A DNA stretch of 64,000 nt from contig JACKFO010000002.1 in the NCBI GenBank assembly GCA_020632415.1, positions 578,732 to 642,731 on the forward strand, in the 5' to 3' direction. Shown here piece after piece: positions 1 to 64,000 of this stretch. The stretch comes from Candidatus Nomurabacteria bacterium (lineage in GTDB: Bacteria > Patescibacteriota > Patescibacteriia > UBA1558 > GWA2-36-10). Positions within the stretch are counted from its first letter, which is position 1; each line of letters opens with the position of its first letter. The notes beneath the pieces are model-generated. The model was not told where the DNA came from and searched no databases. It saw nothing but the letters and a program-made list of their open reading frames with translations. A program made the translations under genes and the position numbers.

Positions 1-65
1 AAAGTCGTCAAGGCGATGACAACCATAACCACCTGCAACCAGAAAAGCTTGATCTTCGGATTCAT
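1..65 (-). CDS. Partial CDS running off the window edge: N-terminus MNPKIKLFWLQVVMVVIALTT (hydrophobic, signal/TM-like)
   Basis: ATG at 65..63 on the minus strand preceded by a strong SD (AAGGAGAGG). The frame stays open to the window edge. Confidence 0.35.
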   Translation of the reverse strand, partial: MNPKIKLFWLQVVMVVIALTT

Positions 66-324
66 GATCCTCTCCTTCGGAAATTGTTCGAGAGATTGTC
101 ACAGTGTGCAAACTAACTAACATCTAGTTAATCTAGACACTGTAACTATCCCTATTTTAATGAACATAATTAACATAGAAATATATCATATATTATTAAT
201 TTTGTCAATAGCTTGGCAAAGACCCTCTAAAAATAAGGTCTTTCCTTTACAACAAACAAAAACACCACATCACCCAACGCCCCATATGCGGTTCATAAAA
301 AAATAAAATGAAAGCCGCCTCTGC

Positions 325-723
325 TCAATGAGCTTTGGCGGCTTTGTTGATCAGGGATGCCAATCCAATACCACGAGACCCTTCAGCCTCGTCGATATGT
401 CGGATGATGACCCAACCATGAACATGGGGAACTCGCTGTCCGGCGACGGAACCTTGATTGTAGCTAAGATTAAAGTGCGCTCCTTCCTGAACCTCAGGAA
501 TTAGACGAAGTAGTTCTGCCACAGAGTTTTGCCAATTAACCGGAAGATCGAGTATTGATTCAATGTGCTGTTTGGGAATGATGAGGTAGCGTCCTTGCAT
601 AGGAATTCCATCGCTGTTGATGGCTACTACTAAGTAAGCGTCCTCTGTTTCATTTAAGATTGTTACTTTTCCATTCTTGATACAGAATGGGCATCCCTGG
701 ACTGTCTTTTGTGGCTTTTGCAA
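325..723 (-). CDS. HIT-family (histidine triad) nucleotide hydrolase
   Basis: 132 aa with an N-terminal CPFC motif and a histidine triad (PHVHGWVII). GC is ~47%, higher than the host. A GC-rich hairpin overlaps the stop (311-344) and is followed by a T-run on the minus strand. Confidence 0.7.
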   Translation of the reverse strand: MQKPQKTVQGCPFCIKNGKVTILNETEDAYLVVAINSDGIPMQGRYLIIPKQHIESILDLPVNWQNSVAELLRLIPEVQEGAHFNLSYNQGSVAGQRVPHVHGWVIIRHIDEAEGSRGIGLASLINKAAKAH

Positions 724-956
724 AATCCTGCCCTCCTTAGCCCATGATACGACCCATTCGTATCAGATTAATCAATATAACATAATTATTAAAATTAATC
801 AATACCAGACATAAACACACAGAACCCAAACATCACCCAACAGCGGATGCGAGACTCTTGAGCTTTTCTCTATATTTAAGGTAGAATAATAAATAGTAAA
901 GCTCAATCGTCCAAATCCCTCACTCGTCACGGTGGCTATAAATTAAATATAAAATT

Positions 957-1385
957 ATGCTTACAAAAAAATTTGCTTCATTATTAATCCTAGAAAAAGA
1001 AGGACAAATATTGCTCCTAAGAAGAAAAAATACAGGAGAAGAAGATGGAAATTATACCGTGCCTTCAGGAAAAGTTGAAGAAGGAGAGACTTTTACGGAG
1101 GCAGCTATCAGAGAAACTTTTGAAGAGGTTAATGCAAAAGTTCTTGCCAATGATATAAGTTCGGTTCATATTATTCAACGCAAACAAGGTGACGAATGTA
1201 TAATTGCCAACTTCTTTTTATCCTATAATTGGAACGGGGAAATTAAGAACGCAGAACCTCATAAATGTGATGACGTGCAATGGTTTGATATAAAAAATCT
1301 GCCAGATAACATGGTGCCTTTTGTAAAACATGCTTTAGAACAAATCTACTTTACGAAAAAAACATATTCAGAACTTGGATGGTAA
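957..1385 (+). CDS. NUDIX hydrolase
   Basis: Nudix box GKVEEGETFTEAAIRETFEEV (GX5EX7REUXEEXGU). Confidence 0.75.
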   Translation: MLTKKFASLLILEKEGQILLLRRKNTGEEDGNYTVPSGKVEEGETFTEAAIRETFEEVNAKVLANDISSVHIIQRKQGDECIIANFFLSYNWNGEIKNAEPHKCDDVQWFDIKNLPDNMVPFVKHALEQIYFTKKTYSELGW

Positions 1386-1516
1386 AAAAACCACAAACTA
1401 AGGTCGCGCTTATAAATATGTCATTTTAATTACTATAAAAATAATCACTTCCAATTGCTGATTTATTATTGAAATGCTATAATTTTCTCATAATTAAACA
1501 AACAAACAGCGTCTAC

Positions 1517-2083
1517 ATGAAAATATTATTTTTCAACAAAGCTTTAAGGATATTACTCTCTACCAATGCCCTGGCCTTAATGGCCGGAGCAATGCTCGGA
1601 CCAATCTATGCTCTGTTCGTCGAAAAAGTTGGTGGCGATTTAATGGACGCTAGTATTGCCGGCGGAATTTTTGCTTTTGTCGCAGGATTAACAACCCTAA
1701 TCTCTGGAAAATACAGCGATCGAATCAAACAAAATGAGCTCATCGTAGTCTTAGGATATTCGATTATGGGGCTTGGTTTCTTTTTATATTTTTGGGTTGA
1801 TTCTATTATTTTTTTATTTATTGTCCAGGCAATAATCGGACTTGGTGAAGCAATTTATTCCCCGGCTTTTGATGCTGTCTATTCCAAACACCTTGATGGC
1901 CATAAATCCGGCACTCAATGGGGCGCTTGGGAATCAATGAATTATTTTACCACAGCCATCGGTGCTGTAGTTGGTGGAGCAATCGTTACTTTCCTTGGTT
2001 TTCAAACATTATTTATTATCATGAGTTTATTTTGTTTCTCGGCCGCTTTTTATATTTACCATTTAAAAAGAAATGTGTTATAA
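1517..2083 (+). CDS. MFS-transporter N-terminal half only (6 TM, ~190 aa), possibly a truncated or split gene
   Basis: MFS motif A-like GKYSDRIKQNELIVV between TM2 and TM3, with six predicted helices. It ends at 2083 and no C-terminal half follows in any frame. Start moved to the internal ATG at 1517 (MKILFF). Confidence 0.5.
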   Translation: MKILFFNKALRILLSTNALALMAGAMLGPIYALFVEKVGGDLMDASIAGGIFAFVAGLTTLISGKYSDRIKQNELIVVLGYSIMGLGFFLYFWVDSIIFLFIVQAIIGLGEAIYSPAFDAVYSKHLDGHKSGTQWGAWESMNYFTTAIGAVVGGAIVTFLGFQTLFIIMSLFCFSAAFYIYHLKRNVL

Positions 2084-2100
2084 ATAATAAAATATTTACT

Positions 2101-2712
2101 ATGCTTCAAAAAATTAAAAAAAACCTTGATGTAATAGTCTACGTCATTTTACCTCTAATCCTGCTGACAATAACCATCTTTTTTCCTGAATACAGCCTAT
2201 TCAAACAATATGGGGAACTAGCCTGGCAACTATTAATTTTGGTTTTATTTATTAAGCCAATTATTTTGATCCTCGGCGTAAAACAACTCATGCCCCTCCT
2301 GACTTTTCGTCGAGAAATCGGCATTGCCACTTTTTGGTTTGCTATTTTTCATGCTGGCAACATGATTTATAATTTAAAAATGTACCAACTAAAAGATTAT
2401 TTGGGCTGGAACAATTTTGTTTTTTGGGGAGCACTTGCAATCATTGCTTACCTGATAGTTTCTGCTACCTCTAACAATCTAGCGATGCGTAAACTAAAAA
2501 GAAACTGGAAAAAAATCCAATCTCTTTCTTATTTTATTTTTAGTGCTGTCCTAATCCACATTGCTTTGATCGAAAAAGAAGAGGCTTGGGGATTCATTGC
2601 CTTATTTTTAGCTTATTGGATCCTAAAAATATTAGAATGGAAAAAATTTAAACTAAGTAATTTTGTTTTACAATTTATTAACAAAGATGAAAAAACCAAT
2701 CAAAATAGTTAA
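2101..2712 (+). CDS. Ferric-reductase-like transmembrane domain protein (MsrQ/YedZ-like heme-binding membrane protein)
   Basis: About 200 aa polytopic protein. His-containing helices (FWFAIFHAGNMIY, LIHIALI) resemble the MsrQ/YedZ family. The 5' extension in the ORF track (1918-2100) is out-of-frame overlap with the upstream gene. Confidence 0.4.
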   Translation: MLQKIKKNLDVIVYVILPLILLTITIFFPEYSLFKQYGELAWQLLILVLFIKPIILILGVKQLMPLLTFRREIGIATFWFAIFHAGNMIYNLKMYQLKDYLGWNNFVFWGALAIIAYLIVSATSNNLAMRKLKRNWKKIQSLSYFIFSAVLIHIALIEKEEAWGFIALFLAYWILKILEWKKFKLSNFVLQFINKDEKTNQNS

Positions 2713-2992
2713 CGAATTTCAAGAATTTTTAAAAGAATACAAGGTCCTTTCAGTGGCAATCGCCTTCGTCATGGGGCAAGCAGTCAATGATTTGATCAAA
2801 TCTTTTGTTAATCAAATTTTTATGCCTCTCTTATCACCGCTGCTACCAGCTGGTGGTTGGCAAAATGCTACTTGGACCTGGGGTAAGATAAATTTGGCTT
2901 GGGGATCATTTTTGGCAGCAGCAATAAACTTTGTTATCTTGGCTTTTATTATTTTTATTGTTGTCAAAAAATTACTCGCCAAAAAAGAATAG
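2687..2992 (+). CDS. mscL: Large-conductance mechanosensitive channel MscL
   Basis: Conserved MscL N-terminal signature and architecture: EFKEFLKEYKVLSVAIAFVMGQAVNDLIKSFVNQIFMPLL, a second TM helix, then a charged C-terminal tail. Confidence 0.8.
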   Translation: MKKPIKIVNEFQEFLKEYKVLSVAIAFVMGQAVNDLIKSFVNQIFMPLLSPLLPAGGWQNATWTWGKINLAWGSFLAAAINFVILAFIIFIVVKKLLAKKE

Positions 2993-3403
2993 CTATTTTT
3001 TCTTCAACTCAAAAATAATCAAACAAAACACGCCGATTGTAATGTAAGAATCGCTTAAATTAAAAATTGGCCAATAAGGCAGATTAATAAAATCTATCAC
3101 TCCGCCATAAATTAAACGATCCAAAATATTAGAAAAAGCTCCGATAATAATCAGGGCCAAAGGCCAGCTAACAATCTCCTGCTTCTGATAAGTTTTCTGC
3201 CACCAAAAGATTAAAAAAACTAAAATTAGAATCAACAAAGGCCAAAGAATGAAATTTAAAACCGGAATTGAGAAAGCAATGTCTCGATTTAAATAAAACT
3301 GCAAAAAATCACCCTCAAGTAAGGATGATTTTTTTAAAATATAAAGTTTTGTTAAACGATCAACAACAAATAAAGAAAAAAATGTTAAAAAATATTTAAA
3401 CAT
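2993..3403 (-). CDS. lspA: Lipoprotein signal peptidase (signal peptidase II)
   Basis: Four TM helices with LspA motifs (NRDIAFSIP, NILDRLIYGGVIDFINL, FNLSDSYI). Confidence 0.8.
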   Translation of the reverse strand: MFKYFLTFFSLFVVDRLTKLYILKKSSLLEGDFLQFYLNRDIAFSIPVLNFILWPLLILILVFLIFWWQKTYQKQEIVSWPLALIIIGAFSNILDRLIYGGVIDFINLPYWPIFNLSDSYITIGVFCLIIFELKKK

Positions 3404-3765
3404 TATAAAGATTTTTTCTTACACTCCATACAGGTCGAAGCAGAAGGAAAGGCCTCTAATCTTTTGGGATTTATCGGGGCACCACATTTATCACAAACAC
3501 CATAATCACCTTCTTCGATTTTCTTCAAACTTCGATTAACGTTAAACAAAGAAACTTCCAAGGCTTTTTCCATGGAAAGATTTTTTTCAAATACCGCTAC
3601 TTCGGCAGCATTTTCATCATCTTTATCGCCAAAATCTGGAAATTTTGCATCATAATCATCGTCAGTCACCTGCACAGCGTCAATGTTTAAGTCTTTTAAC
3701 AACTCCAACTTTCTTTTTTCCAAATCCTCTTTTCTGGCAGCAATAAAAGCAGCATCTAATTTCAT
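3403..3765 (-). CDS. DksA/TraR-family C4-type zinc-finger protein
   Basis: C-terminal CDKCGAPINPKRLEAFPSASTCMECKK four-Cys finger after a coiled-coil N-terminus. Its stop overlaps the lspA start. Confidence 0.7.
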   Translation of the reverse strand: MKLDAAFIAARKEDLEKRKLELLKDLNIDAVQVTDDDYDAKFPDFGDKDDENAAEVAVFEKNLSMEKALEVSLFNVNRSLKKIEEGDYGVCDKCGAPINPKRLEAFPSASTCMECKKKSL

Positions 3766-4401
3766 ATGTTTAACCTTTCTTAGGCTTAAAAACAACAATT
3801 TTTATTTTTAAGACTCTTTATTTAATATACTCTATATTAGCAGAAAAATCAGCAAAAATCAATGTCTGATTTACTAATTTTGACAATCATAAAAGGCGCA
3901 TCCCGCGCCCCATTATATATAAAATATTATTTATTGGGTGAGATGCGCCTATGTCTCTATCAACCACTTGTTTCCGATCCCAAAAGATCAGAATTGTTGG
4001 CAAGATTTTGGTTTGCAGAGACTAAACGCTTTGTCCTGACTCTAAAGCTGCCACTTTACCATATTGCTGGTTTTGATCTCCGCTATTTCTTTTTGATGCG
4101 AGGATAAACCTTTTTATATTTTTATTTTTATTTTATAGGTGAGAAGGGTCAGGGCCTTCTCTAATATTGAACATACAGTAAAATGGAAAGAACTATTCAC
4201 TAAATTTCTTTAACGAACAAGTCTTTAGGTTTTTCAAAGAGCTAATCACTTATCAACATAATAAGTATATCATATATTTTGACTTTCGTCAACGCTAAAG
4301 CTTGGCTAATTTTAGCAAAAATAATTTCTTATTAAAATATGTTTTGACAAGCTTGTAAAATTATATCAAAAATTATACACAAGTTATCCACAAATCAAAT
4401 T

Positions 4402-5736
4402 TTACCAACAAAATTGCCAGCCTTGCGAAGAATGATCATGATAAGCCATAAATTGCCAAAAATGATCAAACTCAACAAAGGTTTCTGGTAATTTTAAGCT
4501 TTCTAAAACACTTTGATCTAAAAATATCCACTGAGCAAGCTCTTTTTGTCCTTCTAGACAAGGAGCTATTTCGTCAGAAACAGCATTTTTACCCAAAGAA
4601 CCCAAAAGCTCAACTGAATTACTCAAATAATACAAACCGTCCTGCTCTAACAAGACCAAATTAGCTAATTGCCAAGCGTCTTGCTCAGGCCAAGCTAATT
4701 TTTGCCACTCTAGGTCAGCCAAAACCAACTCTTGATATAAAGTTCCGTCTGCTAAAGTACGACTCTCCTCTTTCAAAGGCAGGCTCTCTAAAAATAAAAC
4801 CACACTTGGACGCAAATCCTGGGGGCTGACTACTAAATATTGGCCCGCTTCATTTTCCCAAAGCAAAACTTGTTGATTTAAAAACTCATCTCGCTGTAAA
4901 TTTTGCACCGGCAAGCTCTGGAAAATTTCACTGGTCAAAAATGCTTGCCAAGAACTAGGTTCTAGGTCCTGAAAATCATCAAAGGCTAAAATTGCCCGTC
5001 CTTTTTTAGGGATCAAAGCCTGCTCCCAAGAAAAATTCTCCTCTGTTTTAGTTGCTTGATAAAAATTTATTTTATTTTGATCCAAATGAACAAAAAGACT
5101 TTCTTGATCAGACCAAGGAAAGCTTAGTTCAGCGCTCTTTTTGATCAAGACCTGAGACATTTCTGGAGACAAATACAAATTTACTCCGCTTTGGCCTTTG
5201 GCTAATAAAAATTTTTCCAAAACTAAAGCTTGAAATTTATCTTTTTGCTCAGACTCTGAACTCACCAAAAAAATCTGCTTAGTTAAAGCCGTTAATTTAA
5301 CGGTTGTTGTTCTTTGATTTAAAAAATTCAGCTCCTCTTTACTTAAAGCGCCTTTGATTTTTAACAAAAAATAATCTTGCTCGGTATCTTTCTTAAACCA
5401 AATCACCTCTTCTAGTAAAGCAGAATTTTCTTGCAGTAAATCTTGAATCTGCACTAATTTTTCTTGAGCAATTTGATAATTTAAACCTGGAAAATCAGCC
5501 TCTGAAAGCTTAAGTGCTCCTGGGTCAGCCCATTGCCAATAAAAACTAGTCTCTTCTGGCAAAAAATCAAAAGCTTGCAAGCTTGGTTTCAAAGAAAACC
5601 AAAAAGCCAACGACAAAACAACCAAAATTAAAGCCACTAAGTAGACCAGTGGCTGAAATTTTTTCTTTTCTTTCCCCGGCGTCAAGCTCTGCTCAACGCC
5701 GGCGGAATTATCTTTAACTAGCTCTAAAAAATCCAC
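4402..5736 (-). CDS. Hypothetical membrane-anchored protein (N-terminal TM, large extracytoplasmic domain)
   Basis: 444 aa with a single N-terminal TM (LVYLVALILVVLSLAFWF). No recognisable motifs. Lies upstream of pnp. Confidence 0.6.
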   Translation of the reverse strand: MDFLELVKDNSAGVEQSLTPGKEKKKFQPLVYLVALILVVLSLAFWFSLKPSLQAFDFLPEETSFYWQWADPGALKLSEADFPGLNYQIAQEKLVQIQDLLQENSALLEEVIWFKKDTEQDYFLLKIKGALSKEELNFLNQRTTTVKLTALTKQIFLVSSESEQKDKFQALVLEKFLLAKGQSGVNLYLSPEMSQVLIKKSAELSFPWSDQESLFVHLDQNKINFYQATKTEENFSWEQALIPKKGRAILAFDDFQDLEPSSWQAFLTSEIFQSLPVQNLQRDEFLNQQVLLWENEAGQYLVVSPQDLRPSVVLFLESLPLKEESRTLADGTLYQELVLADLEWQKLAWPEQDAWQLANLVLLEQDGLYYLSNSVELLGSLGKNAVSDEIAPCLEGQKELAQWIFLDQSVLESLKLPETFVEFDHFWQFMAYHDHSSQGWQFCW

Positions 5737-5739
5737 TGC

Positions 5740-7962
5740 TTATTTTTTAAACTTTTTAAAAAATGGTTTTTTATCTCCTGGACGAGAGAAATCATTCTTT
5801 GGTCTTTCTTCAAAAGCTCCCTCTGGACGAGGCAATAAAGCTTTGATTGACAAAGAGGTTCTATTTTTTTCTTTATCGATATCAACAACTTTAACTTTGA
5901 CCATGTCGCCGACGTTAATTTTGTCAGTGACCTTGTTAATTCTAGTATGATCAACTTCTGAAATGTGAACCATGCCATCTTTGCCAGGTAAAATTTCAAC
6001 AATTGCTCCAATCTCAGTGCCACGATTTTTATCTTTGACAATTTGAATCACCTTGCCATCGTAAATTTCACCAACCAAAACTTCTTTGACGATGTTCTCC
6101 ACCCAAGCCTTAGCTTTGGCAGCGCCTTCTTCGTCATGTGAAGTAATCATCACTGTACCATCTTGCTCAATGTCAATCGCCACGTTACATTTGTCAATAA
6201 TTTCATTGATCACCTTACCGCCAGTACCGATCACGTCTCTAATTTTATCTGGATCAATGTGCAAAGTATCAATGCGTGGAGCGTATTGAGATAATTCTTT
6301 GCGTGGCTCAGCAATAGCTTTAGCCATTACCTCCAAAATTTGCAAACGAGCAACTTTGGCTGCCTCTAAGGTTTCCTTGACCACCTGATAAGAAATACCA
6401 CCGAGCTTAATGTCTAACTGAATTGCTGTAATGCCATCTTTAGTACCAGCAACTTTGAAATCCATATGCCCAGAATGGTCTTCAATACCCTGAATATCAG
6501 TCAACAATTGATAATGATTAGGGTCTTGATCATCCAAAACCAAACCCATGGCGATTCCAGCAACTGGAGCCTTAATTGGCACGCCAGCATCCATCAAAGA
6601 TAGAGTCGAACCACAAATCGAAGCCTGTGAAGAAGAACCGTTGGAGCCCAAAACCTCAGAAACCACTCGGATCGTATAAGGAAAATCTCCATTTTCTGGT
6701 AAAACTGCTAACAAGGCTTTTTCGGCGAGTGCTCCATGACCAATTTCTCTTCGGCCTGGTCCACGAAGTGGTTTGACTTCACCAACTGAAAAACCTGGGA
6801 AGTTATAATGATGCATGTATTTTTTGGAACCAGACTCTTCCATGCCATCTAAGGTCTGTTCGTCTCCAGGCGAGCCTAAAGTAACGATTGATAAAACTTG
6901 AGTTTCACCACGAGTGAATAAACCACTGCCGTGAGTGCGCTTCAACAAAGCAACCTCAGCTGACAAAGGCCTGATTTCTTCAAAGCCACGACCATCAGGA
7001 CGTTGTTTTTTTTCTAAAACTAATTTTTTGAAAGCAAGCTCCAAAGCAGCATCAATCATGCTCAAGCCCATTGCTCGCATATCTTTAGAAACTTCACTAT
7101 CTTCTTTTAAAATTTCATTTAGCTCATCTTCGATAGCAACAATTGCCGCTTTCATCTTTGATTTATCAGGATCAAAACAAGCGCTTAAATCTTTTGTTTC
7201 TAAAAATTGATTTACTTTGTTTTTGACTAGCTCTTTTTCTTTATTTTGTTCAGGATCAATCACTGTTTCGCGCTTAGCTTGGCCAGCTTCTTTGATCACA
7301 CTTTCAACAAAACCAACTAATTTGGCAATATGTTTTCCAGCAAACTCAATTGCTTCAAACATGGTCTTTTCTGGAACTTGTTTAGCGCCGGCCTCAATCA
7401 TAATCACCTCTTTGGCAGAGCCAGCTACGAATAATTCTAAATCACTCTTAGCTTTTGCTTCAACGCTAGGATTAATCACCCATTCTTCGCCAATGTGACC
7501 AATGGAAACACCAGCCAAAGGACCGCCCCAAACAATCGGGGAAATACCCAAGGCAATTGAAGCTGCAATCACACTTGGAAAGTCCGGATCATTAATACCG
7601 TCATAAGACAAAACCGTAATTACTACCTGCACATCGTTTCGTTCTGATTCATTGAACAAAGGACGAATCGAACGATCAATCAAACGAGCAGTTAAAACTG
7701 CTTCATCAGTTGCTCGTCCTTCACGCTTGATAAAACGAGAACCTTTGATCTTACCAGCGGCATACAAACGCTCTTCGTAATCAACCATCAAAGGAAAATA
7801 ATCAATTCCTTCTCTTGGTTTGCTAGCTGAAACTGCGGTAGCCAAAACTACTGTCTCACCATAAGACACGGTACATGAACCGTGAGCCTGTTTGGCTAAC
7901 TTGCCAATCTCCACTTCTAAGTGTTGCCCACCAATTTCTGTACTAAATTTTTGAATAGACAT
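5740..7962 (-). CDS. pnp: Polynucleotide phosphorylase (PNPase)
   Basis: Full-length PNPase: two RNase PH domains, then KH and S1 domains (…VGDMVKVKVVDIDKEKNRTSLSIK). Classic rpsO-pnp arrangement. Confidence 0.95.
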   Translation of the reverse strand: MSIQKFSTEIGGQHLEVEIGKLAKQAHGSCTVSYGETVVLATAVSASKPREGIDYFPLMVDYEERLYAAGKIKGSRFIKREGRATDEAVLTARLIDRSIRPLFNESERNDVQVVITVLSYDGINDPDFPSVIAASIALGISPIVWGGPLAGVSIGHIGEEWVINPSVEAKAKSDLELFVAGSAKEVIMIEAGAKQVPEKTMFEAIEFAGKHIAKLVGFVESVIKEAGQAKRETVIDPEQNKEKELVKNKVNQFLETKDLSACFDPDKSKMKAAIVAIEDELNEILKEDSEVSKDMRAMGLSMIDAALELAFKKLVLEKKQRPDGRGFEEIRPLSAEVALLKRTHGSGLFTRGETQVLSIVTLGSPGDEQTLDGMEESGSKKYMHHYNFPGFSVGEVKPLRGPGRREIGHGALAEKALLAVLPENGDFPYTIRVVSEVLGSNGSSSQASICGSTLSLMDAGVPIKAPVAGIAMGLVLDDQDPNHYQLLTDIQGIEDHSGHMDFKVAGTKDGITAIQLDIKLGGISYQVVKETLEAAKVARLQILEVMAKAIAEPRKELSQYAPRIDTLHIDPDKIRDVIGTGGKVINEIIDKCNVAIDIEQDGTVMITSHDEEGAAKAKAWVENIVKEVLVGEIYDGKVIQIVKDKNRGTEIGAIVEILPGKDGMVHISEVDHTRINKVTDKINVGDMVKVKVVDIDKEKNRTSLSIKALLPRPEGAFEERPKNDFSRPGDKKPFFKKFKK

Positions 7963-8095
7963 AATGTCAATTTCCTTCAAGCAGAAAGATCTATGACAAC
8001 AAGCCTTAGACCCTTAATTAAGACATCTACTTAACTAATAGCCTATTGTCTGTTGTCAAAAACTTTTGCTTTGTTAATAATAATTTATTTTAAAT

Positions 8096-8126
8096 AGTCC
8101 TGCAGCCAGAAAATGACCGCAGGACT
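8096..8126 (-). promoter_or_regulatory. rpsO-pnp intercistronic hairpin (rpsO terminator / pnp leader processing site)
   Basis: AGTCCTGCAGCCAGAAAATGACCGCAGGACT has an 8-bp GC-rich stem. It sits right after the rpsO stop and ~115 nt upstream of the pnp start. In other bacteria this position carries an RNase III/autoregulatory hairpin. Confidence 0.5.
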
Positions 8127-8131
8127 AATTT

Positions 8132-8479
8132 TTATTCTTCAATTTCCTCTTCTTCCTCTTCAGTGACTTCTTCTTTTTCTAAATACTCTGCCATATTAAC
8201 CTGTTGACGTTTTGGCATCTTTAGTTTCAAAGCTTTAACTAATTTTGTAAAACGTTTTTCATCTTCTCTTTCTAAATAACGCATTAATTTATGTCTTAAA
8301 GCGACTTTAGCAAGCAAACCACGGCGAGAAGAAAAGTCTTTCTTGTGAGTTTTTAAGTGGTTGGTCAACTCTTTGATCTCTTCAGTCAAAATAGCAACCT
8401 GCACCTCTGTAGATCCAGTATCATTTTTGTGAGTACGATACTTTTCTACCAATTTTAACTTCTTTTTCTTGTCTAACAT
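8132..8479 (-). CDS. rpsO: 30S ribosomal protein S15 with an acidic C-terminal tail
   Basis: S15 signature (TGSTEVQVAILTEEIKELTNHLKTHKKDFSSRRGLL…) plus an unusual EEEEEEIEE tail. Confidence 0.9.
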   Translation of the reverse strand: MLDKKKKLKLVEKYRTHKNDTGSTEVQVAILTEEIKELTNHLKTHKKDFSSRRGLLAKVALRHKLMRYLEREDEKRFTKLVKALKLKMPKRQQVNMAEYLEKEEVTEEEEEEIEE

Positions 8480-8644
8480 ATTTTTTCTTTCACCTTAATC
8501 CGAGTAAGTAAGCTAATTTTAGACAGAATACAGCTTAAACCAAGACTAAGGACTTAATAATAATGTAAGGATATACTAACATTTTTAAAACAAAAAGTCA
8601 ATCCCGCATTTAACAAAAACTTTGAGCGTGCTAAAATATATTAT

Positions 8645-9442
8645 ATGACACAAAAAGAAAAAACAGCTTTAAAAAAATACGAGAAATACTTAAACAACAA
8701 AAAACTCCAAGCCTCTACCATCACTACTTATCTCTGGCACTTAGAAAAATTTTTTGCTTGGCTTAAGAATCAAAAATTAAGCACGGCTAAACTAAAAAAA
8801 TACCAAGAAGAACTACTAAAAAATCATTCTCATATAGCTAGCATCAATTTAAGATTGGTGATTCTTAATGATTTTTTAAAACTAGAAAAAAATTCCTGGC
8901 AATTTCCCCTCTTGAGCGCTGAAAAACAAAAAATTGAAATCCTAGATAAAAAACAATTAGATCAATTTTTAAATTCTCCAAAAAATCTGGAAAATATTTT
9001 AAATTTGCGAAATAAAGTTTTGTTGGAAATTTTATATTTTAGTGCTTTGAAAGTCAAAGAAATAGTACTTTTGAAAAAAGAAGATTTTGATCTAAAAAAT
9101 AATTTTTTATTATGGCAAAAGAAAAAAATAAAATTGCCCCAAGAGACAAAAAATTATTTACTCAAATATTTAAACAAAAGAATCGACGATTCTCCTTATT
9201 TATTTTTAAATTTTGACCGTGCCAAAAAAGATGAGCAACAACAACTCTCAATTCGTTCGGTTGAAAGAATTTTGGAAAAATACGCTCGTCAAATGCAGCC
9301 GATTTTGCGCATCACTCCACAAACTCTAAGGCACACCTTGGCTTATCATCTCAAACAAAATGGTGCGCAAGTCAAAGAAATCCAAAACGCCTTACATTTT
9401 CAAAGCTCAGTTGCTGCTCAAGAATATTTTAAAAAATTATAA
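8645..9442 (+). CDS. Tyrosine site-specific recombinase (Xer/phage-integrase family)
   Basis: C-terminal catalytic region LRHTLAYHLKQNGAQVKEIQNALHFQSSVAAQEY (R…HxxR…Y). AT-rich host-like codon usage. Lies immediately upstream of the GC-rich island. Confidence 0.7.
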   Translation: MTQKEKTALKKYEKYLNNKKLQASTITTYLWHLEKFFAWLKNQKLSTAKLKKYQEELLKNHSHIASINLRLVILNDFLKLEKNSWQFPLLSAEKQKIEILDKKQLDQFLNSPKNLENILNLRNKVLLEILYFSALKVKEIVLLKKEDFDLKNNFLLWQKKKIKLPQETKNYLLKYLNKRIDDSPYLFLNFDRAKKDEQQQLSIRSVERILEKYARQMQPILRITPQTLRHTLAYHLKQNGAQVKEIQNALHFQSSVAAQEYFKKL

Positions 9443-9738
9443 TGGCCAATAAATATCAAAATTTAAACCAAAGCCAAGCCGAATTAGATTTTCATGATTT
9501 TAGTGTCTTGACTAAAGAAGAGATTATTAAAATTACTGACGATTTTATCAATGACGCTCAAGAAAAAAGCTATCAGCGAATTAGCTTCATTGTTGGTCAA
9601 GGAAAACACTCTAAAAATGGCGCCGTGATCAAGCCATTATTGGAAAAATATCTTACTACTCATCCCGAAGTAAGTCGTGTCCAAAAAGGCAAATTTAATC
9701 AAGGAGGCGAAGGGGTTTTAGTGGTAGATTTAAGCTAA
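9442..9738 (+). CDS. Smr-domain protein
   Basis: ELDFHDFSVLTKEEII…RISFIVGQGKHSKNGAVIKP matches the Smr (MutS2 C-terminal-like) fold. Its start overlaps the recombinase stop. Confidence 0.6.
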   Translation: MANKYQNLNQSQAELDFHDFSVLTKEEIIKITDDFINDAQEKSYQRISFIVGQGKHSKNGAVIKPLLEKYLTTHPEVSRVQKGKFNQGGEGVLVVDLS

Positions 9739-9740
9739 AT

Positions 9741-9810
9741 AAAAACAGAGCTAAAAATTTTATTAAACGCCGTTCCAGCTAAAAACATAAAATTTTTAGT
9801 TCTGTTTTTT
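9741..9810 (+). terminator. Long imperfect inverted repeat (20-bp stem, 29-nt loop) downstream of the Smr gene
   Basis: AAAAACAGAGCTAAAAATTT … AAATTTTTAGTTCTGTTTTT, followed by a T-rich tract. It could be the Smr terminator or a recombination site at the island boundary. Confidence 0.45.
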
Positions 9811-9831
9811 AAATTTGTTAAAAAAATAAGA

Positions 9832-9860
9832 GGCCCGGTTCTCGCGTGAGAACCGGGCCT
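9832..9860 (-). terminator. GC-rich rho-independent terminator of the foreign two-gene operon
   Basis: On the minus strand: GGCCCGGTTCTC-ACGC-GAGAACCGGGCC followed by CTTATTTTTTT. Sits 27 nt after the stop of the 1162-aa gene. Confidence 0.7.
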
Positions 9861-9886
9861 GATTGTTGCATATCGATTCAACGAAT

Positions 9887-12800
9887 TCAGCGGATCGAAC
9901 TGCCGTCCGGACCGTCGAAGATGACCTCCACAGTCGCTCGGTAGAAGGTGTTGGGCAGCCCAGTAAGCGTGTTGTCCTGCCACTGAAAACCACCTGTACC
10001 GTCCCAAGGAACCGTAGCGATCAGCTCGTAAACGCCGTAGACCTCCGCACTACGGTAGATCTTGAGTTGACTACAAGCCGCATGCTGCTCGAAAGTCAGC
10101 ACCGGCCGACCAGCGACGAGACGCAGATCGAAATGCGGAGCAAGCAAGTTGCCCGCGTACAGATGCTTGACCTGGCCACTGTGTCCAGGCCCCAAGGGAT
10201 GCGGCCAACTCGACCAGTTGGTCGACAGCGAATTGCTGAAGTGCAAGACACCGTCTTCCCATTGACCGAAATGGGTTTGACCGTTGATCACCAAAGGCAG
10301 CGGGAAATGATCCGAAGTGCTCAGGTGCACCAGGGCTTCATCCGACCAGCGATCCAAGCTGGTACCGTGCCAAAATTCCAGACCTACGCCTCGCTTTTGC
10401 GCGACCAGATCCTCGATGCCATCGTTATCCAGATCGTTGGGCAACATGTAACGATGTGCCAACTCTGGATCAACGATCGTCTCCACCTGCGACATCCAGT
10501 CTTCCTGGGAAAAGTCACAGATGAAGATACGAGAACTGTCGGGCGAAGGATTGATGTGCGGAATCCACATGTTGAAAGCGACACGAGGAGCTTCCAGGGG
10601 TGAATCGCTGACCAACGGAACCATCGACTCCGGCCCATAGCCAGTGTAGTTCTGGTAGGACAGATAGTCGATGTTGTAGACCCACTGTTGCTCTGCTTCT
10701 GACCAGGAGGCCATCAACAGAGCACGATAGGCATAGGGATCACCATTGCCTGGGCCGACGTTGATGATCGCCATAAGATCATAGAAGCCGTTATTCAGGA
10801 AATCACCGGAAAGCAGCTGCAAGACTTCGATTGATCGATTGTCGAAGAGCTCCCGAGTCGCTCGGAAACCTTCGTGGCCATCGAGATCAAAAGTCAACAA
10901 CAACGGCTCATCCAGACTACCGCCTGACAAAGCGAAATGAGGCCCCAAAGCATCGGTCCCCATGTAAGCCATGTGTCGCACTGGCAAGACAGTTGTCGGC
11001 AAGCTGATACTGGTTCGACTGGGTAGAATCAAGCCACCATCGCGCCGACGCAACACCAAGTACTGACCGTCGACGTAGGCGATGACTTTGCCTGTGACTA
11101 ACAGCTCCGGATCTTCCAGTACCATCAGCTGATGAGCATTGTCTCCACTCACTGGCCAACCGGGAACCGCCTGAGGAGTCGAGATACCGTTCAGGGACCA
11201 GACCCGTATCTGATTGTCAGTAGCCACGATCAGCTCCGGAACTTCATCTCCGGAAAAGTTGAACAACAGCAGATCCCGAACCTCCGAGAAGGTCCAAGAG
11301 TTGACCAGGCTCGACTCGTAGTAGACTCGCACCTGGTTGTTGTCAGCGATCGCCAAATACCCGTGATTCGATGACCACTTGAAATCGCTGTTGCAAGCGA
11401 TCTCAAAATTGCTCATCGGCGTACCGATGAGCGGCGCCCTAGTCGCGAGAGTTTGCAGAGGTCCTGCGGGCTGGAGGCTCTGGACCGCAAAGTCCAAATG
11501 CCAACGCCGTCCCAAGAACGACTGCTCACTCGGAAGAGAAAGCTGTTGCCAAGGCACAAAGAAGGGAACTACTTCGTTCTGCTCCCAGTTGCCCGAAAGC
11601 TGCGAAGAGCAGTTGATCCATCCTTCTTGATCCTGACCGTTGAACTGGATTTGTTGCACGTCCACACCGGCGTTGTACATCGGCGCATACAAGCTGTTGT
11701 TGTAAGCGAGGGGCACCTCGGTCTGATACATGCCATCCTGCGGGAGCAAGATGACTTGATCAGTTTCGGTGTTGCTCAGATGCAAAACAGTCTGCAAGTT
11801 GCCGTCGACACTGAAGCTTAGATCCCAGGAAAACACCGTAGGCGTTGTGTCCCAAGAGTCTCTGCTCATGACAGAATTGCCAGCAGTCGGAAAAGGAGCG
11901 AGTCGATCATCATGTGGCCAGTAACCATCGCCGTCGAGTGAAACTCGCTCGGCATAGATCAGCTTTGCCACTGTCTCCAGGCCCTCCCACCAGGTATGCA
12001 AACCACCGTGGGAAGCAGTTACCAGGCCCATGCCGAAGGCTTCCTCGCTAGCGGGATACCAGCGCATCTGACTACCTGGGCCATTCGACCAAGTAGAGAC
12101 GTAAAGTTTCTCTTCTTGATTGACTGGGTTCTCCAAATAGTACACATGGTCGACGCTAAGCACAAAATCCCCTGCCTGAGTAATGGGGGTGGCATTCTGC
12201 AACCAGCCCGCCTTGTAACGATCGGCTGGATTCCAGAGAGCCGGCGAGTAGATGTGTCGTTCCGGCGAATCCATCGGCACCCGCCAATTGCTAGCAAAGC
12301 CACAATAGCCCAGGCCCATCGCGTCCCAACAACCAGAATCGCTGTCATCAACCCACATGTCGATGAAAGTTTCCTTGTAGCCCTGAAGCTGCAAGATGGC
12401 TCGCATGTACCAACCCGGACCGAGCTGATCGACTGGAGTGAAATCCATAAAGCTATTGGTTCCGCACCAGGCACTCACGAAGGCAAAGCCCCTTTGGGGG
12501 TAAGCCATGACCTCTTGCATGAAGTGAGTGCCTGAGAAAACGAAGAGCACAGGGTGAAGTGGATCCATATTCTGCAAATTGACCCCTCTCTGCTCCAGAT
12601 AAACAGGAAGTTGATTGACGTCAAATGCGAGGGTCGTTGCAACGTTCACCTTGAAAGGCTGACCAGTCTCCGGATCCAAGATCAGACCAGGATGATCACC
12701 GTACCAGGAGCAACGCTCGGTGTCCGGCACGATATGTGACACCACGACATCCTGATTGTTTTCCCAGAGTTGAGCCACGGAATGAGGAAACTCTCGACCA

Positions 12801-13375
12801 TAAGCCGACTGCGCCCCATCTGGCATTTGCGAAGCGAAGAAACTCTGATACCAGAGTTCCGGATTGATCGACTCTCCCGGACGATCAGGATGTGTGTAGA
12901 AGTCTCCGTCATCAAAGTAGAGTGAATCCTGATACTCAGCGCAGAGTATGATCGGAATCACCGTCAGCTGCCGATCTTGCACAATCGGCAGCTCAGCGCC
13001 GCTGTTGTTGTTGAAGCTCTGACGCTGGGCGTCATTGACTTCTCGTACCAGTTCTTCGGTCGCAGGCGGAGTGTTACTGGGAAACACAACTCCTGAAGGC
13101 ACGAAGCCATCGGGAGTCGGCACCAGGTACCGCAGTTCATCACCATCGACCACTGGCACAAAGCCGGTCGGTCCGGCTTGCCAGTGTCGAAAGTCAGTGG
13201 AGGTCTCGCCGACGGGCGTCAGTGGACGCCCGTCCGTATCGCACACCGTCACGCCCCAGGGATTGGTCTGACTCAGGATCTCCTGACCGTTCCAAATCCG
13301 AGTCCCCGGGACTGCCATTGCCAACTGTGCCATCAGGCACAAGAGCAACAGCGCGAAGAAATTCTTGCGTGTCAT
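9887..13375 (-). CDS. Large secreted protein (1162 aa) of foreign GC-rich origin. Carries FG-GAP-like repeats and a possible His/Cys caspase-like peptidase core (speculative).
   Basis: Signal peptide MTRKNFFALLLLCLMAQLAMA. GC ~55% with GC3-rich codons, against a ~32% host. FG-GAP-like segments (FSGDEVPELIVATDNQ; NDLDNDGIEDLV). A His…Cys pair (SGTHF…AWCGTNSF) is only weakly reminiscent of clan CD peptidases. SD AAGGAAG. Confidence 0.7.
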   Translation of the reverse strand: MTRKNFFALLLLCLMAQLAMAVPGTRIWNGQEILSQTNPWGVTVCDTDGRPLTPVGETSTDFRHWQAGPTGFVPVVDGDELRYLVPTPDGFVPSGVVFPSNTPPATEELVREVNDAQRQSFNNNSGAELPIVQDRQLTVIPIILCAEYQDSLYFDDGDFYTHPDRPGESINPELWYQSFFASQMPDGAQSAYGREFPHSVAQLWENNQDVVVSHIVPDTERCSWYGDHPGLILDPETGQPFKVNVATTLAFDVNQLPVYLEQRGVNLQNMDPLHPVLFVFSGTHFMQEVMAYPQRGFAFVSAWCGTNSFMDFTPVDQLGPGWYMRAILQLQGYKETFIDMWVDDSDSGCWDAMGLGYCGFASNWRVPMDSPERHIYSPALWNPADRYKAGWLQNATPITQAGDFVLSVDHVYYLENPVNQEEKLYVSTWSNGPGSQMRWYPASEEAFGMGLVTASHGGLHTWWEGLETVAKLIYAERVSLDGDGYWPHDDRLAPFPTAGNSVMSRDSWDTTPTVFSWDLSFSVDGNLQTVLHLSNTETDQVILLPQDGMYQTEVPLAYNNSLYAPMYNAGVDVQQIQFNGQDQEGWINCSSQLSGNWEQNEVVPFFVPWQQLSLPSEQSFLGRRWHLDFAVQSLQPAGPLQTLATRAPLIGTPMSNFEIACNSDFKWSSNHGYLAIADNNQVRVYYESSLVNSWTFSEVRDLLLFNFSGDEVPELIVATDNQIRVWSLNGISTPQAVPGWPVSGDNAHQLMVLEDPELLVTGKVIAYVDGQYLVLRRRDGGLILPSRTSISLPTTVLPVRHMAYMGTDALGPHFALSGGSLDEPLLLTFDLDGHEGFRATRELFDNRSIEVLQLLSGDFLNNGFYDLMAIINVGPGNGDPYAYRALLMASWSEAEQQWVYNIDYLSYQNYTGYGPESMVPLVSDSPLEAPRVAFNMWIPHINPSPDSSRIFICDFSQEDWMSQVETIVDPELAHRYMLPNDLDNDGIEDLVAQKRGVGLEFWHGTSLDRWSDEALVHLSTSDHFPLPLVINGQTHFGQWEDGVLHFSNSLSTNWSSWPHPLGPGHSGQVKHLYAGNLLAPHFDLRLVAGRPVLTFEQHAACSQLKIYRSAEVYGVYELIATVPWDGTGGFQWQDNTLTGLPNTFYRATVEVIFDGPDGSSIR

Positions 13376-13396
13376 GTCGTCTTCCTTTCAATTCGG

Positions 13397-14995
13397 TTAC
13401 TTAAGCAGAGTCAACTTTTGTGCAAGGAAGCAGTTCTTGGATCGCAGTGCTACTATGTACACACCACTAGCTTCCTCAGCAAAATCAAACACCTGTCGAT
13501 GCTCGCCTGCTGAGAAAAATTGCGGTGATTGTGATTTCACTTGCCGTCCCAACAAGTCGTACACGCTGAATGTCAGCCACTGTGCCTCAGGCACCATGAA
13601 GCTGATATTGGTCTGCACGTTGAACGGATTGGGATAGCAATCCAAACTGAACTCTTGCGGCCTAGCGATCGGCTGCTCAACGGATACTTGATCCAAGAGC
13701 AAACCCCAAGCAGTAGTGACCCACTGATTGTTGAGATAATCACAAGTTGCTCCGCAATAAGTTCCAGAATTTGTAACAATCGCCTTAGTCTGAGAATAGG
13801 GTCTAGCTGCGTCATTGGCTGCCATGTAGCCCGGCAGAGAGAACTGATGACTCTCCACGAATGAAAAGCCGTCGAATTCAAACCACAGAGCTTTTTGAGT
13901 AGCCAAGCTCGACTGATACCACAGTAAGTGGTTGTCGAGCAGGTCAACAGCCATGACCAAATCGTCGATCACCAAAGAATCCAAGATCTGACCAGTTTCA
14001 GTCAGAGCAAAAAGCAAACCATGACTAGGCGTAGCACCGGAAGTAGTAGCGACCAACAAGACATCGTCCTGCCAAACCGGTACACCATACCAATGAACAC
14101 CATGATACAAAGTATCTGCAACTACTTGCTGACCATCATAGAGATCGGTCACTGTCAGCTGCAGATAATCATTCCAGTATGGATCCGAGCCCACGATACC
14201 GACGGAGTAAAGATTCCCTCCTCTAATGCTCAAACGCGAGCGGGCTTGAGGAAAATCATTTGCCGTCGTCCAGACAAACTCTCCATCGGCTGACAAGAAA
14301 GCTGTATGCTCCGAGTTCTGCAGAACAAAACCATCGGCATAAGCAATCATTGCCAGCTCTGAACTGTAGCTGTCCCCAAGATAAGTCACGGGATCATCCC
14401 GCAACAAAATGCCTGTGTTTAGATCAAGCACCTGTACGTAGTAGCTCGGTGCTTGCTGTCCACTGTGACCATCAGAAATTCCTTTGACGATCAGAAGTCG
14501 ATCGCCGTTGATCAGGGGCTGGAAACCAGCGCCCAAAGAAATTTCCAGACTGTCCAAAGGACCATCGCTCAGCGACCAATCCTCCACGAACTGCCCAGTC
14601 TGATAGTCAGGATGCAAACGATGATAGTGCATGGTGGTCGTGTTTACCTCAGTAAGAGTAAACTCGGTCTCCACCAGAACAAAACCATTGTTCTGATCAG
14701 TTACTACTTCGCCACCCGTTGCCGGATGATTGAGCAGCAACTGATCGCTGATCAGAATCGTACCTTGCGGACTGTGCACGCTGGCGTAAGCGTCACCGTA
14801 GTAAGGCGGCGCATATCCGGCATACCACAAATCCAAAATATTGTTGTCAGCCAAATTCTCAGCAAACAACGACGTTGCCGTCGGTGTCTGCGGATTGACT
14901 CGCTCCACCCAAAAGTAAGTGGAGTCGATGCCGTCTTCTTGAGCATAAACCGTGTTGCAGAACAACACGATCAAGCCCCAAAGCAGAGTCTTCAT
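13397..14995 (-). CDS. Secreted protein with a type IX secretion system (Por) C-terminal sorting domain; foreign GC-rich origin
   Basis: Signal peptide MKTLLWGLIVLFCNTVYA. The C-terminal ~80 aa (CYPNPFNVQTNISF…LTFSVYDLLGRQVK…ASGVYIVALRS…KLTLLK) match the T9SS CTD consensus. SD AAGAGGTGTGAG. GC ~53%. Confidence 0.75.
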   Translation of the reverse strand: MKTLLWGLIVLFCNTVYAQEDGIDSTYFWVERVNPQTPTATSLFAENLADNNILDLWYAGYAPPYYGDAYASVHSPQGTILISDQLLLNHPATGGEVVTDQNNGFVLVETEFTLTEVNTTTMHYHRLHPDYQTGQFVEDWSLSDGPLDSLEISLGAGFQPLINGDRLLIVKGISDGHSGQQAPSYYVQVLDLNTGILLRDDPVTYLGDSYSSELAMIAYADGFVLQNSEHTAFLSADGEFVWTTANDFPQARSRLSIRGGNLYSVGIVGSDPYWNDYLQLTVTDLYDGQQVVADTLYHGVHWYGVPVWQDDVLLVATTSGATPSHGLLFALTETGQILDSLVIDDLVMAVDLLDNHLLWYQSSLATQKALWFEFDGFSFVESHQFSLPGYMAANDAARPYSQTKAIVTNSGTYCGATCDYLNNQWVTTAWGLLLDQVSVEQPIARPQEFSLDCYPNPFNVQTNISFMVPEAQWLTFSVYDLLGRQVKSQSPQFFSAGEHRQVFDFAEEASGVYIVALRSKNCFLAQKLTLLK

Positions 14996-15178
14996 CTCAC
15001 ACCTCTTATTTTCATTGTTTTTCGTTGAAATCGATATGTAAACCAATTGGTTGATTAACCAAATGGTTATTTTGTAAAAGGACAGATCTAACTAGATACC
15101 ATAGTAAAAATAGCACATTTTGTCAATAAACAAAAAACGCCCTTCTCAAATCCGAGAAAGACGTCTCAAAAATCAATG

Positions 15179-16102
15179 TTACAACTTTTTACGAAAACTA
15201 ATAAAAATAAAGGCTGCAATAAAAACTAAGGCTAAGGCTAGGCCCGAAATTGCCAAAAAAGCATGTGGCCAATCAGCAAAAGGTAGAGAAATGTTCATAC
15301 CATAGATGCTAGAAATTAACATCGGGATAGTAAACAAGGCAGTGATATAAGTCAATAACTTCATGGTCTGATTTAACTGAATCGACATCACGGTAGTATA
15401 AGCATCTCGAACATTTTTAACTGTTTTCAGATTAGTAATCGCCAACTCCAAAACCTGCTGACCATCAACCAAAACATCATCGATCAAATCTTTGTCTTCT
15501 TGATAAAGATGAATATAATTATATTGCAGTAATTTCTTAATCGTATGAATCGTCGGCGTCAAAGAAGCAATAATGTTGTTCAAAATTTCTTCTGTCTCAA
15601 CTAAACTATAAACATCTGACTTATCAATGTCTTCAATTTGCGCTTTTTCTTTTTGAACTTTACGATTCAAAACAACGATGTGTTTTTGATAATAATGAAT
15701 CAAGCGCAAACAAAGGTTAATTAAAAAATTTGATTGTTGAGTAGTATAAAAATTTATTTTTTGATTAGCAAAGTCATCAATTAAAGTATTTTTTACTGGA
15801 CTAACGGTAGTTAATAATTTTTTATTTAAAATAATGGTAAAAGGATAAGTTTTATAAGTTCCTTTTTCTTCAACGATAGATCTCAAAATTACTACAATAT
15901 TTTCACCTTCAACTTCAATGCGAGGCAATTCAAAACGATCTAAACTATCCTGCAAAATGTCAATCGGTAAATTTAATTGCTTACTGATTTTTTCTATTTC
16001 TTTTTCTGTTGGCTCAACTACAGACAACCAAGAACGATCCGAAAACTCTGTTGCATTTTTTAATTTTTTTTGTTGAATTGTATTTTTGTAACTTTTAATC
16101 AT
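15179..16102 (-). CDS. corA: CorA-family Mg2+/Co2+ transporter
   Basis: C-terminal two-TM region with the YGMN signature (SSIYGMNISLPF). Confidence 0.8.
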   Translation of the reverse strand: MIKSYKNTIQQKKLKNATEFSDRSWLSVVEPTEKEIEKISKQLNLPIDILQDSLDRFELPRIEVEGENIVVILRSIVEEKGTYKTYPFTIILNKKLLTTVSPVKNTLIDDFANQKINFYTTQQSNFLINLCLRLIHYYQKHIVVLNRKVQKEKAQIEDIDKSDVYSLVETEEILNNIIASLTPTIHTIKKLLQYNYIHLYQEDKDLIDDVLVDGQQVLELAITNLKTVKNVRDAYTTVMSIQLNQTMKLLTYITALFTIPMLISSIYGMNISLPFADWPHAFLAISGLALALVFIAAFIFISFRKKL

Positions 16103-16114
16103 AACTCTAAAAAA

Positions 16115-16831
16115 TTAAAATAATAAATCAGCAACTCGACCAACTAAATAGCCAATCAAAGTTGCCAGTCCACCCAGAGCAACCATTTGCAAAGATGACT
16201 TGAGCCAATTAATTTTCGTAAATTTAGTAGCAAAAGCTCCGAGTAAGAATAAACCAATTAAAGTCAAAATTATTGCGGCATAAGTTGCCTGTGGAATTTC
16301 TAAAAATAAATACATTGAAATTGGAAAAGCACCACCAATGATATAAGAAAAAAACATCACTATTGCTCCCTGACCTAAACGATGCTCTTTTGCTGGATCA
16401 ATGTTTAATTCACGATAGGCCATTTCTTTTAACATTAGATCATGGTTTTTAGAGGCTACTTCTGCCATTTTTTGAGCCAAATTTTTTGGCCAGCCATCTT
16501 CAATATACATTTCTATTAATTCTTCTTTTTCAGCTTCTGGATAGTCTTTGACCTCTGTTCCTTCTTCGTATAATTTACGAGCTTCAACTTGTTTGACTGA
16601 TTGATTAGAAATGTAAGAACCGATTGCCATCGAGATCGACTCTACCGTCACAACAACTAAACCTGAAAGGATTACTATTTTTGCATCTCCAGTTCCAGCG
16701 GCAATTCCAGTTACCGCGCCCAAAGTGGAAACCATACCATCTTCCATGCCAAAAACAAGCTCTCGAATATTATCACTGAGCTTAGAATTTTGATGATGAA
16801 TAAAATCTTTACGATGAGGGATTGTTTCCAT
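16115..16831 (-). CDS. VIT1/CCC1-family iron/manganese transporter
   Basis: FGMEDGMVSTLGAVTGIAAG…SMAIGSYISNQS motifs typical of VIT-family (DUF125) proteins. Confidence 0.65.
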   Translation of the reverse strand: METIPHRKDFIHHQNSKLSDNIRELVFGMEDGMVSTLGAVTGIAAGTGDAKIVILSGLVVVTVESISMAIGSYISNQSVKQVEARKLYEEGTEVKDYPEAEKEELIEMYIEDGWPKNLAQKMAEVASKNHDLMLKEMAYRELNIDPAKEHRLGQGAIVMFFSYIIGGAFPISMYLFLEIPQATYAAIILTLIGLFLLGAFATKFTKINWLKSSLQMVALGGLATLIGYLVGRVADLLF

Positions 16832-16918
16832 ATTGATAAGTATAACAAAATTTAAACAAAGAAAAAAGCTCACTTCCCAAGGGCAAAAGTGAGCTCAAAC
16901 ACTTGTCTGTGCTCAGGC

Positions 16919-17152
16919 CTATTCTGTCTTGTTGCTCTGAGATCGATGAAGGCGCTCCTCCTCTTCGGTCATCAAGAACTTGTGAGTAGTAGGCTGACAG
17001 TCACACGCAAGATACAGGTTCATTGCGCCCTGAGAAGCCTCCAAATTCCCATAGCAATGTGGACATTGCATACCAACTCGACGAACGTGCCCTGGCAAAG
17101 GAATCGGAAAAGCTTTGGACATCAAACTCCTCTCCCCGATTTTTTCTACCAC
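16919..17152 (-). CDS. Small zinc-ribbon-like protein (CPHC…CDC), GC-rich orphan
   Basis: 77 aa carrying MQCPHCYGNLE…LACDCQ. Local GC ~50%. A GC-rich terminator hairpin (AGCTCACTT…AAGTGAGCT plus T6) sits at 16869-16897 on the minus strand. Which strand is coding is uncertain. Confidence 0.35.
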   Translation of the reverse strand: MVEKIGERSLMSKAFPIPLPGHVRRVGMQCPHCYGNLEASQGAMNLYLACDCQPTTHKFLMTEEEERLHRSQSNKTE

Positions 17153-17228
17153 AAGGAACTTTCTTTATTTCAATCTATCTTAGGTAAGCTATATTGTCAA
17201 AAAAAATAATTTTCTATTACTATTAATT

Positions 17229-18443
17229 TTAACCAAACATCAACCAAGCAGGCTTAAAAATTAACAATAAGCCAATTAATACCATCAAGATGCCACCAAG
17301 CAATCTAGAAAATCTACTATACTTAGTTGTAAAACCAGATGCCTGTAAGGTAAGCATTGCTAGAAAAAAAATAATCAAATCATCCAACATGAAAATAAAA
17401 ATATACAACAAAATATACATATAGTAATGCCAGGTGGGCAAATCATTCATGGTTAGCACTTGAGTATACACGGCTGGAATGCCAGCAGAACAAATCAGCT
17501 CAATCATATTAACTGCTGCAGCTAATATGATAATGCCTCCTAGGGCTAACCAGAAATTATTATTTTTTACTACGTTACGAAGTCTGGAAAAAGTTTCTTG
17601 TTTTTTCTGCATATCACCAACATTACAAACCGCATCTTTATTGGTAAAAAAATCTTTCAGACTATATATTCCACCACCCAAAGCTACAAGCGCAATTAAT
17701 AATCTTACCCAAAAAATAAGGCCAATAAATAATAAGACATTAAGCCAAGCAACTAAAAATAAATAATATACTAAAGCTGAAGTGACAATAAAAGCGCCAC
17801 CTAAAATCCACATCTTCTTCCGATCCTTCATGCCTAATAATAAGCCAATTAAAAATATCAAGGCCCACATTGCGCAAGGATTAAAACCATCCAAAGCTCC
17901 TAAAATAATCGTCAATAATGGCAAAGAAAAAGACTTAAGATTCACTGTGCCAAAAAATGGTATTTTAAAATTTTCCAAAGTAGCATCACTACTGACTTGT
18001 TCAATATCTAGAGCATCACGCGAATCTACGTTAGCCATAGCAAACATGATATCAGGACAGTAATTTTCTAAACAAAAAAGAGCTGCTTGCTCAATAGCGG
18101 CTCCGTGCGTTTGATCATCTCCATAGCCAGAAAAAGCTTGATTGCCAACAACGGTAAAAGGGACACCTGAAATGTCTGCGTCTAAAAATTGACCGAGGCT
18201 CCTAAAAATCTCTTGATTTTCTACATTTTTTGAAACCTCAAAATTTACCACTTCAATCGCTGAATATCTTTCTGCTAAATCAGCCAAAAAAAGCTCTTCT
18301 TTAGCACAATGTGGACAACCATCAGCATTAAAAAAATATATTTTTACCACAGAATCTTCCGCCTGAACTGACAAAATGTTAAATAACGGCAAAAATACAA
18401 TAGCCAAACCAAAAAATATTTTTTTCATCATATCCATCATCAT
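17229..18443 (-). CDS. Thioredoxin-like domain fused to a CcdA/DsbD-type thiol:disulfide transporter
   Basis: N-terminal periplasmic Trx fold with CPHC, followed by a polytopic region containing the DsbD-family motif (DGFNPCAMWALIFL). Confidence 0.7.
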   Translation of the reverse strand: MMMDMMKKIFFGLAIVFLPLFNILSVQAEDSVVKIYFFNADGCPHCAKEELFLADLAERYSAIEVVNFEVSKNVENQEIFRSLGQFLDADISGVPFTVVGNQAFSGYGDDQTHGAAIEQAALFCLENYCPDIMFAMANVDSRDALDIEQVSSDATLENFKIPFFGTVNLKSFSLPLLTIILGALDGFNPCAMWALIFLIGLLLGMKDRKKMWILGGAFIVTSALVYYLFLVAWLNVLLFIGLIFWVRLLIALVALGGGIYSLKDFFTNKDAVCNVGDMQKKQETFSRLRNVVKNNNFWLALGGIIILAAAVNMIELICSAGIPAVYTQVLTMNDLPTWHYYMYILLYIFIFMLDDLIIFFLAMLTLQASGFTTKYSRFSRLLGGILMVLIGLLLIFKPAWLMFG

Positions 18444-18473
18444 AACACATCTACAACAAAAAAATAAAGATGT

Positions 18474-18788
18474 CTACTGATCGATTCTAATCGCCTTTCC
18501 TTCCACTAAAGCTTGAGAGATTTTCTGATAAGCCCCACTTAAGACCCTTTGAAAAGTGCTTTGTGAGGTATTCATTTTTTGCGCACAAACTACTTGATCA
18601 TAATTTTCGATATTCTTTAAACGCAAAGCTTCCACCTCTTCTAAAGACAAAAAAATCTCTTCTAAATCTCTCAAGGGAATGCCTTGTGGTTTAAAATAAC
18701 GAACCAAAGGCTTAAATCGAACACGCCTCATTAAACGCGGTCGACCTAAGCCCCAATTACCATTTTGATTTCCTCTATTTGGCATCAT
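18474..18788 (-). CDS. DUF134 (UPF0251) predicted DNA-binding protein
   Basis: YFKPQGIPLRDLEEIFLSLEEVEALRLKNIENYDQ…MNTSQSTFQRVL is the DUF134 signature. Confidence 0.7.
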   Translation of the reverse strand: MMPNRGNQNGNWGLGRPRLMRRVRFKPLVRYFKPQGIPLRDLEEIFLSLEEVEALRLKNIENYDQVVCAQKMNTSQSTFQRVLSGAYQKISQALVEGKAIRIDQ

Positions 18789-18951
18789 TAATTCTTTGGT
18801 TCTTTCCTCTCAATCCCAAGCCACGTCCTCTGCCTCGACCTAAACCGCGGCCAGATTCTAATGTTTGATCTTGATTTTTATTGCATGAGCCTAAGCCCAA
18901 GCCTGTTTTAGGGCCCTTACCTTGAGGTCCTGTACCATCTCTATTTGGCAT
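18775..18951 (-). CDS. Small Gly/Arg-rich protein (58 aa), DUF5320-like partner of DUF134; not in the ORF track because it is under 60 aa
   Basis: Hand translation gives MPNRDGTGPQGKGPKTGLGLGSCNKNQDQTLESGRGLGRGRGRGLGIERKNQRINDAK. The MPxxDGTGPxGxGPxTG N-terminus is typical of the small proteins that pair with DUF134. It overlaps the DUF134 start by 14 nt. Confidence 0.55.
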   Translation of the reverse strand: MPNRDGTGPQGKGPKTGLGLGSCNKNQDQTLESGRGLGRGRGRGLGLRGKNQRINDAK

Positions 18952-19057
18952 AATATTATTGATTAATAATTAAGCTATTATGAATATATACCCAAAAAGA
19001 TAAAATGTCAAATAAAAAATAAAAGCCCACCCTGCACGCAAGGTGAGCTAGAACGAA

Positions 19058-20095
19058 TCACAGTTTTGCTAAGACCAAATACAAACCCTCAGCAATCACC
19101 GAAGAGACATCAACAGTGGTAATGAGTCCACCTGTCTTGTATTTATAGGGACGATGTCTAGTGTTACCAATAAAGATACGACTAAACTGATTGACACTAG
19201 GATCTAAAAAGGTACGACGCCAACCGGAGATGAGCACTGGATGAGTAGCGCAAAACAACACTTCTTTGACGCCAACTTCTTGCAAAAGATAACGAGCTCT
19301 CTTTTGAGAAGTTCCGCCAGAAGCCACTTCGTCATCCAGAGAAATTACTAAAGCGTCACGTAAATCAACATCACTTAAGAATTCACAGTCTGGATATTGC
19401 TGACGCAAGTTATTCAAAATATCCTCACTGCTCCTAGTTTCAGTCTGGCCAGTCACCAAACGATTTTTCAAACCCAGGCCAACTGGCGCTTGTAATAGTT
19501 TAGCCACTGACATGGCTCTCAACAATGAACCAAGATCAGGAGAGTCAACGACCACCAATCTACCTTGCTGACGATTAATCGTCACTATGGGTAACAATGT
19601 GTCAACAAAGATTGGAGCAGCCGTCACATTGACCACTTCGATTTGATGAGCCTGGAAATTATCAATCACTCGCTGAGAGTGAATATCACAAAAGATGACT
19701 CTACTGACACCTGCGGCTGCTAATTGATTCGCCAAATAACGACTACGCTCAATTTCCTGCGGCTTGTCCGGATGATCTTGCCGACGATAAGCACAAAAAG
19801 GTAAAACACAAGTCACTGACTGAGCGCCATACTGATATTTGGCTGCCCAAACCAAAGTTAAAAGTTCATCGATCAATTCGAGAGTGGTCATGCTCTGGAA
19901 AATGATCACATGTTTTCCATTCAACTTCGGATATTGAGGAATTCTTAAGTCAGATTCACCATCTGGAAAAGCGTCAAAATCCAGATGAAGAAATTGTAAA
20001 TCCCAAGCGGTTAATTCATGCAAACGAGCGAGAATAGCGTTATTCAGTGGATAATTGCCATTACCACTAATGAAGGCAAAATTATCGGCGTTCAT
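19058..20095 (-). CDS. prs: Ribose-phosphate pyrophosphokinase (PRPP synthetase) family protein, GC-richer than the host
   Basis: N-terminal domain matches (HVIIFQS…VLPFCAYRRQDHP; DIHSQRVIDNF). C-terminal PRTase motif VISLDDEVASGGT. A GC-rich hairpin terminator (GCCCACCCTGCACGCAAGGTGAGC plus T-run) lies at 19026-19049 on the minus strand. Confidence 0.65.
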   Translation of the reverse strand: MNADNFAFISGNGNYPLNNAILARLHELTAWDLQFLHLDFDAFPDGESDLRIPQYPKLNGKHVIIFQSMTTLELIDELLTLVWAAKYQYGAQSVTCVLPFCAYRRQDHPDKPQEIERSRYLANQLAAAGVSRVIFCDIHSQRVIDNFQAHQIEVVNVTAAPIFVDTLLPIVTINRQQGRLVVVDSPDLGSLLRAMSVAKLLQAPVGLGLKNRLVTGQTETRSSEDILNNLRQQYPDCEFLSDVDLRDALVISLDDEVASGGTSQKRARYLLQEVGVKEVLFCATHPVLISGWRRTFLDPSVNQFSRIFIGNTRHRPYKYKTGGLITTVDVSSVIAEGLYLVLAKL

Positions 20096-20252
20096 CTTCG
20101 TGTCTCCTTGGCTGTGTGTGATTCAACTATCAAAGATCTTCTTATTGACTTCAATCTATCTTAATCAACTAAAATTGTCAAAACAAAAAACCAAACATAA
20201 AATACGTAGTTTAAAAATCTACGTATTTCAGTAAAAAATTAATTAAGAAATC

Positions 20253-20711
20253 CTATCGCGCAAGATCTCCTAAATAAAAATTGTCTAAATTTTCATGAGC
20301 TCGATCTGAATGTGGCGTGCCGTTAGATGGCCTTTCTTCAAATAACTGAGTAGCGTTAATTCCACAACCCATCAAGATCGCTTCTCCACCAGGATGATTA
20401 GAAATGGCTGGTGTAATATCAAAAACCTGATCATGAATAATTGTCCAACAATCATCAACTGTATTGTGCTTGGCCACTTCCGATTCAGCAATCCAATTAG
20501 AGCCTTCTGCTTCCAACTTGGCATCTTCTATTGCTTGACGTTCCAAAGCATCGTCATCTTCCTCAAGAGCCTGACCTAAAGTTTCGCCAGTTTGTTGAGA
20601 GCCATCTACTTGTTGGTCAAAATTTTCCTGCCCAGGCTCTAAAGCTTTTTGACCACAAGCAGTTAAAAAAAATAAAGCCACAAAAAGCATTGCAAATATT
20701 TTTTTACTCAT
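20253..20711 (-). CDS. Lipoprotein with a cytochrome b5-like heme-binding domain
   Basis: Lipobox (FFLTAC). Cyt-b5 core HNTVDDCWTIIHDQVFDITPAISNHPGG…ATQLF. A terminator hairpin AATACGTAG…CTACGTATT lies at 20198-20226. Confidence 0.65.
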   Translation of the reverse strand: MSKKIFAMLFVALFFLTACGQKALEPGQENFDQQVDGSQQTGETLGQALEEDDDALERQAIEDAKLEAEGSNWIAESEVAKHNTVDDCWTIIHDQVFDITPAISNHPGGEAILMGCGINATQLFEERPSNGTPHSDRAHENLDNFYLGDLAR

Positions 20712-20727
20712 ATAATAAATTAATTAA

Positions 20728-21078
20728 TTATTTTTTAATTTTTAAATCTCTAATATCTCTTCTGATAGTTTCAATGTGCTTCAAAATTTCTTCTGCTAGT
20801 TTAGCAGATCTTAAATCCGCCTGCAAGTCCATCTCGTCTCTTAAATTGTCCCGCATCGATTGTCTATTTTGCGCCATCAATAATAAAATCATCAAAACAA
20901 TTGCCTCTAAAGAAACAATCAAGGTAAGCATATTGACGTCTAACTGATAAGCCAACCAAGTCGTAAACCAAATCATATGAACCACCAAAAAAAACCAGGA
21001 GCCAATCCACGCATTCATAGAGTCTAAAAATTGAAATCCTTCTAATAAGCTAAAATTTATTTTTTTATTTTTTTTCAT
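20728..21078 (-). CDS. Small membrane protein, DUF1003-like (two TM plus coiled-coil tail)
   Basis: 116 aa with two hydrophobic helices followed by a charged coiled coil. The family assignment is tentative. Confidence 0.35.
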   Translation of the reverse strand: MKKNKKINFSLLEGFQFLDSMNAWIGSWFFLVVHMIWFTTWLAYQLDVNMLTLIVSLEAIVLMILLLMAQNRQSMRDNLRDEMDLQADLRSAKLAEEILKHIETIRRDIRDLKIKK

Positions 21079-21188
21079 ATCCTCTTATATTTATCTATAT
21101 CATAGCATATAATAAAATTTTCATAAATTATTTGCCCAAGCAGAGTAAAAAATGATAAAATGAAAGCAGTAAAAATTAAAAATAAAAA

Positions 21189-21878
21189 ATGTTGAAAAAA
21201 ATTACCCAAAAAACAGCCTATGCTCGTTCTCGTCCAAAAAGCCAAGGACCATACACTCAAATTTATTTAATTCGTCACTGTAAACCAGATTACACTCAGC
21301 AAAAAGAACTTGGTGATGCTCATATGCCACTTGATCAGACTGGCTTGAAACAAAGAAAATTATTAAACAAAAAATTATTTTCTATCCACATCGATAAAGT
21401 TTATACCAGTGAGTTTTTACGTGCCCAACAAACTGCTGAAATCTATTTGAAAAAAACTAAAAAAAATCCTATTGTAGACAAAAGATTTAATGAAGTTGAT
21501 TGGAGTGAATGGTATAAAATGAAGTACTTTAATATGTCTGAGAAAACTCGCGTCAAACGAGTAAAGGCCTATAAAGAAATGGACAAAAATCTCAGCAAAC
21601 TTCAAACTCGTTTCCGTCGTATCTTAGCTGACATTTATCATCACAACAAAGGAAAAGACGTGGCAATCTTTTGTCATGGCAATGTCATTCGTTCTATTCT
21701 TACCAGTATTTTAAATACCGATGTTGTTGGATTTTTATCAATCGAAGTTTATCAATCCTCTATTTCCAAAATCGTGATCGACAAACACGGCTATGTCAAA
21801 ATAAATTACATGAACAATATTGGACATTTACCGCATAAACCGCACGAAGACTTATTCAAATTTGCCTTGGAGCAATAA
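21189..21878 (+). CDS. Histidine phosphatase (phosphoglycerate-mutase-like) family protein
   Basis: IYLIRHCKP (RHG-type motif) and a second catalytic His in AIFCHGNVIRS. Confidence 0.6.
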   Translation: MLKKITQKTAYARSRPKSQGPYTQIYLIRHCKPDYTQQKELGDAHMPLDQTGLKQRKLLNKKLFSIHIDKVYTSEFLRAQQTAEIYLKKTKKNPIVDKRFNEVDWSEWYKMKYFNMSEKTRVKRVKAYKEMDKNLSKLQTRFRRILADIYHHNKGKDVAIFCHGNVIRSILTSILNTDVVGFLSIEVYQSSISKIVIDKHGYVKINYMNNIGHLPHKPHEDLFKFALEQ

Positions 21879-21928
21879 AAACTAATCAAAAAAACTCTGC
21901 TGATCAGCAGAGTTTTTTATTATAATAA

Positions 21929-24091
21929 TTATAATTTGATATTTTTTATTCGCAAACTATTTGATACCACAGAAACACTACTTAAGCTCATCGCCAACGC
22001 GGCAATCATCGGACTCAAATAACCCAAAGCCGCTAACGGAATAGCAACTACATTATAAATAAAAGCAAAAAATAAATTTTGTTTAATAATTTTAAAAGTT
22101 TTTTTGGATAATTTAATAGCACTCAAAACTGCGCGTGGATCGTTTTGCATCAAAACAATATTACCACTTTCCATCGCTACATCAGTACCCGCCCCCAAAG
22201 CAATGCCCAAATCTGCTTGAACTAAAGCCGGAGCATCGTTAATCCCATCGCCAACAAAAGCAACCACTTTACCAGCACTCTGGAGTTTCTGAATTTCTGC
22301 TACTTTTTGATCTGGCAAAACTTCGGCAATTACATTTTTTACTCCTAATTGCTGTGCGATATTTTCGGCACTGAGCTGATGATCACCAGTCAACATATAA
22401 ACTTCTAATTCTTTTGACAAAGCCTCAACAGCTGCTTTGGAGCTGGCCCTTAATTGATCAGCCACTGCTACCAAGCCTAATATTTCGCGATCTTGAATAA
22501 AATACATTACTGTCTTGCCACTAGAAGCGTATTGAATAAATTTATCTTGAAAATTTTGCTTCAAATTTAAATTTAATTCTTTGATTAATTCTAAATTACC
22601 CAAATGTATTTCACTCTTCTCCACTATGCCTCGTAAACCTTTGCCACGAATAGCCTGCACTTCTGTAGCTGCTAATAAACTTAAGTGTTTTTCTTTGCTG
22701 TAGCTGACAAAAGCTGTTGCTAAAGCATGCTCACTATTTTTTTCTACAGAACAAGCCAAAATCATCAGACGTTCTTTGGATAAACTTTCAGAAAAAGTCT
22801 CGATATCCGTCACTTGCAAACGGCCCTCAGTCAAAGTGCCGGTTTTATCAAAAACTACGGCTTGCACTTTGTGCGCTATTTCCAAACTCTGTGAATCTTT
22901 GATCAAAATACCGTTGGCCGCTCCCTTGCCACTGCCCACCATCACCGCTGTTGGCGTCGCCAAACCTAAAGCACATGGACAAGCAATGACCAAAACCGCT
23001 ACGGCATTAATCAAGCTCGCTACAAAACTGACGTCCAGCACAAAAAACCACAGCACAAAAGTAAGCGCCGCAATCACCAATACTACTGGCACAAAAATGC
23101 CAGAAACCAAATCGGCAAGTTTTTGAATCGGCGCTTTTGTATTTTGAGCATTTTCTACTAGTTTGATAATTTGAGCCAAAACTGTATCATTGCCAATTTT
23201 ATTCACCTTGACTTTGATCACGCCAAAGCTATTAATCGTCGCTCCATAAACCAAATCGCCAACTTTTTTATCAACCGGCACACTCTCTCCAGTGAGCATT
23301 GATTCGTCGATCGAAGTTTCTCCTTCAATAATTTCTCCATCCGAGGGAATTTTTTCTCCTGCCTTAACTAATAAAACATCATCTAATTTAATTTCGGCAA
23401 TATCTTTTTTAAGCTCTTCTCCGGCCACTAAAATCGTAGCTTGCTTGACGCTCAATGAAAATAACTTCTTGATCGCTGTCGAAGCTCGACCCTTGCTTTT
23501 TTCTTCCAGATATTTGCCCAACAAAATCAAAGTAATAATAATCGCTGCTGTTTCAAAATATAAATGCTGACCTGCAAACATCGCGTAAAGACTATAAAAA
23601 TAAGCAGCCAAAGTTCCCAAAGAAATCAAAGTGTCCATATTGGCCTTGAATTTTTTGAGTTGCAAAAACATTCCTCGATGGAACTGCCAACCCAGCACAA
23701 AAACAACTATTAGTGCCAAAAATTGCAGCAACCAAATATCCAAACTAATACTCAAAAAACTAGCTGACAAGTTCAGCTGATAAAACATAGAGGCCAACAA
23801 AGGTAAGCTCAAAACCAAGGCCCAAAGAAATTTATGCCAAGCCTGAGTTGTTGCTTGATCTTCTGATTTTTGATCTAAATTTTCAATCACTTTATAATCT
23901 CCCGCCCCACGCACCGCCTGATGAATATCGTCTAAAGTTGTTTTTTGATCATCAAAAACCACCGCTGCTTTACCAGTCGCATAATTGACATGTGATTTTT
24001 CCACTCCTGACAATTTACCAATACTCTTTTCTAAGCTCACCGCGCAGCTAGCGCAATGCATGCCAGCAATTTGAATATTTATTTCTTTCAT
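21929..24091 (-). CDS. copA: Copper-translocating P1B-type ATPase
   Basis: N-terminal HMA ([10 protein letters not shown]), CPC motif ([11 protein letters not shown]), [17 protein letters not shown]. Confidence 0.95.
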
Positions 24092-24099
24092 ATCTTTAT

Positions 24100-25437
24100 T
24101 TATTCAATAATAAACTGCCCTCTAACCATGCCCATCCAACAAGAAAAGTTTATTTTTCCTGTTTTTTTTGGCGTAAACTCAATAATATTATCTCCTTTAG
24201 TCAGAGATTTTTGAATGCCTAAATCTGGCACGATAATTTGATTGGTACAGCCCGAAGCTTGCGTGCCATCAATAATCCATTTGACTGGTACGTCTTTTTT
24301 TAGATAAAAAACACTAGGATTATAACCGCTGTAATCAATCCCCATTTTGATCACTTGCTGATCATCTTGGTTTAAAACAGCAGTCCCTTTTTCTTGAAAC
24401 AAGCTACCAAAATAAATGCCCCTCACTGCTAAACCAGACGATAAAGTATAAAGAGCGAAAACTAAAAGCAACAAACCAATCGCTTTTTCAAAAACTATAC
24501 TTTTCAAATGCTGAAAACGAGAAGTTGTCGAACCGACTAAAAATAAAACTGGCGCCGTACCTAAAGCAAATAAAAACAAAGTAAAGGCACCAAGCCAAAA
24601 ATTACCAGAGCTAATCGCGAATAACTGCATACTTTGCGTAAATCCACAGGGCAAGAAAAAAGTAAAAGCTCCCAAAAGCAATGGTGCTGCTTTGTGTTCT
24701 GAGTTTTTTAATTTTTGCCAAATTTTAAAACTGCTTTTTGGCATACTTAAACCAAATTTTGTTAGACTTGGTAATAAGCCTAAAATATTTAAAGCCAGCC
24801 ATAGCAAAACTAAAGCTACTAAAATTGTCAGCCAAGAAAAAAAGGAAGTCGACAAACTAATCTTACTTCCCAACCAACCCAAAGCTCCTCCCAAAATAAA
24901 AAATGAACTTAAACGTCCCACGTGAAATAACAAATGTGGCTCGACATTACGTTGCCAAGCAGTGCCGCGACTTTGATATTTAGCGGCAAAAGAAATCACC
25001 ACTCCACCAACTACTGCCAAACAACTAGACAAAGAAGCGACAATGCCAATCATAAAAGCGGCGCCAAAATTGATATCACTAGGATTGAAATCTAGCCAAC
25101 TCAACACTCCAATCCACTGAAAATATAAATAAATCAAGTACAAAGCAAGAACAATCAAAACTGAATAAAACCACTGTTCTAAAGTAGCTGACTTTTTCTT
25201 GATAGCTTGCAGCTGACTTTGCTCAAGAGCGCAACCGTAACCCATTTTTTCAATTTTTTGTTTTAATTCCGGCCAAGGCAGATCACCAAGATATTCAATT
25301 TCTGCACTTTGAGTTTTAACCGAAGCTTTGACTCGGACGATACCCGAAATGCTCTGCGCCTCTTCTTTGATAATATTTTCACAAGAAACACAAGTCAAGC
25401 CTGCTAAATATATTTTTTTATTTTTGACTGCGGGCAT
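24100..25437 (-). CDS. Membrane protein with an N-terminal HMA domain, a DsbD_2-like polytopic core with intramembrane Cys, and a C-terminal cupredoxin-like domain (putative copper handling)
   Basis: HMA box [10 protein letters not shown]. Eight TM helices with SSCLAV and LPCGFTQ motifs. C-terminal beta-domain ending [12 protein letters not shown] resembles pseudoazurin Cys/Met ligands. Sits between csoR and copA with 2-9 nt gaps. Confidence 0.6.
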
Positions 25438-25438
25438 A

Positions 25439-25720
25439 TTATTTTAAAGATAATTTATTTAATTGCAAAATTTCCTCAATCATCGTCTTTTGCTTAGAGG
25501 CGTTATTGGAATTCATCACCGCCTTAAAACAACTGTTTAGATGATCGGCTAATAGTTCTTGATTAGCTGATTTTAATAAGCCAATCACTGCCAGATTTTG
25601 TTGCATGATATCCACGCAATAGCGACCATCCTCTTTCATCTCAATAATCTTGGCTAATAAACTATGGGCTTTTTTCAAAGCACTTAAGCTTTTCTTTGAA
25701 TTTTTTTCTAACATTACCAT
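25439..25720 (-). CDS. csoR: CsoR/RcnR-family metal-sensing transcriptional repressor
   Basis: GRYCVDIMQQ … ADHLNSC gives the C-H-C ligand pattern of CsoR. First gene of the copper operon. Confidence 0.7.
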   Translation of the reverse strand: MVMLEKNSKKSLSALKKAHSLLAKIIEMKEDGRYCVDIMQQNLAVIGLLKSANQELLADHLNSCFKAVMNSNNASKQKTMIEEILQLNKLSLK

Positions 25721-25833
25721 AAAAATAAATTAATATTTATATACCTACCCCCCAGGTATGGATGTATCATAACACTAAGTAAAATTTTAAGCAAATAAAA
25801 AACCGGCTAAGTAAGTGCCGATTTTAATTTTGT

Positions 25834-26169
25834 TTATTTTTTAATTTTTTTTATTTTCCCTAAAGCAATTTCTTTGTGCAGAGAATAGCCGAGTAAAATT
25901 CTGACCAAAACTATTCCTCCCAACTGCAAAATCTCATTGATATCCCCGGCCACAGTCACCAAAAGAATATCCGCAGCAATCACAAACTCCAAAGCCAAAA
26001 TAATATTTTTAGCTAAATCTGCCCTGATTTCGTTTTGTTCAAATTTATCCTGAAACAAATGCCACAATGCTCTCAAGACAGCCATGATGACCAAGAAAAC
26101 TCCAACGTACTCAATCATCAAGCCAAAAGAATGAATTACGGCATTAATTATCAATTGTAAATCCCCCAT
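25834..26169 (-). CDS. Small integral membrane protein (DUF1622-like)
   Basis: 111 aa, three to four TM helices. Family assignment tentative. Confidence 0.4.
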   Translation of the reverse strand: MGDLQLIINAVIHSFGLMIEYVGVFLVIMAVLRALWHLFQDKFEQNEIRADLAKNIILALEFVIAADILLVTVAGDINEILQLGGIVLVRILLGYSLHKEIALGKIKKIKK

Positions 26170-26193
26170 ATTTTTATATTTATTTTAATAACT

Positions 26194-26691
26194 CTAATTT
26201 AACTGCCAAATTGCAAAGTTTAAAATTGCCGCAAAACTCACCCACAGAATATAAGGCAGTAGTAAATACGCTGCCGTTTTTTTTACTTGATAAAAATAAT
26301 AAATATTAGTAAGTATCGCTAGCCACAAAATAATAATCTCTACAAAAGCCGCGCCTGGATTGTGTAAGCCAAAAAATAAAACCGACCAAAAAACATTTAG
26401 CACCAGTTGACCAATAAAAATTGCCCAGGCAAGCTGTACTTTTTTCTTTTTAAAATCTTCCTGCCAAATCAAATACAAAGCAAAGCCCATCAATAAAAAC
26501 AACAAGGTCCAAACCGGACCAAAAATCCAATTTGGTGGATTAAAACTTGGTTTTATAATTCCTCGATACCAGGCATTAATTTCTGAAGTAGTAAAGACCG
26601 AACCAAGTAACCCTGCGCCTTGGCAAATAATAATGCTTAATAATAATTTAGGCCATGATTTTATTTTTATTTTCATATTTTTAAATCGCAA
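26194..26691 (-). CDS. tspO: TspO/MBR (tryptophan-rich sensory protein) family
   Basis: WYRGIIKPSFNPPNWIFGPVWTLLFLLMGFALY is the TspO signature. Five TM helices. Confidence 0.75.
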   Translation of the reverse strand: MRFKNMKIKIKSWPKLLLSIIICQGAGLLGSVFTTSEINAWYRGIIKPSFNPPNWIFGPVWTLLFLLMGFALYLIWQEDFKKKKVQLAWAIFIGQLVLNVFWSVLFFGLHNPGAAFVEIIILWLAILTNIYYFYQVKKTAAYLLLPYILWVSFAAILNFAIWQLN

Positions 26692-26992
26692 TCATTAAAA
26701 AAGTCAAAACAATCAGCAAAAGCAAAAACAAAAAAGTATAGCCCAGTAAAATCAAAGCTGATTTAACTTCTTTGTTGAACAACAAATAAATCGGATAGCC
26801 AAAAATTAAAGATCCACAAACTGAAGCTGACAAAACCAACAAAGACAAAATTACGACTATCCCCAAAACATTTGGCCCAATATTCCACTTTTCAACTGTC
26901 TGCATAAAAGTACCAACCAATAAGACATAAACACTGGTAAAAAATGCTTGGCCAAAAGCCACTAGTGGCAAAGGTAAATGTTTAAATTTCAT
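26681..26992 (-). CDS. Small hypothetical membrane protein (three TM)
   Basis: ORF only; hydrophobic. Confidence 0.35.
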   Translation of the reverse strand: MKFKHLPLPLVAFGQAFFTSVYVLLVGTFMQTVEKWNIGPNVLGIVVILSLLVLSASVCGSLIFGYPIYLLFNKEVKSALILLGYTFLFLLLLIVLTFLMIAI

Positions 26993-27063
26993 AATTTTTA
27001 ATTAAATGATTATATTTACATTATAACAAAATATCGCCTGAGTGGCGATATTTAAAAAATATT

Positions 27064-27837
27064 TTAGTGACTATGTGGCAAAATCGAAACCAGAAGATAA
27101 ATAACTAAAACGCCAAGTAGCAACCACAGGGATTGTTGAATTATTTTTTTCGGATTTTTTTCATGATGTAACTCTGGCATCAAATCAGCAGTTGCTAAAT
27201 AAATAAAATTACCAGCCGCAAAAGCTCCCATTAGAGGAATAAGATTGGAAAAGCTTTGACCAAAAAAATAAAAAATAATTGCCCCAAAAACAGCAATGCT
27301 AGCGACCACCAAATTATAAAACAAGGCTTTGGTCTTACTTAAGCCCGCATACAGCAGAACCCCAAAATCAGAAATCTCTTGCGGAATTTCATGCAAAATC
27401 ACCGCCAAAGTCACGATCATCCCCGCGTGTATATCAAGCATAAAAGAAGCCGCGATCAAAAAACCATCTACTAAATTATGAATCGCGTCGCCAATCAGAT
27501 TAATATAAACCAAATGCTTTTTATTTTCTGAATGTGGATGCTCGTGTTCTTGATGTCGATCACACTGACAGTGATGCCAGTGCAAAATTCTTTCAAACAA
27601 AAAGAAGAAAACAATACTAGCCAAAACTACCGCAAAAATTAAATGTGGCTCAAAACTTCCTTCTTCAATCGCTTCTGGTAAAAGATCTAAAAAAACTACG
27701 CTTAACAAGCTACCAGCTGATAAACTGATTAAGGCCCTTAAAAAATTTGCTTTAATTTCTCGATTAAAGATCAATAATATTCCGATTAAAGAAATTAAGC
27801 TCACTAAAATTGTCGCTAAAATAATGTATCCTAACAT
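27064..27837 (-). CDS. zupT: ZIP-family zinc transporter
   Basis: His-rich loop HEHEHPH; HNLVDGFLIAASF and HEIPQEISDFGVLL ZIP signatures. Confidence 0.8.
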   Translation of the reverse strand: MLGYIILATILVSLISLIGILLIFNREIKANFLRALISLSAGSLLSVVFLDLLPEAIEEGSFEPHLIFAVVLASIVFFFLFERILHWHHCQCDRHQEHEHPHSENKKHLVYINLIGDAIHNLVDGFLIAASFMLDIHAGMIVTLAVILHEIPQEISDFGVLLYAGLSKTKALFYNLVVASIAVFGAIIFYFFGQSFSNLIPLMGAFAAGNFIYLATADLMPELHHEKNPKKIIQQSLWLLLGVLVIYLLVSILPHSH

Positions 27838-27839
27838 AT

Positions 27840-28214
27840 TTATTTATTACATTTATTACATAAACCTGATAAAAATAATTGATGTTTAACTTGACTAAAA
27901 TTTTTGATTTTTTTAAAAAAATGATCACAAGGCAAACATTGGGTAAAACCACATTTTTGACAAGTGATATGATGATGTTGTTTATCGGCTAAATAATATA
28001 AAGCTTCTTTTTCTGATAACTCTCTAAAAACTAACCCTGCTTTTTCTAATATTTCTAGATTACGATAAACTGTCACTCTGTCTAAATGAGCAGACAAAGC
28101 AGAATAAATATCTCCAGCTGATACTAAATTTTGATTTTTTTCTAAAAAATCTAAAATTAGCTGACGAGCTTGAGTTTTACTGAGGCCTGCTTGTTTTAAT
28201 AAATCTTCTTTCAT
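27840..28214 (-). CDS. zur: Fur-family regulator, probably zinc uptake regulator
   Basis: Winged-helix N-terminus plus C-terminal CxxC…CxxC (CQKCGF…CNKCNK). Immediately upstream of zupT with a 2-nt gap. Confidence 0.7.
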   Translation of the reverse strand: MKEDLLKQAGLSKTQARQLILDFLEKNQNLVSAGDIYSALSAHLDRVTVYRNLEILEKAGLVFRELSEKEALYYLADKQHHHITCQKCGFTQCLPCDHFFKKIKNFSQVKHQLFLSGLCNKCNK

Positions 28215-28285
28215 GAAAAACATCCTAGCATAAACAAAAAATAATTGCAAATCAGTTGCAATTATTTAAAGGGTTAAAAAATTAA

Positions 28286-29404
28286 TTAGGCTTTCTTAGC
28301 TGACAAAAACCAGCTTGCTAGCCAATTGCTAATTGGAATCGCCAAAATAATGCCAATGCTTCCTAATAAAGTTCTGATTATTTCCGTAGCCACCATTTCA
28401 TTATTTATTGCTTGGCTCAAATTCAAACCAATCACGTCGCTCTTAGCAAAAAGAATCAACAAAGGCAAGGCTGCGCCCGCATAAGCAAAAAATAAAGTAT
28501 TAATCATTGAAGTAATGTGATCTACTCCCACTTTTGCACTCATTTTATAAACTTCTTTTTTGCTTAAACTAGGATTAGCCTGCTTGATTTGCTCAACAGT
28601 TGAAACTTGGCTAATAATCACATCATCCAAAACCCCTAAGGTTCCGATCAAAATTCCGGCTAAAAGTAAGCCTTGTAGATTTAAAGATCCTTGGGCTAAA
28701 TCAAAAAGGAAGACCGTCTCTTCACCAGCATAGCCACTCAATTGAGCTAAAGCTGTAAACATCGCTGATAAAAAAGCCGTGAATAACAAAGAAATTATCA
28801 AAGATAAATTTGCTAAATGAGCCTTAATATTAAAACCTTGAGTCAAATAAATAGCAAAAAATAAAATAAAAATACCCCCCAACACGCTGACCAAAACTGG
28901 ATTAGTGCCAGCTAAAATTTGTGGAATAATAAACTTCAAAATAACCAAAAAACTAGCTATTAAGGCCAATAGAGAACGAAATCCTTTCCAGCGACCAATA
29001 ACTAAAACACTGAAAATAAAAATGAAACTCAATAAAATAATAGGATTAGTTCGATCATAATCCGAAACAAAAAAATAAGAAGAACCATCATCATTGATGC
29101 TACTTATCACCATCACTCTATCGCCCAAAGCATATTGTCGACTAGATAAAATCTGAAAATCACTAATGCCTTCAAAAACTATTTCTTGATTTTTAAAGTT
29201 TCCAGACAAACCTTTTAATCTTAAATTTTGTTGAATAAAATTTAAGCCAGATTCATCGATGATTTCCTTTTCAGCTAAAATTTCAATAACCTTAGCTTTA
29301 AAAATTTCTTCTTGCTGAGTACTTTGAGCGGAAAGACCAAGAGGTAAAAATAGTAAAAATAGTAAAAATATTTTTTTCATAAAATTATTATATCCTAAAA
29401 ACAC
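28286..29404 (-). CDS. YibE/F-like polytopic membrane protein with an N-terminal extracytoplasmic domain
   Basis: Signal peptide, ~100 aa soluble domain, then ~8 TM. Family call tentative. Confidence 0.45.
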   Translation of the reverse strand: MFLGYNNFMKKIFLLFLLFLPLGLSAQSTQQEEIFKAKVIEILAEKEIIDESGLNFIQQNLRLKGLSGNFKNQEIVFEGISDFQILSSRQYALGDRVMVISSINDDGSSYFFVSDYDRTNPIILLSFIFIFSVLVIGRWKGFRSLLALIASFLVILKFIIPQILAGTNPVLVSVLGGIFILFFAIYLTQGFNIKAHLANLSLIISLLFTAFLSAMFTALAQLSGYAGEETVFLFDLAQGSLNLQGLLLAGILIGTLGVLDDVIISQVSTVEQIKQANPSLSKKEVYKMSAKVGVDHITSMINTLFFAYAGAALPLLILFAKSDVIGLNLSQAINNEMVATEIIRTLLGSIGIILAIPISNWLASWFLSAKKA

Positions 29405-29453
29405 AAAAAACTAAATCTCTTGACAATTATGTTAGAATAATCTAACATTAGAA

Positions 29454-29867
29454 ATGATAGAAATAATTAACATTAAACTTATGACTAAAAAACAATATTT
29501 AATCATGCGTTTCAGTATCGTGGTATTATTAAGCGCTTCTATAGCAATCAGTATTAATTTAAAAAATTATTACTTACCAATTATTTTAATGCTCATTGCT
29601 TTATTGACTATGGTTTATTTTCGTAAACAATTAAAACCAAAGGATGTTTTAGCTGACGAAAGAGACTATCAGGTAGCTGGAATTGCTGCTCGCTATACTT
29701 TATTTATCTACTCTTGGTTTAGTGTTATTGCCATGTTTATCTTCTTGATGCTTTCTGAAAAATATCCTCAAGTCTATCCTTTGAGCCAATTTTTTGCCTT
29801 TACAGTTTGCGGTTTATTACTTTTAAATGCATTTTTATTTAAATGGCTGATTAAACATGGCAAATAA
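29454..29867 (+). CDS. DUF2178-like membrane protein
   Basis: [16 protein letters not shown] motif between TM helices. Its partner is the overlapping downstream XRE regulator. Confidence 0.5.
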
Positions 29868-30060
29868 AATGACCAATATAATCAAAGAGCGTCGCTTAAA
29901 ATTTAAGCTGACGCAAGAACAACTAGCAGAAGCCGTCGGTGTTCGTCGTGAAACAATTGTCTTCTTGGAACAAAATAAATATAACCCCTCTTTGAAATTG
30001 GCTCATGACATTGCCAAAACTTTAAAAATAAAAATTGAAGACTTATTTAAATTTGATTAA
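29857..30060 (+). CDS. XRE-family helix-turn-helix transcriptional regulator
   Basis: [39 protein letters not shown] is a Cro/C1-type HTH. Confidence 0.8.
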
Positions 30061-31826
30061 TCACTTGCTGATTGCTGACGCCACAAAGCAGAATATAATC
30101 CTCCGCTCTTGATCAAGTCTGCGTGTTTTCCAGTTTCGATTATTTGGCCTTTTTCCAAAACATAAATTCGCTGAACATGAGCAACTGTAGATAATCGATG
30201 CGCGACAATAATTTGCATCATCTCTGGATGAGCGATCTCGATTTTTTTGATCGTCTCTGTGATTTCGTGCTCAGTCAAAGAATCCAAAGAAGAAGTTGCT
30301 TCGTCAAAAATCAAAATATCCGGCTGCCGAAGTAGTGCGCGAGCAATTGCTAAACGTTGTCGCTCACCACCAGATAATTTCATCCCACCTTCGCCAATCT
30401 TAGTGTCCAAGCCTTTCTGGCCCTTTTCTGCAATACTAGAAACAGCAGCCGAGCGCAAAGCATCTAAACATTCTTGATCAGTAGCTTGAGGGCGCACAAA
30501 CAATAAATTCTCTCTAATCGTTCCAGAGAATAATTGTGTTTCTTGAGAAACTAAGCCGATTCTTTGTCTGAATAAATGCTGATCAAGATTTTGTAAATCA
30601 ATTTTATTGTTTAATAAAATATTTCCCTTTTGTGGCAAATACAGTCTAACCAAAAGTTTTAATAAAGTAGTCTTACCGCTACCAGAAGGTCCGACAAAAG
30701 CGACGGTCTCCCCGGCTTTGATAGACAGGTTAATTTCTTGCAAGCCTCTTTGATTTTTTTCTTCTTTTTGATAAGCAAAAGAAACTTTATGAAAATCAAC
30801 TGAAGCAATTTTATTTAATACTTCCGGCTTTGCTGGCTTTGGCTCTGAGGGCATCTGCAAAATCTCCTGCAAAGCTTCATCGCTAGCTTTTGCCTGTTGG
30901 TACTGTTCAGCAATATTACCAAGTTCTGACAAAGGATTAAACAAAAAGAAAGAATAAAATAATAAAGTAAAAAACTCTCCCACCGACAAAGCTTGCCTAA
31001 ATACCAAAATCAACATCACCAGCATAATCACCGCTCGTAAACCATTGAGCAAAGTTCCTTGAATAAAGCTTAGTGTCCTGACCATTTTTACTCGCTCTAA
31101 TTCTAAATCTAAAATCTGATCATTCACCTTATTTAATCTTTCTATTTCTTGTTCTTCCAAGCCTAAACTTTTGACTAGTTCCACATTACGCAAAGTTTCG
31201 GTAGTATAGCCGGCCAAAGCTGCTTGTTGAGCTACTACTTTTTTTTGAACTTGACCAATTTTGCGACTAATCAAAAATATTGTAAAAGCTAAACTTGGGA
31301 TAATTAAAAATAGAACCACGCCAATAATCCAAGAAACCCAAAAAGCATAAATAGCAACAAAAGTAATTCCTAACAAATAAACAAACAAAACATTAATCAT
31401 GCTTGTGATCAACTTTTGAATATCTTCTCGAGCTTTTTGCATTTTGCGCAAAACTTCTCCAGAACTTTGGTCTTCAAAAACTTGATAAGGCAAAGACAAA
31501 GCGTGACGAACACTTTTGGCATACAGCTTAGTTCCCAAACGATGAGTAATTACGTTGACATAATAATCTTGAAAATTTTTCGCCAAACGAGAAACCAAAG
31601 CTACACCAACAAAAGCCAAAAGTAACAATCCGACTCCTTGAAAAAAATCTGCTTGGGACATTTCGTTTACTTTGGTTGCATAGTTATCAACTAACAAACG
31701 AAATACTTGGGGATCAAGCAAGGAAAAAATTTGATTAATCGCCGCTAAAACTAAAACTCCAATCAGAAGTTTTTTATATTCTTTAAGATATTTGAAAATA
31801 AACTGCATATTTAAAAAATTAAACAA
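30057..31826 (-). CDS. ABC exporter, fused permease and ATPase (MsbA/multidrug-like)
   Basis: Six-TM N-terminal half. Walker [10 protein letters not shown], signature [15 protein letters not shown], Walker [13 protein letters not shown]. Confidence 0.9.
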
Positions 31827-31878
31827 TTAAGCTAGTAAAAACATTATAACAGAAGCTTAAAAAATTGCCCATTTCACC

Positions 31879-31907
31879 TTGACTTAAATAGACTTTGTTG
31901 TTATACT
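31879..31907 (+). promoter_or_regulatory. Sigma70-type promoter of the tRNA operon
   Basis: TTGACT, a 17-nt spacer, then TATACT, ending 33 nt upstream of the first tRNA. Confidence 0.6.
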
Positions 31908-31940
31908 AGGCCTTGTTTAAAAGTAAACATTTTTGTTCTT

Positions 31941-32015
31941 GCCCCGATAGTTCAACGGATAGAACAGTAGCCTTCTAAGCTATAGATCTAGGTTCGATTC
32001 CTAGTCGGGGTACCA
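31941..32015 (+). tRNA. tRNA-Arg (anticodon TCT), CCA encoded
   Basis: Hand-folded cloverleaf: acceptor GCCCCGA/TCGGGGT, anticodon loop CTTCTAA, T-arm GGTTCGATTCC. Confidence 0.8.
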
Positions 32016-32043
32016 TCACATATTACATATTTATTTTAAACAA

Positions 32044-32119
32044 GCCCTTATAGCTCAGTTGGTAGAGCAGTTGCCTCTTAAGCAAACGGTCCCAGGTTCG
32101 AGTCCTGGTGGGGGCACCA
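32044..32119 (+). tRNA. tRNA-Lys (anticodon CTT), CCA encoded
   Basis: Acceptor GCCCTTA/TGGGGGC with two G-U pairs, D-arm TAGCTCAGTTGGTAGAGC, anticodon loop CTCTTAA, T-arm GGTTCGAGTCC. Confidence 0.8.
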
Positions 32120-32134
32120 CTAATTTATAAACAT

Positions 32135-32210
32135 GGTGGCTATGGTGTAACGGTTAACACAGCGGTTTGTGGTACCGCTAATGAGGGTTCGATTCCCTCT
32201 AGCCACCCCA
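32135..32210 (+). tRNA. tRNA-His (anticodon GTG) with encoded G-1 and CCA
   Basis: Extra 5' G pairs with discriminator C73. Anticodon loop TTGTGGT. T-arm GGTTCGATTCC. Confidence 0.8.
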
Positions 32211-32215
32211 TAAAA

Positions 32216-32241
32216 ACGTCGCTAATCTTAGCGGTGTTTTT
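32216..32241 (+). terminator. Rho-independent terminator of the tRNA operon
   Basis: ACGTCGCTAA-TCT-TTAGCGGTGT followed by TTTTTATTT. Confidence 0.6.
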
Positions 32242-32360
32242 ATTTAATCCCAAATGGGGATAGAAATAATTTAAATTTTTAACAAAAGAAAAACCGGATG
32301 ACAGGGACAAGACTTAACTTGTTTATCATCCGGCAGTGAATCTTTAGGCCTTGAGCTTGT

Positions 32361-34358
32361 TTAGCTCTTGATCTCCTCCAAGAATCGATCAACACCAATA
32401 CGTTGACGCAGACGCTTCATACCACCATCGCCAATACCCGGCGACAGTCGATGTTTGCTGTCCAATTGGAAACAAAGTGCGTTGAGTTGATCACGCGCAA
32501 ATTCCGCCAGAGACATGATCTGCGTACTGAAGATAACGCTGACGCCAGATCTGGCTAGAGTGTTGAGTAGATCGCGACCTAGCTCGAAACCAGCCATCTC
32601 CTGTGTGCCGGTGCCAACTTCATCCAAAACTAGGACGACACGCTTACCATCAATTCCCTGTATCCCCCGTAGGATGTTACGGATCTTGCCCAACAGGATT
32701 TCACAGGTGGATCCTTCACCTCGTTGAGCGATGAAGACCATGCCCAGCACCTTCTTGACGTTGAAACGGAAAAACTGCCCAAAGACCGGCAATCCACTCT
32801 GAGCCAAAAAGATGTTGACGACAATGCCAATCTGCGTCTCACTCTTGCCGCCACCATGTTCGCCGGTCAAGGCAATCATGCGACCATTCAATTCCGGCAA
32901 AGAGTGTACCGGTACTACTTGACCCTTCTTCAGATGACAGAGCAACTGAGTCGGGTAAAGTTGACCAAACTCAACGACATGACCGTCCGTGACGATCTCG
33001 GGCTGACAGATTGGTACGCCGAATTTCAAAGCGGTGTCTTGAATGGATCGCAGGACCGAGATGACAACCTGCAGTTGATTCCAGTACTCAGCGAAAAAAT
33101 TTCGCTGATCTTGCAATGCCTCGTAAAGATCGTGAAATTCCTTGCCACGGTATTCATTGAGGATGGCAAACCAACGGAATTCACGATCCATGTTTAGAGA
33201 GGTGCTAAAGAAAGGCGTGAGAAATGAATGGTTCTGCCTCACAGCCGCAGCAATCAGTGCGTTATTGGCCTGAGCATGAGCTGCCTCGTCCCTTTTTCTC
33301 TGAATCAAGACTTCAGCTTTCATGATCTGTTGGTACTTCAAAGCATCGTAACCAGCAAAACCATCGGACAAGTTAACAGTCTTTCTGTCTTCAGGTTCGG
33401 GAATCTCCAGATGCAAAATCGTAATTTGCAGACCACTCTGATCATAGGAGAATTGTACCGTCGCCTGGCCACCATTAAGACTGGAATTGTCCCAGTGGAT
33501 TTTACGCAGCTTTCCGAGGACTGCTGATCGAATATCTTCGATCATGGAAGTTGAAATGCTATTGATGACCATAGCTTTGTAAGCTGGGCGGCAGCGGAGA
33601 AGATTTTTGAAATCAACCAACTTGCGCCGCAAAAAGCCAAAACCCAGCCAGTTGAAAGGATTCAGTGCATCGTGCGTCCACTTTGGATAAGCGAGTTTGG
33701 TGCTTATCTTCTGGGAATACTTGCGATGACCAAAGACCTCTCCACCTGAATACTCCAAATCAGAAACAAGGAAAAGGGACTGATCAGGATCAACGCCCAT
33801 CTTTTCCTTGACCGATTTCTCGACACCTACTGTTACCACTTCAAAGCTCATCCAGCCGTGCATGACCGTAATCTGTTCCACTCGTTGAGTGATGATGTCG
33901 GCCATTTTACGTTCGGCAGCTTCCAAATCGAGACCAACCAACAACTTATTGGCAATCATTTGCAGATCAGGAGGAGCATCCGGAGAATTCAGAATGAATT
34001 CTATCCACCCATGGACCATTGCCCAGTAGGGATTGTGTTCATTCTGGGGGTTGTAAAACTTAAGGAACTCTTCTTCATCAATCGGAAGACCGGCCGTTAC
34101 GCCAGATTCTTCAACCCAACTCGTAAAAGCAGGGTGACCTGTTAAGAAACGACAAAGATTGTGTCGACGATGTAACTCTTCCTCATTTGTGATTCCGAAG
34201 CTGGAAGCCAAAGACGAATCCTTGATACCAAGAGCTTTAAGAAATTCATCAACTGGCAGGTCCTCTTCGTTGATAACCTGCAAACGATCACGCTTGTGAA
34301 TCTTGGTCTTCCACAGCGGTTGAGCTGATGGATCCGGATACTTGATTGTGGTGGCCAT
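32361..34358 (-). CDS. MutS-domain-V (ABC-type ATPase) protein fused to a ~430 aa N-terminal domain of unknown function; GC-rich orphan
   Basis: The C-terminal ~220 aa carry a Walker A (TGEHGGGKSE), a Walker B (VVLVLDEVGTGTQEMAG) and a STQ motif in the ATH position, plus MutS-like C-terminal RLSPGIGDGGMKRLRQRIG. GC ~48%. A long GC-rich terminator hairpin (CCGGATGACAGGG…TCATCCGG plus T-run) sits at 32294-32332 on the minus strand. Confidence 0.65.
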   Translation of the reverse strand: MATTIKYPDPSAQPLWKTKIHKRDRLQVINEEDLPVDEFLKALGIKDSSLASSFGITNEEELHRRHNLCRFLTGHPAFTSWVEESGVTAGLPIDEEEFLKFYNPQNEHNPYWAMVHGWIEFILNSPDAPPDLQMIANKLLVGLDLEAAERKMADIITQRVEQITVMHGWMSFEVVTVGVEKSVKEKMGVDPDQSLFLVSDLEYSGGEVFGHRKYSQKISTKLAYPKWTHDALNPFNWLGFGFLRRKLVDFKNLLRCRPAYKAMVINSISTSMIEDIRSAVLGKLRKIHWDNSSLNGGQATVQFSYDQSGLQITILHLEIPEPEDRKTVNLSDGFAGYDALKYQQIMKAEVLIQRKRDEAAHAQANNALIAAAVRQNHSFLTPFFSTSLNMDREFRWFAILNEYRGKEFHDLYEALQDQRNFFAEYWNQLQVVISVLRSIQDTALKFGVPICQPEIVTDGHVVEFGQLYPTQLLCHLKKGQVVPVHSLPELNGRMIALTGEHGGGKSETQIGIVVNIFLAQSGLPVFGQFFRFNVKKVLGMVFIAQRGEGSTCEILLGKIRNILRGIQGIDGKRVVLVLDEVGTGTQEMAGFELGRDLLNTLARSGVSVIFSTQIMSLAEFARDQLNALCFQLDSKHRLSPGIGDGGMKRLRQRIGVDRFLEEIKS

Positions 34359-34538
34359 TCTCTGTTCCTCCGACTCTGTTTTTGAGGTTGTTGTTTCTCT
34401 ATAGACAATCTTTCAAAGTGCAAATTAGCGAGTTTATCGCAATGCCTTACTATATGATATTTTACTTATTTTGTCAACCTTATTTCTAACCACCTAAAAA
34501 CAACAAATGCCCCTCTTGAGAGATTACTAGAACTCCAT

Positions 34539-34649
34539 CAATTCTGATGAGTAAAAATAGTCTAAATTGTTATAGATAATTTTTCCGATTGACTTCACTG
34601 TTTTACCCCATCAGCAAACTACTCCCTAAAAGAGTAGTTTTTTGATATA
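34539..34649 (+). repeat. Repeated intergenic module copy 1: X (48 bp, promoter-like), an 18-bp spacer, then Y (45 bp with an AAACTACTC/GAGTAGTTT hairpin and T6)
   Basis: X = CAATTCTGATGAGTAAAAATAGTCTAAATTGTTATAGATAATTTTTCC, recurring at 38757-38804 with 44/48 identity. Y = ACCCCATCAGCAAACTACTCCCTAAAAGAGTAGTTTTTTGATATA, identical at 37489-37533. Confidence 0.7.
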
Positions 34650-34674
34650 CTAAAAACGTTATTAAATTTAAAAT

Positions 34675-35721
34675 ATGAAATTGTTTAAAAATCTGCAAAA
34701 TTTTAGCGACATGGTAATGTTTACCATCATTGGAGGGATAATCGGCTCTATATTGATTTTAGGAGGTTTTATTTGGTTAAAAATGAGCAGTCAACACAAC
34801 GATACATATTCGAGCAATGTGCCTCAAGTAATATCGAAATCAGAACATTTGAAATTAGTTAGTGATTATTGTTATTATGGAGATTGTTTGTTTCAGAACG
34901 AAGAAGAAAACAATAACTATGTTTTTGGTCTTACTACTTTGAAAGGTTGGCATTTTACTCGTGATAGCATAGGCATGGGTGGGGACAATGTGACTTGTGA
35001 TGCTTTTGTGATTGAAGAAGGCCCAAGGCCACTTGTAAATTTTTATAGAGACATAATAGAGAGTGGAAATAATTTTTATAATATTGATGAAAATGGTTAT
35101 TTTACTATAAATATAAATTTAAATAATTTATCAGATGACGAGAGAGCGCTTATTCTTAATTCTGATTCGTATCATCCTATTGAAATGATGATTTTTCAAA
35201 ATCCACCCCTTGGCAAAGGAGAAGCGGCCTGTATGAGCACTGTTCGTATATTAGAAATTGAAAAAGCAACGCCCACTTGGCAAACCTATAGAGATGCAAA
35301 AAATACATATGAGTTTGAATATCCATCGGAGTGGAGAGTGACGGAATATGCTAGTGAAAATATTTCTATAAGTATGGACGTTGTTGGAGATACGGTATTA
35401 TTCATGAAGGGCGTCTCTATTTTTCCATTAAGCCAAAACAGTGTAAATGTTTTGCTCGATGAATGGCAAGTAAAAAAACAGGATTCAAATCAAGGCATGG
35501 TAATTTTTGATTATTTGGAAAATGAAAATATATCAGGTCAAGAGGTTTTGGTTCGTAAATTTAGAAATCAGGACAATCAACACGGAGGAACTGACTATCT
35601 TTTTCCATTTAAAAAATTATTATTGGAAATTCCAGATTTGATAGAAAAAGATGGCGCATCTGAAGAATATACCAACACAGTACACGATAGATTTTGGAAA
35701 ACTTTCAAATTTCTAGATTAA
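34675..35721 (+). CDS. Membrane-anchored hypothetical protein, paralog 1 (MKLFKNL N-terminus, one TM, extracytoplasmic domain)
   Basis: Shares a 27-bp 5' leader and an MKLFKNL-plus-TM start with the next gene. Confidence 0.55.
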   Translation: MKLFKNLQNFSDMVMFTIIGGIIGSILILGGFIWLKMSSQHNDTYSSNVPQVISKSEHLKLVSDYCYYGDCLFQNEEENNNYVFGLTTLKGWHFTRDSIGMGGDNVTCDAFVIEEGPRPLVNFYRDIIESGNNFYNIDENGYFTININLNNLSDDERALILNSDSYHPIEMMIFQNPPLGKGEAACMSTVRILEIEKATPTWQTYRDAKNTYEFEYPSEWRVTEYASENISISMDVVGDTVLFMKGVSIFPLSQNSVNVLLDEWQVKKQDSNQGMVIFDYLENENISGQEVLVRKFRNQDNQHGGTDYLFPFKKLLLEIPDLIEKDGASEEYTNTVHDRFWKTFKFLD

Positions 35722-35765
35722 CTACTAATTTTTTTCTGTACTAAAAACGTTATTAAATCTAAAAT

Positions 35766-36956
35766 ATGAAACTTTTTAAGAATTTAAAAAGACACGAGTG
35801 GATCATAGCAATGGCTATTGTTTTTGGAATTATTGGGGTCATTGCTATAACGGGATTTTTTGTTAAGCGGGAATTTAATAAGCAAAAAAATGTTGTCGAT
35901 GTTCAAAGTGATGATGGTTGGCTGACTTATACAAATGAGAAAACACCTGTCTTGATATATATACAAGAAATAGTTAAAACAGGGAGTGACTCTAGAGCAT
36001 GGCCGACTGTGCAAATAATAGGTAAAGTTGGAGATAGCGATCCTGAGCTTCTTGCTGAAGTTGGCAAGGAGGACGAATATCCTGTTGGTTATAAATTGAG
36101 TCCTGATAACAAATCTCTTTTAATTAACCTAGAAAGTAAGCTCCAAATTTTAAATCTAGTCACCAAAGAACTAAAGGATTTGTTTGTACCTAAGCAACAA
36201 GTTGCCAGCATTTCTTATTCGCCTGATGGAAAACAATTATTTATTTGGGATCAAAAATATGGCCAACAAAACGGTGAATATTACGCTCACATTTTTGATA
36301 TTATCACACATAAAGATCAGATATTAAAACAAGGAAATATTGAGGGTTCATTTTTTAGTGTAGCCTGGCGTGATGATGGTAACGTCACGATGTATAAAGC
36401 TATGGGCGATTTTGCTCGGTCATATTATTTTAATTTAGCTACCAATGAATTACGAGAAACCCCAAATTCTTACACAACCGGCGTTGTAAGCACTAGTGGT
36501 AAATTGATGTCCACGATAAAAAAACACATACCTGATATCTGCAATGACATGAGCGGAAGCGCGCCTAGTTTATATAATATCATTGATCCAGTTTCAGGCA
36601 ATGTTCTAGGGATGGTTGGCAAAGCTAATTACAGCGTAGATATAATCGCTTTTTCTTCTGATGATAAAGAAGTTTTTTATAGAGCTGGAAAACCATGGAC
36701 CAATAGAGAGGATTGTGATAAAAATATAGAAAATAAATATTTTACGACCTTAATTAACACAGGAGAATCGAATGTAGTCATCAATCCTTCAGAGATTATT
36801 AGTTCTTGGGCTGGTAATTATATTGGAGCGTCATCTAAGTATAATTACAAAGAAAACACTTGGTCTATTTTAATTAACGATGAACCATTAATTACATCTG
36901 ACAAGAGATTGCAAATTGCGGGGCAATTCTATCTACAAAATACAGAAGAAAATTAG
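35766..36956 (+). CDS. Membrane-anchored hypothetical protein, paralog 2, with a TolB/PD40-like beta-propeller-type extracytoplasmic domain
   Basis: MKLFKNL plus TM. Repeats such as SPDNKSLLINLES and SPDGKQLFIWDQK are reminiscent of PD40 blades. Confidence 0.55.
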   Translation: MKLFKNLKRHEWIIAMAIVFGIIGVIAITGFFVKREFNKQKNVVDVQSDDGWLTYTNEKTPVLIYIQEIVKTGSDSRAWPTVQIIGKVGDSDPELLAEVGKEDEYPVGYKLSPDNKSLLINLESKLQILNLVTKELKDLFVPKQQVASISYSPDGKQLFIWDQKYGQQNGEYYAHIFDIITHKDQILKQGNIEGSFFSVAWRDDGNVTMYKAMGDFARSYYFNLATNELRETPNSYTTGVVSTSGKLMSTIKKHIPDICNDMSGSAPSLYNIIDPVSGNVLGMVGKANYSVDIIAFSSDDKEVFYRAGKPWTNREDCDKNIENKYFTTLINTGESNVVINPSEIISSWAGNYIGASSKYNYKENTWSILINDEPLITSDKRLQIAGQFYLQNTEEN

Positions 36957-36975
36957 CTAATATGTCAACATAATT

Positions 36976-37371
36976 ATGTCAAATAAAATTCAACAAATTT
37001 CTGTAAAGGCTGTTTTTCAAAAGGACAACAAAGTTCTTCTTGTTAAAGATCTTAAAAATGTTTGGGAGTTGCCAGGCGGACGCATAGAACATGGAGAAAA
37101 TCCAGAAGAAACCTTAAAGAGAGAAATAGAAGAAGAGTTGGGATGGAAAAATATACAAATAGAAAAGATACTAGATAGTTGGAGTTTTACTTCTCAAGTT
37201 CAAAATTCTCAATATCATTTTGTTATTCTAACTTATCTTTGCAGTACGCAAGAAGATGAAGTAAAAGAAAATGAAGAATACACAGAATATAAATGGACTC
37301 CTTTAAGCGAGATGGATTCTTTAGAGATGAAAGATGGATATAAAAAAACAATCAAAGAATTTTTATCTTAA
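36976..37371 (+). CDS. NUDIX hydrolase
   Basis: Nudix box GGRIEHGENPEETLKREIEEELGW. Confidence 0.75.
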   Translation: MSNKIQQISVKAVFQKDNKVLLVKDLKNVWELPGGRIEHGENPEETLKREIEEELGWKNIQIEKILDSWSFTSQVQNSQYHFVILTYLCSTQEDEVKENEEYTEYKWTPLSEMDSLEMKDGYKKTIKEFLS

Positions 37372-37488
37372 GTTAATTTAAATAGATTTTTACTTAATTT
37401 TACAATTTTCTATAGCTGCTAAATTTTCTTTTATATTAGCTATATACTCCTTATCTGAGAGAATGGTTATAATACGTTTCCGAGACTG

Positions 37489-37533
37489 ACCCCATCAGCA
37501 AACTACTCCCTAAAAGAGTAGTTTTTTGATATA
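37489..37533 (+). repeat. Repeated module copy 2 (Y element only)
   Basis: 45/45 identical to 34605-34649. Ends 26 nt before the ATG of the 37560 gene. Confidence 0.7.
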
Positions 37534-37559
37534 ATAAAAATATAATTAAAAATAAAATT

Positions 37560-37958
37560 ATGAAAATTATCTTAGGATATTTCTTGACTTTTTTAAGCTT
37601 TTTTTTGATCGATATGCTTTGGCTTGGTTTTTTAGCTAAAGGTGTTTATAAAAAATATTTAGGATCAATCATTGGCCAAGAAGTAAATTGGCCTCCGGCC
37701 ATGATATTTTATTTGCTTTTTGTTTTAGGAGTTGTTGTATTCGTAATTTGGCCGGCAATTGAAAAAAATTCTTTAACTCATGCAATTTTGTTTGGCTTGT
37801 TTTTTGGTCTAGTGACTTATGCTACTTATGATTTGACTAATTATGCAACTATCAAAAACTGGCCACTGCAAATCGTCTTGATTGATCTTGCTTGGGGCTC
37901 TGTGTTATCAATGATTGTTGCTTTTGTTGGTTTTTATATTTTTAAATACCTAAAATAA
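37560..37958 (+). CDS. Small polytopic membrane protein (DUF2177-like)
   Basis: 132 aa, four TM. Translationally coupled to the next gene through an ATGA overlap. Confidence 0.45.
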   Translation: MKIILGYFLTFLSFFLIDMLWLGFLAKGVYKKYLGSIIGQEVNWPPAMIFYLLFVLGVVVFVIWPAIEKNSLTHAILFGLFFGLVTYATYDLTNYATIKNWPLQIVLIDLAWGSVLSMIVAFVGFYIFKYLK

Positions 37959-38737
37959 TGTTTGAAGCATTTTTTATTAGCGCAATAACAATTTTTATTT
38001 ACGCCTCTCTTTGGTTCATTATTTCTTTGATCATAAAAAGAAATGACATTGCTGATATTGCTTGGGGTTTAGGATATATTTTGTTAGTTTTATTTTTTCT
38101 CTTTCAACAAAATAATACCTACGAAGACTACTTGCTTTATATCTTGATTATTTTATGGGGATTAAGATTATCCATTCATATATTTATCAGGAATCAAGGT
38201 AAAACGGAAGATTATAGATATAATCAGTGGCGTAAAGAGTGGGGAAAATATTTTTATATTCGCTCATATCTACAAATTTATTTACTACAAGGATTTTTAT
38301 TAATTTTGATAGCCTCGCCAATAATCTTAACTTCGGTTAATACAAATAATCATTTAAATTTTTTGAGTTTTTTAGGCCTCATCATTTGGTTTATTGGTTT
38401 TTATTTTAAAAGCGTCGGAGATTACCAATTAGCAAAATTTTTAAAAAACCCAGAGAACAAAGGAAAAATTTTAAAAACCGGTTTATGGCAATACACTAGA
38501 CATCCAAATTATTTTGGAGAAGTGACAATGTGGTGGGGCATATTTTTAATAGTTGTAAATTTAAATAATTTTGTTTATGCCTTAATGAGCCCATTGACTA
38601 TTACAATTTTGATTTTATTCATTTCGGGGGTGCCATTGTTAGAGAAAAAATATCAAGGAGATCCAGAATTTGAAAAATACAAAAAAGAAACTAATAAATT
38701 TTTTCCATCTTTTAGAAAAAATAAAATATCCTCTTAA
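37958..38737 (+). CDS. DUF1295/ICMT-like membrane methyltransferase-fold protein (steroid 5-alpha-reductase-like family)
   Basis: WQYTRHPNYFGEVTMWWGIF carries the RHPNYxGE signature of DUF1295 and isoprenylcysteine carboxyl methyltransferase-like proteins. Confidence 0.65.
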   Translation: MFEAFFISAITIFIYASLWFIISLIIKRNDIADIAWGLGYILLVLFFLFQQNNTYEDYLLYILIILWGLRLSIHIFIRNQGKTEDYRYNQWRKEWGKYFYIRSYLQIYLLQGFLLILIASPIILTSVNTNNHLNFLSFLGLIIWFIGFYFKSVGDYQLAKFLKNPENKGKILKTGLWQYTRHPNYFGEVTMWWGIFLIVVNLNNFVYALMSPLTITILILFISGVPLLEKKYQGDPEFEKYKKETNKFFPSFRKNKISS

Positions 38738-38756
38738 AACTTTACTATAGCTTTAA

Positions 38757-38856
38757 CAATTCTGATTAATAAAAATAGTCTAAATTGTTATAGATAATTT
38801 TTCCCTGCCTACCGGCAGACAGGAGATTGACCTCGCTGTTTTGCCTCATCAAACAA
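38757..38856 (+). repeat. Repeated module copy 3: X, a 19-bp hairpin insert CTGCCTACCGGCAGACAGG, then a diverged Y
   Basis: X is 44/48 identical to copy 1 (all differences fall in TGAG versus TAAT). The Y region has diverged (ATTGACCTCGCTGTTTTGCCTCATCAAACAA). Confidence 0.6.
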
Positions 38857-38952
38857 TCATTCCAAAAGGATATGGCAGCAGAAAAGCTTTAAACCCTTGC
38901 TTTTTCCTTAAAAAAAGACTACACTAGGTCAATAATTATCTAAAATATTCAT

Positions 38953-39075
38953 ATGGCAAAAAGATTACATGCTGTTGGCCGAGTACAAAAATCAAATTCC
39001 AAAAAAACTAAAAAAAGATTGGAAATAAAAAAAGCAATGCTCGAAGCCAAAGCTAACAAAAAAAAGAAGAAATAA
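38953..39075 (+). CDS. Tiny highly basic protein (40 aa, MAKRLHAVGRVQKSNSKKTKKRLEIKKAMLEAKANKKKKK)
   Basis: Hand translated. Lies downstream of repeat copy 3. A bidirectional terminator AATACCACCTTAAGGTGGTATT follows at 39083-39104, shared with greA. Confidence 0.3.
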   Translation: MAKRLHAVGRVQKSNSKKTKKRLEIKKAMLEAKANKKKKK

Positions 39076-39105
39076 TTTTAAAATACCACCTCTTAAGGTG
39101 GTATT

Positions 39106-39603
39106 TTATTCTATTTTTAAAACTTGATACTTGATATTTCTCTCTTCTGTTTTTAATTCAATAATATCGCCGACTTTTTTATCTAACAACAACTGCCCCA
39201 AAGGCGATGAATGAGAAATCACTCCTTTGCTCGGATCGGTTTCGACGGAGCCTAAAATCTGATATTTAATCTCTTGGCCATTAAACCCCAAGCTTACACT
39301 GTGTCCAACTTGAATTGTCTTTTTACTATTAGGATGAATAATCTCTGCTTTACCTAGCAAGTCCTCTAACTCTTTTAATTCCTGATTCGTTCTGCGCAGT
39401 TTACCTTTAGCAATTTGATAAGCAGCGTTTTCTGAAAAATCTCCATCAGCGGCATATTTTTTAACATCACTTGCTTGTCTGGGTCGAATTATTTCTTTTA
39501 TTTTTTGCAAACGTAAACTAAGTTCCTCAAATTTTTTTTTGGTCATTTTGGGATCTGGTCGCAAATCACTAAACTCCCCTCCTTTTCTAATTGGTACACG
39601 CAT
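39106..39603 (-). CDS. greA: Transcription elongation factor GreA
   Basis: N-terminal coiled coil plus C-terminal FKBP-like domain (ISHSSPLGQLLLDKKVGDIIELK). Confidence 0.85.
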   Translation of the reverse strand: MRVPIRKGGEFSDLRPDPKMTKKKFEELSLRLQKIKEIIRPRQASDVKKYAADGDFSENAAYQIAKGKLRRTNQELKELEDLLGKAEIIHPNSKKTIQVGHSVSLGFNGQEIKYQILGSVETDPSKGVISHSSPLGQLLLDKKVGDIIELKTEERNIKYQVLKIE

Positions 39604-39703
39604 ATTTTTCTAAACTATAGAGGCATCATAGATTAATTTGCTAAATTTAGCAACTGACAAAATATCCATTCACTCTTTTTAAAAAATATGGTAAATTATA
39701 TGC

Positions 39704-40102
39704 ATGTTGGGCTTAAAAAAAGAATTAGAATTTTGGAGATTTTTATCTCACTTCTGGGGAATTTTGACCGCTTTATTTTTTTTAGTTAATTTCTTAAAAA
39801 TTTTAGATTTATCTCAGGCGATAAAAACTGTAGCCGTTATCTATATTGGAATTTTATCATTATTTACCACGACCAAAGAATTTGCTCGCTGGAAAAATAA
39901 AAAATTTCTTTCCAACCATAACGGAGAATTATTTATTTTCATCTGGACAATTTTGATTTTAATTTTTATTTTCTTTAATGTCAGTGATCCGATTAAATAC
40001 CAAATCCCTGGAGAATTCACAGCCACTTATTTATCGATCTTGGGCATTTTTGCTATTAGTCGCCAATCTCGTAATTTTAAAAACCACAACATAAATAATT
40101 AA
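39704..40102 (+). CDS. Hypothetical small membrane protein
   Basis: ORF with four hydrophobic helices. Confidence 0.4.
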   Translation: MLGLKKELEFWRFLSHFWGILTALFFLVNFLKILDLSQAIKTVAVIYIGILSLFTTTKEFARWKNKKFLSNHNGELFIFIWTILILIFIFFNVSDPIKYQIPGEFTATYLSILGIFAISRQSRNFKNHNINN

Positions 40103-40111
40103 TAAGAAAAG

Positions 40112-40498
40112 ATGAAGAAGACAATCGTTACTATTTTCAGCGCTGGCCTGTGGATTACATTTTCTGAATTTTTTAGAAATGAAATACTTCTCAAAAATTA
40201 TTGGACGGAACATTTTGAATCACTTGGTTTAACATTTACAACCACAGCAATCAATGGCCTGATCTGGCTTGTATGGAGTTTTTCCTTGGCTTATCTAATT
40301 TATCAATTGCTAAAAAAATTCGACACCAAAAAAACTATTTCTTTGGTGTGGCTCGGCATGTTTTGGATGATGTGGCTAACTATTTACAACTTACAAACAT
40401 TGCCACTAAAAATTTTGATTTTTGCCATTCCTTTAAGTTTATTAGAAATCATGATAGCCGTATTAATTATTCAAAAATTAAAAAAGTCTTTATTGTAA
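40112..40498 (+). CDS. Hypothetical small membrane protein
   Basis: ORF with three to four hydrophobic helices. Confidence 0.4.
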   Translation: MKKTIVTIFSAGLWITFSEFFRNEILLKNYWTEHFESLGLTFTTTAINGLIWLVWSFSLAYLIYQLLKKFDTKKTISLVWLGMFWMMWLTIYNLQTLPLKILIFAIPLSLLEIMIAVLIIQKLKKSLL

Positions 40499-40515
40499 CT
40501 AACATCTAAAAATTT

Positions 40516-40956
40516 ATGACAATATTTATCGGGGCAGATCATAATGGTTGGCAATTAAAAGAAAAAATTAAGCTCGCTCTACAAAAACAAAGGCACAAAG
40601 TTAGTGACCAAGGAAATTTAAGTTTCCAAGCAACAGATGATTATCCTGACTTTGCTAAAAAAGTAGCTTTGATGATCAAAAAAAATAAAAACTCCGTCGG
40701 AATTCTACTTTGTGGTAGCGGCCAGGGCATGTGCATGGCCATTAATCGTTTTGCGCATATTCGCGCGGTCGTGGCTCATTCAAAAAGCGCAATCAAAGCA
40801 GCTCGCCAAGATGAAGATGTTAACGTTATTTGTTTGCCTGCCAAAGAATTAAATCTCAAAAAATCCCAGGAGTTAATCAAAGTTTTTTTTGAAACTCCTT
40901 TCTCAAAATTACCACGTCATCAAAAAAGAATTAAAAAATTAAGTAGCCTCAAATAA
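40516..40956 (+). CDS. rpiB: Ribose-5-phosphate isomerase B
   Basis: IFIGADHNGWQLKEKI … LLCGSGQGMCMAINRFAHIRAV matches RpiB/LacAB. Confidence 0.85.
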   Translation: MTIFIGADHNGWQLKEKIKLALQKQRHKVSDQGNLSFQATDDYPDFAKKVALMIKKNKNSVGILLCGSGQGMCMAINRFAHIRAVVAHSKSAIKAARQDEDVNVICLPAKELNLKKSQELIKVFFETPFSKLPRHQKRIKKLSSLK

Positions 40957-40960
40957 ATCA

Positions 40961-41605
40961 ATGCCTCAAAAAATTCAAATCATCCCCTCGCTTTTGGCCT
41001 TTGACTTAAATGAATTAGAAAAACAATACAAAAAAGTTGCCAAAGAATTTCCTCTCCTCCAACTTGATATTATGGACGGCGAATTTGTAAAAACCAAAAA
41101 TAATTTTAGCCCGCGGAAGATTAAAAAAATTGTTAAGACTACAAATCTTGAACTACATCTGATGGTCAAGGATATCAATAGCTACATTGGACCTTGGGCG
41201 CATTTTAAAAACACCAAAAAAATTATTTGGCACTACGAAGCAAACTCTGACCCAGAGGATATTCAAGCCGCTTTAAAATGGTTGAAAAAAAACAAAATCA
41301 AAGCAGGCCTTGCGATTAATCCAAAAACTAAATTAAAAAATATTTTGTCTCTCATAAAAAAATTCGATACTATTCTGATTATGAGTGTTACTCCTGGTAA
41401 GCAAGGCCAAAAATTTGATAAAAAATCTTTGAGTAAAATAAAAAAATTAAGAAAAAAATTTCCCCAACTAAATATCGAAATTGACGGGGGCGTCAACGAA
41501 AAAAATTACAAAAAAATTAGCAAAGCTGGTGCAAACTTAATCGTCATCGGTAGCTATTTACAAGAAGCTGAAAACTTAAAAACAGCGATTGCAAACTTAA
41601 AATAA
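40961..41605 (+). CDS. rpe: Ribulose-phosphate 3-epimerase
   Basis: PSLLAFD…LDIMDGEFV…HLMV…IDGGVN pattern. Confidence 0.85.
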   Translation: MPQKIQIIPSLLAFDLNELEKQYKKVAKEFPLLQLDIMDGEFVKTKNNFSPRKIKKIVKTTNLELHLMVKDINSYIGPWAHFKNTKKIIWHYEANSDPEDIQAALKWLKKNKIKAGLAINPKTKLKNILSLIKKFDTILIMSVTPGKQGQKFDKKSLSKIKKLRKKFPQLNIEIDGGVNEKNYKKISKAGANLIVIGSYLQEAENLKTAIANLK

Positions 41606-41669
41606 ATTGAGCTAAAAAACAACCAGAAAAATTACTGGTTGTTTTTATTTTCTTTAAACTAAAATGTTT

Positions 41670-44585
41670 CTACCAATCCTTCAACTTAAAGCTTAAGTTA
41701 TCTAGGATTCTAGTATACCAGTATCTGACTGGGATGGTAATAATATCTTGCCATTTAAAGCCTAGAGATAAGAAAGTGTTTTGGTCTTTGATCCAGTATT
41801 CTATACCGTCTTGAACATAGAAGACTTGAGGATAAGAACCATGTTTTAATAATTGTCCACTAGGATGAATGTCTGAGCTAGTAATGTTTTCTCCTATTGT
41901 GTAGTAACTAAAGTCTTCTGCTGGTAAGTTAACTATTTTATTGAAGTCATAACCAAAGTCAGAGAAGATATTAGCACTTGTAATCCATCTTAGGGTTTTA
42001 TTAGGCTCTACAGCATAGACTTTGTTAGAATCTTGGAATTTAACTAGATTACCTGGTTTAACAGTAAGTCTTCCAAGGTAAGGATAGCTATTATTTAAAG
42101 TAACTTGGTCTAAGGTTTGAAGAGAGTTGAAGTTATTAAACCAAGTGTAGAAAGTAGCTAGGTTAGGGATATAGTATCTTTTACTTTCTTGGTTAATGTA
42201 ATAGACTCTAGGATCTTGGGAAGCTTTGGCTAGAAATCCTTGAGGATAAAGGATGTTAAGAGAGTTTGGAGTTGTAGTGGCTGGAGTATCTTCTTCTATT
42301 TGGCAGAGGTAGGAACAACCATCACCATTGTTAAGGTTTCCATCGTCACACGTTTCTCCTGTTTCTATGATGGAGTTACCACATACTATTGGAGGGTTCT
42401 CTGGTGGTGGAGGTGGGTTTATCTCTTCATTACCTCCTCCATTGTCACAAGCAGAGCAAGAGCCTCCACAGTCTATTCCTGTTTCATTGCCATTTTGGAT
42501 ATTGTCTGTACATGAAGCTGGTGGTGGGGTTTCTTGTTCTATTTGGCAACTTGAGGAACAACCATCGCCATTGTTAAGGTTTCCATCATCACAGGTTTCT
42601 CCACTTTCTAGGATGGAGTTGGAACATTGAGGGACGATCATGGCAATATTGTAAACGCCCATATCAGGCTGCGCTCCTGAAAAATAATTTGTTGCAAAAC
42701 CAGGCAAAGGATCATAAGCTTGGTCGTCAATATTAAAACTCTGAGAAATATCAATACCAGACTCTCTAGCTAGGCTGTCTTCAGGCAAAAGAAAATTCGG
42801 AATAATTGAAGCATCCCACATGTATGATCCATCTTCCAAAAAATTATGCTCCCCAAACCAAGGAGGCAAAGGGTCATAATAATAATGCTCTCCACCATCC
42901 CAATTATAATCAAAGCCACCAAATAAATTTGTTTGTTGAATTAATTCCCTATTTAAATAAACTGTTCTAAAAGCAGAAAAAATATTGTTTACAAATAAGA
43001 CATTAGGATACCCCTCTTGCTCAATATTACTTAGACCAGAAAACATTTTATAAGCACCAGTAAAACTATTGTGATAAATATAAAAATGTGGGTGTGTCGT
43101 TCCTGCTGGCCAATCATCTAGATTAATCCTATGAGCAAAAATATGAGAACTTACTCCTTGAGGATTATAAAATTTATTTCTATAAATATAAGCACTTCTT
43201 TCATTGTCGCCGACTTCATCGGTATGATGCAATCTTAAATTAATATTAGCGTCTTTTAAGAAATTATCATGAATTTCTGTATTTTTACAATAAGAAATTT
43301 GTAGAATATTTATACTAGAACCACCCTCGATGTCATTAGTATAAATTTTGATTCCATCCATAGTATGTGTTGCATCACCCCAGATAGAAATGCCAATCAA
43401 ATTATTTCTTAACTGATTACTATATACTTCATTATAATCCCCTGCTGACTGCATAGCTATGCCATAATCAAAAGTACCGCCTGGACCAAACCAATATTTA
43501 TACATAATATAAAAAGCCTCTTTGACTAGAAAATCATACCTCTGCTCTTCGTTCCAGCCATCACTATGACGATCATCCCAAGCACCTGGCTGATAATTAG
43601 ATAAAAATTTTGGATTTAAATAATTGTCGTAAATATAATTATAAGAAGTTTGATGTCCAGTAAGATAAATTCTTCTAGACCCACCATAAATAGAATTATT
43701 TCTAATATGATTAAATTGCGCACCATTATTCAGGCTCACTCCATTTTCTCCGCCATAAATTTTAAAACCCTGAATAACGACATTGTATGCTCCATTGATA
43801 TTAATCGTTGAATCACCTTGATAATTAAATTTTAAATTCTCATTGTTTGGGTTTCTATTATCCCTAAAATGAAGATATAAATAATCTCCCTCATTACCAA
43901 ACAAAGCTTCCGTTGGATCCCAATAATCAATTAAATCATCGGGGTCAGCATGATAATGCAAATGTGTCTGTTGACCATCTTGGTAAGCTATCATTTCAAA
44001 ACCAGTATGTTCAGATAAATCATCTGCTTGAGCATTAACCAGATGAGAATCATCCATTATTGAACTTAAATCCTGATAAAAACCGGGAATTTTTTTATAG
44101 CTTGCTCCCTCTCCAATTGACATCACTCTCACTGGAACATCATTCTCTTTCATAATTTTCCAAACACCTATCCCGACTTCTGGTGCTTGCACCCAAGCAT
44201 GTTCTGAAAATCTTCCGCCATCAATAATTACTTCACCATCTGATTGAAAAATAATTGGCTCTTCTACTGTTCCCGACATAGTTATCTCAATCCTCTCATT
44301 ATATGTTCCTTGATGAACAATAACCGTGTCTCCAGCCGTAACGGTATCAGCAGCTTTTTGAATACTTCTCCATGGATTATCAGATGTCCCTAATCCTGAC
44401 ACATCACTACCAGAAACAGAAACATGGTAAGTATTAGCACTATCCGCCTTAGCAAAAAATGATGTATCTGAATTTTTAATGGAATAGCTAAACCAAATAT
44501 TAAACAAAGACAAAACAAAGATCGCCAGAACACTGACAATCATCCTATTTTTTAAAGTATCTTCAATTAGCTTAAAATGTTTCAT
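41670..44585 (-). CDS. Giant surface protein (971 aa): right-handed parallel beta-helix repeats, two Cys-rich CxxxxGExCDDGNxxxGDGC repeats, and a shared ~250 aa C-terminal domain
   Basis: N-terminal TM/signal anchor. PbH1-like repeats (NNSIYGG, HDNFL, NNIF). Myxococcus-type cysteine-rich repeats. A poly-Pro linker. The C-terminal 330 aa are near-identical to those of the next gene. Confidence 0.8.
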   Translation of the reverse strand: MKHFKLIEDTLKNRMIVSVLAIFVLSLFNIWFSYSIKNSDTSFFAKADSANTYHVSVSGSDVSGLGTSDNPWRSIQKAADTVTAGDTVIVHQGTYNERIEITMSGTVEEPIIFQSDGEVIIDGGRFSEHAWVQAPEVGIGVWKIMKENDVPVRVMSIGEGASYKKIPGFYQDLSSIMDDSHLVNAQADDLSEHTGFEMIAYQDGQQTHLHYHADPDDLIDYWDPTEALFGNEGDYLYLHFRDNRNPNNENLKFNYQGDSTININGAYNVVIQGFKIYGGENGVSLNNGAQFNHIRNNSIYGGSRRIYLTGHQTSYNYIYDNYLNPKFLSNYQPGAWDDRHSDGWNEEQRYDFLVKEAFYIMYKYWFGPGGTFDYGIAMQSAGDYNEVYSNQLRNNLIGISIWGDATHTMDGIKIYTNDIEGGSSINILQISYCKNTEIHDNFLKDANINLRLHHTDEVGDNERSAYIYRNKFYNPQGVSSHIFAHRINLDDWPAGTTHPHFYIYHNSFTGAYKMFSGLSNIEQEGYPNVLFVNNIFSAFRTVYLNRELIQQTNLFGGFDYNWDGGEHYYYDPLPPWFGEHNFLEDGSYMWDASIIPNFLLPEDSLARESGIDISQSFNIDDQAYDPLPGFATNYFSGAQPDMGVYNIAMIVPQCSNSILESGETCDDGNLNNGDGCSSSCQIEQETPPPASCTDNIQNGNETGIDCGGSCSACDNGGGNEEINPPPPPENPPIVCGNSIIETGETCDDGNLNNGDGCSYLCQIEEDTPATTTPNSLNILYPQGFLAKASQDPRVYYINQESKRYYIPNLATFYTWFNNFNSLQTLDQVTLNNSYPYLGRLTVKPGNLVKFQDSNKVYAVEPNKTLRWITSANIFSDFGYDFNKIVNLPAEDFSYYTIGENITSSDIHPSGQLLKHGSYPQVFYVQDGIEYWIKDQNTFLSLGFKWQDIITIPVRYWYTRILDNLSFKLKDW

Positions 44586-44675
44586 TTTACTTCTTTATTT
44601 TAACATTTTATAACATTTTAAAAAAGAGTCCCGTCTGACGGAGACTCTTTTTATTTTCTTTAAACTAAAATGTTT

Positions 44676-47600
44676 CTACCAATCCTTCAACTTAAAGCTT
44701 AAGTTATCTAGGATTCTAGTATACCAGTATCTGACTGGGATGGTAATAATATCTTGCCATTTAAAGCCTAGAGATAAAAAAGTGTTTTGGTCTTTGATCC
44801 AGTATTCTATACCGTCTTGAACATAGAAGACTTGAGGGTAAGAACCATGCTTTAATAATTGTCCACTAGGGTGAATATCTGAAGTAGTAATGTTTTCTCC
44901 TATTGTGTAGTAACTAAAGTCTTCTTGAGGAAGATGGATGATTTTATTAAAGTCATAACCAAAGTCAGAGAAGATATTGCCACTTGTAATCCATCTTAGG
45001 GTTTTTTCTGGTTCTATTGCATAGACTTTGTTAGAGTCTTGGAATTTAACTAGATTACCTGGTTTAACAGTAAGTCTTCCTTCGTATGGATAGCTATTAT
45101 TTAAAGTAACTTGGTCAATGACTTGAAGAGAGTTAAAGTTGTTAAACCAAGTGTAGAAAGTAGTAAGGTTAGGGATGTAATATCTTTTACTTTCTTGGTT
45201 AATGTAATATACCCTAGGGTCGTTAGGCGCTTTGGCTAGAAAGCCTTGAGCTTTTAAAACATTAATTGAGTTAGTGGTTGATGTCGCTTGATTGTCTTCT
45301 TCTATTTGACAGAGGTAGGAACATCCATCTCCATTGTTAAGGTTTCCATCGTCACACGTTTCTCCACTCTCTTGGATAGAGTTGCCACAAGCTATTGGAG
45401 GGTTCTCTGGTGGAGGTGGTGGTTGGTTTCCTCCTCCGTTGTCACAAGCAGGGCAAGAACCTCCACAGTCTATTCCTGTTTCATTACCATTTTGGATATT
45501 GTCTGTACATGAAGCTGGTGGTGGGGTTTCTTGTTCTATCTGGCAAGTTGAGGAACAACCATCACCATTGTTAAGGTTTCCATCGTCACAGGTTTCTCCA
45601 CTTTCTAGGATGGAGTTGGAACAAGTTGGGCCTGAGGCATATTCTAAAAGTCCAATGTCTGGAGCAAAGCCTTGGAAGTTGTTGGTGTTTACTCCACTGA
45701 TTAACATTCCTTGATCAATGGCTGGAGAATTAGATTGAAGAGTAAAGTTTTCTTGAGAGAAATTAGTAAACAATGGGTTAGTTTGGAGAGAAAGTGATTC
45801 TTGAGAAGAATGTGTTTTATAATCTGCAAAAACATATTCTGCGGTACTAGAATCCCCCAAATCCTGATAAACAAATTTTACCTCACTAGCATTTGGCGCA
45901 TAATACAAATTATTGTTGTAAGTATTAAGAGAATGATCAACATCGTAAGCTAAGCTTGCTGGAATTACTTTGTAAGGACTTGTCGAATAAAAAATATTAT
46001 TAGCAATCGTGTTGTCACGAACGTTATCGCCATCCGGAGCATCCATGTCGGCATAGACTTTAAGACCGTATTTAAAATCTCCGACAAAAATGTTATGAGC
46101 AATCGTGTTATTAATGCTGTAGGCCCAAGTCAAATCTGGATCAGTACCATCTGAATTTTCTAAAATAACCGCTGGGTAAGTAGAATTATCTTTTTCAGTT
46201 AAAATATCCAGAAATTTATTATAAATAGCAACGTTATTTTGACCAGCGTCAATATGCAAGCCAATTCCATATGGTGTATAAAATGTATTATTTTGCACCA
46301 AACTATCATCAGTGTCCGAAAGCCAAATTCCCGTTACCCAGCCTGGCGCAAAATAAGCTGGGTCTTCAACGATGTTATTATGAATATTAATTCGAGCTAC
46401 ACGATAATCAGCGGTGCCCTCTAGCAACATTCCATTTCCTCCTGCTCTAACAATGTGATTATTATAAACTTCAATATCTGAAGCATTGTGAATTGATAAT
46501 GAGGAGGCTAAATTAAACAAACCATTACCCTCGTGATAATTATCATGAATTGAAAGATCTTTGGTGTAGTAAGTCAAAGTGCCGCAGCTACCATTATTAA
46601 TAAATTGATTATTATAAATCTCCGAATTTACTGAATGATATTGACTACCATTAACACCAAAATTTGGACCATAATAATACAAACCAATTCCCCCGTTATT
46701 CTCTGCCAAAGAATTTTTAAAAATAATATTTTCATTATAATGTTCCGTGGTATAGTTTGGATTATAATAGGCATAAAAATAAGCTCCCGTCGAACCATTG
46801 TTATAAATATGTAAATCATCAAAAACTAGATCATGATTTCCTTCAATATCACGACTAGTTGTTTTTGTATAGACATATAACCCAATACTACCAGCGTAAC
46901 GAATATCAAAATTTCTAAATTCGATGTGATAAGATTCGTATTCTCCATTGGTTCCAAAATAAACAGCCGTTGAACGAGATGGTATTTCTACAATATGTGC
47001 CGAAGGATGACCTCCTGAAATGGTTCTAACATAGACATAGTCCGGATCCTCTGATTGTTCGCCCAATTGATACAAATATTCTCCCGCTGAATCTAAAAGA
47101 TTAAGATTATCAATCAAATGATAGGGACTCGTATCAGTCGGATCTCCATATTTAAAACTTTCATCCGGATTAGTCAATAAAAAATCATTTTCATTAGGAT
47201 CAGTAGAAAAAGTAGCAGTGCTAGTTTCTCGATCATAAGCAACGATCTTAGCTTTTTTATGCCAAAGATACTCGGTCATTATTTCTGCCCAAGAACCAAT
47301 GATTTTTTCATCAGGCAAAACATTCAGATCTGAATCGATCAAATATTCCCTAGTAAACATTGAGCTCTCTAATCTGTCTAAGTTATCTTCTGGATAACGA
47401 GCTGAATACAAAACCTGACCATCTTCAAAAACACCGCGATAGGCATCCTCGCTGTTGACCAAAGTTGTTCGATAAAGGCCATTGCCCATGTCTTCCCAAG
47501 CAGTTTTTAAAACTCCAGCCGAAAAGATAACCTCTTCATCTTGATACCCTTCGATCTTATTAGGTCTGCCAGCAACCCCATTTGGCCAATAATAAGAAGT

Positions 47601-47921
47601 CAAATAATCACGATAAATGCCCTCCCGAAAATAAATGGTATTACCACCGGTTTGAATTTCTCCGCTAGATTGCTTGGTTTGTATCGCCTTTAATCCGACA
47701 GTCGATCTCGACCAAGCAGAATAGCCAGTGTTGATTTGAGTACAACTACGAGTACTTGGGCTATAATTATCTTGCAAACAATCCTCAGTTAAATTTTGAT
47801 CAATAAAAAAAGTTTTACTGACCAGCGCTGCTTTCAATAAAACCAGAGAACTAACAGCCGCACCAAAAAATAGGGCGACTACCGATAATAATATAATTTT
47901 TCTGAGATTAAGCCTCTTCAT
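44676..47921 (-). CDS. Giant surface protein (1081 aa), a paralog of the previous gene with a divergent beta-helix N-terminal part and a near-identical C-terminal module
   Basis: Signal anchor and many beta-helix repeats (NNQFINNG, HDNYHEGNG, NNHIV…). The same CDDGN repeats and C-terminal domain ending ILDNLSFKLKDW. Confidence 0.8.
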   Translation of the reverse strand: MKRLNLRKIILLSVVALFFGAAVSSLVLLKAALVSKTFFIDQNLTEDCLQDNYSPSTRSCTQINTGYSAWSRSTVGLKAIQTKQSSGEIQTGGNTIYFREGIYRDYLTSYYWPNGVAGRPNKIEGYQDEEVIFSAGVLKTAWEDMGNGLYRTTLVNSEDAYRGVFEDGQVLYSARYPEDNLDRLESSMFTREYLIDSDLNVLPDEKIIGSWAEIMTEYLWHKKAKIVAYDRETSTATFSTDPNENDFLLTNPDESFKYGDPTDTSPYHLIDNLNLLDSAGEYLYQLGEQSEDPDYVYVRTISGGHPSAHIVEIPSRSTAVYFGTNGEYESYHIEFRNFDIRYAGSIGLYVYTKTTSRDIEGNHDLVFDDLHIYNNGSTGAYFYAYYNPNYTTEHYNENIIFKNSLAENNGGIGLYYYGPNFGVNGSQYHSVNSEIYNNQFINNGSCGTLTYYTKDLSIHDNYHEGNGLFNLASSLSIHNASDIEVYNNHIVRAGGNGMLLEGTADYRVARINIHNNIVEDPAYFAPGWVTGIWLSDTDDSLVQNNTFYTPYGIGLHIDAGQNNVAIYNKFLDILTEKDNSTYPAVILENSDGTDPDLTWAYSINNTIAHNIFVGDFKYGLKVYADMDAPDGDNVRDNTIANNIFYSTSPYKVIPASLAYDVDHSLNTYNNNLYYAPNASEVKFVYQDLGDSSTAEYVFADYKTHSSQESLSLQTNPLFTNFSQENFTLQSNSPAIDQGMLISGVNTNNFQGFAPDIGLLEYASGPTCSNSILESGETCDDGNLNNGDGCSSTCQIEQETPPPASCTDNIQNGNETGIDCGGSCPACDNGGGNQPPPPPENPPIACGNSIQESGETCDDGNLNNGDGCSYLCQIEEDNQATSTTNSINVLKAQGFLAKAPNDPRVYYINQESKRYYIPNLTTFYTWFNNFNSLQVIDQVTLNNSYPYEGRLTVKPGNLVKFQDSNKVYAIEPEKTLRWITSGNIFSDFGYDFNKIIHLPQEDFSYYTIGENITTSDIHPSGQLLKHGSYPQVFYVQDGIEYWIKDQNTFLSLGFKWQDIITIPVRYWYTRILDNLSFKLKDW

Positions 47922-47940
47922 TAATTTAACTGGGAAATTA

Positions 47941-50547
47941 TTATTCTCCTGCTCGATGACGTTTAATAAAAAAAATCAGTCCTGAACTCACAAGAACCGC
48001 CAAGAAGGCTCCTAGGATATAATAAAATAAATTACCATTGCCCTGATCAGTTTTTGGCAAAAGCTGTTTTAAATAATTATTAGAATCCGTCTTCATAGAC
48101 TCCTTAACTAATAAAGAGCGTGGATTTGACTGTTTCAAAATTTTACCATCTTGATCATTGACGGCCAAATAGATTTCATGCTCCCCTTCAGCTAAAGCTG
48201 AATTCAAAGAATAGGACCAAGCTCCAGACTGATCGCTCTTGGTGCTCAAAACCAAAGGTAAATCACTATAAATATAAATAGTTAGCCAAACATCAGGGTC
48301 AACTGTTCCGGATAACTCTAGACTTTGATCATCTTTAAACTCTGTTTTTATTTGCCAAGCACTTTCAATTGCTGCTCTTTTAATTTTTGCTTGTTCCAAA
48401 GAAGCCCCGGCTAAAACGAGTTCCGCGAAATTGCTAAATTTCTCTTCTAATTGACCACTGCCATTAGGATTGTAAGAATTTTTTATTTCTACCAAATCTG
48501 AATAACCATCAGCGTCAGAATCCTGATTTAATGGATCAGTAGCAAAATATTTTTCCAAGTCATCAGGCAAACCGTCCTGATCAGAATCAAGCATCAGCAC
48601 TGCTGCTGGCACATCCTCCAAAACGCTCTCTTTACTTAAAACCGTAGCTTTCTGAGAATTAAAAACCAAAACTGACTGTTCTTTAGCTAAAACTGGATCT
48701 AAAGATAAATTTTTAGCACCAAATAAAGCCTCATTTAATTCCCCTATCTTTGTTGTTTTTCCTAAAAATGGGACTAAATCTTGATTTAATTTTTCTTGTT
48801 CTAGTTTTCTAACCACCAAACGATTCAAGTATTCTTCGGCCAAAATTTTCTGACATGAATTTGTATCACCAGAAGCACAAGTAACATCTGAAGCATAAGT
48901 TTCTAAAAGATAATTATGGCAAGCTTGCCGATCAAAGAGTTGCTGTTCTTGGCATTTCAAATCAACGACCGTCCGATTTAAATAATCTTCACAGGAATTA
49001 ACCTCATCTATTCCTTCATCTAAACAAATTTGGTCAAGATCAGCTCCTCCTAAATTTTCTTCTTTTTTAATTTGCTCAAGGCCCTCTTCTTGTTTCTGAC
49101 ATTTACCGACAACGCAAGAGCAGCTTCCTCTCGGAATTGCCGCACAGTCAACTACTGGTAGTTCACTTTGAGCATAGCAACCGCTACACAAATTTACACA
49201 ATCAGCATCTACTTGGCAGAGAGCAGGCTTTTCTTCCTGATCGTCTTTTTCGTCAACTACAGCAGCTTGACTTTGCTCTGATTCATTGTCCTGATCATCT
49301 TCGCTTTCAATAGCTGGTGAGGCCAGAGACAAATTTTCTTCAGACTGTAAAGCTAAATTTAAAACAAAATCTTCTTCATAAACTACTCCGCTAGAATCAG
49401 TAGCAATCGCCGCCAAAATATAAACCCCATCAATAAAATCTTGATCCAAAACAACGCTCTTGTTCCAATGAAGGCCATCAAATTTACTAATCGAATATTC
49501 ATCACCGATCGAAGCATCATCTTCTTTAACTAACAAAAAACCAAAATCATTAGCAATAAAATTACTTCTAAACTCAAAACTTAATTCCGGATGACTTACA
49601 AAACTATTATCCTGAGGACTAAGTAAGCTGATCTGATAATTTTCTGGGTTGCTTTCTAAATTTAAAATTTCCTCTTCACTCAAATGTTGATTTTCGTCTA
49701 TCTTGTTTTCTGTAATTTCAAAAATTAGCGGTTGATTTAAATAATTTAAATTTTGATTTAACCAAACAACCAGATAGTATTCTCCAAGTGGATAGTTTTT
49801 TATCTCGCCAAAATTAGCGCCATACAAAACTGGATCATTATTAATCATTGTTAACTCAAAATTTGTAAACAAATCTCCCTCAATGTTATACAAACTTGCT
49901 CCCAAAATTTCATCTGCATTTAAAGCTCGATTTAAGCTTAATTCTATGGGAAAATTATCTTGATTAATATTTTCTTGAACGCTTGGAGAGCTTAAGTTGA
50001 TTAATAATTCTGTTGCTAAGTCAGCAAGCTTATTCGAATCGTCTGACTCCTCTGTTTTTGTTTCTTCTGAGATATTTTGATCAGTCGTAGCATCTTTTGA
50101 CTCAGCGGCAATAACGATTTCACCAGATAAGCTTATCTTCACTTCTGGCGAAACTTTAAATATTACTAAATTTCCTGCTGAGTCATAGCTACTGGCTTGG
50201 GCTGACAAAAAATAATCGCCAGCCAGAAAAGAGCTGGTATCCCAAAAGCTATCAGCAGACCAAAAACCATCCTCGTCTAAAAAAGCTTGCCATTGCAACT
50301 CAAAAGATTTATTCTGATCTTTGACTACAAAATTAAAAGTATCAAAATCTTCTACGTCAAAATTTCTTCCCTGCAATTTTACTAATTCTCCGACTTGAAA
50401 ATGATCAGCGCTTAAAACAAATTGAAAATTCAACTGTTGAGTATTGTCATAAGCAGCCCGAGTAGTCACAAAAACAATACCTTGAGTAAAAACTAGTAAA
50501 AAAATAAATATTTTAAATAAAAAGTGATTGATTTTTTCCGTAATCAT
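47941..50547 (-). CDS. Large surface protein (868 aa) with an N-terminal signal, thrombospondin-type-3-like DxDxDG calcium-binding motifs, a Cys-rich segment and a C-terminal TM anchor
   Basis: DSDQDGLPDD…DSDADGYSD; CQVDADCVNLCSGC…; C-terminal LFYYILGAFLAVLVSSGLIFFIKRHR. Confidence 0.7.
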   Translation of the reverse strand: MITEKINHFLFKIFIFLLVFTQGIVFVTTRAAYDNTQQLNFQFVLSADHFQVGELVKLQGRNFDVEDFDTFNFVVKDQNKSFELQWQAFLDEDGFWSADSFWDTSSFLAGDYFLSAQASSYDSAGNLVIFKVSPEVKISLSGEIVIAAESKDATTDQNISEETKTEESDDSNKLADLATELLINLSSPSVQENINQDNFPIELSLNRALNADEILGASLYNIEGDLFTNFELTMINNDPVLYGANFGEIKNYPLGEYYLVVWLNQNLNYLNQPLIFEITENKIDENQHLSEEEILNLESNPENYQISLLSPQDNSFVSHPELSFEFRSNFIANDFGFLLVKEDDASIGDEYSISKFDGLHWNKSVVLDQDFIDGVYILAAIATDSSGVVYEEDFVLNLALQSEENLSLASPAIESEDDQDNESEQSQAAVVDEKDDQEEKPALCQVDADCVNLCSGCYAQSELPVVDCAAIPRGSCSCVVGKCQKQEEGLEQIKKEENLGGADLDQICLDEGIDEVNSCEDYLNRTVVDLKCQEQQLFDRQACHNYLLETYASDVTCASGDTNSCQKILAEEYLNRLVVRKLEQEKLNQDLVPFLGKTTKIGELNEALFGAKNLSLDPVLAKEQSVLVFNSQKATVLSKESVLEDVPAAVLMLDSDQDGLPDDLEKYFATDPLNQDSDADGYSDLVEIKNSYNPNGSGQLEEKFSNFAELVLAGASLEQAKIKRAAIESAWQIKTEFKDDQSLELSGTVDPDVWLTIYIYSDLPLVLSTKSDQSGAWSYSLNSALAEGEHEIYLAVNDQDGKILKQSNPRSLLVKESMKTDSNNYLKQLLPKTDQGNGNLFYYILGAFLAVLVSSGLIFFIKRHRAGE

Positions 50548-50652
50548 CGATTATTTTTTCAAAAATTATGTCTATATTATAACACAAATGAATCTAAATA
50601 AAAAATCAGCCGTAAAAGAACTTAAAGCTGATTCAACTTGCAAAAATAAGCT

Positions 50653-51495
50653 CTACTCACAAGCACATAAACGATAAAAATACAGGTAGACCTCTGAGCA
50701 AGTATACGCTGGGTTGGCTGCATCAGAAAAACAATAGTGCCCACCTCCAGCAAAATCTGGATCGAGTTTTGCTGGTGCATAAGGCTGACCATCTGCAACG
50801 GTACACCCACCCGTGCAATCTAAGCCCGCTGCAGCGTGTAAACTACAATCACCCGATGCCTCCACTACATCCGCTACGCAGGTCAAAGCATTCTCAGAAC
50901 AAACCTCTGTACAAGTCATGCCAGTAGCGCTGGCTACATACCAACAATAGCCACCAAAATCAGTTCCACCGCAAGAAGGAGCAGTCGCAATTGCTACTTT
51001 AATTTGCGTATTAAAAACCACTTCTGAATCTGCATAATCACAAGAGCCAATCAATAAATTACCAGCAGCATCGCCTGTTAAATAATAGCCAGTATCTGCA
51101 GAATTTATTTTTTCTGGATCAACCGGCAAAGTAGCTAAATAAGAATCCAAAAAATCAGTCGAACTATCAACGACCAAACACTCTAGCTCATCACCGGCAC
51201 AAGTTAGAGTAGTCGCTGTGTCACACAAGACTTTCTTAGTGGTCGTAATCTCTCCAGTAATTGGTAATTGTCCTTGGTTATTTCGAACATAGTCTTTCAA
51301 GGCTTGCGCAACGACCAAAATATCCTGATTTCTTCTAGAGTCTTTAGCGGCATTCAGACGGGTAGCTGGATCAACAGCAACCCAAAGGCCAGCGGCCAAG
51401 ATAACAAACACCGCAAGCGAGACAATTAAACCTGGCAAACTAAATCCTTTGTTATTTACCACTTTATTCTCCCCTAAATTTTCTGAAAAACTCAT
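50653..51495 (-). CDS. Type IV pilin-like or pseudopilin-like protein with a non-canonical N-terminus (no Glu5) and a Cys-rich C-terminal domain
   Basis: Leader …NNKG then FSLPGLIVSLAVFVILAAG, where KGF-S-L-P-G replaces the canonical KGFTLIE. The C-terminal 110 aa contain about 16 Cys. GC is somewhat elevated (~45%). Confidence 0.55.
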   Translation of the reverse strand: MSFSENLGENKVVNNKGFSLPGLIVSLAVFVILAAGLWVAVDPATRLNAAKDSRRNQDILVVAQALKDYVRNNQGQLPITGEITTTKKVLCDTATTLTCAGDELECLVVDSSTDFLDSYLATLPVDPEKINSADTGYYLTGDAAGNLLIGSCDYADSEVVFNTQIKVAIATAPSCGGTDFGGYCWYVASATGMTCTEVCSENALTCVADVVEASGDCSLHAAAGLDCTGGCTVADGQPYAPAKLDPDFAGGGHYCFSDAANPAYTCSEVYLYFYRLCACE

Positions 51496-52659
51496 AAAAT
51501 AATTATAACATTTCAAAAATCAAAAAAACAGCCCTCATGCTTTGTGCTGAAGACTGTTTTTTTGCGCGATTATGGATTTAAGGCGATGACTTATTTTGTT
51601 GTTGGTCTTTTTCAAGGACTAACAAGTCGTCTTCTGGTCTAATACTTAAATCATCTTCTGTTTTCTTCATCAGAGCATTATTGGTCTTTTCAGACTCCTC
51701 GCTCTGATCTCTTGATTGATTTGAAAAGGGCATGAGCAAATTTTGTTTTAATTTTTTAAGCATACAAAGTATACGGTGCCCAACTAAATAATAGTAAGAT
51801 TAAAACGGGCGTCCACGTATTTTGTATTATTTTGATTTGCATATTTTTAAAATTAAGCAGTAAAAATTGCCGTTTCTAAAATAAATAGAGCGAGCAATAA
51901 CCAGCTTTCATGGGTCTCCCAATTAGGAGAGGCTTTGCGACTTGATAAGCGAAATGATTTTTGACACTGACAATTTTCGCTTCCACATTTTTGACATTCC
52001 ATATTTTTGTTTTTATTTTTATTAATTTTTTTATTAAATAGTTGGAGCCATTGAAACCATGAGCATAAAAGACAAGACTGCGCATAGGGTCACAATCGCC
52101 CAGTACTCTCCGCTTCTCAATTTTTCATTTTTGTGACTTGAAACAAGTCGAAACGATAATACTTTGGACATAGTTTTAATTTTTAAATATTTTAAATAAA
52201 TTCGTGGATTTTAAAATAAATTATTTTTGCCCACCGCCCAGATCAGCAAAAATGCCCCGGCTGAACAAAAACTTATTAATAACCAATAATCACTATTTTG
52301 AAGATGCCGATCCTTCCAGCTTAAAACCAAACGAAAAGAATGAACTTCCTCATACGTAGGGCTTAAGGCCCAAGGATCATTGGCTCTAACTAAACGAAAT
52401 GATTGATTTTCTTGATTATTCATAAAGCTTAATAAAAAATAAAAGCTGGCTATTTAACGAAAAGAAAAGACTTTCCGAAAAATCTTGCCAACTTTTATTA
52501 TTGATAAATACATCATAGCAGAAAAATTTGCTTTTGTCAATCTGATTAATCTCATTTTTATACTAATATTAGCCAAAATAAATAAAATCTAAGGCTGATT
52601 TTGACAAGAAAAATACTCTTTGCTATACTTTAGTAAACTAAAGTAAGCTAAAAAAACCA

Positions 52660-52977
52660 ATGAAATCAAGCTTAAACTACAATCAACAATTATTCCAAGC
52701 CTTTTTACAATTAAAAAACTCTGAAGAATTGGGACGTTTTTGCCATGATTTATTAAGTCCTAGTGAAATCAGGGAAGTTTCTGCTCGTTTTCAAGCCGCC
52801 AAAATGCTCAAAAACAAAATCTCCTACCAAGTGATTATTGCGGAGACTGGACTTTCTTCAGCCACGATTGCCAAAATTTCCCGCAATCTCAAAAATAGCC
52901 GCGGTGGCTATAAATTAGCTTTCAAAAGACTTAGTGATCGTAAATTGCATCTTGAAAAGAAAACTAATAACTGTTAA
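52660..52977 (+). CDS. TrpR-like (YerC/YecD family) DNA-binding protein
   Basis: GLSSATIAKISRNLKNS helix-turn-helix signature of the Trp-repressor family. Confidence 0.65.
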   Translation: MKSSLNYNQQLFQAFLQLKNSEELGRFCHDLLSPSEIREVSARFQAAKMLKNKISYQVIIAETGLSSATIAKISRNLKNSRGGYKLAFKRLSDRKLHLEKKTNNC

Positions 52978-53000
52978 CATAAATCAAATAATAAAAAAAT

Positions 53001-53213
53001 ATGAAAATTGAAGTAGAACGAGAACTATGTATCAGTGTTGCTGCTTGTTTGCAAGCTGCGCCAAATACTTTTGAGCTAGATGACGAAGGAATTGCAATTG
53101 TCAAAAATCCAAGTGGTGATGACAAAGAAGCAATTTTAAAAGCAGCGATGAGCTGCCCAGTCAACGCTATCATTGTCCATGATGATGACGGCACACAACT
53201 TTGGCCAAAATAA
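53001..53213 (+). CDS. Single-cluster ferredoxin (Pyrococcus-type [3Fe-4S]/[4Fe-4S])
   Basis: C-x5-C … CP ligand pattern (ELCISVAAC … SCPVNAI), 70 aa. Confidence 0.6.
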   Translation: MKIEVERELCISVAACLQAAPNTFELDDEGIAIVKNPSGDDKEAILKAAMSCPVNAIIVHDDDGTQLWPK

Positions 53214-53284
53214 TTTGGCTGATCACTAGTAGCTTATCAAATTTAAACTACTAGCGATTAGCTAAAAAATTATCATTTATATAT

Positions 53285-53752
53285 ATGAAAGATTATAAAG
53301 ACATTGCCCCGATCAAAGTCGGTGACAAAGCTCCTCTATTTACTTTAAAAAATCAACGAGGAGAAAAAATATCTTTAAAAAACTTTTTGGGCAAACAAAA
53401 TGTTTTATTAATCTTTTATCCAGGAGACAATACCCCCGGCTGCACCAAACAACTTTGCGCAATCAGAGATGATTTTTCTCAATTTCAAAGCAAAGATACT
53501 GTTGTTTTTGGCATAAATCAAGCTGACCCTGATTCTCACCAAAAATTTATCGATAACTATCAATTTCCTTTTGATTTATTGATCGACACAGATCGTCAAA
53601 TTTCAGCCAAATATAAAGCAATGAAATTTATGTTTGGTCACCCAAGCATTTTACGCTCTGTAGTCTTAATCAATCCAGAAGGAAAAATAATCTTTTTAAA
53701 ACGTGGTCTGCCAGAAAACAAAGAAATTTTGGCAGCATTAAATAATCATTAA
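53285..53752 (+). CDS. bcp: Peroxiredoxin, Bcp type (thiol peroxidase)
   Basis: FYPGDNTPGCTKQLCAIRD, with the peroxidatic Cys in a PGCT context. Confidence 0.8.
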   Translation: MKDYKDIAPIKVGDKAPLFTLKNQRGEKISLKNFLGKQNVLLIFYPGDNTPGCTKQLCAIRDDFSQFQSKDTVVFGINQADPDSHQKFIDNYQFPFDLLIDTDRQISAKYKAMKFMFGHPSILRSVVLINPEGKIIFLKRGLPENKEILAALNNH

Positions 53753-53763
53753 TTTGTAATTAT

Positions 53764-54387
53764 ATGAAATATACAACGCCCCTATTGCCTTATGCTTATA
53801 ATGCCTTAGAGCCTTATATCGACCAGGCAACTATGGAAATTCACCATGATAAACATCATGTTGCTTATACAAGCAAGCTCAACGCTGCCTTAGAAGCGCA
53901 TCCAGACTTATTTAACAAAAGCGCTGAAGAATTATTAGCTGGCCTAGAAACATTGCCAGCCGAAATCAAACTAGCTGTCCAAAACAATGGTGGCGGACAT
54001 GTTCATCATAGTTTTTTCTGGGAAATTTTACGTCCTGGCACAGAAAATAATTTACCCGCCGGAGAAATAGCCAAGGCTATCAACGATACTTTTGGTTCTT
54101 TTGAAAAATTTCAAGAAGAATTTGCAAATGCCGCCTCTACTGTTTTTGGTTCTGGCTGGGCTTGGCTGGTTATAGATCCTTCGACAGACTCAGGAGAATT
54201 AAAAATTACCAAAACATCAAATCAAGACAGTCCCTATTCACTTGGACAAATTCCTCTTTTGGGACTCGACGTTTGGGAACACGCTTATTATCTAAAATAC
54301 CAAAATCGTCGTCCAGAATATATAGAAAATTTTTGGCCAATTGTGAACTGGGACAAAATAAACGAATTATATTTAAAAAATAAATAA
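53764..54387 (+). CDS. sodA: Fe/Mn superoxide dismutase
   Basis: EIHHDKHH … DVWEHAYYL metal-ligand motifs. Confidence 0.9.
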   Translation: MKYTTPLLPYAYNALEPYIDQATMEIHHDKHHVAYTSKLNAALEAHPDLFNKSAEELLAGLETLPAEIKLAVQNNGGGHVHHSFFWEILRPGTENNLPAGEIAKAINDTFGSFEKFQEEFANAASTVFGSGWAWLVIDPSTDSGELKITKTSNQDSPYSLGQIPLLGLDVWEHAYYLKYQNRRPEYIENFWPIVNWDKINELYLKNK

Positions 54388-54416
54388 ATTAAATAACTAA
54401 ACATTAAATCAAAATT

Positions 54417-55070
54417 ATGAATACAGAAAATATGAACGAATGTTGTGGTGGCAATTGTGGCTGCAGTGACACAGAAGAAATGTCTTCTTGTTGTTGCGGA
54501 ACTTGCTCACCAAAAATAGGTCAAGCTGCGCCAAAATTTCAAACCGAAGCTTACCACGAAGAACAAGTCAAAAAAATTTCTTTAAATGATTATAAAGGAA
54601 AATGGCTAATCTTATTTTTCTACCCAGCCGACTTTACTTTTGTTTGTCCAACTGAGCTTGGAGATTTAGCCGATCACTACGAAGAGATCCAAAAACTTAA
54701 TACCGAAATTTTATCAGTCAGCACTGACACAGTTTTTGTTCACAAAGCTTGGCATGAAGATTCAGAGACAATCAAGAAAATCAAATTTCCAATGGTCGCT
54801 GATCCAACTGGTAAAATCACTCGTTCTTACGGCGTGATGATTGAAGAAGAAGGTCTTGCCTTACGCGGAACTTTTATCATTGATCCTGAAGGAAAATTAA
54901 GAACAATCGAAATCCACGGTGATGGCATCGGACGTTCTAGTAAAGAACTATTACGCCGATTACAAGCTGCACAATTTGTCCATAAATACGGTGACCAAGT
55001 TTGTCCAGCAAACTGGGAGCCAGGCGCTGACACTTTGAAACCAGGTTTGGACTTAGTCGGTAAAATCTAA
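54417..55070 (+). CDS. Typical 2-Cys peroxiredoxin (AhpC/Prx1) with a 35-aa Cys-rich N-terminal extension
   Basis: Peroxidatic FTFVCPTEL and resolving VCPANW. The N-terminus MNTENMNECCGGNCGCSDTEEMSSCCCGTCSP has 9 Cys. Confidence 0.8.
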   Translation: MNTENMNECCGGNCGCSDTEEMSSCCCGTCSPKIGQAAPKFQTEAYHEEQVKKISLNDYKGKWLILFFYPADFTFVCPTELGDLADHYEEIQKLNTEILSVSTDTVFVHKAWHEDSETIKKIKFPMVADPTGKITRSYGVMIEEEGLALRGTFIIDPEGKLRTIEIHGDGIGRSSKELLRRLQAAQFVHKYGDQVCPANWEPGADTLKPGLDLVGKI

Positions 55071-55092
55071 GATACTTACAAAACAAAAAAAT

Positions 55093-55125
55093 AAGCCCCT
55101 AAGACATTTGGGGTTTATTTTTTTA
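55093..55125 (+). terminator. Rho-independent terminator of the redox operon
   Basis: AAGCCCCTAAGACATTTGGGGTTT followed by ATTTTTTT. Confidence 0.65.
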
Positions 55126-55173
55126 CAAAAATTTTGGCAGAAAATTAGAATTTAAGTTATACTTAATTCAGAT

Positions 55174-55238
55174 GGCGCAAAGCTACCTTAAAAATCTCTG
55201 AACAGAGACGGTAGGAACTAAATTTAGTTTCTATCGCC
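55174..55238 (+). promoter_or_regulatory. Structured 5' leader (candidate three-way-junction RNA) upstream of the beta-CASP RNase gene
   Basis: P1 GGCG/CGCC. P2 AGCTACC…GGTAGG encloses the hairpin TCTCTGAACAGAGAC. P3 is a perfect hairpin GAACTAAA-TTTAGTTC. A candidate promoter TTGGCA-N17-TTATAC sits at 55131-55160. Confidence 0.35.
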
Positions 55239-55264
55239 TCTCTTTAGAATAAATTAATACAAAA

Positions 55265-56623
55265 ATGCCCAAAATAAAATTAACCAGCTTTGGAGCTGAT
55301 CAAGAAGTTACTGGCTCTTGTCACTTACTGGAAATAGACAACTATCGATTGCTCATTGACTGCGGTTTATTTCAAGGCGATCGAGAAAACTATCTCAAAA
55401 ATTGGGAAACTTTAGGTTTTGATCCAAAAAATATCGATGCCGTGATTTTAACCCACGCTCACTTAGACCATTGTGGTCGCTTACCGCTACTTTTCCAACA
55501 AGGTTATCAAGGAAAAGTCTATGCTACCAAAGCCACCTCTCAAATTGCTGAATTAATTTTAGCTGACAACCAAAGAATTTTGACCGAAAAAGCTAGTGAA
55601 AGAAATTTGCCAGTTTTATACAGCAAAGAAGATGTCGCAAAAATTAACCAAGCTTGGAAAACCATTCCTTATCATCAAGAAGAAAAATTAACCAATGATA
55701 TTAGCTTCCAATTTTATCATGCTGGACATATTTTGGGCGCAACAATTGTAGAAATAAAAATCCAAGATAAAATAATCATTTTTTCTGGCGACTTAGGCGG
55801 CGAGGACATGCCTTTGGTCCAAAACGTTGAATACCCTCAGTATGCAGATTTTGTAATCATGGAAAGTACCTACGGCAATCGCCAACATGAAAATAAGGCT
55901 AGCCGGGAAACAAAACTCTTAAAAGCTGTCCAAGAGATAACTCTAAAAAATTCTGTTTTAATTATCTCTGTTTTTGCTGTTGAACGCACGCAAGATATTT
56001 TAAAAGTTTTAAATGACTACTACGAAACTCATTTAGACTTCCGCGTACCAGTTTATCTAGACAGTCCTCTAGCAACCGCTGCTACCAAAATTTATCGTGA
56101 GCATAGTGAATTATTAAAGCCAGAAGTACAAGATATTTTAAAATATGACCCAGATGTTTTTTCTTTTCCTCATCTAAACATCACTAGAACTTCTCGTGAG
56201 TCAAAAACAATCAATAGCAAAGCAAGTCCAAAAATTATTTTAGCTGGCTCCGGCATGGCTGAAGGCGGACGTTTGATCCATCACTTAGCTCGCTATATTG
56301 ACCAAGCAAATAATCATATTTTATTTATGGGCTTTCAAGTTCCAGGAACTTTGGGACACAAGCTTACTCACGGTGCTTTTGATTTTGATTACTACGGGAA
56401 AACAATCAAGATCAAAGCTGTAGTTGATCAAATTGATGGCTTTTCTGCTCATGCTGATAAAACACAGCTTTTAAAATGGCTCAAGGCTTTCAAAAATAAA
56501 CCTCAAATTTATTTGACTCACGGTGATCAAAAAATCATGGAAGAGTTTATTCCTGTGATCAAAGCCGAACTTGACTTAAACGCTCAAATGCTTAAAAATA
56601 AAGAATCGGTACATTTCAACTAA
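55265..56623 (+). CDS. Metallo-beta-lactamase / beta-CASP family ribonuclease (RNase J / CPSF-like)
   Basis: HAHLDHCGRLP zinc motif, beta-CASP region, and C-terminal His (DGFSAHAD…THGD). Confidence 0.8.
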   Translation: MPKIKLTSFGADQEVTGSCHLLEIDNYRLLIDCGLFQGDRENYLKNWETLGFDPKNIDAVILTHAHLDHCGRLPLLFQQGYQGKVYATKATSQIAELILADNQRILTEKASERNLPVLYSKEDVAKINQAWKTIPYHQEEKLTNDISFQFYHAGHILGATIVEIKIQDKIIIFSGDLGGEDMPLVQNVEYPQYADFVIMESTYGNRQHENKASRETKLLKAVQEITLKNSVLIISVFAVERTQDILKVLNDYYETHLDFRVPVYLDSPLATAATKIYREHSELLKPEVQDILKYDPDVFSFPHLNITRTSRESKTINSKASPKIILAGSGMAEGGRLIHHLARYIDQANNHILFMGFQVPGTLGHKLTHGAFDFDYYGKTIKIKAVVDQIDGFSAHADKTQLLKWLKAFKNKPQIYLTHGDQKIMEEFIPVIKAELDLNAQMLKNKESVHFN

Positions 56624-56644
56624 GCAAGCAAGGAGACCTATAAG

Positions 56645-57073
56645 ATGTCTGACAAAGGCCCGATCAATATCCGCTTCGTTCTGGGAAGCCAAGCTTCCGA
56701 TGAGGCCAGAGATTTTGCCCAAGCAATCAAAGCCAAGCTAGAGAAAGAAACTGCCTTCACTTATCGATTCGTCGATGCAGAAGCAAGCGCAGAAATCTTC
56801 ATTATCCTTGGACTTGATCAAGAACACTACGAATGGCTCAGAGCAATGATTGAAAATCTAGAGTTCGGCAGTTACGCCATTTTCTATCATCCAGACTTTG
56901 CCCCTGCTGAGCTCTTTGACCTTTCTGCCCTAGAAGCTGATCACAAAGGAAGAAATCTAATTCATGCTTTCTATAGCGCTAAGTGGCTGCGGCAAGTTTT
57001 GCCTGGCGTTTGTCGCTATCTCGAAAGATACGAAGCCAATGATTTGCCAGAAGCAGAATCCCCACCGGTTTAA
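56645..57073 (+). CDS. GC-rich orphan hypothetical protein (142 aa)
   Basis: GC ~48% against the host ~32%. Strong SD AAGGAGACC. Its own GC-rich terminator (AATCCCCACCGG…CCGCTGGGGATT plus T-run) overlaps the stop. Confidence 0.55.
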   Translation: MSDKGPINIRFVLGSQASDEARDFAQAIKAKLEKETAFTYRFVDAEASAEIFIILGLDQEHYEWLRAMIENLEFGSYAIFYHPDFAPAELFDLSALEADHKGRNLIHAFYSAKWLRQVLPGVCRYLERYEANDLPEAESPPV

Positions 57074-57651
57074 ACACCGCTGGGGATTCTTTTAATTTAA
57101 CTAGCTTATTAAATTATCTCCTCTGATTAAGAGGATTTTCTACTTCTTGAGTATTGCGATCATCTTGTTTTTGCTCGAGTCGTGGATATTTTTCACTATC
57201 CAGATCACCGACAAATAAAACTGGATCAACCAAGTCTTTGGCTGAGGTTTTTGGTGGACCATTTTTTACAAATGGTTTTTTGAATCTTTTTTTGTTGTTA
57301 GTCTTATTTTTCTTAAAATTAAAAGCCATATTTTTCTTAAAATTATACCTGCAATATAGCAAAGAAAGCAGCCAAAGGCAATCAGAGCCGTCAATGTTAG
57401 ACTTTTTTTAACAATCGCTTTATAATAAAGACCCTTCAGCTTAAACAAAATACTCACAAAAATACCCGATTTAAGCTGAAAAAAATAAAATTTGGTCTGA
57501 TGCTATATTGTGTGCTATAATACTTTTGAGCACTAGATATAGTGTCTGCACTAACAAACTAAAGCTAAACAATTTTTATTTTGGCTTATTTTTTTCCAAA
57601 AAAATCATTAAAAAAATTAATTTAAATAAAATCATTAAACAAAAAAACAAT

Positions 57652-60609
57652 ATGCTCCAAGTAATCACTAAGCGTAATGGCCAAAACGAACAATTTGACC
57701 AGAACAAAATTACTTCTTCCTTAAAAGAAAGCATTGTCAGCGTGGGCTTAAAAGACAATCCCCTGGCTCCCAAGCTCAGTGAAGAAGTTATGAGCTACCT
57801 GAGTGAAAATCATGAGCTTAGTGCAATTACTACTGACGATATCCGCAGTGCAGTCAATATTGTTTTGTTAGAAAATGACTTGCCTCAAGTAGCCAAAGCT
57901 TACTTTAAGCATCGTGATCAAAAAAAATCTCCCAAAACCCAAAGCAGCGAAGTCAAAAAAATCAAAAAGAGAGACGGTAGCATTGTTGACTTTGATCAAA
58001 CCAAAGTAGCTACCGCCATTCAGAAGGCAGGCCTAGCCACTGGTGAATTTGATGCTCCAGAAGCGCAAAAATTAGCTGATATTGTGATCGGCGTTTTGGA
58101 TCATAAATTTGACGGTCATATTATCCCTAGCGTTGAAGAAATCCAAGATGTGATTGAGATCATTTTGATTCAATCCAACTGGGCCAAAACCGCCAAAGCT
58201 TTTATTCTTTATCGTGAGCAGAGAAAAAAAGCTAGACTTGAACACGGCAAAGAAGTGACTTGCCAAGAAGTCAAAGACTTAGAAGAGAAAAATGTCTTTT
58301 TGAGCAAACAGGCCAAACATATTTTAAATCAATCAACCAATTTTGATACTTTGGGTCGAATTATTTTTTTGGATCGTTATTCAATCAAAGAAAAAAGAGA
58401 AGATATTGAACGCGGTGATTTGGTGATTGTGATTACCAAAGAAGACCGCAAATATCCAAAAAAAGATTTGGGTATTATCAAAGAAATGCTAGAAGGTGAC
58501 AGAGTGATTTTAGAAATGTTGACTGGCATTTATGCTGACGCTGAAAACAACTTTGAATTCACTCAAGACTTATACAAATGCGACAAGCCAATCGAATCAA
58601 TCGCCGATTCTCATCGTCGTATTGCCAAAGCTGTTGCTTCTGTCGAAAAATCCGATGAAAAAAAACAACAATCTTTTGAAAGCTTTTTTGAAGAACTACA
58701 CGAAAAACACATTCAGCCAGCTGGTCGAATTATGACCGGTGCCAATGTTGATACCAAAGACCACTATACCGCCAATCTGACTTTATTTAATTGCTACGTC
58801 ATTCCTTCTCCTGCTGACTCTCGTCGCGGCATCATCCAAGACACGCTTTATCAGATGGTAGAGATCATGTCTCGCGGTGGTGGTGTAGGCATGTCCTTGA
58901 GCGCTCTTCGCCCTCGCTATGCTTATGTCAAAGGCGTCCACGGCAAATCATCAGGCTCAGTTTCTTGGGGTGGACTTTTCTCTTATACAACTGGCTTGAT
59001 TGAGCAAGGCGGCTCCCGCCGAGGGGCTTTGATGCTGATGCAATGGGACTGGCATCCAGATGTCATCAATTTTATTGAAAGTAAAACCCAAGCAGGCATG
59101 ATCGAAAATGCCAATATCTCAGTGATGGTTTCCGACAAATTTATGGAAGCAGTCAAAAATGATAGTCCTTGGAATTTGGAATTTCCAGATTACGAAAGTC
59201 CAAACATCAAAGAAATTTATGAAAAAAATTGGACTGGCGATTTACATGCTTGGAAAAAAATGGGCTACCCAACTCGCGTTTACAAAACTATTCCTGCTCG
59301 CGAACTTTGGAACAAGATTATTGGCTCTGCTCATGCTTCTGCTGAACCAGGCATTGTCTTTATGGAACGTTACAATAAGATGTCAAACTCTTATTATTTC
59401 AACAACGTCATTGCCACCAACCCTTGTGGCGAACAAGGACTTCCTGGTTGGGGTGTCTGTAATTTAGGTCATTTATACTTAGCTTCTTTTGCTGAAAATG
59501 TTGGCGAAGATCAAACTGGCCCACTATACAAGATGAACTGGAACGCTTTGAAAAAATCTGCCCGCACTTTGACTCGCTTTTTAGACAATGTGATTGATTT
59601 GACTCCTTACTATTTCAAAGAAAACGAAGACAACCAAAAATCCGAACGCCGAATTGGCGGTGGAACCTTGGGCTTAGGAGAATTGTTGATCAAATTACGC
59701 ATGCGTTATGGCTCTGATGAATCTCTAGAGTTCATCGACAAAATCTACAGCACAATCACTGAAGAAATGTACAAAGCCTCAGCAGAGCTTGCGGAAGAAA
59801 AAGGCGCCTTTCCAAAATTCGAAGCCGACAAATTCTTAGAATCTGGCTTTATGAAAACTATGCCCGAGTCTGTTCGAGAAATCATCCGTGAAAAAGGTAT
59901 TCGTAATGTCACTTTGACCACCCAAGCTCCAACTGGTACCGTCGGCTCAATGCTTGGCACTTCAACTGGCATTGAACCATATTATGCTTTCAAATTCTTT
60001 AGACAAAGCCGTTTAGGATTTCATGAAGTCTTTATTCCTTTGGCTGAAATCTATCAAAATGCCGAAGAAAAATTACCAGACTTTTTTGCTTCAGCGATGG
60101 ACTTAAGTCCGATGGATCACATCCGTGTCCAAGCTGCTGTCCAACGCTGGACTGACTCCTCTATCTCCAAAACTGCCAATGCACCAGCAAACTTCACCGT
60201 CGAAGAAACTGCTGAGCTTTATGAAAAGGCTTATGAACTTGGTTGCAAAGGCGTGACAATTTATCGTGATAATTCTCGTACCGAACAAGTTTTGTCAACT
60301 GACGCTAATACGGAAAAGAAAAATCTTTCTTACAATGGAAAAAATACCGAAACTGGCAAAGGAGCAATCGAAGAAAAAGAACCAGTCGTCGCTTTTGCAG
60401 AAATTGATAAGGTGGAAATGCTAGAAATGCAAAATCCCAAAAAACATTTTGAATTAAAACAAGAAGTAGAAGAAGAAACTGAACTCAAATACAGCTCCAC
60501 AGCCGGAGATATTTGCCCACAATGTAAACAAGGCGTGATGGTTAAGCTCGGAGGCTGTACAGAATGTAGTAAACAGTGTGGTTTCAAAGGAAGTTGTGAT
60601 ATGAAATAG
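57652..60609 (+). CDS. nrdJ: Class II (adenosylcobalamin-dependent) ribonucleotide reductase with two N-terminal ATP-cones and a C-terminal Cys4 zinc ribbon
   Basis: Two ATP-cone signatures (VITKRNGQNEQFDQNKI; VKKIKKRDGSIVDFDQTKV). Catalytic NPCGEQGLP. C-terminal CPQC…CTEC. Start moved to ATG 57652 (MLQVITK). The upstream part of the ORF-track ORF is AT-rich leader. Confidence 0.9.
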   Translation: MLQVITKRNGQNEQFDQNKITSSLKESIVSVGLKDNPLAPKLSEEVMSYLSENHELSAITTDDIRSAVNIVLLENDLPQVAKAYFKHRDQKKSPKTQSSEVKKIKKRDGSIVDFDQTKVATAIQKAGLATGEFDAPEAQKLADIVIGVLDHKFDGHIIPSVEEIQDVIEIILIQSNWAKTAKAFILYREQRKKARLEHGKEVTCQEVKDLEEKNVFLSKQAKHILNQSTNFDTLGRIIFLDRYSIKEKREDIERGDLVIVITKEDRKYPKKDLGIIKEMLEGDRVILEMLTGIYADAENNFEFTQDLYKCDKPIESIADSHRRIAKAVASVEKSDEKKQQSFESFFEELHEKHIQPAGRIMTGANVDTKDHYTANLTLFNCYVIPSPADSRRGIIQDTLYQMVEIMSRGGGVGMSLSALRPRYAYVKGVHGKSSGSVSWGGLFSYTTGLIEQGGSRRGALMLMQWDWHPDVINFIESKTQAGMIENANISVMVSDKFMEAVKNDSPWNLEFPDYESPNIKEIYEKNWTGDLHAWKKMGYPTRVYKTIPARELWNKIIGSAHASAEPGIVFMERYNKMSNSYYFNNVIATNPCGEQGLPGWGVCNLGHLYLASFAENVGEDQTGPLYKMNWNALKKSARTLTRFLDNVIDLTPYYFKENEDNQKSERRIGGGTLGLGELLIKLRMRYGSDESLEFIDKIYSTITEEMYKASAELAEEKGAFPKFEADKFLESGFMKTMPESVREIIREKGIRNVTLTTQAPTGTVGSMLGTSTGIEPYYAFKFFRQSRLGFHEVFIPLAEIYQNAEEKLPDFFASAMDLSPMDHIRVQAAVQRWTDSSISKTANAPANFTVEETAELYEKAYELGCKGVTIYRDNSRTEQVLSTDANTEKKNLSYNGKNTETGKGAIEEKEPVVAFAEIDKVEMLEMQNPKKHFELKQEVEEETELKYSSTAGDICPQCKQGVMVKLGGCTECSKQCGFKGSCDMK

Positions 60610-60614
60610 TTAAT

Positions 60615-60642
60615 GCCCTGCCCTTCACCGGGCAGGGATTTT
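60615..60642 (+). terminator. Rho-independent terminator of nrdJ
   Basis: CCCTGCCC-TTCACC-GGGCAGGG followed by ATTTT, 5 nt after the stop. Confidence 0.7.
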
Positions 60643-60654
60643 AGTAAAAATTAT

Positions 60655-61524
60655 ATGGAAAACCAGATAAAATATAAAAATAAAATATCATTAAACCAAG
60701 CTAAAAAAAAGATAATAGCACACGCTTTTTCTGTAAACTATCCAATATTTGATAAAAATTATAATAGTATAAAATTAAAAAATGTTGAGGATGTTTCTAA
60801 TTATCTAAAACAAAATAACTATGATTTAGAGTCTCTGGCTGAAAAATGCCGCGATTATACAGAAAGAGTGCCTCTATTCGAAAATTTACTTTCTACAACA
60901 TGGCAAGTAATAAGTAGTTTTAAAAACGCAGATGATGCTACTAACAAAAACGGGTCTATTTCTTTAGTTAATGAGTCCACTGGAAAAACAGAGCTTGAAA
61001 TTAAAAGTAATGGAGAATTTGCCTTCTCTCCTTATCAATCAAAATTTGAAAAAGCAGTGAAATATTTAAATATGGCTGTAAATAATGCCTCTTTTGAAGA
61101 TTTTCTAACTGCAATCACGTCTGGTATTTCTAGCATAGAAACCTACCTTAATTACCGTGCAGGTTTATACAACAATTTACACTCAAATGAAAAATTAATA
61201 GATAACCAACTTATCAAAGTACGCTTTGAAGATAAAATAGATTGGTGGATACCAAAAATGACAAACAAAAAAATAGACAAGAGCGCCGACTCTTGGAGAC
61301 ACTTTAAAGAACTAAAAAATAAAAGAGATAAATTGGATCAACATAATCATAATATCCCTATAGGAGGAACCTACGTGGACTTGTGTCAACTAATTAATAA
61401 ATTTCGATCCGGCATAGCTCAATTTATTAACGATCTACATGTTATTTTTAATGAAAAAACACCAACGTGCGTAATTAATGCCATCTATATGCCTGATGTG
61501 GAAATTATAAATAATAATAAATAA
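60655..61524 (+). CDS. Hypothetical protein (290 aa)
   Basis: ORF beginning MENQIKYK. The ORF-track extension from 60613 reads through the nrdJ terminator and is rejected. No recognisable motifs. Confidence 0.5.
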   Translation: MENQIKYKNKISLNQAKKKIIAHAFSVNYPIFDKNYNSIKLKNVEDVSNYLKQNNYDLESLAEKCRDYTERVPLFENLLSTTWQVISSFKNADDATNKNGSISLVNESTGKTELEIKSNGEFAFSPYQSKFEKAVKYLNMAVNNASFEDFLTAITSGISSIETYLNYRAGLYNNLHSNEKLIDNQLIKVRFEDKIDWWIPKMTNKKIDKSADSWRHFKELKNKRDKLDQHNHNIPIGGTYVDLCQLINKFRSGIAQFINDLHVIFNEKTPTCVINAIYMPDVEIINNNK

Positions 61525-61578
61525 GTATAATAAAAAACAATTCCTTAGATAAAATAACTTTATGAAAACAATTTTATT

Positions 61579-62190
61579 ATGAAATATTATTTTTCCTCAT
61601 TTAAAATCGGCGATGAGCCGAAGAAACTAAAATCTTTACTCCCTGATAATCCTCAGGCTGTTTATATATCAAATGGTTTAGACTTTGCTAGTCCAGAGGG
61701 CAAAAAGAAGCATCAAGATTGGGACCTAAGAGAGCTAAAAGAAATCGGCATTGTTGCCGAGCCTTTAGATTTACGAGAATATTTTGGCAAACAAAATGAA
61801 CTAAGGAATAAATTAGAAGACGTAGATCTTATCTATGTAAGTGGCGGTAATGTCTATGACCTTCGGATAGCCATACACCTTAGTGGTTTTGATCAAATTT
61901 TGTGCAATGACCTTGTTAAGACTGACAAAGTCTACGCTGGCTACAGCGCAGCTGTCTGTGTCTTATCGCCAACGTTAAAAGGCTATCACATAGTAGACAA
62001 GCCTGATAACAAGCTCTATGGAGACCATGAGACTCTCTGGGACGGCCTTGGTCTTATTGACTGGCAATTTGCACCTCATTTTAATTCAGATCATTCAGAA
62101 TCAGAAGATATCAATCAAGAAATCGCATACTACGAAGAACATAACATGAAATACCGAAGCCTAAAAGATGGAGATGTAATTATAGAATAA
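61579..62190 (+). CDS. Peptidase S51 / type-1 glutamine-amidotransferase-like (dipeptidase-E-like) protein
   Basis: LIYVSGGNVYDL … VYAGYSAAVCV resembles the S51 nucleophile elbow. Confidence 0.45.
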   Translation: MKYYFSSFKIGDEPKKLKSLLPDNPQAVYISNGLDFASPEGKKKHQDWDLRELKEIGIVAEPLDLREYFGKQNELRNKLEDVDLIYVSGGNVYDLRIAIHLSGFDQILCNDLVKTDKVYAGYSAAVCVLSPTLKGYHIVDKPDNKLYGDHETLWDGLGLIDWQFAPHFNSDHSESEDINQEIAYYEEHNMKYRSLKDGDVIIE

Positions 62191-62225
62191 GGACTAAAAA
62201 GACTTAGTAGCTTTGAAAAATTTTA

Positions 62226-62459
62226 TTGATAATAATTTATAACATGCCTCAAATAACTCCCGGAAAATATCTGCACTACAAAGGCCAAGAATATAAAGTT
62301 TTAGGTGTCGCTAAGCACAGCGAAACTTTAGAAGACCTAGTTGTCTACCAAGCATTGTATGGCGAAAAAGGACTTTGGGTCAGGCCTTTGAAAATGTTTT
62401 TGGAAAATGTAGAAGTTGATGACAAACTTATGCCGAGGTTTAAATTTATCGGAAAATAA
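62226..62459 (+). CDS. DUF1653 family protein
   Basis: GKYLHYKGQEYKVLGVAKHSETLEDLVVYQALYGEKGLWVRP is the DUF1653 signature. Confidence 0.6.
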   Translation: MIIIYNMPQITPGKYLHYKGQEYKVLGVAKHSETLEDLVVYQALYGEKGLWVRPLKMFLENVEVDDKLMPRFKFIGK

Positions 62460-62523
62460 AAAATCGCCTCAATCTTCTTCAGATATATTGGCGAATGAAA
62501 CTTGAGAGCTCGTCGAGAGCTTT

Positions 62524-62805
62524 CTAGGCTTCGACCGGCATCAGAGGCAGATCCAGATCCTTGAACTTCATCCAAGCGCAAAAGCCGTTAGGCCAAGAAA
62601 CCTTGACGCAGACCGTGCTCTTTTCCGGACTGACCAACTCAGCGACCTGACCTGGTTCCTTGGGCGGATAGCGCAAGCGACCATTGGAACGAACCTCCTG
62701 ATGCAACTTCACAAGGCGTGCGCCATCGCTCAAGGCAATGATCTTCTCGTCTTCTCCAAGAGTGACATCGTAGCCACTCACTCGCCTAACCTGCTGCTGA
62801 GACAT
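62524..62805 (-). CDS. GC-rich orphan small protein (93 aa), third gene of a three-gene foreign cassette
   Basis: GC ~55%. A T-run-flanked hairpin lies at 62898-62930, between this gene and the one upstream. Confidence 0.45.
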   Translation of the reverse strand: MSQQQVRRVSGYDVTLGEDEKIIALSDGARLVKLHQEVRSNGRLRYPPKEPGQVAELVSPEKSTVCVKVSWPNGFCAWMKFKDLDLPLMPVEA

Positions 62806-62950
62806 CTGCTGCTCCCAAAAATGAAAATGGACTGTTTAGACCAAGAAGTATACTGCATTTATTACTTTTTGTCAATAGTAAATAAAAAATCGCTCTAAGC
62901 ACTTCACCTTTTTTGCAAAAAAAGTGAAACACCTAGAGCGACCAGATCGC

Positions 62951-63205
62951 TTACTTTTGACTGATTCCGAAATGCCAAAGTAGCACCCAAATAGTGTCTT
63001 CAGAGCCACTGACCAAAAGCTGATCGCAACGACTCAGAGCTTGCTCAACCCTCCCAGAAACAAACCTCAAATCACGGGCTTCGTATTCATCAGCCGTCTG
63101 CTCTGTTCTGAGTCTATAATCGTCCAAAGTAGCTCGCACCAAAGCAATTCCGTGTTCCACGTTCATAGCTTTGGCGTTGATCTGAGGATAACGATTGTCT
63201 GGCAT
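62951..63205 (-). CDS. GC-rich orphan small protein (84 aa), second gene of the cassette
   Basis: GC ~52%. Starts 26 nt after the stop of the upstream gene. Confidence 0.45.
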   Translation of the reverse strand: MPDNRYPQINAKAMNVEHGIALVRATLDDYRLRTEQTADEYEARDLRFVSGRVEQALSRCDQLLVSGSEDTIWVLLWHFGISQK

Positions 63206-63231
63206 CTGAACTCCCTCCTGCTGACCGCTGT

Positions 63232-63540
63232 TTATTTATGACCATTGCCGTTTGGCAACTCGATCCACAAATCTTTCCTAGCCAACAGACGTCTCGCTCC
63301 CTCCAAATTACCACACTCCAAATGTGGCACGCACTCTTGAAATGTAGCAAGACACTGTTTAAGCGACTCTAGGTTCGGCTTCTCCCCTTTTCTGATTTTT
63401 TCTTCCTGACCCCTCAAATCTTCCAACATTTGTTGAGTCAAAACCGCAAAAGCCCGATCAATACTCTCTATTGGTTTAATCCTAGGAGATTTTCTGATGT
63501 GTTCTCTGGTGATAATTGGACGACCGATCTGCTCTGCCAT
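63232..63540 (-). CDS. GC-rich orphan small protein (102 aa), first gene of the cassette
   Basis: GC ~50%. Contains …CVPHLEC…. Diverges from the AT-rich gene at 63669. Confidence 0.45.
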   Translation of the reverse strand: MAEQIGRPIITREHIRKSPRIKPIESIDRAFAVLTQQMLEDLRGQEEKIRKGEKPNLESLKQCLATFQECVPHLECGNLEGARRLLARKDLWIELPNGNGHK

Positions 63541-63668
63541 TGTTCTGCCCTTTCTTATTCCTTAAAGATCAATGATTAACAACATCTTAAAACTCAAAAA
63601 AATATTTGTCAACGTAGCCAAAAACAATAAATTGTGCGAAAATTAAGAAAAGAATTAAAATAAATTTT

Positions 63669-63950
63669 ATGGCCCAAGCAGATGATCGAAAAATAAAAGA
63701 TTTTTTAAACACTCCCGACAAAGACTTGTTGATGTTGATCAACAAACAATACGGCACGCCAAATGCTGATCTAGCTAAATCAATTCTAGACTACCGTCTT
63801 TATGACACCATGATCGAGCTCACTCAGACTTTCAAAGAAACTCAAAAAGAAAGCATTAAACACAGCACCTACATGTTTTGGTTGGCAATTTTTATGGCAA
63901 GCATTGCCTTGTTGCAGTTAATCATCATTATCACACCTTTATTGGTTTAA
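63669..63950 (+). CDS. Small tail-anchored hypothetical protein
   Basis: 93 aa with a single C-terminal TM (FWLAIFMASIALLQLIIIITPLLV). Confidence 0.4.
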   Translation: MAQADDRKIKDFLNTPDKDLLMLINKQYGTPNADLAKSILDYRLYDTMIELTQTFKETQKESIKHSTYMFWLAIFMASIALLQLIIIITPLLV

Positions 63951-64000
63951 GCTAAAAATATGCAAAAACAAAACGGACAAATTCATGTTTATACTGGCGA

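Follow-up and report, generated by a model that had tools for sequence, protein, structure and literature searches.

A probable new MutS subfamily with a family-specific N-terminal region, represented by a gene of Candidatus Nomurabacteria

MutS-family proteins have roles beyond mismatch repair, among them meiotic junction clamps, anti-recombination and the ribosome rescue carried out by MutS2. Little is known about DNA repair and quality control in the candidate phyla radiation (CPR), a very large section of the bacterial tree with tiny-celled members, few of which have been cultivated. A 64,000-nt stretch of a Candidatus Nomurabacteria genome, referred to here as the window, encodes a MutS-like protein that an initial annotation had described as an orphan paralogue. 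What kind of MutS protein this locus encodes, and in which process it may act, is the question considered here.

The gene and its ATPase domain

The gene is a single uninterrupted reading frame at the annotated position (Table 1), and its product is identical to the NCBI entry 'hypothetical protein H6761_03125 [Candidatus Nomurabacteria bacterium]'. The position of the gene's own predicted promoter would give a leader of about 85 nt. Similar promoter-like and Shine-Dalgarno sequences were present upstream of homologues, and the leaders upstream of 14 homologues had no common element apart from these. The spacers upstream of homologues measured roughly 170-430 nt, most of them 200-300 nt. The predicted terminator had a dG of -24.9 kcal/mol over an 88-nt stretch (z -4.0), and an Rfam scan of the whole window returned three tRNAs and nothing else. 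By these signals, the MutS-like gene is predicted to be a monocistronic, stand-alone expression unit.

Table 1. Features of the MutS-like gene and its surroundings (positions are those of the window)
Feature	Position	Strand	Description
tRNA-Arg, tRNA-Lys, tRNA-His	31941-32210	+	Gene convergent with cluster
Intrinsic terminator, predicted	32283..32334	-	Hairpin, then UUUUUCUUUUG
Complete CDS, MutS-like protein	32361..34358	-	665 aa plus stop
MutS domain V-type ABC ATPase	32361..33020	-	aa 447-665; profile comparisons
STQ	32520..32528	-	aa 611-613; position of the MutS T-H catalytic-loop motif (E. coli FATH, H728)
Walker B / D-loop VVLVLDEVGTGT	32604..32639	-	aa 574-585; aligns with E. coli MutS LMDEIGRGT
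MutS-type signature GSTCE	32700..32714	-	aa 549-553; aligns with E. coli MutS GRSTFMVE
Walker A GEHGGGKS	32841..32864	-	aa 499-506; aligns with E. coli MutS GPNMGGKS
Two antiparallel helices, about 37 residues each	33021..33344	-	aa 339-375 and 409-446; putative lever/clamp-like arms
N-terminal family-specific region	33345..34358	-	aa 1-338; conserved, predicted well-folded
Shine-Dalgarno GGAGGA	34366-34371	-	Spacing to ATG 7 nt
Promoter, sigma-70-type, predicted	34449..34477	-	TTGACA-17 nt-TATAGT, 11/12 matches

The ATPase motifs quoted in the initial annotation (Walker A, Walker B and STQ in place of ATH) were present, and in place of the single C-terminal helix that it mentioned there are two short conserved helices (aa 647-664). 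Alignment with E. coli MutS by hhalign brought Walker A, the signature, Walker B and FSTQ/FATH all into register. Residues G499, G504 and K505 of Walker A and S550 of the signature were invariant throughout the family, and D579 and E580, which lie in the VLVLDE of Walker B, were invariant in the 68 members aligned. Q613 was found in 98% of these 68 members, giving FSTQ where E. coli MutS has FATH. An LAQSG sequence at aa 518-522, the MutS-specific 'AQxG' that follows Walker A, was also conserved (A519 in 94%, Q520 in 86%, S521 in 92% and G522 in 98%).

The MutS_V module (PF00488) named in the initial annotation was recovered in 64 of the 68 members (E<0.01, best 2.3e-11), whereas the single protein scored 18.8 bits against a gathering cut-off of 30.2, and the assignment is therefore secure only at the level of the family. 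The family profile matched MutS2 structures with E values of 1.9e-15 to 1.5e-13, and those of MutS/MSH at about 1e-8. The best NCBIfam match was mutS2 (TIGR01069), at 23 bits against a cut-off of 400, and the MutS model gave 11.8 bits against a cut-off of 480. Resemblance of the fold to the MutS superfamily clearly exceeded that to generic ABC ATPases. Judged by these comparisons, the last 220 residues make up an ABC ATPase of the MutS type, closest to that of MutS2.

Arms, N-terminal region and family

The AF2 model of the protein was confident (pLDDT 92.6, pTM 0.79). In this model, the two lever-like helices, which are separated by a tip of 33 residues (aa 376-408) and run into the ATPase, superpose on MutS2/MSH structures. 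With aa 339-446 modeled as putative arms, the unmatched region comprises about aa 1-338; the N-terminus is novel, in line with the initial annotation, which had recognized no match there, but does not extend over the 430 residues it had assigned. The predicted fold of this region consists of a helical bundle (aa 59-162 and 240-285) and two long beta-hairpins (aa 164-212 and 298-318). Residues E61, R65, P92, G168 and G210 were invariant, and W16, N30, E149 and Y305 were conserved in at least 92%.

No Pfam match to the N-terminal region was found in any of the 68 members, a PDB sequence search was empty, and a fold search with the model and a search of BFVD structures likewise gave no relative. 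Pfam scans of the query and the 68 members were negative for Smr, KOW, mismatch-binding and nuclease domains, and scanning of family members of 700-807 aa revealed no fused domains. Mean net charge was +3.5 for arm 1 and +2.5 for aa 240-290, and the N-terminal helical bundle was acidic (-10 in the query protein). The protein is not notably basic, and its charge thus offers nothing in favor of binding to nucleic acids. As modeled, aa 1-338 form a conserved domain without known relative.

Word-indexed protein searches with the single sequence, a 68-sequence profile or an N-terminal profile returned the query and one homologue only. The family was revealed only by an exhaustive phmmer search, which yielded 399 representatives with E<=1e-3, 192 of them with E<=1e-30. 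About 190 cluster representatives had the same full-length architecture; most sequences were 640-700 aa long, with alignments spanning their whole length, and 13 columns were invariant in the 68-sequence alignment. The genome scan was run with the 12 closest sequences, and located copies lay almost all in Patescibacteria/CPR assemblies, with a sporadic distribution and very small clusters. Bins labeled 'archaeon' and 'Methanosarcinales' also carried members, their placement being by bin label only. Every named member is labeled 'hypothetical' and neither Pfam nor NCBIfam holds a model specific to the family, so that defining it would annotate some of the genes that now bear this label.

MutS2 (RqcU; an Smr-domain endonuclease and ribosome-splitting ATPase) likewise lacks MutS domains I and II, and its combination of lever-like arms with a MutS-type ABC ATPase resembles the one that the model predicts for the CPR protein. 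MutS2 has a C-terminal coiled-coil, KOW and Smr, the KOW sitting between ATPase and Smr (PMC10897456), whereas the CPR protein stops after the ATPase, with nothing past aa 665, and has about 338 extra N-terminal residues and a Gln for the catalytic-loop His. MutS1 has a domain I, with the Phe-X-Glu mismatch reader, and a connector domain II, neither of which was detected here by sequence or fold. The ATPase motifs of MutS1/MSH align residue for residue with those of the CPR protein, and sequence similarity is limited to domain V. In MSH4/5, the mismatch-binding domain is missing, as in the CPR protein. With no domain I or II, KOW or Smr, the protein is an orphan paralogue as initially annotated, neither a mismatch-repair MutS nor a canonical MutS2.

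The orphan paralogues MutS3, MutS4A/B and MutS5 (Lin, Nei & Ma 2007) carry a C-terminal MutSac ATPase after a poorly characterised N-terminus, and have a patchy distribution, suspected horizontal transfer and no known function (PMC2190696). The CPR family, compared with them by description only, has the same general plan and patchiness. The A/B gene pairing of MutS4 is absent at CPR loci, and no adjacent second MutS-like gene was found in any locus surveyed. The only orphan paralogue compared by sequence, a 627-aa 'MutS family' protein of a Clostridium estertheticum plasmid, shared the ATPase alone (hhalign E 9e-11, aa 440-646) and retains an STH motif where the CPR protein has STQ. The family is probably a new MutS subfamily, in which a novel N-terminal domain is combined with a changed catalytic loop. 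Given the confident model of its structure and some 190 diverse sequences, it is ready for biochemistry.

Composition and neighborhood of the gene

The GC richness noted in the initial annotation was confirmed (0.477 for the gene versus 0.367 in the rest of the window). GC1/2/3 of the gene was 0.56/0.36/0.51, compared with 0.41/0.31/0.29 for the host, and amino-acid usage was shifted relative to the host. The GC-rich stretch was exactly the coding sequence, the promoter, leader and terminator being host-like. Within the query clade, whose members are only 45-64% identical, GC3 stayed at about 0.55, against a host GC3 of about 0.3. Across 32 loci, GC3 was never clearly lower than that of the host, a pattern that argues for transfer among CPR lineages, and it was more than 0.10 higher in 13. 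Close relatives occupied different genomic contexts. These data point to an accessory gene that passes between CPR lineages. In our reading it is no part of canonical mismatch repair. The one-sided GC excess is an unexplained evolutionary signal that deserves dedicated study.

No neighbor gene was conserved across 44 loci. Pfam and PADLOC scans of 87 + 78 neighbor proteins found mostly housekeeping functions, and PADLOC gave only isolated matches among the 87, one each to MzaA, RT_UG29 and mad2. Thus, the defence-island context that the initial annotation had raised did not emerge from the neighborhood survey. The query's own PADLOC match, to Mad8, covered 47 residues round Walker B.

Functional readings

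The explanation that we favor on balance is that these genes represent an undescribed MutS subfamily nearly confined to Patescibacteria/CPR, accessory to the genome and acting by an ATP-switched clamp. The mismatch-binding domain is also missing from MutS2 and MSH4/5, and by analogy with these the protein would most likely form a homodimer via its ATPase heads and C-terminal helices. ATP binding may switch the lever arms open or closed around a substrate, either a nucleic acid or a ribonucleoprotein. The near-universal His-to-Gln replacement in the catalytic loop would, by analogy with other ABC ATPases, slow hydrolysis and so prolong an ATP-bound 'switch' state. Recognizing the target or recruiting a partner would fall to the N-terminal domain, in the role that domains I/II have in MutS or KOW/Smr in MutS2. 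Since no nuclease domain is present, we propose signaling, clamping or remodeling instead of cutting.

A role as a single-gene factor that acts against phages or surveys foreign DNA, with the clamp as sensor and the N-terminal domain as effector or signal, is rather unlikely but is kept as a candidate because the gene is sporadic and compositionally foreign. Consistent with such a role are the very small clusters, the differing contexts of close relatives, the autonomous expression unit and the few loci with defence-like neighbors (MzaA, RT_UG29, mad2). ABC-type ATPases are also frequent in defence systems. Weak Walker B / D-loop similarity to Mad8, a component of MADS (PADLOC PDLC04140), was found in 25 of the 68 members (best E 3e-8); however, the match spans about 47 residues of a 314-position model, and MADS is an eight-gene operon whereas the CPR gene stands alone. 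Arguing further against a defence factor, there was no nuclease or other recognizable effector domain and no defence-island pattern, housekeeping genes overwhelmingly surrounding the gene. Viral contigs and a phage collection contained no relatives, and plasmids only two matches, both partial and limited to the ATPase.

We regard with considerable doubt the idea of a CPR-specific mobile single-gene system in which a MutS2-like ATP-gated clamp and a new-fold sensor/effector act alone on foreign or branched nucleic acids. The same doubt attaches to its possible example, the policing of DNA taken up by naturally competent, nucleotide-scavenging CPR cells. Were such a system real, the GC excess would reflect continual reacquisition or an unusual force on the gene's own sequence.

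It is similarly improbable that the protein is a ribosome-associated factor analogous to MutS2/RqcU, a dimeric ATPase that would split or remodel stalled ribosomes, with the N-terminal domain as a ribosome-binding module in place of KOW/Smr. The ATPase is nearer to MutS2 than to MutS1, and ribosome splitting by MutS2 depends on its ATPase and not on its nuclease (PMC10897456). However, the CPR protein is without KOW and Smr, the domains that bring MutS2 to collided ribosomes (PMC10897456). Neighbors included TypA/BipA in 3 loci, LepA, Der and YsxC, RRF and a hibernation factor (twice each) and, at some loci, Pth, AlaRS, S11, trigger factor, NusA or nearby tRNA clusters; since small CPR genomes are rich in translation genes, these neighbors are weak evidence, and none of them is conserved. 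The recurrence of TypA/BipA, seen in the first 17 loci, was downgraded to weak, as it was absent from 25 metagenome loci. The patchy, horizontally transferred distribution would also be unusual for a core translation factor.

That the gene is carried by a mobile genomic island inserted at tRNA-His, the integration site suggested in the initial annotation, is very unlikely. The adjacency itself is real, with 150 nt between the stop codon of this GC-rich gene and the 3' end of tRNA-His, but across loci such adjacency is near chance: a tRNA occurred within 700 nt in only 5 of about 38 loci, a different one each time, and other loci have other tRNAs or none. No integrase or recombinase was found among the neighbors, and the 25-nt tRNA-His 3' end occurred once in the window with up to 3 mismatches allowed, leaving no att repeat. 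The GC anomaly is confined to the coding sequence, with host-like expression signals. Isolated 2.5-kb Logan contigs that carry the gene in public short-read assemblies were rejected as a hint of mobility, as they stop inside tRNA-Lys and a local 92-nt repeat, typical assembler breakpoints.

That the protein is simply a MutS2 or a mismatch-repair MutS, whether ordinary or degenerate, is scarcely credible: its best named matches are indeed MutS2 and MutS, but at scores far under the cut-offs, domains I and II, KOW and Smr are absent, the protein ends at the ATPase with a predicted terminator after the stop codon, and conservation of the family over its full length argues against a decayed MutS copy.

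A weak match of the ATPase (E 2.6e-4, aa 448-612) was also obtained to KamC, the lysine 5,6-aminomutase reactivase ATPase (NF052383), at 19.9 bits against a 300-bit cut-off and with no aminomutase genes found near the CPR gene. KamC is thus an example of a MutS-like ATPase whose name refers to a function outside DNA repair.

The gene, its family and the ATPase

The product of the MutS-like gene matched, residue for residue, the NCBI entry 'hypothetical protein H6761_03125 [Candidatus Nomurabacteria bacterium]', which lies on an 842-kb contig. The gene carried a near-consensus promoter, a GGAGGA site 7 nt ahead of its ATG, and, 3' of its stop codon, a strong hairpin with a U-run behind it. All motifs quoted in the initial annotation (GEHGGGKS, VVLVLDEVGTGT and STQ) were present, and alignment matched the three one-to-one with motifs of Escherichia coli MutS.

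A word-indexed protein search returned a single homologue, from Parcubacteria GW2011_GWA2_36_10 (63% identity). Exhaustive phmmer search of 1.84 billion representatives detected 399 proteins at E<=1e-3, of which 192 reached E<=1e-30; they were mostly of 640-700 aa and aligned from residue ~5 to ~660. Sampled family clusters held 1-5 metagenomic sequences each, and 'hypothetical protein' was the only name attached. DNA scanning located the gene at 17 loci of species-representative genomes and at 25 metagenome loci. Most titles of the genome records named Parcubacteria, Saccharibacteria, Falkowbacteria, Uhrbacteria or 'Patescibacteria group'. Six bins (L010, L011, L016, L017, L019 and L021), mostly TPA assemblies, were labelled 'archaeon', 'Methanosarcinales archaeon' or 'Gammaproteobacteria'; the contigs behind these labels may be CPR sequence that was mis-binned, or the family may truly occur outside the CPR. 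At L017 the copy was longer (833 aa by ORF call). Family members of 700-807 aa, scanned for domains, carried no extra ones.

Searched alone, the protein scored 18.8 bits against Pfam MutS_V, below the 30.2 cut-off, but the same model matched 64 of 68 family members; the domain V assignment thus fell short for the single protein and held for the family. The family profile matched MutS2 structures (E 1.9e-15 to 1.5e-13) and MutS/MSH (~1e-8). The MutS-specific signature GSTCE, which pairs with E. coli GRSTFMVE, was conserved, as was an AQSG motif. The catalytic-loop His (E. coli H728, FATH) was replaced by Gln (FSTQ) in 98% of the 68 members, extending family-wide the STQ-for-ATH substitution first noticed in the query. 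Thirteen columns of the 68-sequence alignment were invariant, comprising G499, G504, K505, S550, D579, E580 and G641 in the ATPase and M1, E61, R65, P92, G168 and G210 in the N-terminal part. With the family taken together, its sequences firmly support a MutS-type ATPase.

Fold, N-terminal domain and proposed mechanism

Fold comparison gave scores of 29.2 for MSH2 (404 residues), 27.2 for Msh3 (323), 26.5 for Thermotoga maritima MutS2 (401 of 484), 25.1 for Bacillus subtilis MutS2 on the collided disome (348) and 23.1 for Taq MutS (360), with generic ABC ATPases at about 12 (about 157). Since the ATPase accounts for only ~220 residues, the two long antiparallel helices and the tip between them must superpose as well, as the levers of MutS do, and some core helices probably superpose too. 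In agreement with superposing arms, the family-profile match to Msh3 started at profile position 325; the exact correspondence of arms to levers is predicted. Thus, the earlier view that only domain V of MutS is present was right by sequence but wrong by fold, and the novel N-terminal part shrinks from the proposed ~430 aa to ~338 residues. As first described, the mismatch-binding and connector domains (MutS1 domains I and II) were absent, and no Pfam family matched the N-terminal two-thirds in any of the 68 members. The protein joins a MutS-type ATPase, its nucleotide-binding and catalytic-base residues intact, to lever-like arms and a conserved new domain on its N-terminal side.

MutS2 was the closest known relative of the family; its defining KOW and Smr domains were absent, and the top NCBIfam match of the query protein, mutS2, reached 23 bits against a 400-bit cut-off. 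The overall plan and the lack of an assigned function are common to the family and the MutS3-5 orphan paralogues. The one orphan paralogue compared, plasmid-borne and unrelated, shared only the ATPase and kept STH where the family has Gln. Resemblance to Mad8, a MADS component, and to KamC (NF052383) was confined to short ATPase-motif matches. On these comparisons, the family is classed as a new subfamily of MutS, marked by its novel N-terminal domain and putatively separate from the MutS3-5 clades.

By analogy with MutS, MSH4/5 and MutS2, the protein would form a head-to-head homodimer whose arms close on ATP to enclose a nucleic-acid or ribonucleoprotein substrate. Degenerate ABC sites show slowed hydrolysis, and the catalytic-loop Gln may likewise slow it here. 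The N-terminal domain would serve as a specificity or recruitment module. Net-charge profiles pointed weakly to nucleic-acid binding. We lean slightly towards this general mechanism of a dimeric ATP-driven clamp with an N-terminal specificity module; within it, the role could be either a DNA transaction (e.g., recombination or foreign-DNA control) or ribosome related.

Genomic context and probable transfer

Across 44 loci, no neighbor cluster recurred besides the family itself. By Pfam counts on 87 + 78 neighbor proteins, plus the context of L005, a homologue locus, the neighbors were mostly housekeeping genes: translation- or ribosome-related (GTPases, NusA, trigger factor, AlaRS, Pth, S11, RRF and HPF) and others (SSB, primase, DnaB, SecA and H+-PPase). 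PADLOC gave only single matches among the 87 genome-locus neighbors (MzaA, RT_UG29 and mad2), and the defense-island setting suggested for the gene did not emerge. The gene is monocistronic and accessory, without a nuclease or other known effector.

With regard to a ribosome-related role, three loci had TypA/BipA no more than 5 kb from the family gene, and others had LepA, Der or YsxC; in two of the five such loci one of these GTPases directly adjoined the family gene. The 25 metagenome loci showed none of these GTPases near the family gene, and CPR genomes are in any case densely packed with translation genes.

Integration at tRNA-His, also proposed initially, was not borne out: the window contained no integrase, and the 3' end of tRNA-His occurred in it only once. 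A tRNA lay within 700 nt of the family gene in 5 of ~38 loci, a different one each time and on either side, against a rough chance expectation of 6-8% of genes. Isolated 2.5-kb public contigs were rejected as a sign of mobility, as they end in tRNA-Lys and in the local 92-nt repeat, both ordinary places for an assembly to break. Phage and viral collections contained no relatives, and plasmids gave only two matches, both partial and ATPase-only.

The gene is GC-rich, as first noted (0.477 versus 0.367 in the remaining window). The excess was exactly coextensive with the coding sequence, ending abruptly at the start codon and at the stop codon, and promoter, leader and terminator were host-like (0.27-0.34). 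All three codon positions were shifted (GC1/GC2/GC3 of 0.56/0.36/0.51 versus 0.41/0.31/0.29 in the host), as was amino-acid usage (FYMINK 0.26 versus 0.35; GARP 0.23 versus 0.18). Over the window copy (W) and homologue loci L005-L043, gene-minus-host GC3 averaged +0.09, exceeded +0.10 in 13 of 32 loci and never fell below -0.05 (minimum, -0.03). In the neighbor-joining tree, the query clade (W, L005/23/24, L006 and L025) had GC3 of 0.51-0.55 in hosts of 0.29-0.37, its members being only 45-64% identical to the query. Its sister, L022, had 0.77 versus 0.64 in a GC-richer host. The remaining members matched host GC3 in GC-rich and AT-rich hosts alike. Repeated transfer between CPR lineages, with donors of moderate GC, is the simplest reading; the GC3 excess, one-sided and retained throughout a deep clade, is unexplained.

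Features of the window, the protein and homologue loci
Feature	Position	Strand	Remark
MutS-like ORF	32361-34358	-	665 codons, uninterrupted
Walker A GEHGGGKS	32841-32864	-	pairs with E. coli MutS GPNMGGKS
VVLVLDEVGTGT	32604-32639	-	pairs with E. coli MutS LMDEIGRGT
STQ, aa 611-613	32520-32528	-	pairs with E. coli MutS FATH
Promoter TTGACA-17-TATAGT	34477-34449	-	5' of MutS-like gene
tRNA-Arg/Lys/His cluster	31941-32210		MutS-like gene converges on it
Antiparallel 37-residue helices	aa 339-375, aa 409-446		33-residue tip between
Ribosome-associated GTPases, five genome loci	L012 12035-13816; L021 8133-8699, 9019-10815; L006 16072-17889; L014 2978-4804; L007 6920-8311		<=5 kb from family gene
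92-nt intergenic repeat	34495-34586, 38713-38804		80% identical
85-nt repeat unit	34615-34699, 35706-35790, 37499-37583		terminator-like hairpin (CAAACTACTCCCTAAAAGAGTAGTTTTTTG), A+T-rich spacer, gene start
MKLFKNL genes	34675-35721, 35766-36956	+	adjacent
Second GC-rich block	9887-15046	-	two large ORFs
Three consecutive ORFs	41670-50547	-	971, 1081, 868 aa

Other features of the window

The segment just 5' of the MutS-like gene was a composite of the 92-nt and 85-nt repeats, and public short-read contigs broke exactly at the former. Two adjacent genes, both starting MKLFKNL, with a predicted N-terminal hydrophobic stretch and no Pfam match, look like tandem paralogues with a common repeated upstream element. 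The second GC-rich block (GC 0.50-0.54 versus ~0.33) is possibly another horizontally acquired segment; its 1162-aa ORF had no Pfam match, and its 549-aa ORF ended in Por_Secre_tail, the C-terminal sorting domain of type IX secretion, which would not be expected in a CPR genome. The three consecutive ORFs carried DUF4215, right-handed beta-helix and bacterial Ig-like domains and probably encode surface or adhesin-type proteins.

Follow-up and report, generated by a model that had tools for sequence, protein, structure and literature searches.

X and Y repeats as likely duplicated junction modules in a cassette array beside a tRNA cluster of a Candidatus Nomurabacteria genome

We analyzed a 64-kb window (i.e., the whole stretch of DNA considered here, part of an 842-kb genome) in which a tRNA cluster is followed by an array of cassettes, each 1.3 to 2.9 kb long and carrying one to three genes. 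Two repeated elements, X and Y, lie between the genes. The features of the region are as follows (coordinates, strand, description).

31899-31907, plus: tRNA operon promoter, extended -10 TGTTATACT, 35 nt before tRNA-Arg
31941-32210, plus: tRNA-Arg(TCT), tRNA-Lys(CTT), and tRNA-His(GTG) cluster; tRNA-His ends in ACCCCA (32205-32210)
32217-32245, plus: tRNA operon terminator, CGTCGCTAA-TCT-TAGCGGTG and T5
32361-34358, minus: cassette C1, gene for a 665-aa ATPase with weak MutS domain V likeness
34449-34477, minus: -35/-10 promoter of the MutS-like gene, TTGACA-17-TATAGT, not of the host promoter type
34496-34538, plus: left part of repeat A1, with an approximately 25-nt remnant of a DUF1295 3' end including the stop codon (..AAAAACAACAAATGCCCCTCTTGA)
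34539-34586, plus: X copy 1, exact core 34552-34586, containing TGTTATAGATAAT
34587-34604, plus: tail after X (the "leader," GATTGACTTCACTGTTTT), homologous to 38825-38842
34605-34649, plus: Y copy 1 (Y1), core ACCCCA 34605-34610, hairpin 34616-34640, T6 34638-34643
34675-37371, plus: cassette C2, membrane-anchored 348-aa and 396-aa proteins and a NUDIX hydrolase
35726-35783, plus: degenerate copy of the module's 3' half (T-run, UTR, ATGAAA..) before the 396-aa gene, 88% identical to 34635-34692
37464-37473, plus: -10-like TGGTTATAAT, 15 nt upstream of the Y2 core
37489-37533, plus: Y copy 2 (Y2), core ACCCCA, hairpin 37500-37524, T6 37522-37527
37560-38737, plus: cassette C3, DUF2177 (132 aa) and DUF1295 (259 aa) membrane proteins
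38717-38851, plus: repeat A2, comprising the DUF1295 3' end, X copy 3 (38757-38804, exact 38770-38804), a 20-nt GC-rich hairpin insert (38805-38824), the tail (38825-38842), and a degenerate core GCCTCA (38843-38848)
38850-38864, plus: relic of a second terminator type, CAAACAATCATTCCA
38897-38925, plus: promoter of the 40-aa gene, TTGCTT-17-TACACT, conserved in relatives L007 and L008
38953-39075, plus: gene for a conserved 40-aa basic protein, the far boundary of the variable array in the clade
39079-39108, both strands: bidirectional terminator common to the 40-aa gene and greA
39106-39603, minus: greA, convergent with the 40-aa gene

The G+C content of C1 is 0.45 to 0.52, against about 0.30 in its flanks, and its MutS-like gene is probably foreign. 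In C2, the genes for the 348-aa and 396-aa proteins have only the 5' UTR and the first 42 aa in common (alignment score, 76; shuffle maximum, 34). The original prediction described an accessory block just after the tRNA cluster, with the repeats in front of three small-protein genes. The block is indeed punctuated by these elements, but the 2-kb MutS-like gene separates the cluster from copy 1, and the three downstream products (348, 132, and 40 aa) are not all small.

Both repeats are real, and neither is expected by chance. The copies of X (34539-34586 and 38757-38804) are mismatched at 2 of 48 positions and include an exact 35-nt core (34552-34586 = 38770-38804); a 29-mer of X was matched twice in the window and not once in 100 shuffles. 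The copies of Y are identical over 45 nt (34605-34649 = 37489-37533; 0 expected by chance), with an alignment score of 117 (shuffle maximum, 32). These positions, and the identity of the Y copies, agree with the original prediction, which was also right about the hairpin of Y (AAACTACTC, a 7-nt loop, and GAGTAGTTT, then T6), the gap of approximately 25 nt to a start codon (25 to 26 nt to the ATGs at 34675 and 37560), and an extra hairpin in copy 3 (CTGCC-TACC-GGCAG, 38805-38818, part of the 20-nt indel at 38805-38824). Its X-Y module in three copies, however, is complete in copy 1 only: copy 2 consists of Y (X-like similarity upstream was not significant; p about 0.28), and copy 3 consists of X and the relic of a different hairpin. 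Counted over the 64-kb window, there are two copies each of X and Y, all inside 4.3 kb and none across the other 60 kb. The homology between copies 1 and 3 extends over 118 and 135 nt (34496-34613 and 38717-38851), not 48 nt, and its left end overlaps the DUF1295 stop codon; the corresponding repeats A1 (around copy 1) and A2 (around copy 3) align with a score of 107 (shuffle maximum, 31). The repeats are not an artifact of the assembly of this window, since two other read sets (SRR12358676 and SRR14234111) yield k = 31 Logan contigs that are exact matches to it (34620-37518, 37504-38799, and 38775-41671) and break off at the first or last 30-mer of an exact repeat.

On the basis of its sequence, Y is best read as an intrinsic terminator joined to the promoter of the next gene. 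Both hairpins fit a terminator pattern, with folding energies of -13.9 and -13.7 kcal/mol (z = -4.0 and -4.4 against shuffles). One of the window's TGnTATAAT signals (TTTTTTGATATAAT) lies in Y2, 24 nt before the DUF2177 ATG; this perfect extended -10 (TGATATAAT, 37527-37535) reaches 2 nt beyond the repeat. At Y1, a one-mismatch version (TGATATACT, 34643-34651) likewise ends 2 nt beyond the repeat, with the ATG 23 nt after the -10 box, and its hexamer TATACT is also that of the tRNA operon promoter TGTTATACT. The predicted order within Y would thus be ACCCCA (i.e., the 3' end of tRNA-His), a 9-bp terminator hairpin, T6, and an extended -10 located 23 to 24 nt before the ATG; such a unit would stop transcription arriving from upstream and start the mRNA of the downstream gene. 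Y ends approximately 25 nt before start codons because its 3' end would be the promoter of the downstream gene. Both activities are predicted from consensus and position. Y2 begins 118 nt past the NUDIX stop codon, which favors the terminator reading; at its present site Y1 has no same-strand gene upstream to terminate, which counts against it.

The extended -10 TGnTATAAT is the promoter signal of this genome. All eight copies of TGNTATAAT in the window are intergenic, a result with a chance probability of approximately 3e-7 because intergenic DNA makes up about 15% of the window. In seven related genomes, we found 35 instances of the layout hairpin, T4-7, and G-n-TATA(A/C)T; the ATG lies at +23 to +29 in 16 of them (Y1, +23; Y2, +24), and the upstream 48 nt fold at -5 kcal/mol or better in 24. 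Positions 27031, 16850, and 44615 of the window show this layout with different sequences, and relative L003 has the tRNA operon promoter box in the same place. Y would therefore seem to be an example of the clade's usual stop-then-start punctuation.

Judged from their surroundings, X and its 3' tail make up the non-coding DNA behind the DUF1295 gene. The segment to the left of X copy 1 (34496-34538) can be aligned with 38717-38756, a segment that includes the real DUF1295 stop codon (38735-38737). X and the tail are thus present once behind the intact DUF1295 gene and once behind the approximately 25-nt remnant of a lost second copy, which suggests that they were copied as part of a DUF1295 cassette, forming its right-hand end. 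Copy 3 contains no intact terminator; relatives L005 and L003 have a complete hairpin-T6-TGATATACT module whose 5' arm (L005, 6539-6553; L003, 13523-13537) is identical to the relic CAAACAATCATTCCA of copy 3 at 15 of 15 positions.

The order tRNA Arg-Lys-His cluster, variable array, and conserved 40-aa gene recurs across the clade. L003 and L005 have a different array behind the cluster (165, 413, 190, 149 aa, and others), which likewise ends at a 42-aa homologue; in L061, a 10-kb array lies between tRNA-His and the small gene; and the tRNA-His gene of L006 directly adjoins a large serine recombinase gene, which ends inside the tRNA-His 3' end. The first six bases of Y (ACCCCA) are the last six of tRNA-His. 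Of the 18 ACCCCA sites in the window, only 3 lie between genes, namely those of the tRNA-His end, Y1, and Y2, and a terminator comes after each of these. Junctions of the form ACCCCA-terminator-promoter also separate cassettes at the same locus in related genomes. L005 carries a 56-nt duplicate of its own tRNA-His 3' flank (4650-4705; score, 82; shuffle maximum, 27) that starts exactly at ACCCCA, and ACCCCA with a terminator precedes successive genes in L057 (2743, 3369, and 4131) and L058 (6227 and 7460), where the same junction module stands in front of unrelated genes. At L057 2743, approximately 25 nt of the tRNA-His 3' half is kept upstream of the core (p < 0.001). The tRNA-His terminators of the window and its relatives co-vary with two of these array-junction hairpins: 97.5% of the cells were paired, and 5 of the 8 pairs were changed on both sides, a score reached by 0 of 500 shuffles. 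Y in the window may be linked to tRNA-His, but the tie is a core of only 6 to 9 nt and the common layout, a point against the link.

Taken with the mosaic structure, the promoter consensus and position, and the island context, these repeats and the modules of the relatives make it likely that X and Y represent parts of intergenic junction modules that were duplicated in a cassette array specific to this strain. The array lies between the tRNA cluster and the 40-aa gene of this Candidatus Nomurabacteria (Patescibacteria) genome. Copy 1 is a mosaic of three parts: it agrees with copy 3 on its left, with copy 2 in the hairpin, and with the next gene in the UTR and start codon. Such a structure suggests that the array was built by recombination among modules, whether through integration at the end of tRNA-His, gene conversion, or unequal crossing-over. 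As a point against the reading, the exact 35-nt and 45-nt cores are embedded in flanks of just 63 to 85% identity; therefore, plain old duplication is insufficient, and selection or recent gene conversion is needed. The original prediction had named "duplication remnants of one intergenic region" as its fallback, which is close to the evidence, but the Y-type module recurs in relatives.

Its preferred reading, in which X is an active promoter and Y a terminator that together yield a 50- to 65-nt sRNA or an attenuator-type leader controlling the downstream gene, is unlikely. Some observations favor it: a -10-like box lies 15 to 30 nt upstream of both Y copies (X itself, and TGGTTATAAT 15 nt before the core in copy 2), with the terminator within 20 to 35 nt of the box at both sites. 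X contains TGTTATA (intergenic in 11 of 14 window occurrences) and GATAAT, and its 35-nt core is perfectly kept amid diverged flanks. The original prediction was right to see transcription signals here (a box resembling a promoter, and a hairpin terminator ending in a T-run), but an sRNA or leader function is not supported. X fits the promoter consensus poorly: it has neither the T-tract nor the hexamer-final T that mark promoters of the clade, and it was not called in the promoter scan. The downstream genes have their own consensus promoter (TGATATAAT or TGATATACT) past the hairpin at clade-typical spacing; therefore, the hairpin would lie outside the leader transcribed from that promoter, contrary to the proposed attenuation. 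The RNA ahead of the hairpin would be only approximately 20 to 30 nt long with no alternative (antiterminator) fold, complementarity to target start regions does not exceed chance, no Rfam match was found even at E <= 10, and the terminator is not intact in copy 3. A search of 15 related loci and the rest of the window with X and its tail gave no homologue (nhmmer, E > 3), X has no relative in viral, genome, or metagenome collections, and exact patterns were matched neither in viral scans (X, tail, and Y) nor in genome and metagenome scans (X). The finding is largely an ordinary one, the repeats being best read as copied stop-then-start signals between cassettes and not as an sRNA family.

Insertion of X and/or Y as small mobile repeats (MITE-, REP-, or Correia-like) is very improbable. 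Y is largely palindromic with a sharp left boundary, and small repeats carrying promoters and terminators are known in other bacteria (e.g., the Correia elements of Neisseria). However, the confinement of both pairs to 4.3 kb, the lack of matches in the collection scans, the absence of terminal inverted repeats with target-site duplications, and homology that fades gradually into the flanks, coding remnant included, argue against it. A specific account of how the modules arose, lying within the junction-module reading and not denying it, is site-specific accretion, which we hold to be possible but doubtful. C1 (32211-34604), C2 (34611-37488), and C3 (37495-38842) would have integrated serially at the tRNA-His 3' end, the junctions possibly being attachment-site relics; X with its tail would be the arm that two related elements bearing DUF1295 have conserved on the element side. 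Repeat boundaries exactly at ACCCCA in independent junctions (Y1/Y2, L005 against its own flank, three in L057, and two in L058), the tRNA-His relic of L057, the shared modules before unrelated genes in L057 and L058, the serine recombinase gene of L006, and the foreign composition of C1 favor this account, and the concept is established: islands specific for ssrA occur in Dehalococcoides (PMC3146451), and tandem accretion is described for integrase-less cis-mobilizable elements (PMC5704250). Against it, the island in the window has no recombinase (the nearest, a 265-aa tyrosine recombinase, is 23 kb away), the core shared with the tRNA is just 6 to 9 nt in the window, and the sequence upstream of it at Y is not significantly tRNA-like (p, 0.2 to 0.3). 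A cassette indel between L005 and L056 breaks just past the stop codon of the upstream 149-aa gene, not at ACCCCA, and identity falls abruptly there (99.6% to 73%), suggesting general homologous recombination. The same picture would also result if terminator-promoter modules underwent unequal crossing-over.

The array resembles several known systems. Like tandem tRNA/tmRNA islands with 3'-end direct repeats, it is a variable, partly foreign array starting from a tRNA-His 3' end, its junctions open with the last tRNA bases, and relatives show a serine recombinase at the tRNA or longer tRNA 3' relics; here, in contrast, the cassettes are very small, the core is short, the island lacks an integrase, each junction adds a terminator and a promoter, and site-specific recombination is only putative. 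Integron cassettes are mostly promoterless. Integron arrays likewise consist of serial short cassettes of unrelated genes split by related elements of approximately 50 to 110 nt with imperfect palindromes, but here there is no IntI integrase, attI, or attC architecture, the cassettes carry their own promoters, and the array is anchored at a tRNA gene. The succession of a -10-like box and, after 20 to 35 nt, a hairpin with a U-tract is that of trans-acting sRNAs and terminator-type attenuators; unlike these, the elements show no conservation, covariation, alternative structure, or family match, and the gene supposedly regulated carries a promoter of its own past the terminator. From an intrinsic terminator combined with an extended -10 (TGnTATAAT) and no -35 box, Y shows no difference in kind: it has a G-C-containing stem, T6, and TG-n-TATAAT/TATACT, its distance to the ATG is usual for the clade, and the signal is exclusively intergenic here. 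What distinguishes Y is the tight fusion, in which the terminator T-tract supplies the T of TGn, and the exact reuse of 45 nt at two junctions.

The repeated elements between the tRNA cluster and greA are real, and the sequence evidence favors a reading as terminator-promoter junction modules that were duplicated and recombined, together with a copied DUF1295 cassette tail, within a variable island that starts at tRNA-His. Homologues of GreA and DUF1295 assign the window to Patescibacteria, and a DUF1295 protein identical to that of the window is on record for Candidatus Nomurabacteria. The order of the interval is tRNAs, MutS-like gene (minus strand), copy 1, two genes for membrane-anchored proteins (348 and 396 aa) and a NUDIX hydrolase gene, copy 2, DUF2177 and DUF1295 genes, copy 3, a 40-aa gene, and the convergent greA.

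Features of the interval (window positions)
31941-32210, tRNA-Arg, tRNA-Lys, and tRNA-His genes
32361-34358 (-), weak MutS-domain-V-like ATPase, 665 aa (E = 0.0017; G+C about 0.47 versus 0.30)
34449-34477, promoter of the MutS-like gene, TTGACA-17-TATAGT (classical -35/-10, unlike the extended -10 type of the host)
34539-34586, X in copy 1 (within a longer repeat, 34496-34613)
34605-34649 (+), Y in copy 1 (Y1)
37489-37533 (+), Y in copy 2 (Y2)
38757-38804, X in copy 3 (within a longer repeat, 38717-38851)
38953-39075, gene for a 40-aa basic protein with its own promoter, TTGCTT-17-TACACT, conserved in relatives

The predicted repetition of both elements was confirmed. The two X copies differ at 2 of 48 positions and share an exact stretch of 35 nt (34552-34586 = 38770-38804), whose core TAGTCTAAATTGTTATAGATAATTTTTCC occurs exactly twice in the window (34558 and 38776) and in none of 100 shuffles, while Y is identical over all 45 nt (34605-34649 = 37489-37533). 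Two independent read sets gave k = 31 contigs that matched the window exactly (34620-37518, 37504-38799, and 38775-41671), with ends falling on the terminal 30-mers (first or last) of the exact repeats; each repeat thus has two different flanks in those read sets too. The original prediction counted three X-Y copies, of which copy 1 alone holds both elements (X-like similarity upstream of Y2 had p = 0.28 and was not used as evidence). Its 48-nt extent for X proved too short, since the homology covers 118 nt in copy 1 and 135 nt in copy 3 with a 20-nt indel, and the three downstream genes, said to encode small proteins, have products of 348, 132, and 40 aa. Within the 64-kb window, there are two copies of each element and none beyond the 4.3-kb block; a MITE or REP-type dispersed repeat, which is defined by many dispersed copies with defined ends, was rejected on this count.

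Y bears the predicted hairpin. On the plus strand only, a 9-bp stem (including three G-C pairs) with a 7-nt loop precedes T6, and the two copies have folding energies of -13.9 and -13.7 kcal/mol (z scores, -4.0 and -4.4), as would be expected of an intrinsic (Rho-independent) terminator with its stem-loop and U-tract. Y2 lies 118 nt past the stop codon of the NUDIX gene on the same strand; upstream of Y1 on the plus strand are only X and a 25-nt remnant of DUF1295. Y also carries putative promoter elements. Boxes resembling TGTTATAAT recur in upstream regions of the window, and all eight window occurrences of TGNTATAAT are intergenic, with intergenic DNA making up ~15% of the window (chance, about 3e-7). 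Y2 holds a perfect extended -10 match (TTTTTTGATATAAT, 37522-37535) 24 nt ahead of the DUF2177 ATG, and the Y1 box (TGATATACT) lies 23 nt ahead of an ATG, its hexamer identical to that of the tRNA operon promoter (TGTTATACT). By box and by distance to the start codon, both copies can be assigned to extended -10 sigma-70-type promoters. The same layout (i.e., hairpin, T4-7, and G-n-TATA(A/C)T) was found in 35 cases across seven genomes of the clade; the spacing from -10 box to ATG has its mode at +23 to +29 (16/35; Y1, +23; Y2, +24), and in 24 of the 35 the folding energy of the preceding 48 nt is -5 kcal/mol or lower. We interpret Y as the normal junction of this clade, in which the T-tract of an intrinsic terminator runs into the next extended -10 promoter; from these patterns, we infer both terminator and promoter activity for the modules. 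The fusion of a terminator to a downstream promoter would account for the spacing of about 25 nt between the end of each Y and a start codon, and since the promoter follows the hairpin, the hairpin would lie upstream of the implied transcription start, not inside a leader made from that promoter. As a working rule for promoters of the clade, we suggest a T-tract, TGnTATAAT, about 25 nt, and ATG, with no Shine-Dalgarno sequence.

At several spacers in other genomes of the clade, too, terminator-promoter modules of nearly identical sequence (AATCGCC-loop-GGCGGTTTTTTTTGGTATAAT) are reused (L058 at 7490, 9403, and 18077; L061 at 290, 1617, 4264, and 10523), so reiteration is a general habit of the clade and not peculiar to the window. 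Genes of the clade lack a Shine-Dalgarno sequence, and a common A/T-rich 5'UTR motif, ATTATTAAA, lies about 11 nt downstream of the -10 box and about 10 nt upstream of the ATG in upstream regions of the window, L005, L054, L058, and L061. This motif may serve in translation initiation or, for near-leaderless mRNAs, as a second promoter element.

X appears to be of another nature. It reads AAATTGTTATAGATAAT and contains TGTTATAGATAAT. The copy 3 repeat starts 21 nt ahead of the DUF1295 stop codon, and the matching stretch in copy 1 (..AAAAACAACAAATGCCCCTCTTGA) looks like a remnant of the DUF1295 3' end; X and the 18 nt that follow it in copy 1 (the tail) are thus noncoding DNA located after DUF1295 and copied along with the gene end. 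The -10-like GATAAT attributed to X is present, but X does not conform to the extended -10 consensus of the clade: it has no T-tract, its hexamer is either TATAGA without the final T or GATAAT without TG, and it was not among the calls of the promoter scan. Resemblances of X to the tRNA-His flank of the window (32259-32281) and to a promoter/UTR in L061 are weak (p = 0.004 to 0.024, from mononucleotide shuffles of AT-rich sequence) and hint at a decayed promoter/UTR relic too faintly to be claimed. A TTG-start mini-ORF in the tail (MTSLF..) was rejected: the copies differ in four places, of which two are synonymous (not significant), and the ORF lacks a ribosome-binding signal and is missing from copy 2.

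The original prediction read X as a promoter and Y as the hairpin of a short transcript, either a member of an sRNA family or an attenuator-type leader. A -10-like box does precede both Y terminators, and short transcripts of 48 to 60 nt are physically possible. However, each downstream gene has a consensus promoter located after the hairpin, copy 3 has no intact terminator, and no alternative or antiterminator fold was predicted in the 20 to 30 nt upstream of the hairpin. The Rfam 15 scan of the window at gathering thresholds returned only three tRNAs and had no match to either element; with the threshold relaxed to E <= 10 over 34300-39200, the matches were at chance level only and all outside X and Y. 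A target search found complementarity not above chance. An nhmmer profile of the two X-plus-tail copies had no further match with E < 3, either in the rest of the window or in 15 related loci, among which the generic terminator-promoter part alone recurs. No true copies appeared in larger collections: X, Y, and the tail had 0 matches in viral contigs, and the X 20-mer CTAAATTGTTATAGATAATT had one chance match in genome contigs (a cyanobacterium) and 41 matches in metagenome contigs, every flank of which was unrelated. In blastn searches of the block against phage and plasmid collections, the DUF1295 coding region alone matched, to distant homologues. With no Rfam match, no homologue, no competing fold, and a promoter 3' of the terminator, the claim of an sRNA or leader family is not supported, and we consider a short X-to-Y transcript of either kind very unlikely. 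More generally, where a terminator is fused to the next promoter, no sRNA or attenuator should be called before the gene's own promoter has been located.

Most of the metagenome matches to the X 20-mer (L013-L053) lie inside a conserved dispersed repeat of >200 nt, found on dozens of contigs of an unrelated organism (samples Ga0056114, Ga0056129, Ga0056130, and Ga0209680) and coinciding with X by chance.

The preferred reading, copied junction modules, is consistent with the composition of the copies. The left part of copy 1 matches copy 3 (score 107; shuffle maximum, 31), its hairpin part matches copy 2 (117; shuffle maximum, 32), and its UTR and start region match the next gene (76; shuffle maximum, 34), a pattern that we interpret as a three-way mosaic; the two membrane-anchored proteins have in common their 5'UTR and first 42 aa only. 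Past the tail, copy 3 reads CAAACAATCATTCCA; two related loci (L005 and L003) have an intact hairpin-T6-TGATATACT module whose 5' arm is identical to this stretch at 15 of 15 positions, which makes copy 3 a truncated junction of a second hairpin type. The perfect cores, set in diverged flanks, are compatible with recent gene conversion or with selection on the signals, but not with one old duplication. A long-range helix in copy 3 (GAUUGACCU/AGGUCAAU) was rejected as not conserved in L007 or L008.

The 20-nt insert of copy 3 is CTGCCTACCGGCAGACAGGA (38805-38824). It is loosely similar to a 24-nt GC-rich element, CCTGTCCTGAGCG(A/T)AGTCGAAGGA, which is found in either orientation within AT-rich spacers of a relative (listed below). 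These elements and the window insert may be small palindromic insertions.

Occurrences of the 24-nt element
L003 10590-10613 (-)
L003 11604-11627
L005 3606-3629 (-)
L005 4620-4643

The array begins after tRNA-His at 32210, and other contents stand at the same place in relatives (L003/L005, L006, and L061), which makes the locus a clade-wide variable site. L003 and L005 have the same tRNA cluster and a different array, also ending at a homologue of the small basic gene, and in L061 tRNA-His is followed by 10 kb of other genes and then the small gene. Its location at a tRNA 3' end and this variability among relatives would class the array as an island. No integrase or recombinase gene was found between 32210 and 38950. 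The G+C content of the MutS-like cassette is 0.45 to 0.52 against about 0.30, and the other two cassettes are host-like (0.29 to 0.34). The MutS-like gene is probably a recent acquisition that replaced most of an earlier DUF2177-DUF1295 cassette.

The identity between Y1 and Y2 begins exactly at ACCCCATCA and thus with ACCCCA, the last six bases of tRNA-His; since the intergenic ACCCCA sites of the window are the tRNA-His end, Y1, and Y2 only, descent of Y from the tRNA-His 3' flank is plausible. Relatives, searched by blastn-short for related modules, offer parallels. The L005 spacer downstream of the first array gene duplicates 56 nt of the tRNA-His 3' flank, beginning exactly at ACCCCA (score 82; shuffle maximum, 27). 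In L057 and L058, ACCCCA and a terminator precede successive single genes, with one L057 site retaining about 25 nt of the tRNA-His 3' half (p < 0.001), and the same junction module stands ahead of unrelated genes in two species. RNAalifold gave no consensus for eight junctions because the stems lie in different registers; when a subset of five was registered by hand (three tRNA-His terminators, two junction hairpins), the stems did covary, with 97.5% of cells paired and five of eight pairs changed on both sides.

These observations raise the possibility of serial integration at the tRNA-His 3' end, by the route described for other tandem islands (PMC5704250, PMC3146451). In L006 (1521-3080), the ORF of a large serine recombinase (Resolvase, Recombinase, and Zn_ribbon_recom domains) terminates within the 3' end of tRNA-His, evidence that an element has integrated at this exact site in a relative. 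Against strictly site-specific integration, the core in the window is short (the tRNA 3'-end repeat is just ACCCCAT(C/A)A, 6 to 9 nt), the tails upstream of it do not significantly resemble the tRNA-His 3' half (p = 0.2 to 0.3), and the island has no recombinase. Moreover, where L005 (7445-8547) and L056 (1-1844) differ by a 760-nt cassette indel (a 61-aa gene and TspO) directly before the small gene, the breakpoint lies just past the stop codon of the upstream gene and not at the core. There, an identity of 99.6% over 919 nt falls abruptly to 73%, which points to general recombination and suggests that array segments were recently exchanged between otherwise diverged genomes. An integron was rejected: integrons have an IntI integrase, attI and attC sites, and mostly promoterless cassettes, whereas the island lacks an integrase and its junctions carry promoters. 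It is also conceivable, if unlikely, that the interval from tRNA-His to the 40-aa gene is a dedicated gene-capture site of the Nomurabacteria/Parcubacteria clade, at which very small cassettes of one to three genes, each with its own terminator-promoter unit, would be inserted or shuffled at ACCCCA(T) by a recombinase acting in trans or since lost, with X and the tail as its binding arm. Such a site would give an ultra-small symbiotic bacterium an integron-like system with a tRNA gene as its anchor.

The junction repeats illustrate that a striking promoter-plus-hairpin repeat can be normal genome punctuation copied by recombination. The conserved hypervariable locus (i.e., tRNA-His, array, and 40-aa gene) would be a place of turnover for membrane and surface proteins and foreign genes. 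The tRNA-His 3' end as a recombination core is a testable hint which, if true, bears on how genomes of <1 Mb with few mobile elements acquire genes.

The small gene encodes a lysine/arginine-rich protein of 39 to 49 aa (MAKRLHAVGRVQKS...) that is conserved across at least 18 protein clusters in the clade and belongs to no Pfam family. Its loci (window 38953-39075; L005 8437-8565; L007, L008, and L054-L063) mark the far end of the variable array, often convergent with greA.

Elsewhere in the window (8645-14995), a 5-kb block with a G+C content of 0.50 to 0.54 (host, about 0.33) stands beside a 265-aa tyrosine recombinase (8645-9442). The block encodes a 1162-aa protein that matches no Pfam family and a 532-aa protein whose Por_Secre_tail domain is of the type IX secretion sorting kind, and it has the look of a foreign island in a Patescibacteria genome, possibly of Bacteroidota origin. 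At 41642-47921, two tandem paralogous genes encode large proteins (971 and 1081 aa), and their DNA blocks of 94 to 95% identity (41642-41941/44648-44947 and 42430-42626/45427-45623) are further evidence of local duplication in this genome.

Follow-up and report, generated by a model that had tools for sequence, protein, structure and literature searches.

The window analysed here is a stretch of 64,000 nucleotides from a Candidatus Nomurabacteria bacterium (contig JACKFO010000002.1, positions 578,732 to 642,731), in which ORF calls place two tandem genes, A and B, on the minus strand. Gene A (41670–44585; 971 aa; P0125) is deposited at NCBI as MCB9802993.1, a 'DUF4215 domain-containing protein', and gene B (44676–47921; 1081 aa) as MCB9802994.1, a 'right-handed parallel beta-helix repeat-containing protein'; both products are large rather than giant, as a preliminary description of this DNA had termed them. 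By Pfam and NCBIfam matches, A comprises a long leader, a beta-helix of the Pel9A-like/DUF1565 type and a C-terminal module, while B comprises an MKR-type leader, a Beta_helix/NosD beta-helix and the same module. The spacer between B and A is 90 nt long and contains a terminator-like hairpin on the minus strand (44620–44647; GAGTCTCCGTCAGACGGGACTC followed by a T-run), after which approximately 35 nt are left up to the start codon of A. Another hairpin with a 12-bp stem (41615–41646, assigned to neither strand) lies between A and the convergent rpe gene and, by its sequence, could act as a bidirectional transcription terminator. Upstream of B on the same strand, and outside the repeat described below, is gene C (47941–50547; 868 aa), which encodes a Big_13 Ig-like domain and an LPXTG-type sorting signal (TIGR01167, 19.7 bits against a cut-off of 15.9), the only LPXTG match among the three proteins. 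We treat C as context and as a possible partner of its neighbours. In a related genome (L003), the orthologue of C (5222–7636) lies directly upstream of the syntenic orthologue of B (7646–10888), which is 60% identical to B over its full length.

The leader of A (44445–44585, minus strand; aa 1–47, MKHFKLIEDTLKNRMIVSVLAIFVLSLFNIWF...) contains the sole hydrophobic segment of the protein. This single N-terminal segment, the 12 Cys of A arranged as three 4-Cys units and the neighbouring LPXTG protein together point to an extracellular location. The central domain of A (42636–44444, minus strand) is predicted to be a right-handed beta-helix of the Pel9A-like/DUF1565 type, with an N-terminal cap resembling GH120 and PL9 enzymes. 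Its sequence matches in the PDB were 3vst_A (GH120; E 5.1e-8), over the N-terminal cap only, and 5olq (E 0.0032); PF07602 (DUF1565) scored 18.1 bits, under its cut-off of 20.3, and is also among the precomputed matches, the only place where PF22842 (Pel9A-like) is listed. The AF2 model of the A body is of low confidence (pLDDT 57.5), and its top Foldseek matches are all beta-helix glycoside hydrolases or polysaccharide lyases. The central domain of B (45636–47804, minus strand) is assigned to the right-handed beta-helices, by PF13229 (42.4 bits; cut-off 25.9) and PF05048 (27.6 bits; cut-off 23.6), and the corresponding variable parts of proteins in relatives include Pec_lyase and GHL15 domains. 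From these matches and models we infer that A and B are secreted right-handed beta-helix proteins, with bodies like those of polysaccharide lyases or glycosidases and a presumptive enzymatic activity. The variable parts thus resemble carbohydrate-active enzymes (Beta_helix/NosD and Pel9A-like/GH120-like here, Pec_lyase and GHL15 in relatives) and not the adhesins to which they had been likened.

The C-terminal module opens with cysteine-rich repeats. In A, the first repeat of the TIGR02232/DUF4215 type occupies 42525–42626 (aa 654–687; B equivalent 45522–45623) and the second 42282–42383 (aa 735–768; B equivalent 45288–45389), all on the minus strand. As had been proposed, each protein has two such repeats: TIGR02232 scored 75.8 bits in A and 72.2 bits in B, over two stretches each and against a cut-off of 20.8, and PF13948 (DUF4215) scored 34.3 and 29.9 bits (cut-off 27). 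At the DNA level they form a family, D2, of four copies with 83–86% identity. Between the two repeats of A, the Cys positions define a third 4-Cys unit (42447–42512, minus strand; aa 692–713, CTDNIQNGNETGIDCGGSCSAC), for which a Pfam search at E<=10 returned no family, and a proline-rich linker follows (42390–42431, minus strand; NEEINPPPPPENPP in A, NQPPPPPENPP in B). The poly-Pro indel reported previously lies in this linker and is 9 nt long, giving NEEINPPPPP in A and NQPPPPP in B.

The remainder of the module is a terminal domain of 197 aa, shorter than the ~250 aa previously supposed, which is built of three ~60-aa repeats whose HMMs match one another. It spans aa 775–971 of A (41673–42263) and aa 885–1081 of B (44679–45269), both on the minus strand, the B copy being 92% identical to that of A. 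The description of a discrete C-terminal module, in which cysteine-rich repeats precede an unannotated domain, therefore stands. These 197 aa matched nothing in Pfam at E<=10, in NCBIfam or among PDB sequences, and the Pfam models for SLH, CWB2, LysM, SH3b, PG_binding, GW and choline-binding domains were among those that gave no match; A and B also lack an LPXTG sorting signal and end in ...SFKLKDW, without a C-terminal hydrophobic segment. Far from being peculiar to these genes, the domain is a generic Patescibacteria module found in thousands of protein clusters: its family has 6,422 cluster representatives (50%-identity clusters), is distributed Patescibacteria-wide and, judged from the names available, is largely confined to that group. 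In the proteins sampled it is placed at the C-terminus or just past the signal peptide. Among 94 sampled proteins it co-occurs with Big_3_5 in 20 and with Peptidase_M23 in 13, its other partners being Big_5, Big_13, SH3, beta-helix, GHL15 and Pec_lyase domains, and eight large proteins in which it lies close to the N-terminus matched no Pfam family and are thus uninformative as to function.

The AF2 model of the terminal domain is confident for the first two repeats (pLDDT >90), with values of 35–60 for the third repeat and the tail. Its best PDB fold matches were the repeats of EccB1, a weak match of low TM (E 7.6e-3, probability 0.69), and an endolysin chain; matches to phage lysin C-termini had E >0.1, and two-repeat actinophage proteins matched at a TM of 0.81, with phrog_9616 at E 4.3e-6. 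Each EccB1 repeat is built from four strands plus two helices, and a resemblance of these repeats to PlyCB, a wall-binding phage lysin subunit, has been pointed out (PMC4769845); binding of EccB to the wall is itself undemonstrated (PMC4769845). They share with the terminal domain a tandem arrangement of ~55–60 aa units, a four-stranded sheet with two helices and a location, presumptive for the terminal domain, in the cell envelope, as does PlyCB; they differ in that the fold match is weak and devoid of sequence similarity, and in that EccB is a membrane-anchored component of the type VII secretion machine and not the tail of an enzyme. From its partner domains, its many clusters and these structural comparisons, the terminal domain probably keeps proteins at the cell envelope, with non-covalent attachment to the wall as the likeliest means, and we propose the SLH, CWB2, SH3b and PlyCB-type modules of Gram-positive bacteria as its functional analogues. 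It marks secreted proteins and probably tells the cell where they are to be kept. The locus offers a clear entry point to a family of thousands of clusters for which no database model exists; once named and characterised, the domain would supply an annotation for large numbers of CPR proteins now called 'hypothetical'.

Comparable arrangements are known elsewhere. The Clostridioides difficile CWP family, with its three CWB2 repeats, and the SLH-domain proteins are Gram-positive surface proteins that share a non-covalent wall-binding module. As here, a terminal set of three repeats is joined to a variable domain (hydrolases, Ig-like), with an N-terminal secretion signal and many paralogues per genome; unlike there, the present repeats match no CWB2, SLH, LysM or SH3b Pfam model, DUF4215 repeats precede them and binding to the wall is something that we infer. 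Cellulosomal enzymes, which have a common C-terminal dockerin, likewise combine different carbohydrate-active domains with the same C-terminal module of duplicated segments and are placed at the cell surface. By that analogy the tail might be a docking module of the dockerin/cohesin kind, for example onto the LPXTG protein C, or a binder of the host surface, rather than an anchor to the wall of the cell that makes it. Such a role would suit the diversity of CAZyme-like bodies that carry one C-terminal module, the conservation of gene C directly upstream of B in a relative and a family largely confined, by available names, to Patescibacteria. We consider it unlikely, however, because M23 peptidoglycan peptidases and numerous Ig-like surface proteins, in a family of thousands of clusters, also bear the domain, and with such partners a generic ligand such as the wall fits better than one specific scaffold; in addition, the fold matches, although weak, are to wall-associated repeats, and neither a dockerin or cohesin signature, nor a scaffold, nor a cohesin-like partner was identified.

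The cysteine-rich repeats, linker and terminal domain together form a direct repeat on the minus strand, with a start-to-start spacing of 3006 nt. The A copy (41642–42626) runs from the first Cys through 318 codons and the stop codon to a point 28 nt into the non-coding DNA beyond, and the B copy (44648–45623) is delimited on the same alignment basis; BLAST found just these two copies within the 64-kb window. The preliminary description was correct in reporting tandem genes with a common 3' repeat of ~1 kb, a shared downstream flank and diverged N-terminal bodies, but the copies differ by far more than one short indel: 103 of 985 aligned columns differ (94 substitutions and 9 gap columns), which corresponds to 89.5% nucleotide identity (89.9% over 989 columns with blastn) and to about 90–91% identity of the encoded modules. 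The onset of high similarity is the first Cys of DUF4215 repeat 1 (42626 and 45623) instead of 42660 and 45660, as was originally stated, and the similarity extends for 28 nt beyond both stop codons, ending where two different terminator hairpins start. The bodies of A and B, by comparison, are 20.6% identical in their only BLASTP match and 26.8% in a global protein alignment, and their synonymous divergence is saturated. For the module, dS is 0.37, dN 0.059 and omega 0.16. Purifying selection alone cannot explain this similarity, given a module dS of 0.37 while the bodies retain only 20–27% protein identity; as a sole cause we reject it, since synonymous sites and the 28 non-coding nucleotides are conserved too.

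It might be argued that a wrong join at the repeat created the tandem order or the second copy during assembly. Each protein is recorded from one contig only, the Logan assembly of SRR12358676, made from short reads, is interrupted at 41671 and 45899, and an identical run of 130 nt within the repeat might confuse a de Bruijn graph. Such an error is scarcely credible, however: divergence at ~10% of positions, plus an indel, rules out a repeat that was collapsed or duplicated by the assembler, the reading frame of each copy leads into a different complete body, both outer flanks recur at 100% identity in the Logan contigs, the sole alternative resolution of the graph leaves A as a closed 3-kb circle, and another MAG has the same paralogue pattern. 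The order of the two copies is that of a single assembly, the independent Logan assembly ending at the repeat and an exact-match query with A having returned no contig.

In two related genomes (L003 and L001) the B orthologue directly adjoins the convergent rpe, and in a third (L006) the gene in this position bears a module and is truncated by the contig end; A is absent at the syntenic loci of these three relatives. Since B adjoins rpe in the syntenic relatives, A is an extra gene in the present lineage. With respect to the route by which A was inserted, the regions downstream of the relatives' module genes were not conserved with the window. The nearest relatives of the A body (P0271–P0273; 30–35% identity) come from other organisms and are without the module, and a homologue search found no orthologue of the A body that carries one. 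These facts, together with a similarity that begins exactly at a domain boundary, could be explained by a single recent capture, in which the 3' end of B (the module and the 28 nt) was fused once to an imported Pel9A-like beta-helix, the copies diverging since then without continuing conversion. We think this improbable for three reasons. The first is the unevenness of divergence, dS ranging from 0.046 to 1.19 across 40-codon segments of the module, with 0.046 in the last 44 codons. The probable newest gene-conversion tract (41642–41831, minus strand) is 190 nt long, takes in the 28 non-coding nucleotides after the stop codon and has one difference from 44648–44837, which splits it into perfect stretches of 130 nt and 59 nt, the former with P = 1e-5 in a permutation test. 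Over the final 64 third-codon positions, 3 differences were counted where 13.6 were expected, and P is 0.017 for the longest stretch of matching third positions.

The second reason is that the same pattern recurs in another lineage, between genes on different contigs. In one MAG, the paralogues L003_1080 and L004_1027 lie on separate contigs; their bodies share 23% identity and their modules 92% (91% nucleotide identity over 731 nt), compared with 27% and 91% for A and B. B and its syntenic orthologue L003_1080 show the opposite pattern, with 63% identity between their bodies and 67% between their modules. Module identity within a genome is therefore about 91–93% in two separate lineages, against 67% between syntenic orthologues, and the limits of the homogenised tract differ between the two genomes (318 and 239 codons). 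Thirdly, the leader of A and its residues 398–650 are related to B-family genes, a sequence relationship which suggests an older paralogue. The module thus seems, from these comparisons, to evolve in concert within a genome, through homologous recombination or gene conversion between paralogues. The earlier suggestion that recombination acts on the module is borne out by its dS of 0.37 beside saturated bodies, by the 190-nt tract and by homogenisation in the second lineage. Literature searches on whether CPR surface proteins evolve in concert yielded no relevant work.

Exchange is also apparent ahead of the module. The A leader recurs in relatives with unrelated central domains, a 153-nt stretch of DNA, of which ~47 nt precede the start codon, being 79% identical between A and the L002 gene, and leaders have been exchanged among the B orthologues. 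The L002 and L004 loci are syntenic, with ten flanking genes at 60–84% identity, yet the genes at the shared position have only a leader of ~31 aa and the module in common: their middle ~650–750 aa show no BLASTP similarity, one having a Pec_lyase domain and the other no Pfam match. On this sequence evidence, the central domain was replaced at that locus between a conserved leader and a conserved module. Among the outer-membrane paralogues of Helicobacter pylori of the babA/babB type, 5' and 3' ends are conserved, the middle is variable and gene conversion occurs between loci. The present genes are alike in having conserved ends homogenised within a genome, divergent centres and a middle replaced at a fixed locus, but their products are enzyme-like and of Gram-positive type, not outer-membrane adhesins, and the comparison made here is between genomes and not of variation within a population.

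Tandem paralogues with conserved ends and variable middles, in which recombination is evident on evolutionary timescales, might also be thought to represent programmed antigenic or phase variation of an adhesin, with the shared 3' kilobase as the site of recombination between expressed and silent variants. This was in the spirit of the preliminary description, and we regard it as very improbable. A and B are both complete, with a start codon and a terminator-like hairpin apiece; the 64 kb contain neither truncated or silent cassettes nor additional module copies; a Pfam scan of 23 window ORFs detected no recombinase, invertase or reverse transcriptase; the mismatches are without adenine bias; and the bodies are enzyme-like rather than adhesin-like. 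A diversity-generating retroelement (DGR) was rejected as a specific mechanism, the mismatches falling on all four bases (46 transitions and 48 transversions) with no reverse transcriptase in the scanned neighbours, as was cassette variation of the pilE/pilS or vlsE type, there being two complete genes only in the window and no recombinase in the scanned ORFs.

The account that we favour, and in which we have reasonable though limited confidence, is one of concerted evolution, whereby CAZyme-like beta-helix proteins share an envelope-anchoring tail that is homogenised by gene conversion and serves as a handle for recombination. Members of this modular family would consist of an N-terminal leader, an interchangeable enzyme-like central domain and the common tail. 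The tail itself would begin with DUF4215/TIGR02232 repeats of the disulfide type, between one and three in number, and a proline linker, probably forming a stalk, and would end in the three ~60-aa beta/alpha repeats that keep the protein at the envelope, probably via the wall. Recombination or gene conversion between paralogues would repeatedly overwrite the module, the last 190 nt being the newest tract, and the DNA-level identity over ~985 nt would exist because the module evolves in concert within the genome. Homology in the module, along with the conserved leader, could permit central domains to be replaced or added, and gene A would be a lineage-specific addition placed between B and rpe, possibly after one crossover, located in the module, that involved a circular or ectopic copy. 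Gram-positive bacteria and Helicobacter already provide familiar examples of the underlying principle, a shared anchor module together with gene conversion among paralogues. What this locus offers is a compact natural case in which modules evolve in concert and domain cassettes are exchanged within a genome that is very small (an 842-kb contig), which bears on how organisms with tiny genomes vary the enzymes that they display. A large share of the diversity of bacteria belongs to the Patescibacteria (CPR), whose surface biology is almost wholly unannotated.

A bolder interpretation, which we put forward tentatively and believe to be possible but doubtful, is that leader and tail constitute a 'plug-in' display system of Patescibacteria, that the terminal domain belongs to a new class of anchoring or docking domains, and that the kilobase-scale identity of the gene ends inside each genome actively drives, through homologous recombination, the gain, loss and swapping of enzyme cassettes. 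The 3,006-nt unit containing A, for instance, might be excised as a circle and then re-inserted. If this were true, cells with minimal genomes could re-tool their surface repertoire for glycan degradation.

A literature search for DUF4215/TIGR02232 in Patescibacteria returned nothing relevant, and a genome scan detected the repeat also in Myxococcus, Polyangia, Peribacteria and DPANN archaea. A and B have the same TIGR02232/PF13948 repeat as proteins of Myxococcota, scoring well over the family cut-offs, but unlike those proteins they have only two copies, plus a different 4-Cys unit, which form a spacer ahead of a Patescibacteria-specific terminal domain.

Genes A (41670..44585, minus strand, 971 aa) and B (44676..47921, minus strand, 1081 aa) lie in tandem and match exactly the NCBI proteins MCB9802993.1 ('DUF4215 domain-containing protein') and MCB9802994.1 ('right-handed parallel beta-helix repeat-containing protein') respectively. 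Five proteins of the window were compared with NCBI entries, and each is identical to a protein of a Candidatus Nomurabacteria MAG, encoded on a contig of 842,326 nt. Their 3' ends form a direct repeat, which pairs 41642-42626 with 44648-45623 at a spacing of 3006 nt. The repeat reported in the preliminary description is therefore real and correctly placed, but 'nearly identical apart from a short indel' was an overstatement, since base-by-base alignment finds differences in 103 of 985 columns (94 substitutions and a 9-nt indel; 89.5% identity). The first cysteine of DUF4215 repeat 1 marks the exact start of the similarity, which extends 28 nt past the TAG stop codons of both genes and ends at the onset of terminator-like hairpins that are unrelated between A and B. 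Upstream of this shared module the proteins are only 20.6% identical in the sole BLASTP match, or 26.8% in global alignment, and no further module copy was found in the 64-kb window. An assembly artefact is unlikely, given that the copies are approximately 10% divergent, that each runs in frame into a different body, and that the Logan assembly of SRR12358676 halts at or near the repeat, as assemblies do at real repeats; this assembly is 100% identical to the window over 38775-41671 and over 45899-60547, and how the copies are ordered lies outside these matches.

The module opens with a DUF4215/TIGR02232 repeat and a different four-cysteine unit, continues with a proline linker (the site of the indel) and a second DUF4215 repeat, and closes with a Thr/Ser-rich linker and a terminal domain measured at approximately 197 aa rather than the 250 aa first proposed; its 12 cysteines form three groups of four. 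The DUF4215 repeats, two per gene (42282-42384, 42525-42627, 45288-45390 and 45522-45624), share 83–88% DNA identity both inside one gene and between A and B. Relatives have one to three per gene, which suggests that repeat number changes through intragenic recombination.

Module copies have a dS of 0.37 and a dN of 0.059 (omega 0.16), whereas the bodies, between leader and module, are saturated, so the module copies are far younger than the divergence of A and B. Protein-level selection as the cause of module identity was ruled out by the conserved synonymous sites and the 28 conserved non-coding bases. Divergence is uneven along the module, dS falling from 1.19 near the Thr-rich linker to 0.046 in the last 44 codons, with a single mismatch across the final 190 nt (41642-41831). 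Unbroken identity over 130 nt (permutation P 1e-5) and the longest stretch of matching third positions (P 0.017) both exceed what is expected by chance.

Close relatives turned up in four MAGs when GTDB species genomes were scanned. One locus of the LaPlata MAG (L003, bin-459) is syntenic with the window, starting on the side of the beta-CASP RNase and passing a pilin-like gene and orthologues of C and B to reach rpe, rpiB and greA, without gene A. The same B-rpe junction occurs in L001, and a module-bearing gene cut by a contig end likewise adjoins rpe in L006; A is an extra gene in the window's lineage. Between B and its orthologue L003_1080, identity is 63% for the body and 67% for the module; between A and B it is 27% and 91%. 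This second pattern recurs in the LaPlata MAG, whose two module genes lie on separate contigs (L003 and L004): 23% in the body and 92% in the module (91% nucleotide identity over 731 nt). Module identity within a genome thus exceeds that between orthologues in two lineages, over homogenised tracts of 318 codons in the window genome and 239 in the LaPlata MAG: the module follows the genome and not the gene, which is the signature of concerted evolution. It is conceivable that A captured the module in a single event, and an orthologue of the A body with a module was sought and none found; the mosaic divergence and the second lineage nevertheless favour repeated exchange.

Gene centres have also been replaced. 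Loci L002 and L004 are syntenic across ten flanking genes (60–84% identity), yet their module genes have in common only a leader of approximately 31 aa and the module; the centre is Pec_lyase-like at one locus and Pfam-less at the other, so that central domains have been swapped. Both module genes lie between UvrD-type helicase and RNase_H-like/WYL-domain genes (5884-7947 and 11002-11784 in L002; 5561-7609 and 10838-11626 in L004), neighbours in DNA metabolism that might be relevant to recombination there. The leader MK(H/K)(F/Y)xFIxDxFKNRMIVS..AI..LSIFNIWF is common to A and to relatives whose centres are beta-helix, GHL15, Pec_lyase or unknown, and B orthologues have either this A-type leader or an MKR-type; leaders are shared and exchanged among module genes. 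The A-type leader is unusually long (44445-44585 in A; from 8006 in L002, 7646 in L003 and 7733 in L004), and conservation extends into approximately 47 nt of upstream DNA (79% to L002). This leader may be a signal devoted to secretion or sorting, in concept like the YSIRK signals of Gram-positives.

A and B each have a single, N-terminal hydrophobic segment. The B body scores above threshold for Pfam Beta_helix and NosD, and the A body is a more distant beta-helix (DUF1565 slightly under the cut-off; PF22842, Pel9A-like, among precomputed matches). Among PDB sequences, its N-terminal cap matches a PL9 rhamnogalacturonan lyase as well as the GH120 xylosidase 3vst (E 5.1e-8), and all Foldseek matches of its low-confidence AF2 model (pLDDT 57.5) are beta-helix glycoside hydrolases, polysaccharide lyases or phage depolymerases. 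Hence, the bodies look like putative carbohydrate-active enzymes rather than the adhesins originally suggested. We propose that A and B are secreted, CAZyme-like beta-helix members of one modular family, in which the shared kilobase encodes a probable stalk and a three-repeat terminal domain and is kept uniform inside one genome by gene conversion, while module and leader offer the homology for gene addition (A here) or central-domain swaps.

Recombination, as the preliminary description held, is supported by mosaic divergence, within-genome homogenisation and the centre swap, on evolutionary timescales; the adhesin, antigenic-variation and episymbiosis readings are not supported. Programmed variation is unlikely: A and B are both complete, each with its own terminator-like hairpin, partial cassettes were not found in the window, recombinase and reverse transcriptase are absent from the 23 ORFs scanned, and the mismatches have no adenine bias.

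For the terminal domain, searches of Pfam (even at E<=10), NCBIfam and PDB sequences gave no match. The domain is built of three homologous repeats of approximately 60 aa; HMMs of repeats 1 and 2 each match the other repeats (i-E about 2e-4), and AF2 models these two as beta-beta-beta-alpha-beta-alpha units with pLDDT above 90, repeat 3 being modelled less well. Among 1.84 billion cluster representatives, a profile search recovered 6,422 proteins at E<=1e-3 (2,732 at E<=1e-30), the few available source names being Parcubacteria, Uhrbacteria and 'Patescibacteria group'. The domain lies at the C-terminus or immediately after the signal peptide, with Peptidase_M23 in 13 of 94 sampled proteins (small ones), with Ig-like domains (Big_3_5 in 20 of 94; also Big_7, Big_5 and Big_13), with SH3, cyclophilin or DUF3048 domains, or in large Pfam-less proteins. 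The EccB1 repeat domains (E 7.6e-3, probability 0.69) are, with one chain of endolysin LysIME-EF1, the top PDB fold matches; EccB1 repeats are described as having four strands and two helices and as weakly resembling the wall-binding phage protein PlyCB (PMC4769845). In BFVD the top matches are two-repeat actinophage proteins (E 3.5e-7, TM 0.81), with weak single-repeat matches to C-termini of phage lysins, and phrog_9616 (unknown function) also matches (E 4.3e-6). Protein position, partners (notably peptidoglycan peptidases) and fold, the structural likeness being weak, point to an envelope- or wall-targeting module, which most likely holds the proteins on the envelope; alternatively, the tail could be a docking module for a scaffold, C for example, or attach to the surface of a host. 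The underlying principle is already known; no description of the domain family, or of how large it is in Patescibacteria, was found in the databases and literature searched. A0A1I9SA71 (Rhodococcus phage Weasels2) and A0A345MGB2 (Streptomyces phage LukeCage), of about 100–115 aa and unknown function, consist of just two such repeats (TM 0.77–0.81); such proteins link a Patescibacteria-wide domain to phages of Actinobacteria.

Gene C (47941..50547, minus strand, 868 aa; exact match to MCB9802995.1, 'LPXTG cell wall anchor domain-containing protein'), upstream of A and B, combines Big_13 with an LPXTG-type signal and is a possible partner for the shared tail. Beyond it lies a pilin-like gene (50653-51516, minus strand) with a weak N_methyl motif, an order upstream of B also kept in L003. 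A, B, C and the pilin-like gene are a small cell-surface gene cluster, and the window (37% G+C) otherwise includes the housekeeping genes greA, rpiB, rpe, sod, ahpC, beta-CASP RNase, ribonucleotide reductase and PNPase.

Elsewhere, an intergenic repeat family of approximately 75 nt, 85–91% identical, occurs at 34512-34692, 35726-35783, 37489-37565 and 38730-38804. In each copy a terminator-like hairpin (AAACTACTCCCTAAAAGAGTAGTTTTTT) is combined with an AT-rich promoter-like stretch and the opening codons (MKLFKNL...) of a Pfam-less ORF (at 34675, 35766 and 37560), and the independent Logan contig ends within a copy, at 38775. A 549-aa protein (13397-15046, minus strand) matches Por_Secre_tail (PF18962; E 1.6e-8), a type IX secretion sorting domain that would not be expected in a Nomurabacteria genome, and adjoins a 1162-aa ORF without Pfam match (9887-13375, minus strand). 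A perfect 30-nt palindrome (21889-21918), between the convergent genes 21189..21878 (plus strand) and 21929..24091 (minus strand, P-type ATPase), is probably a bidirectional terminator.
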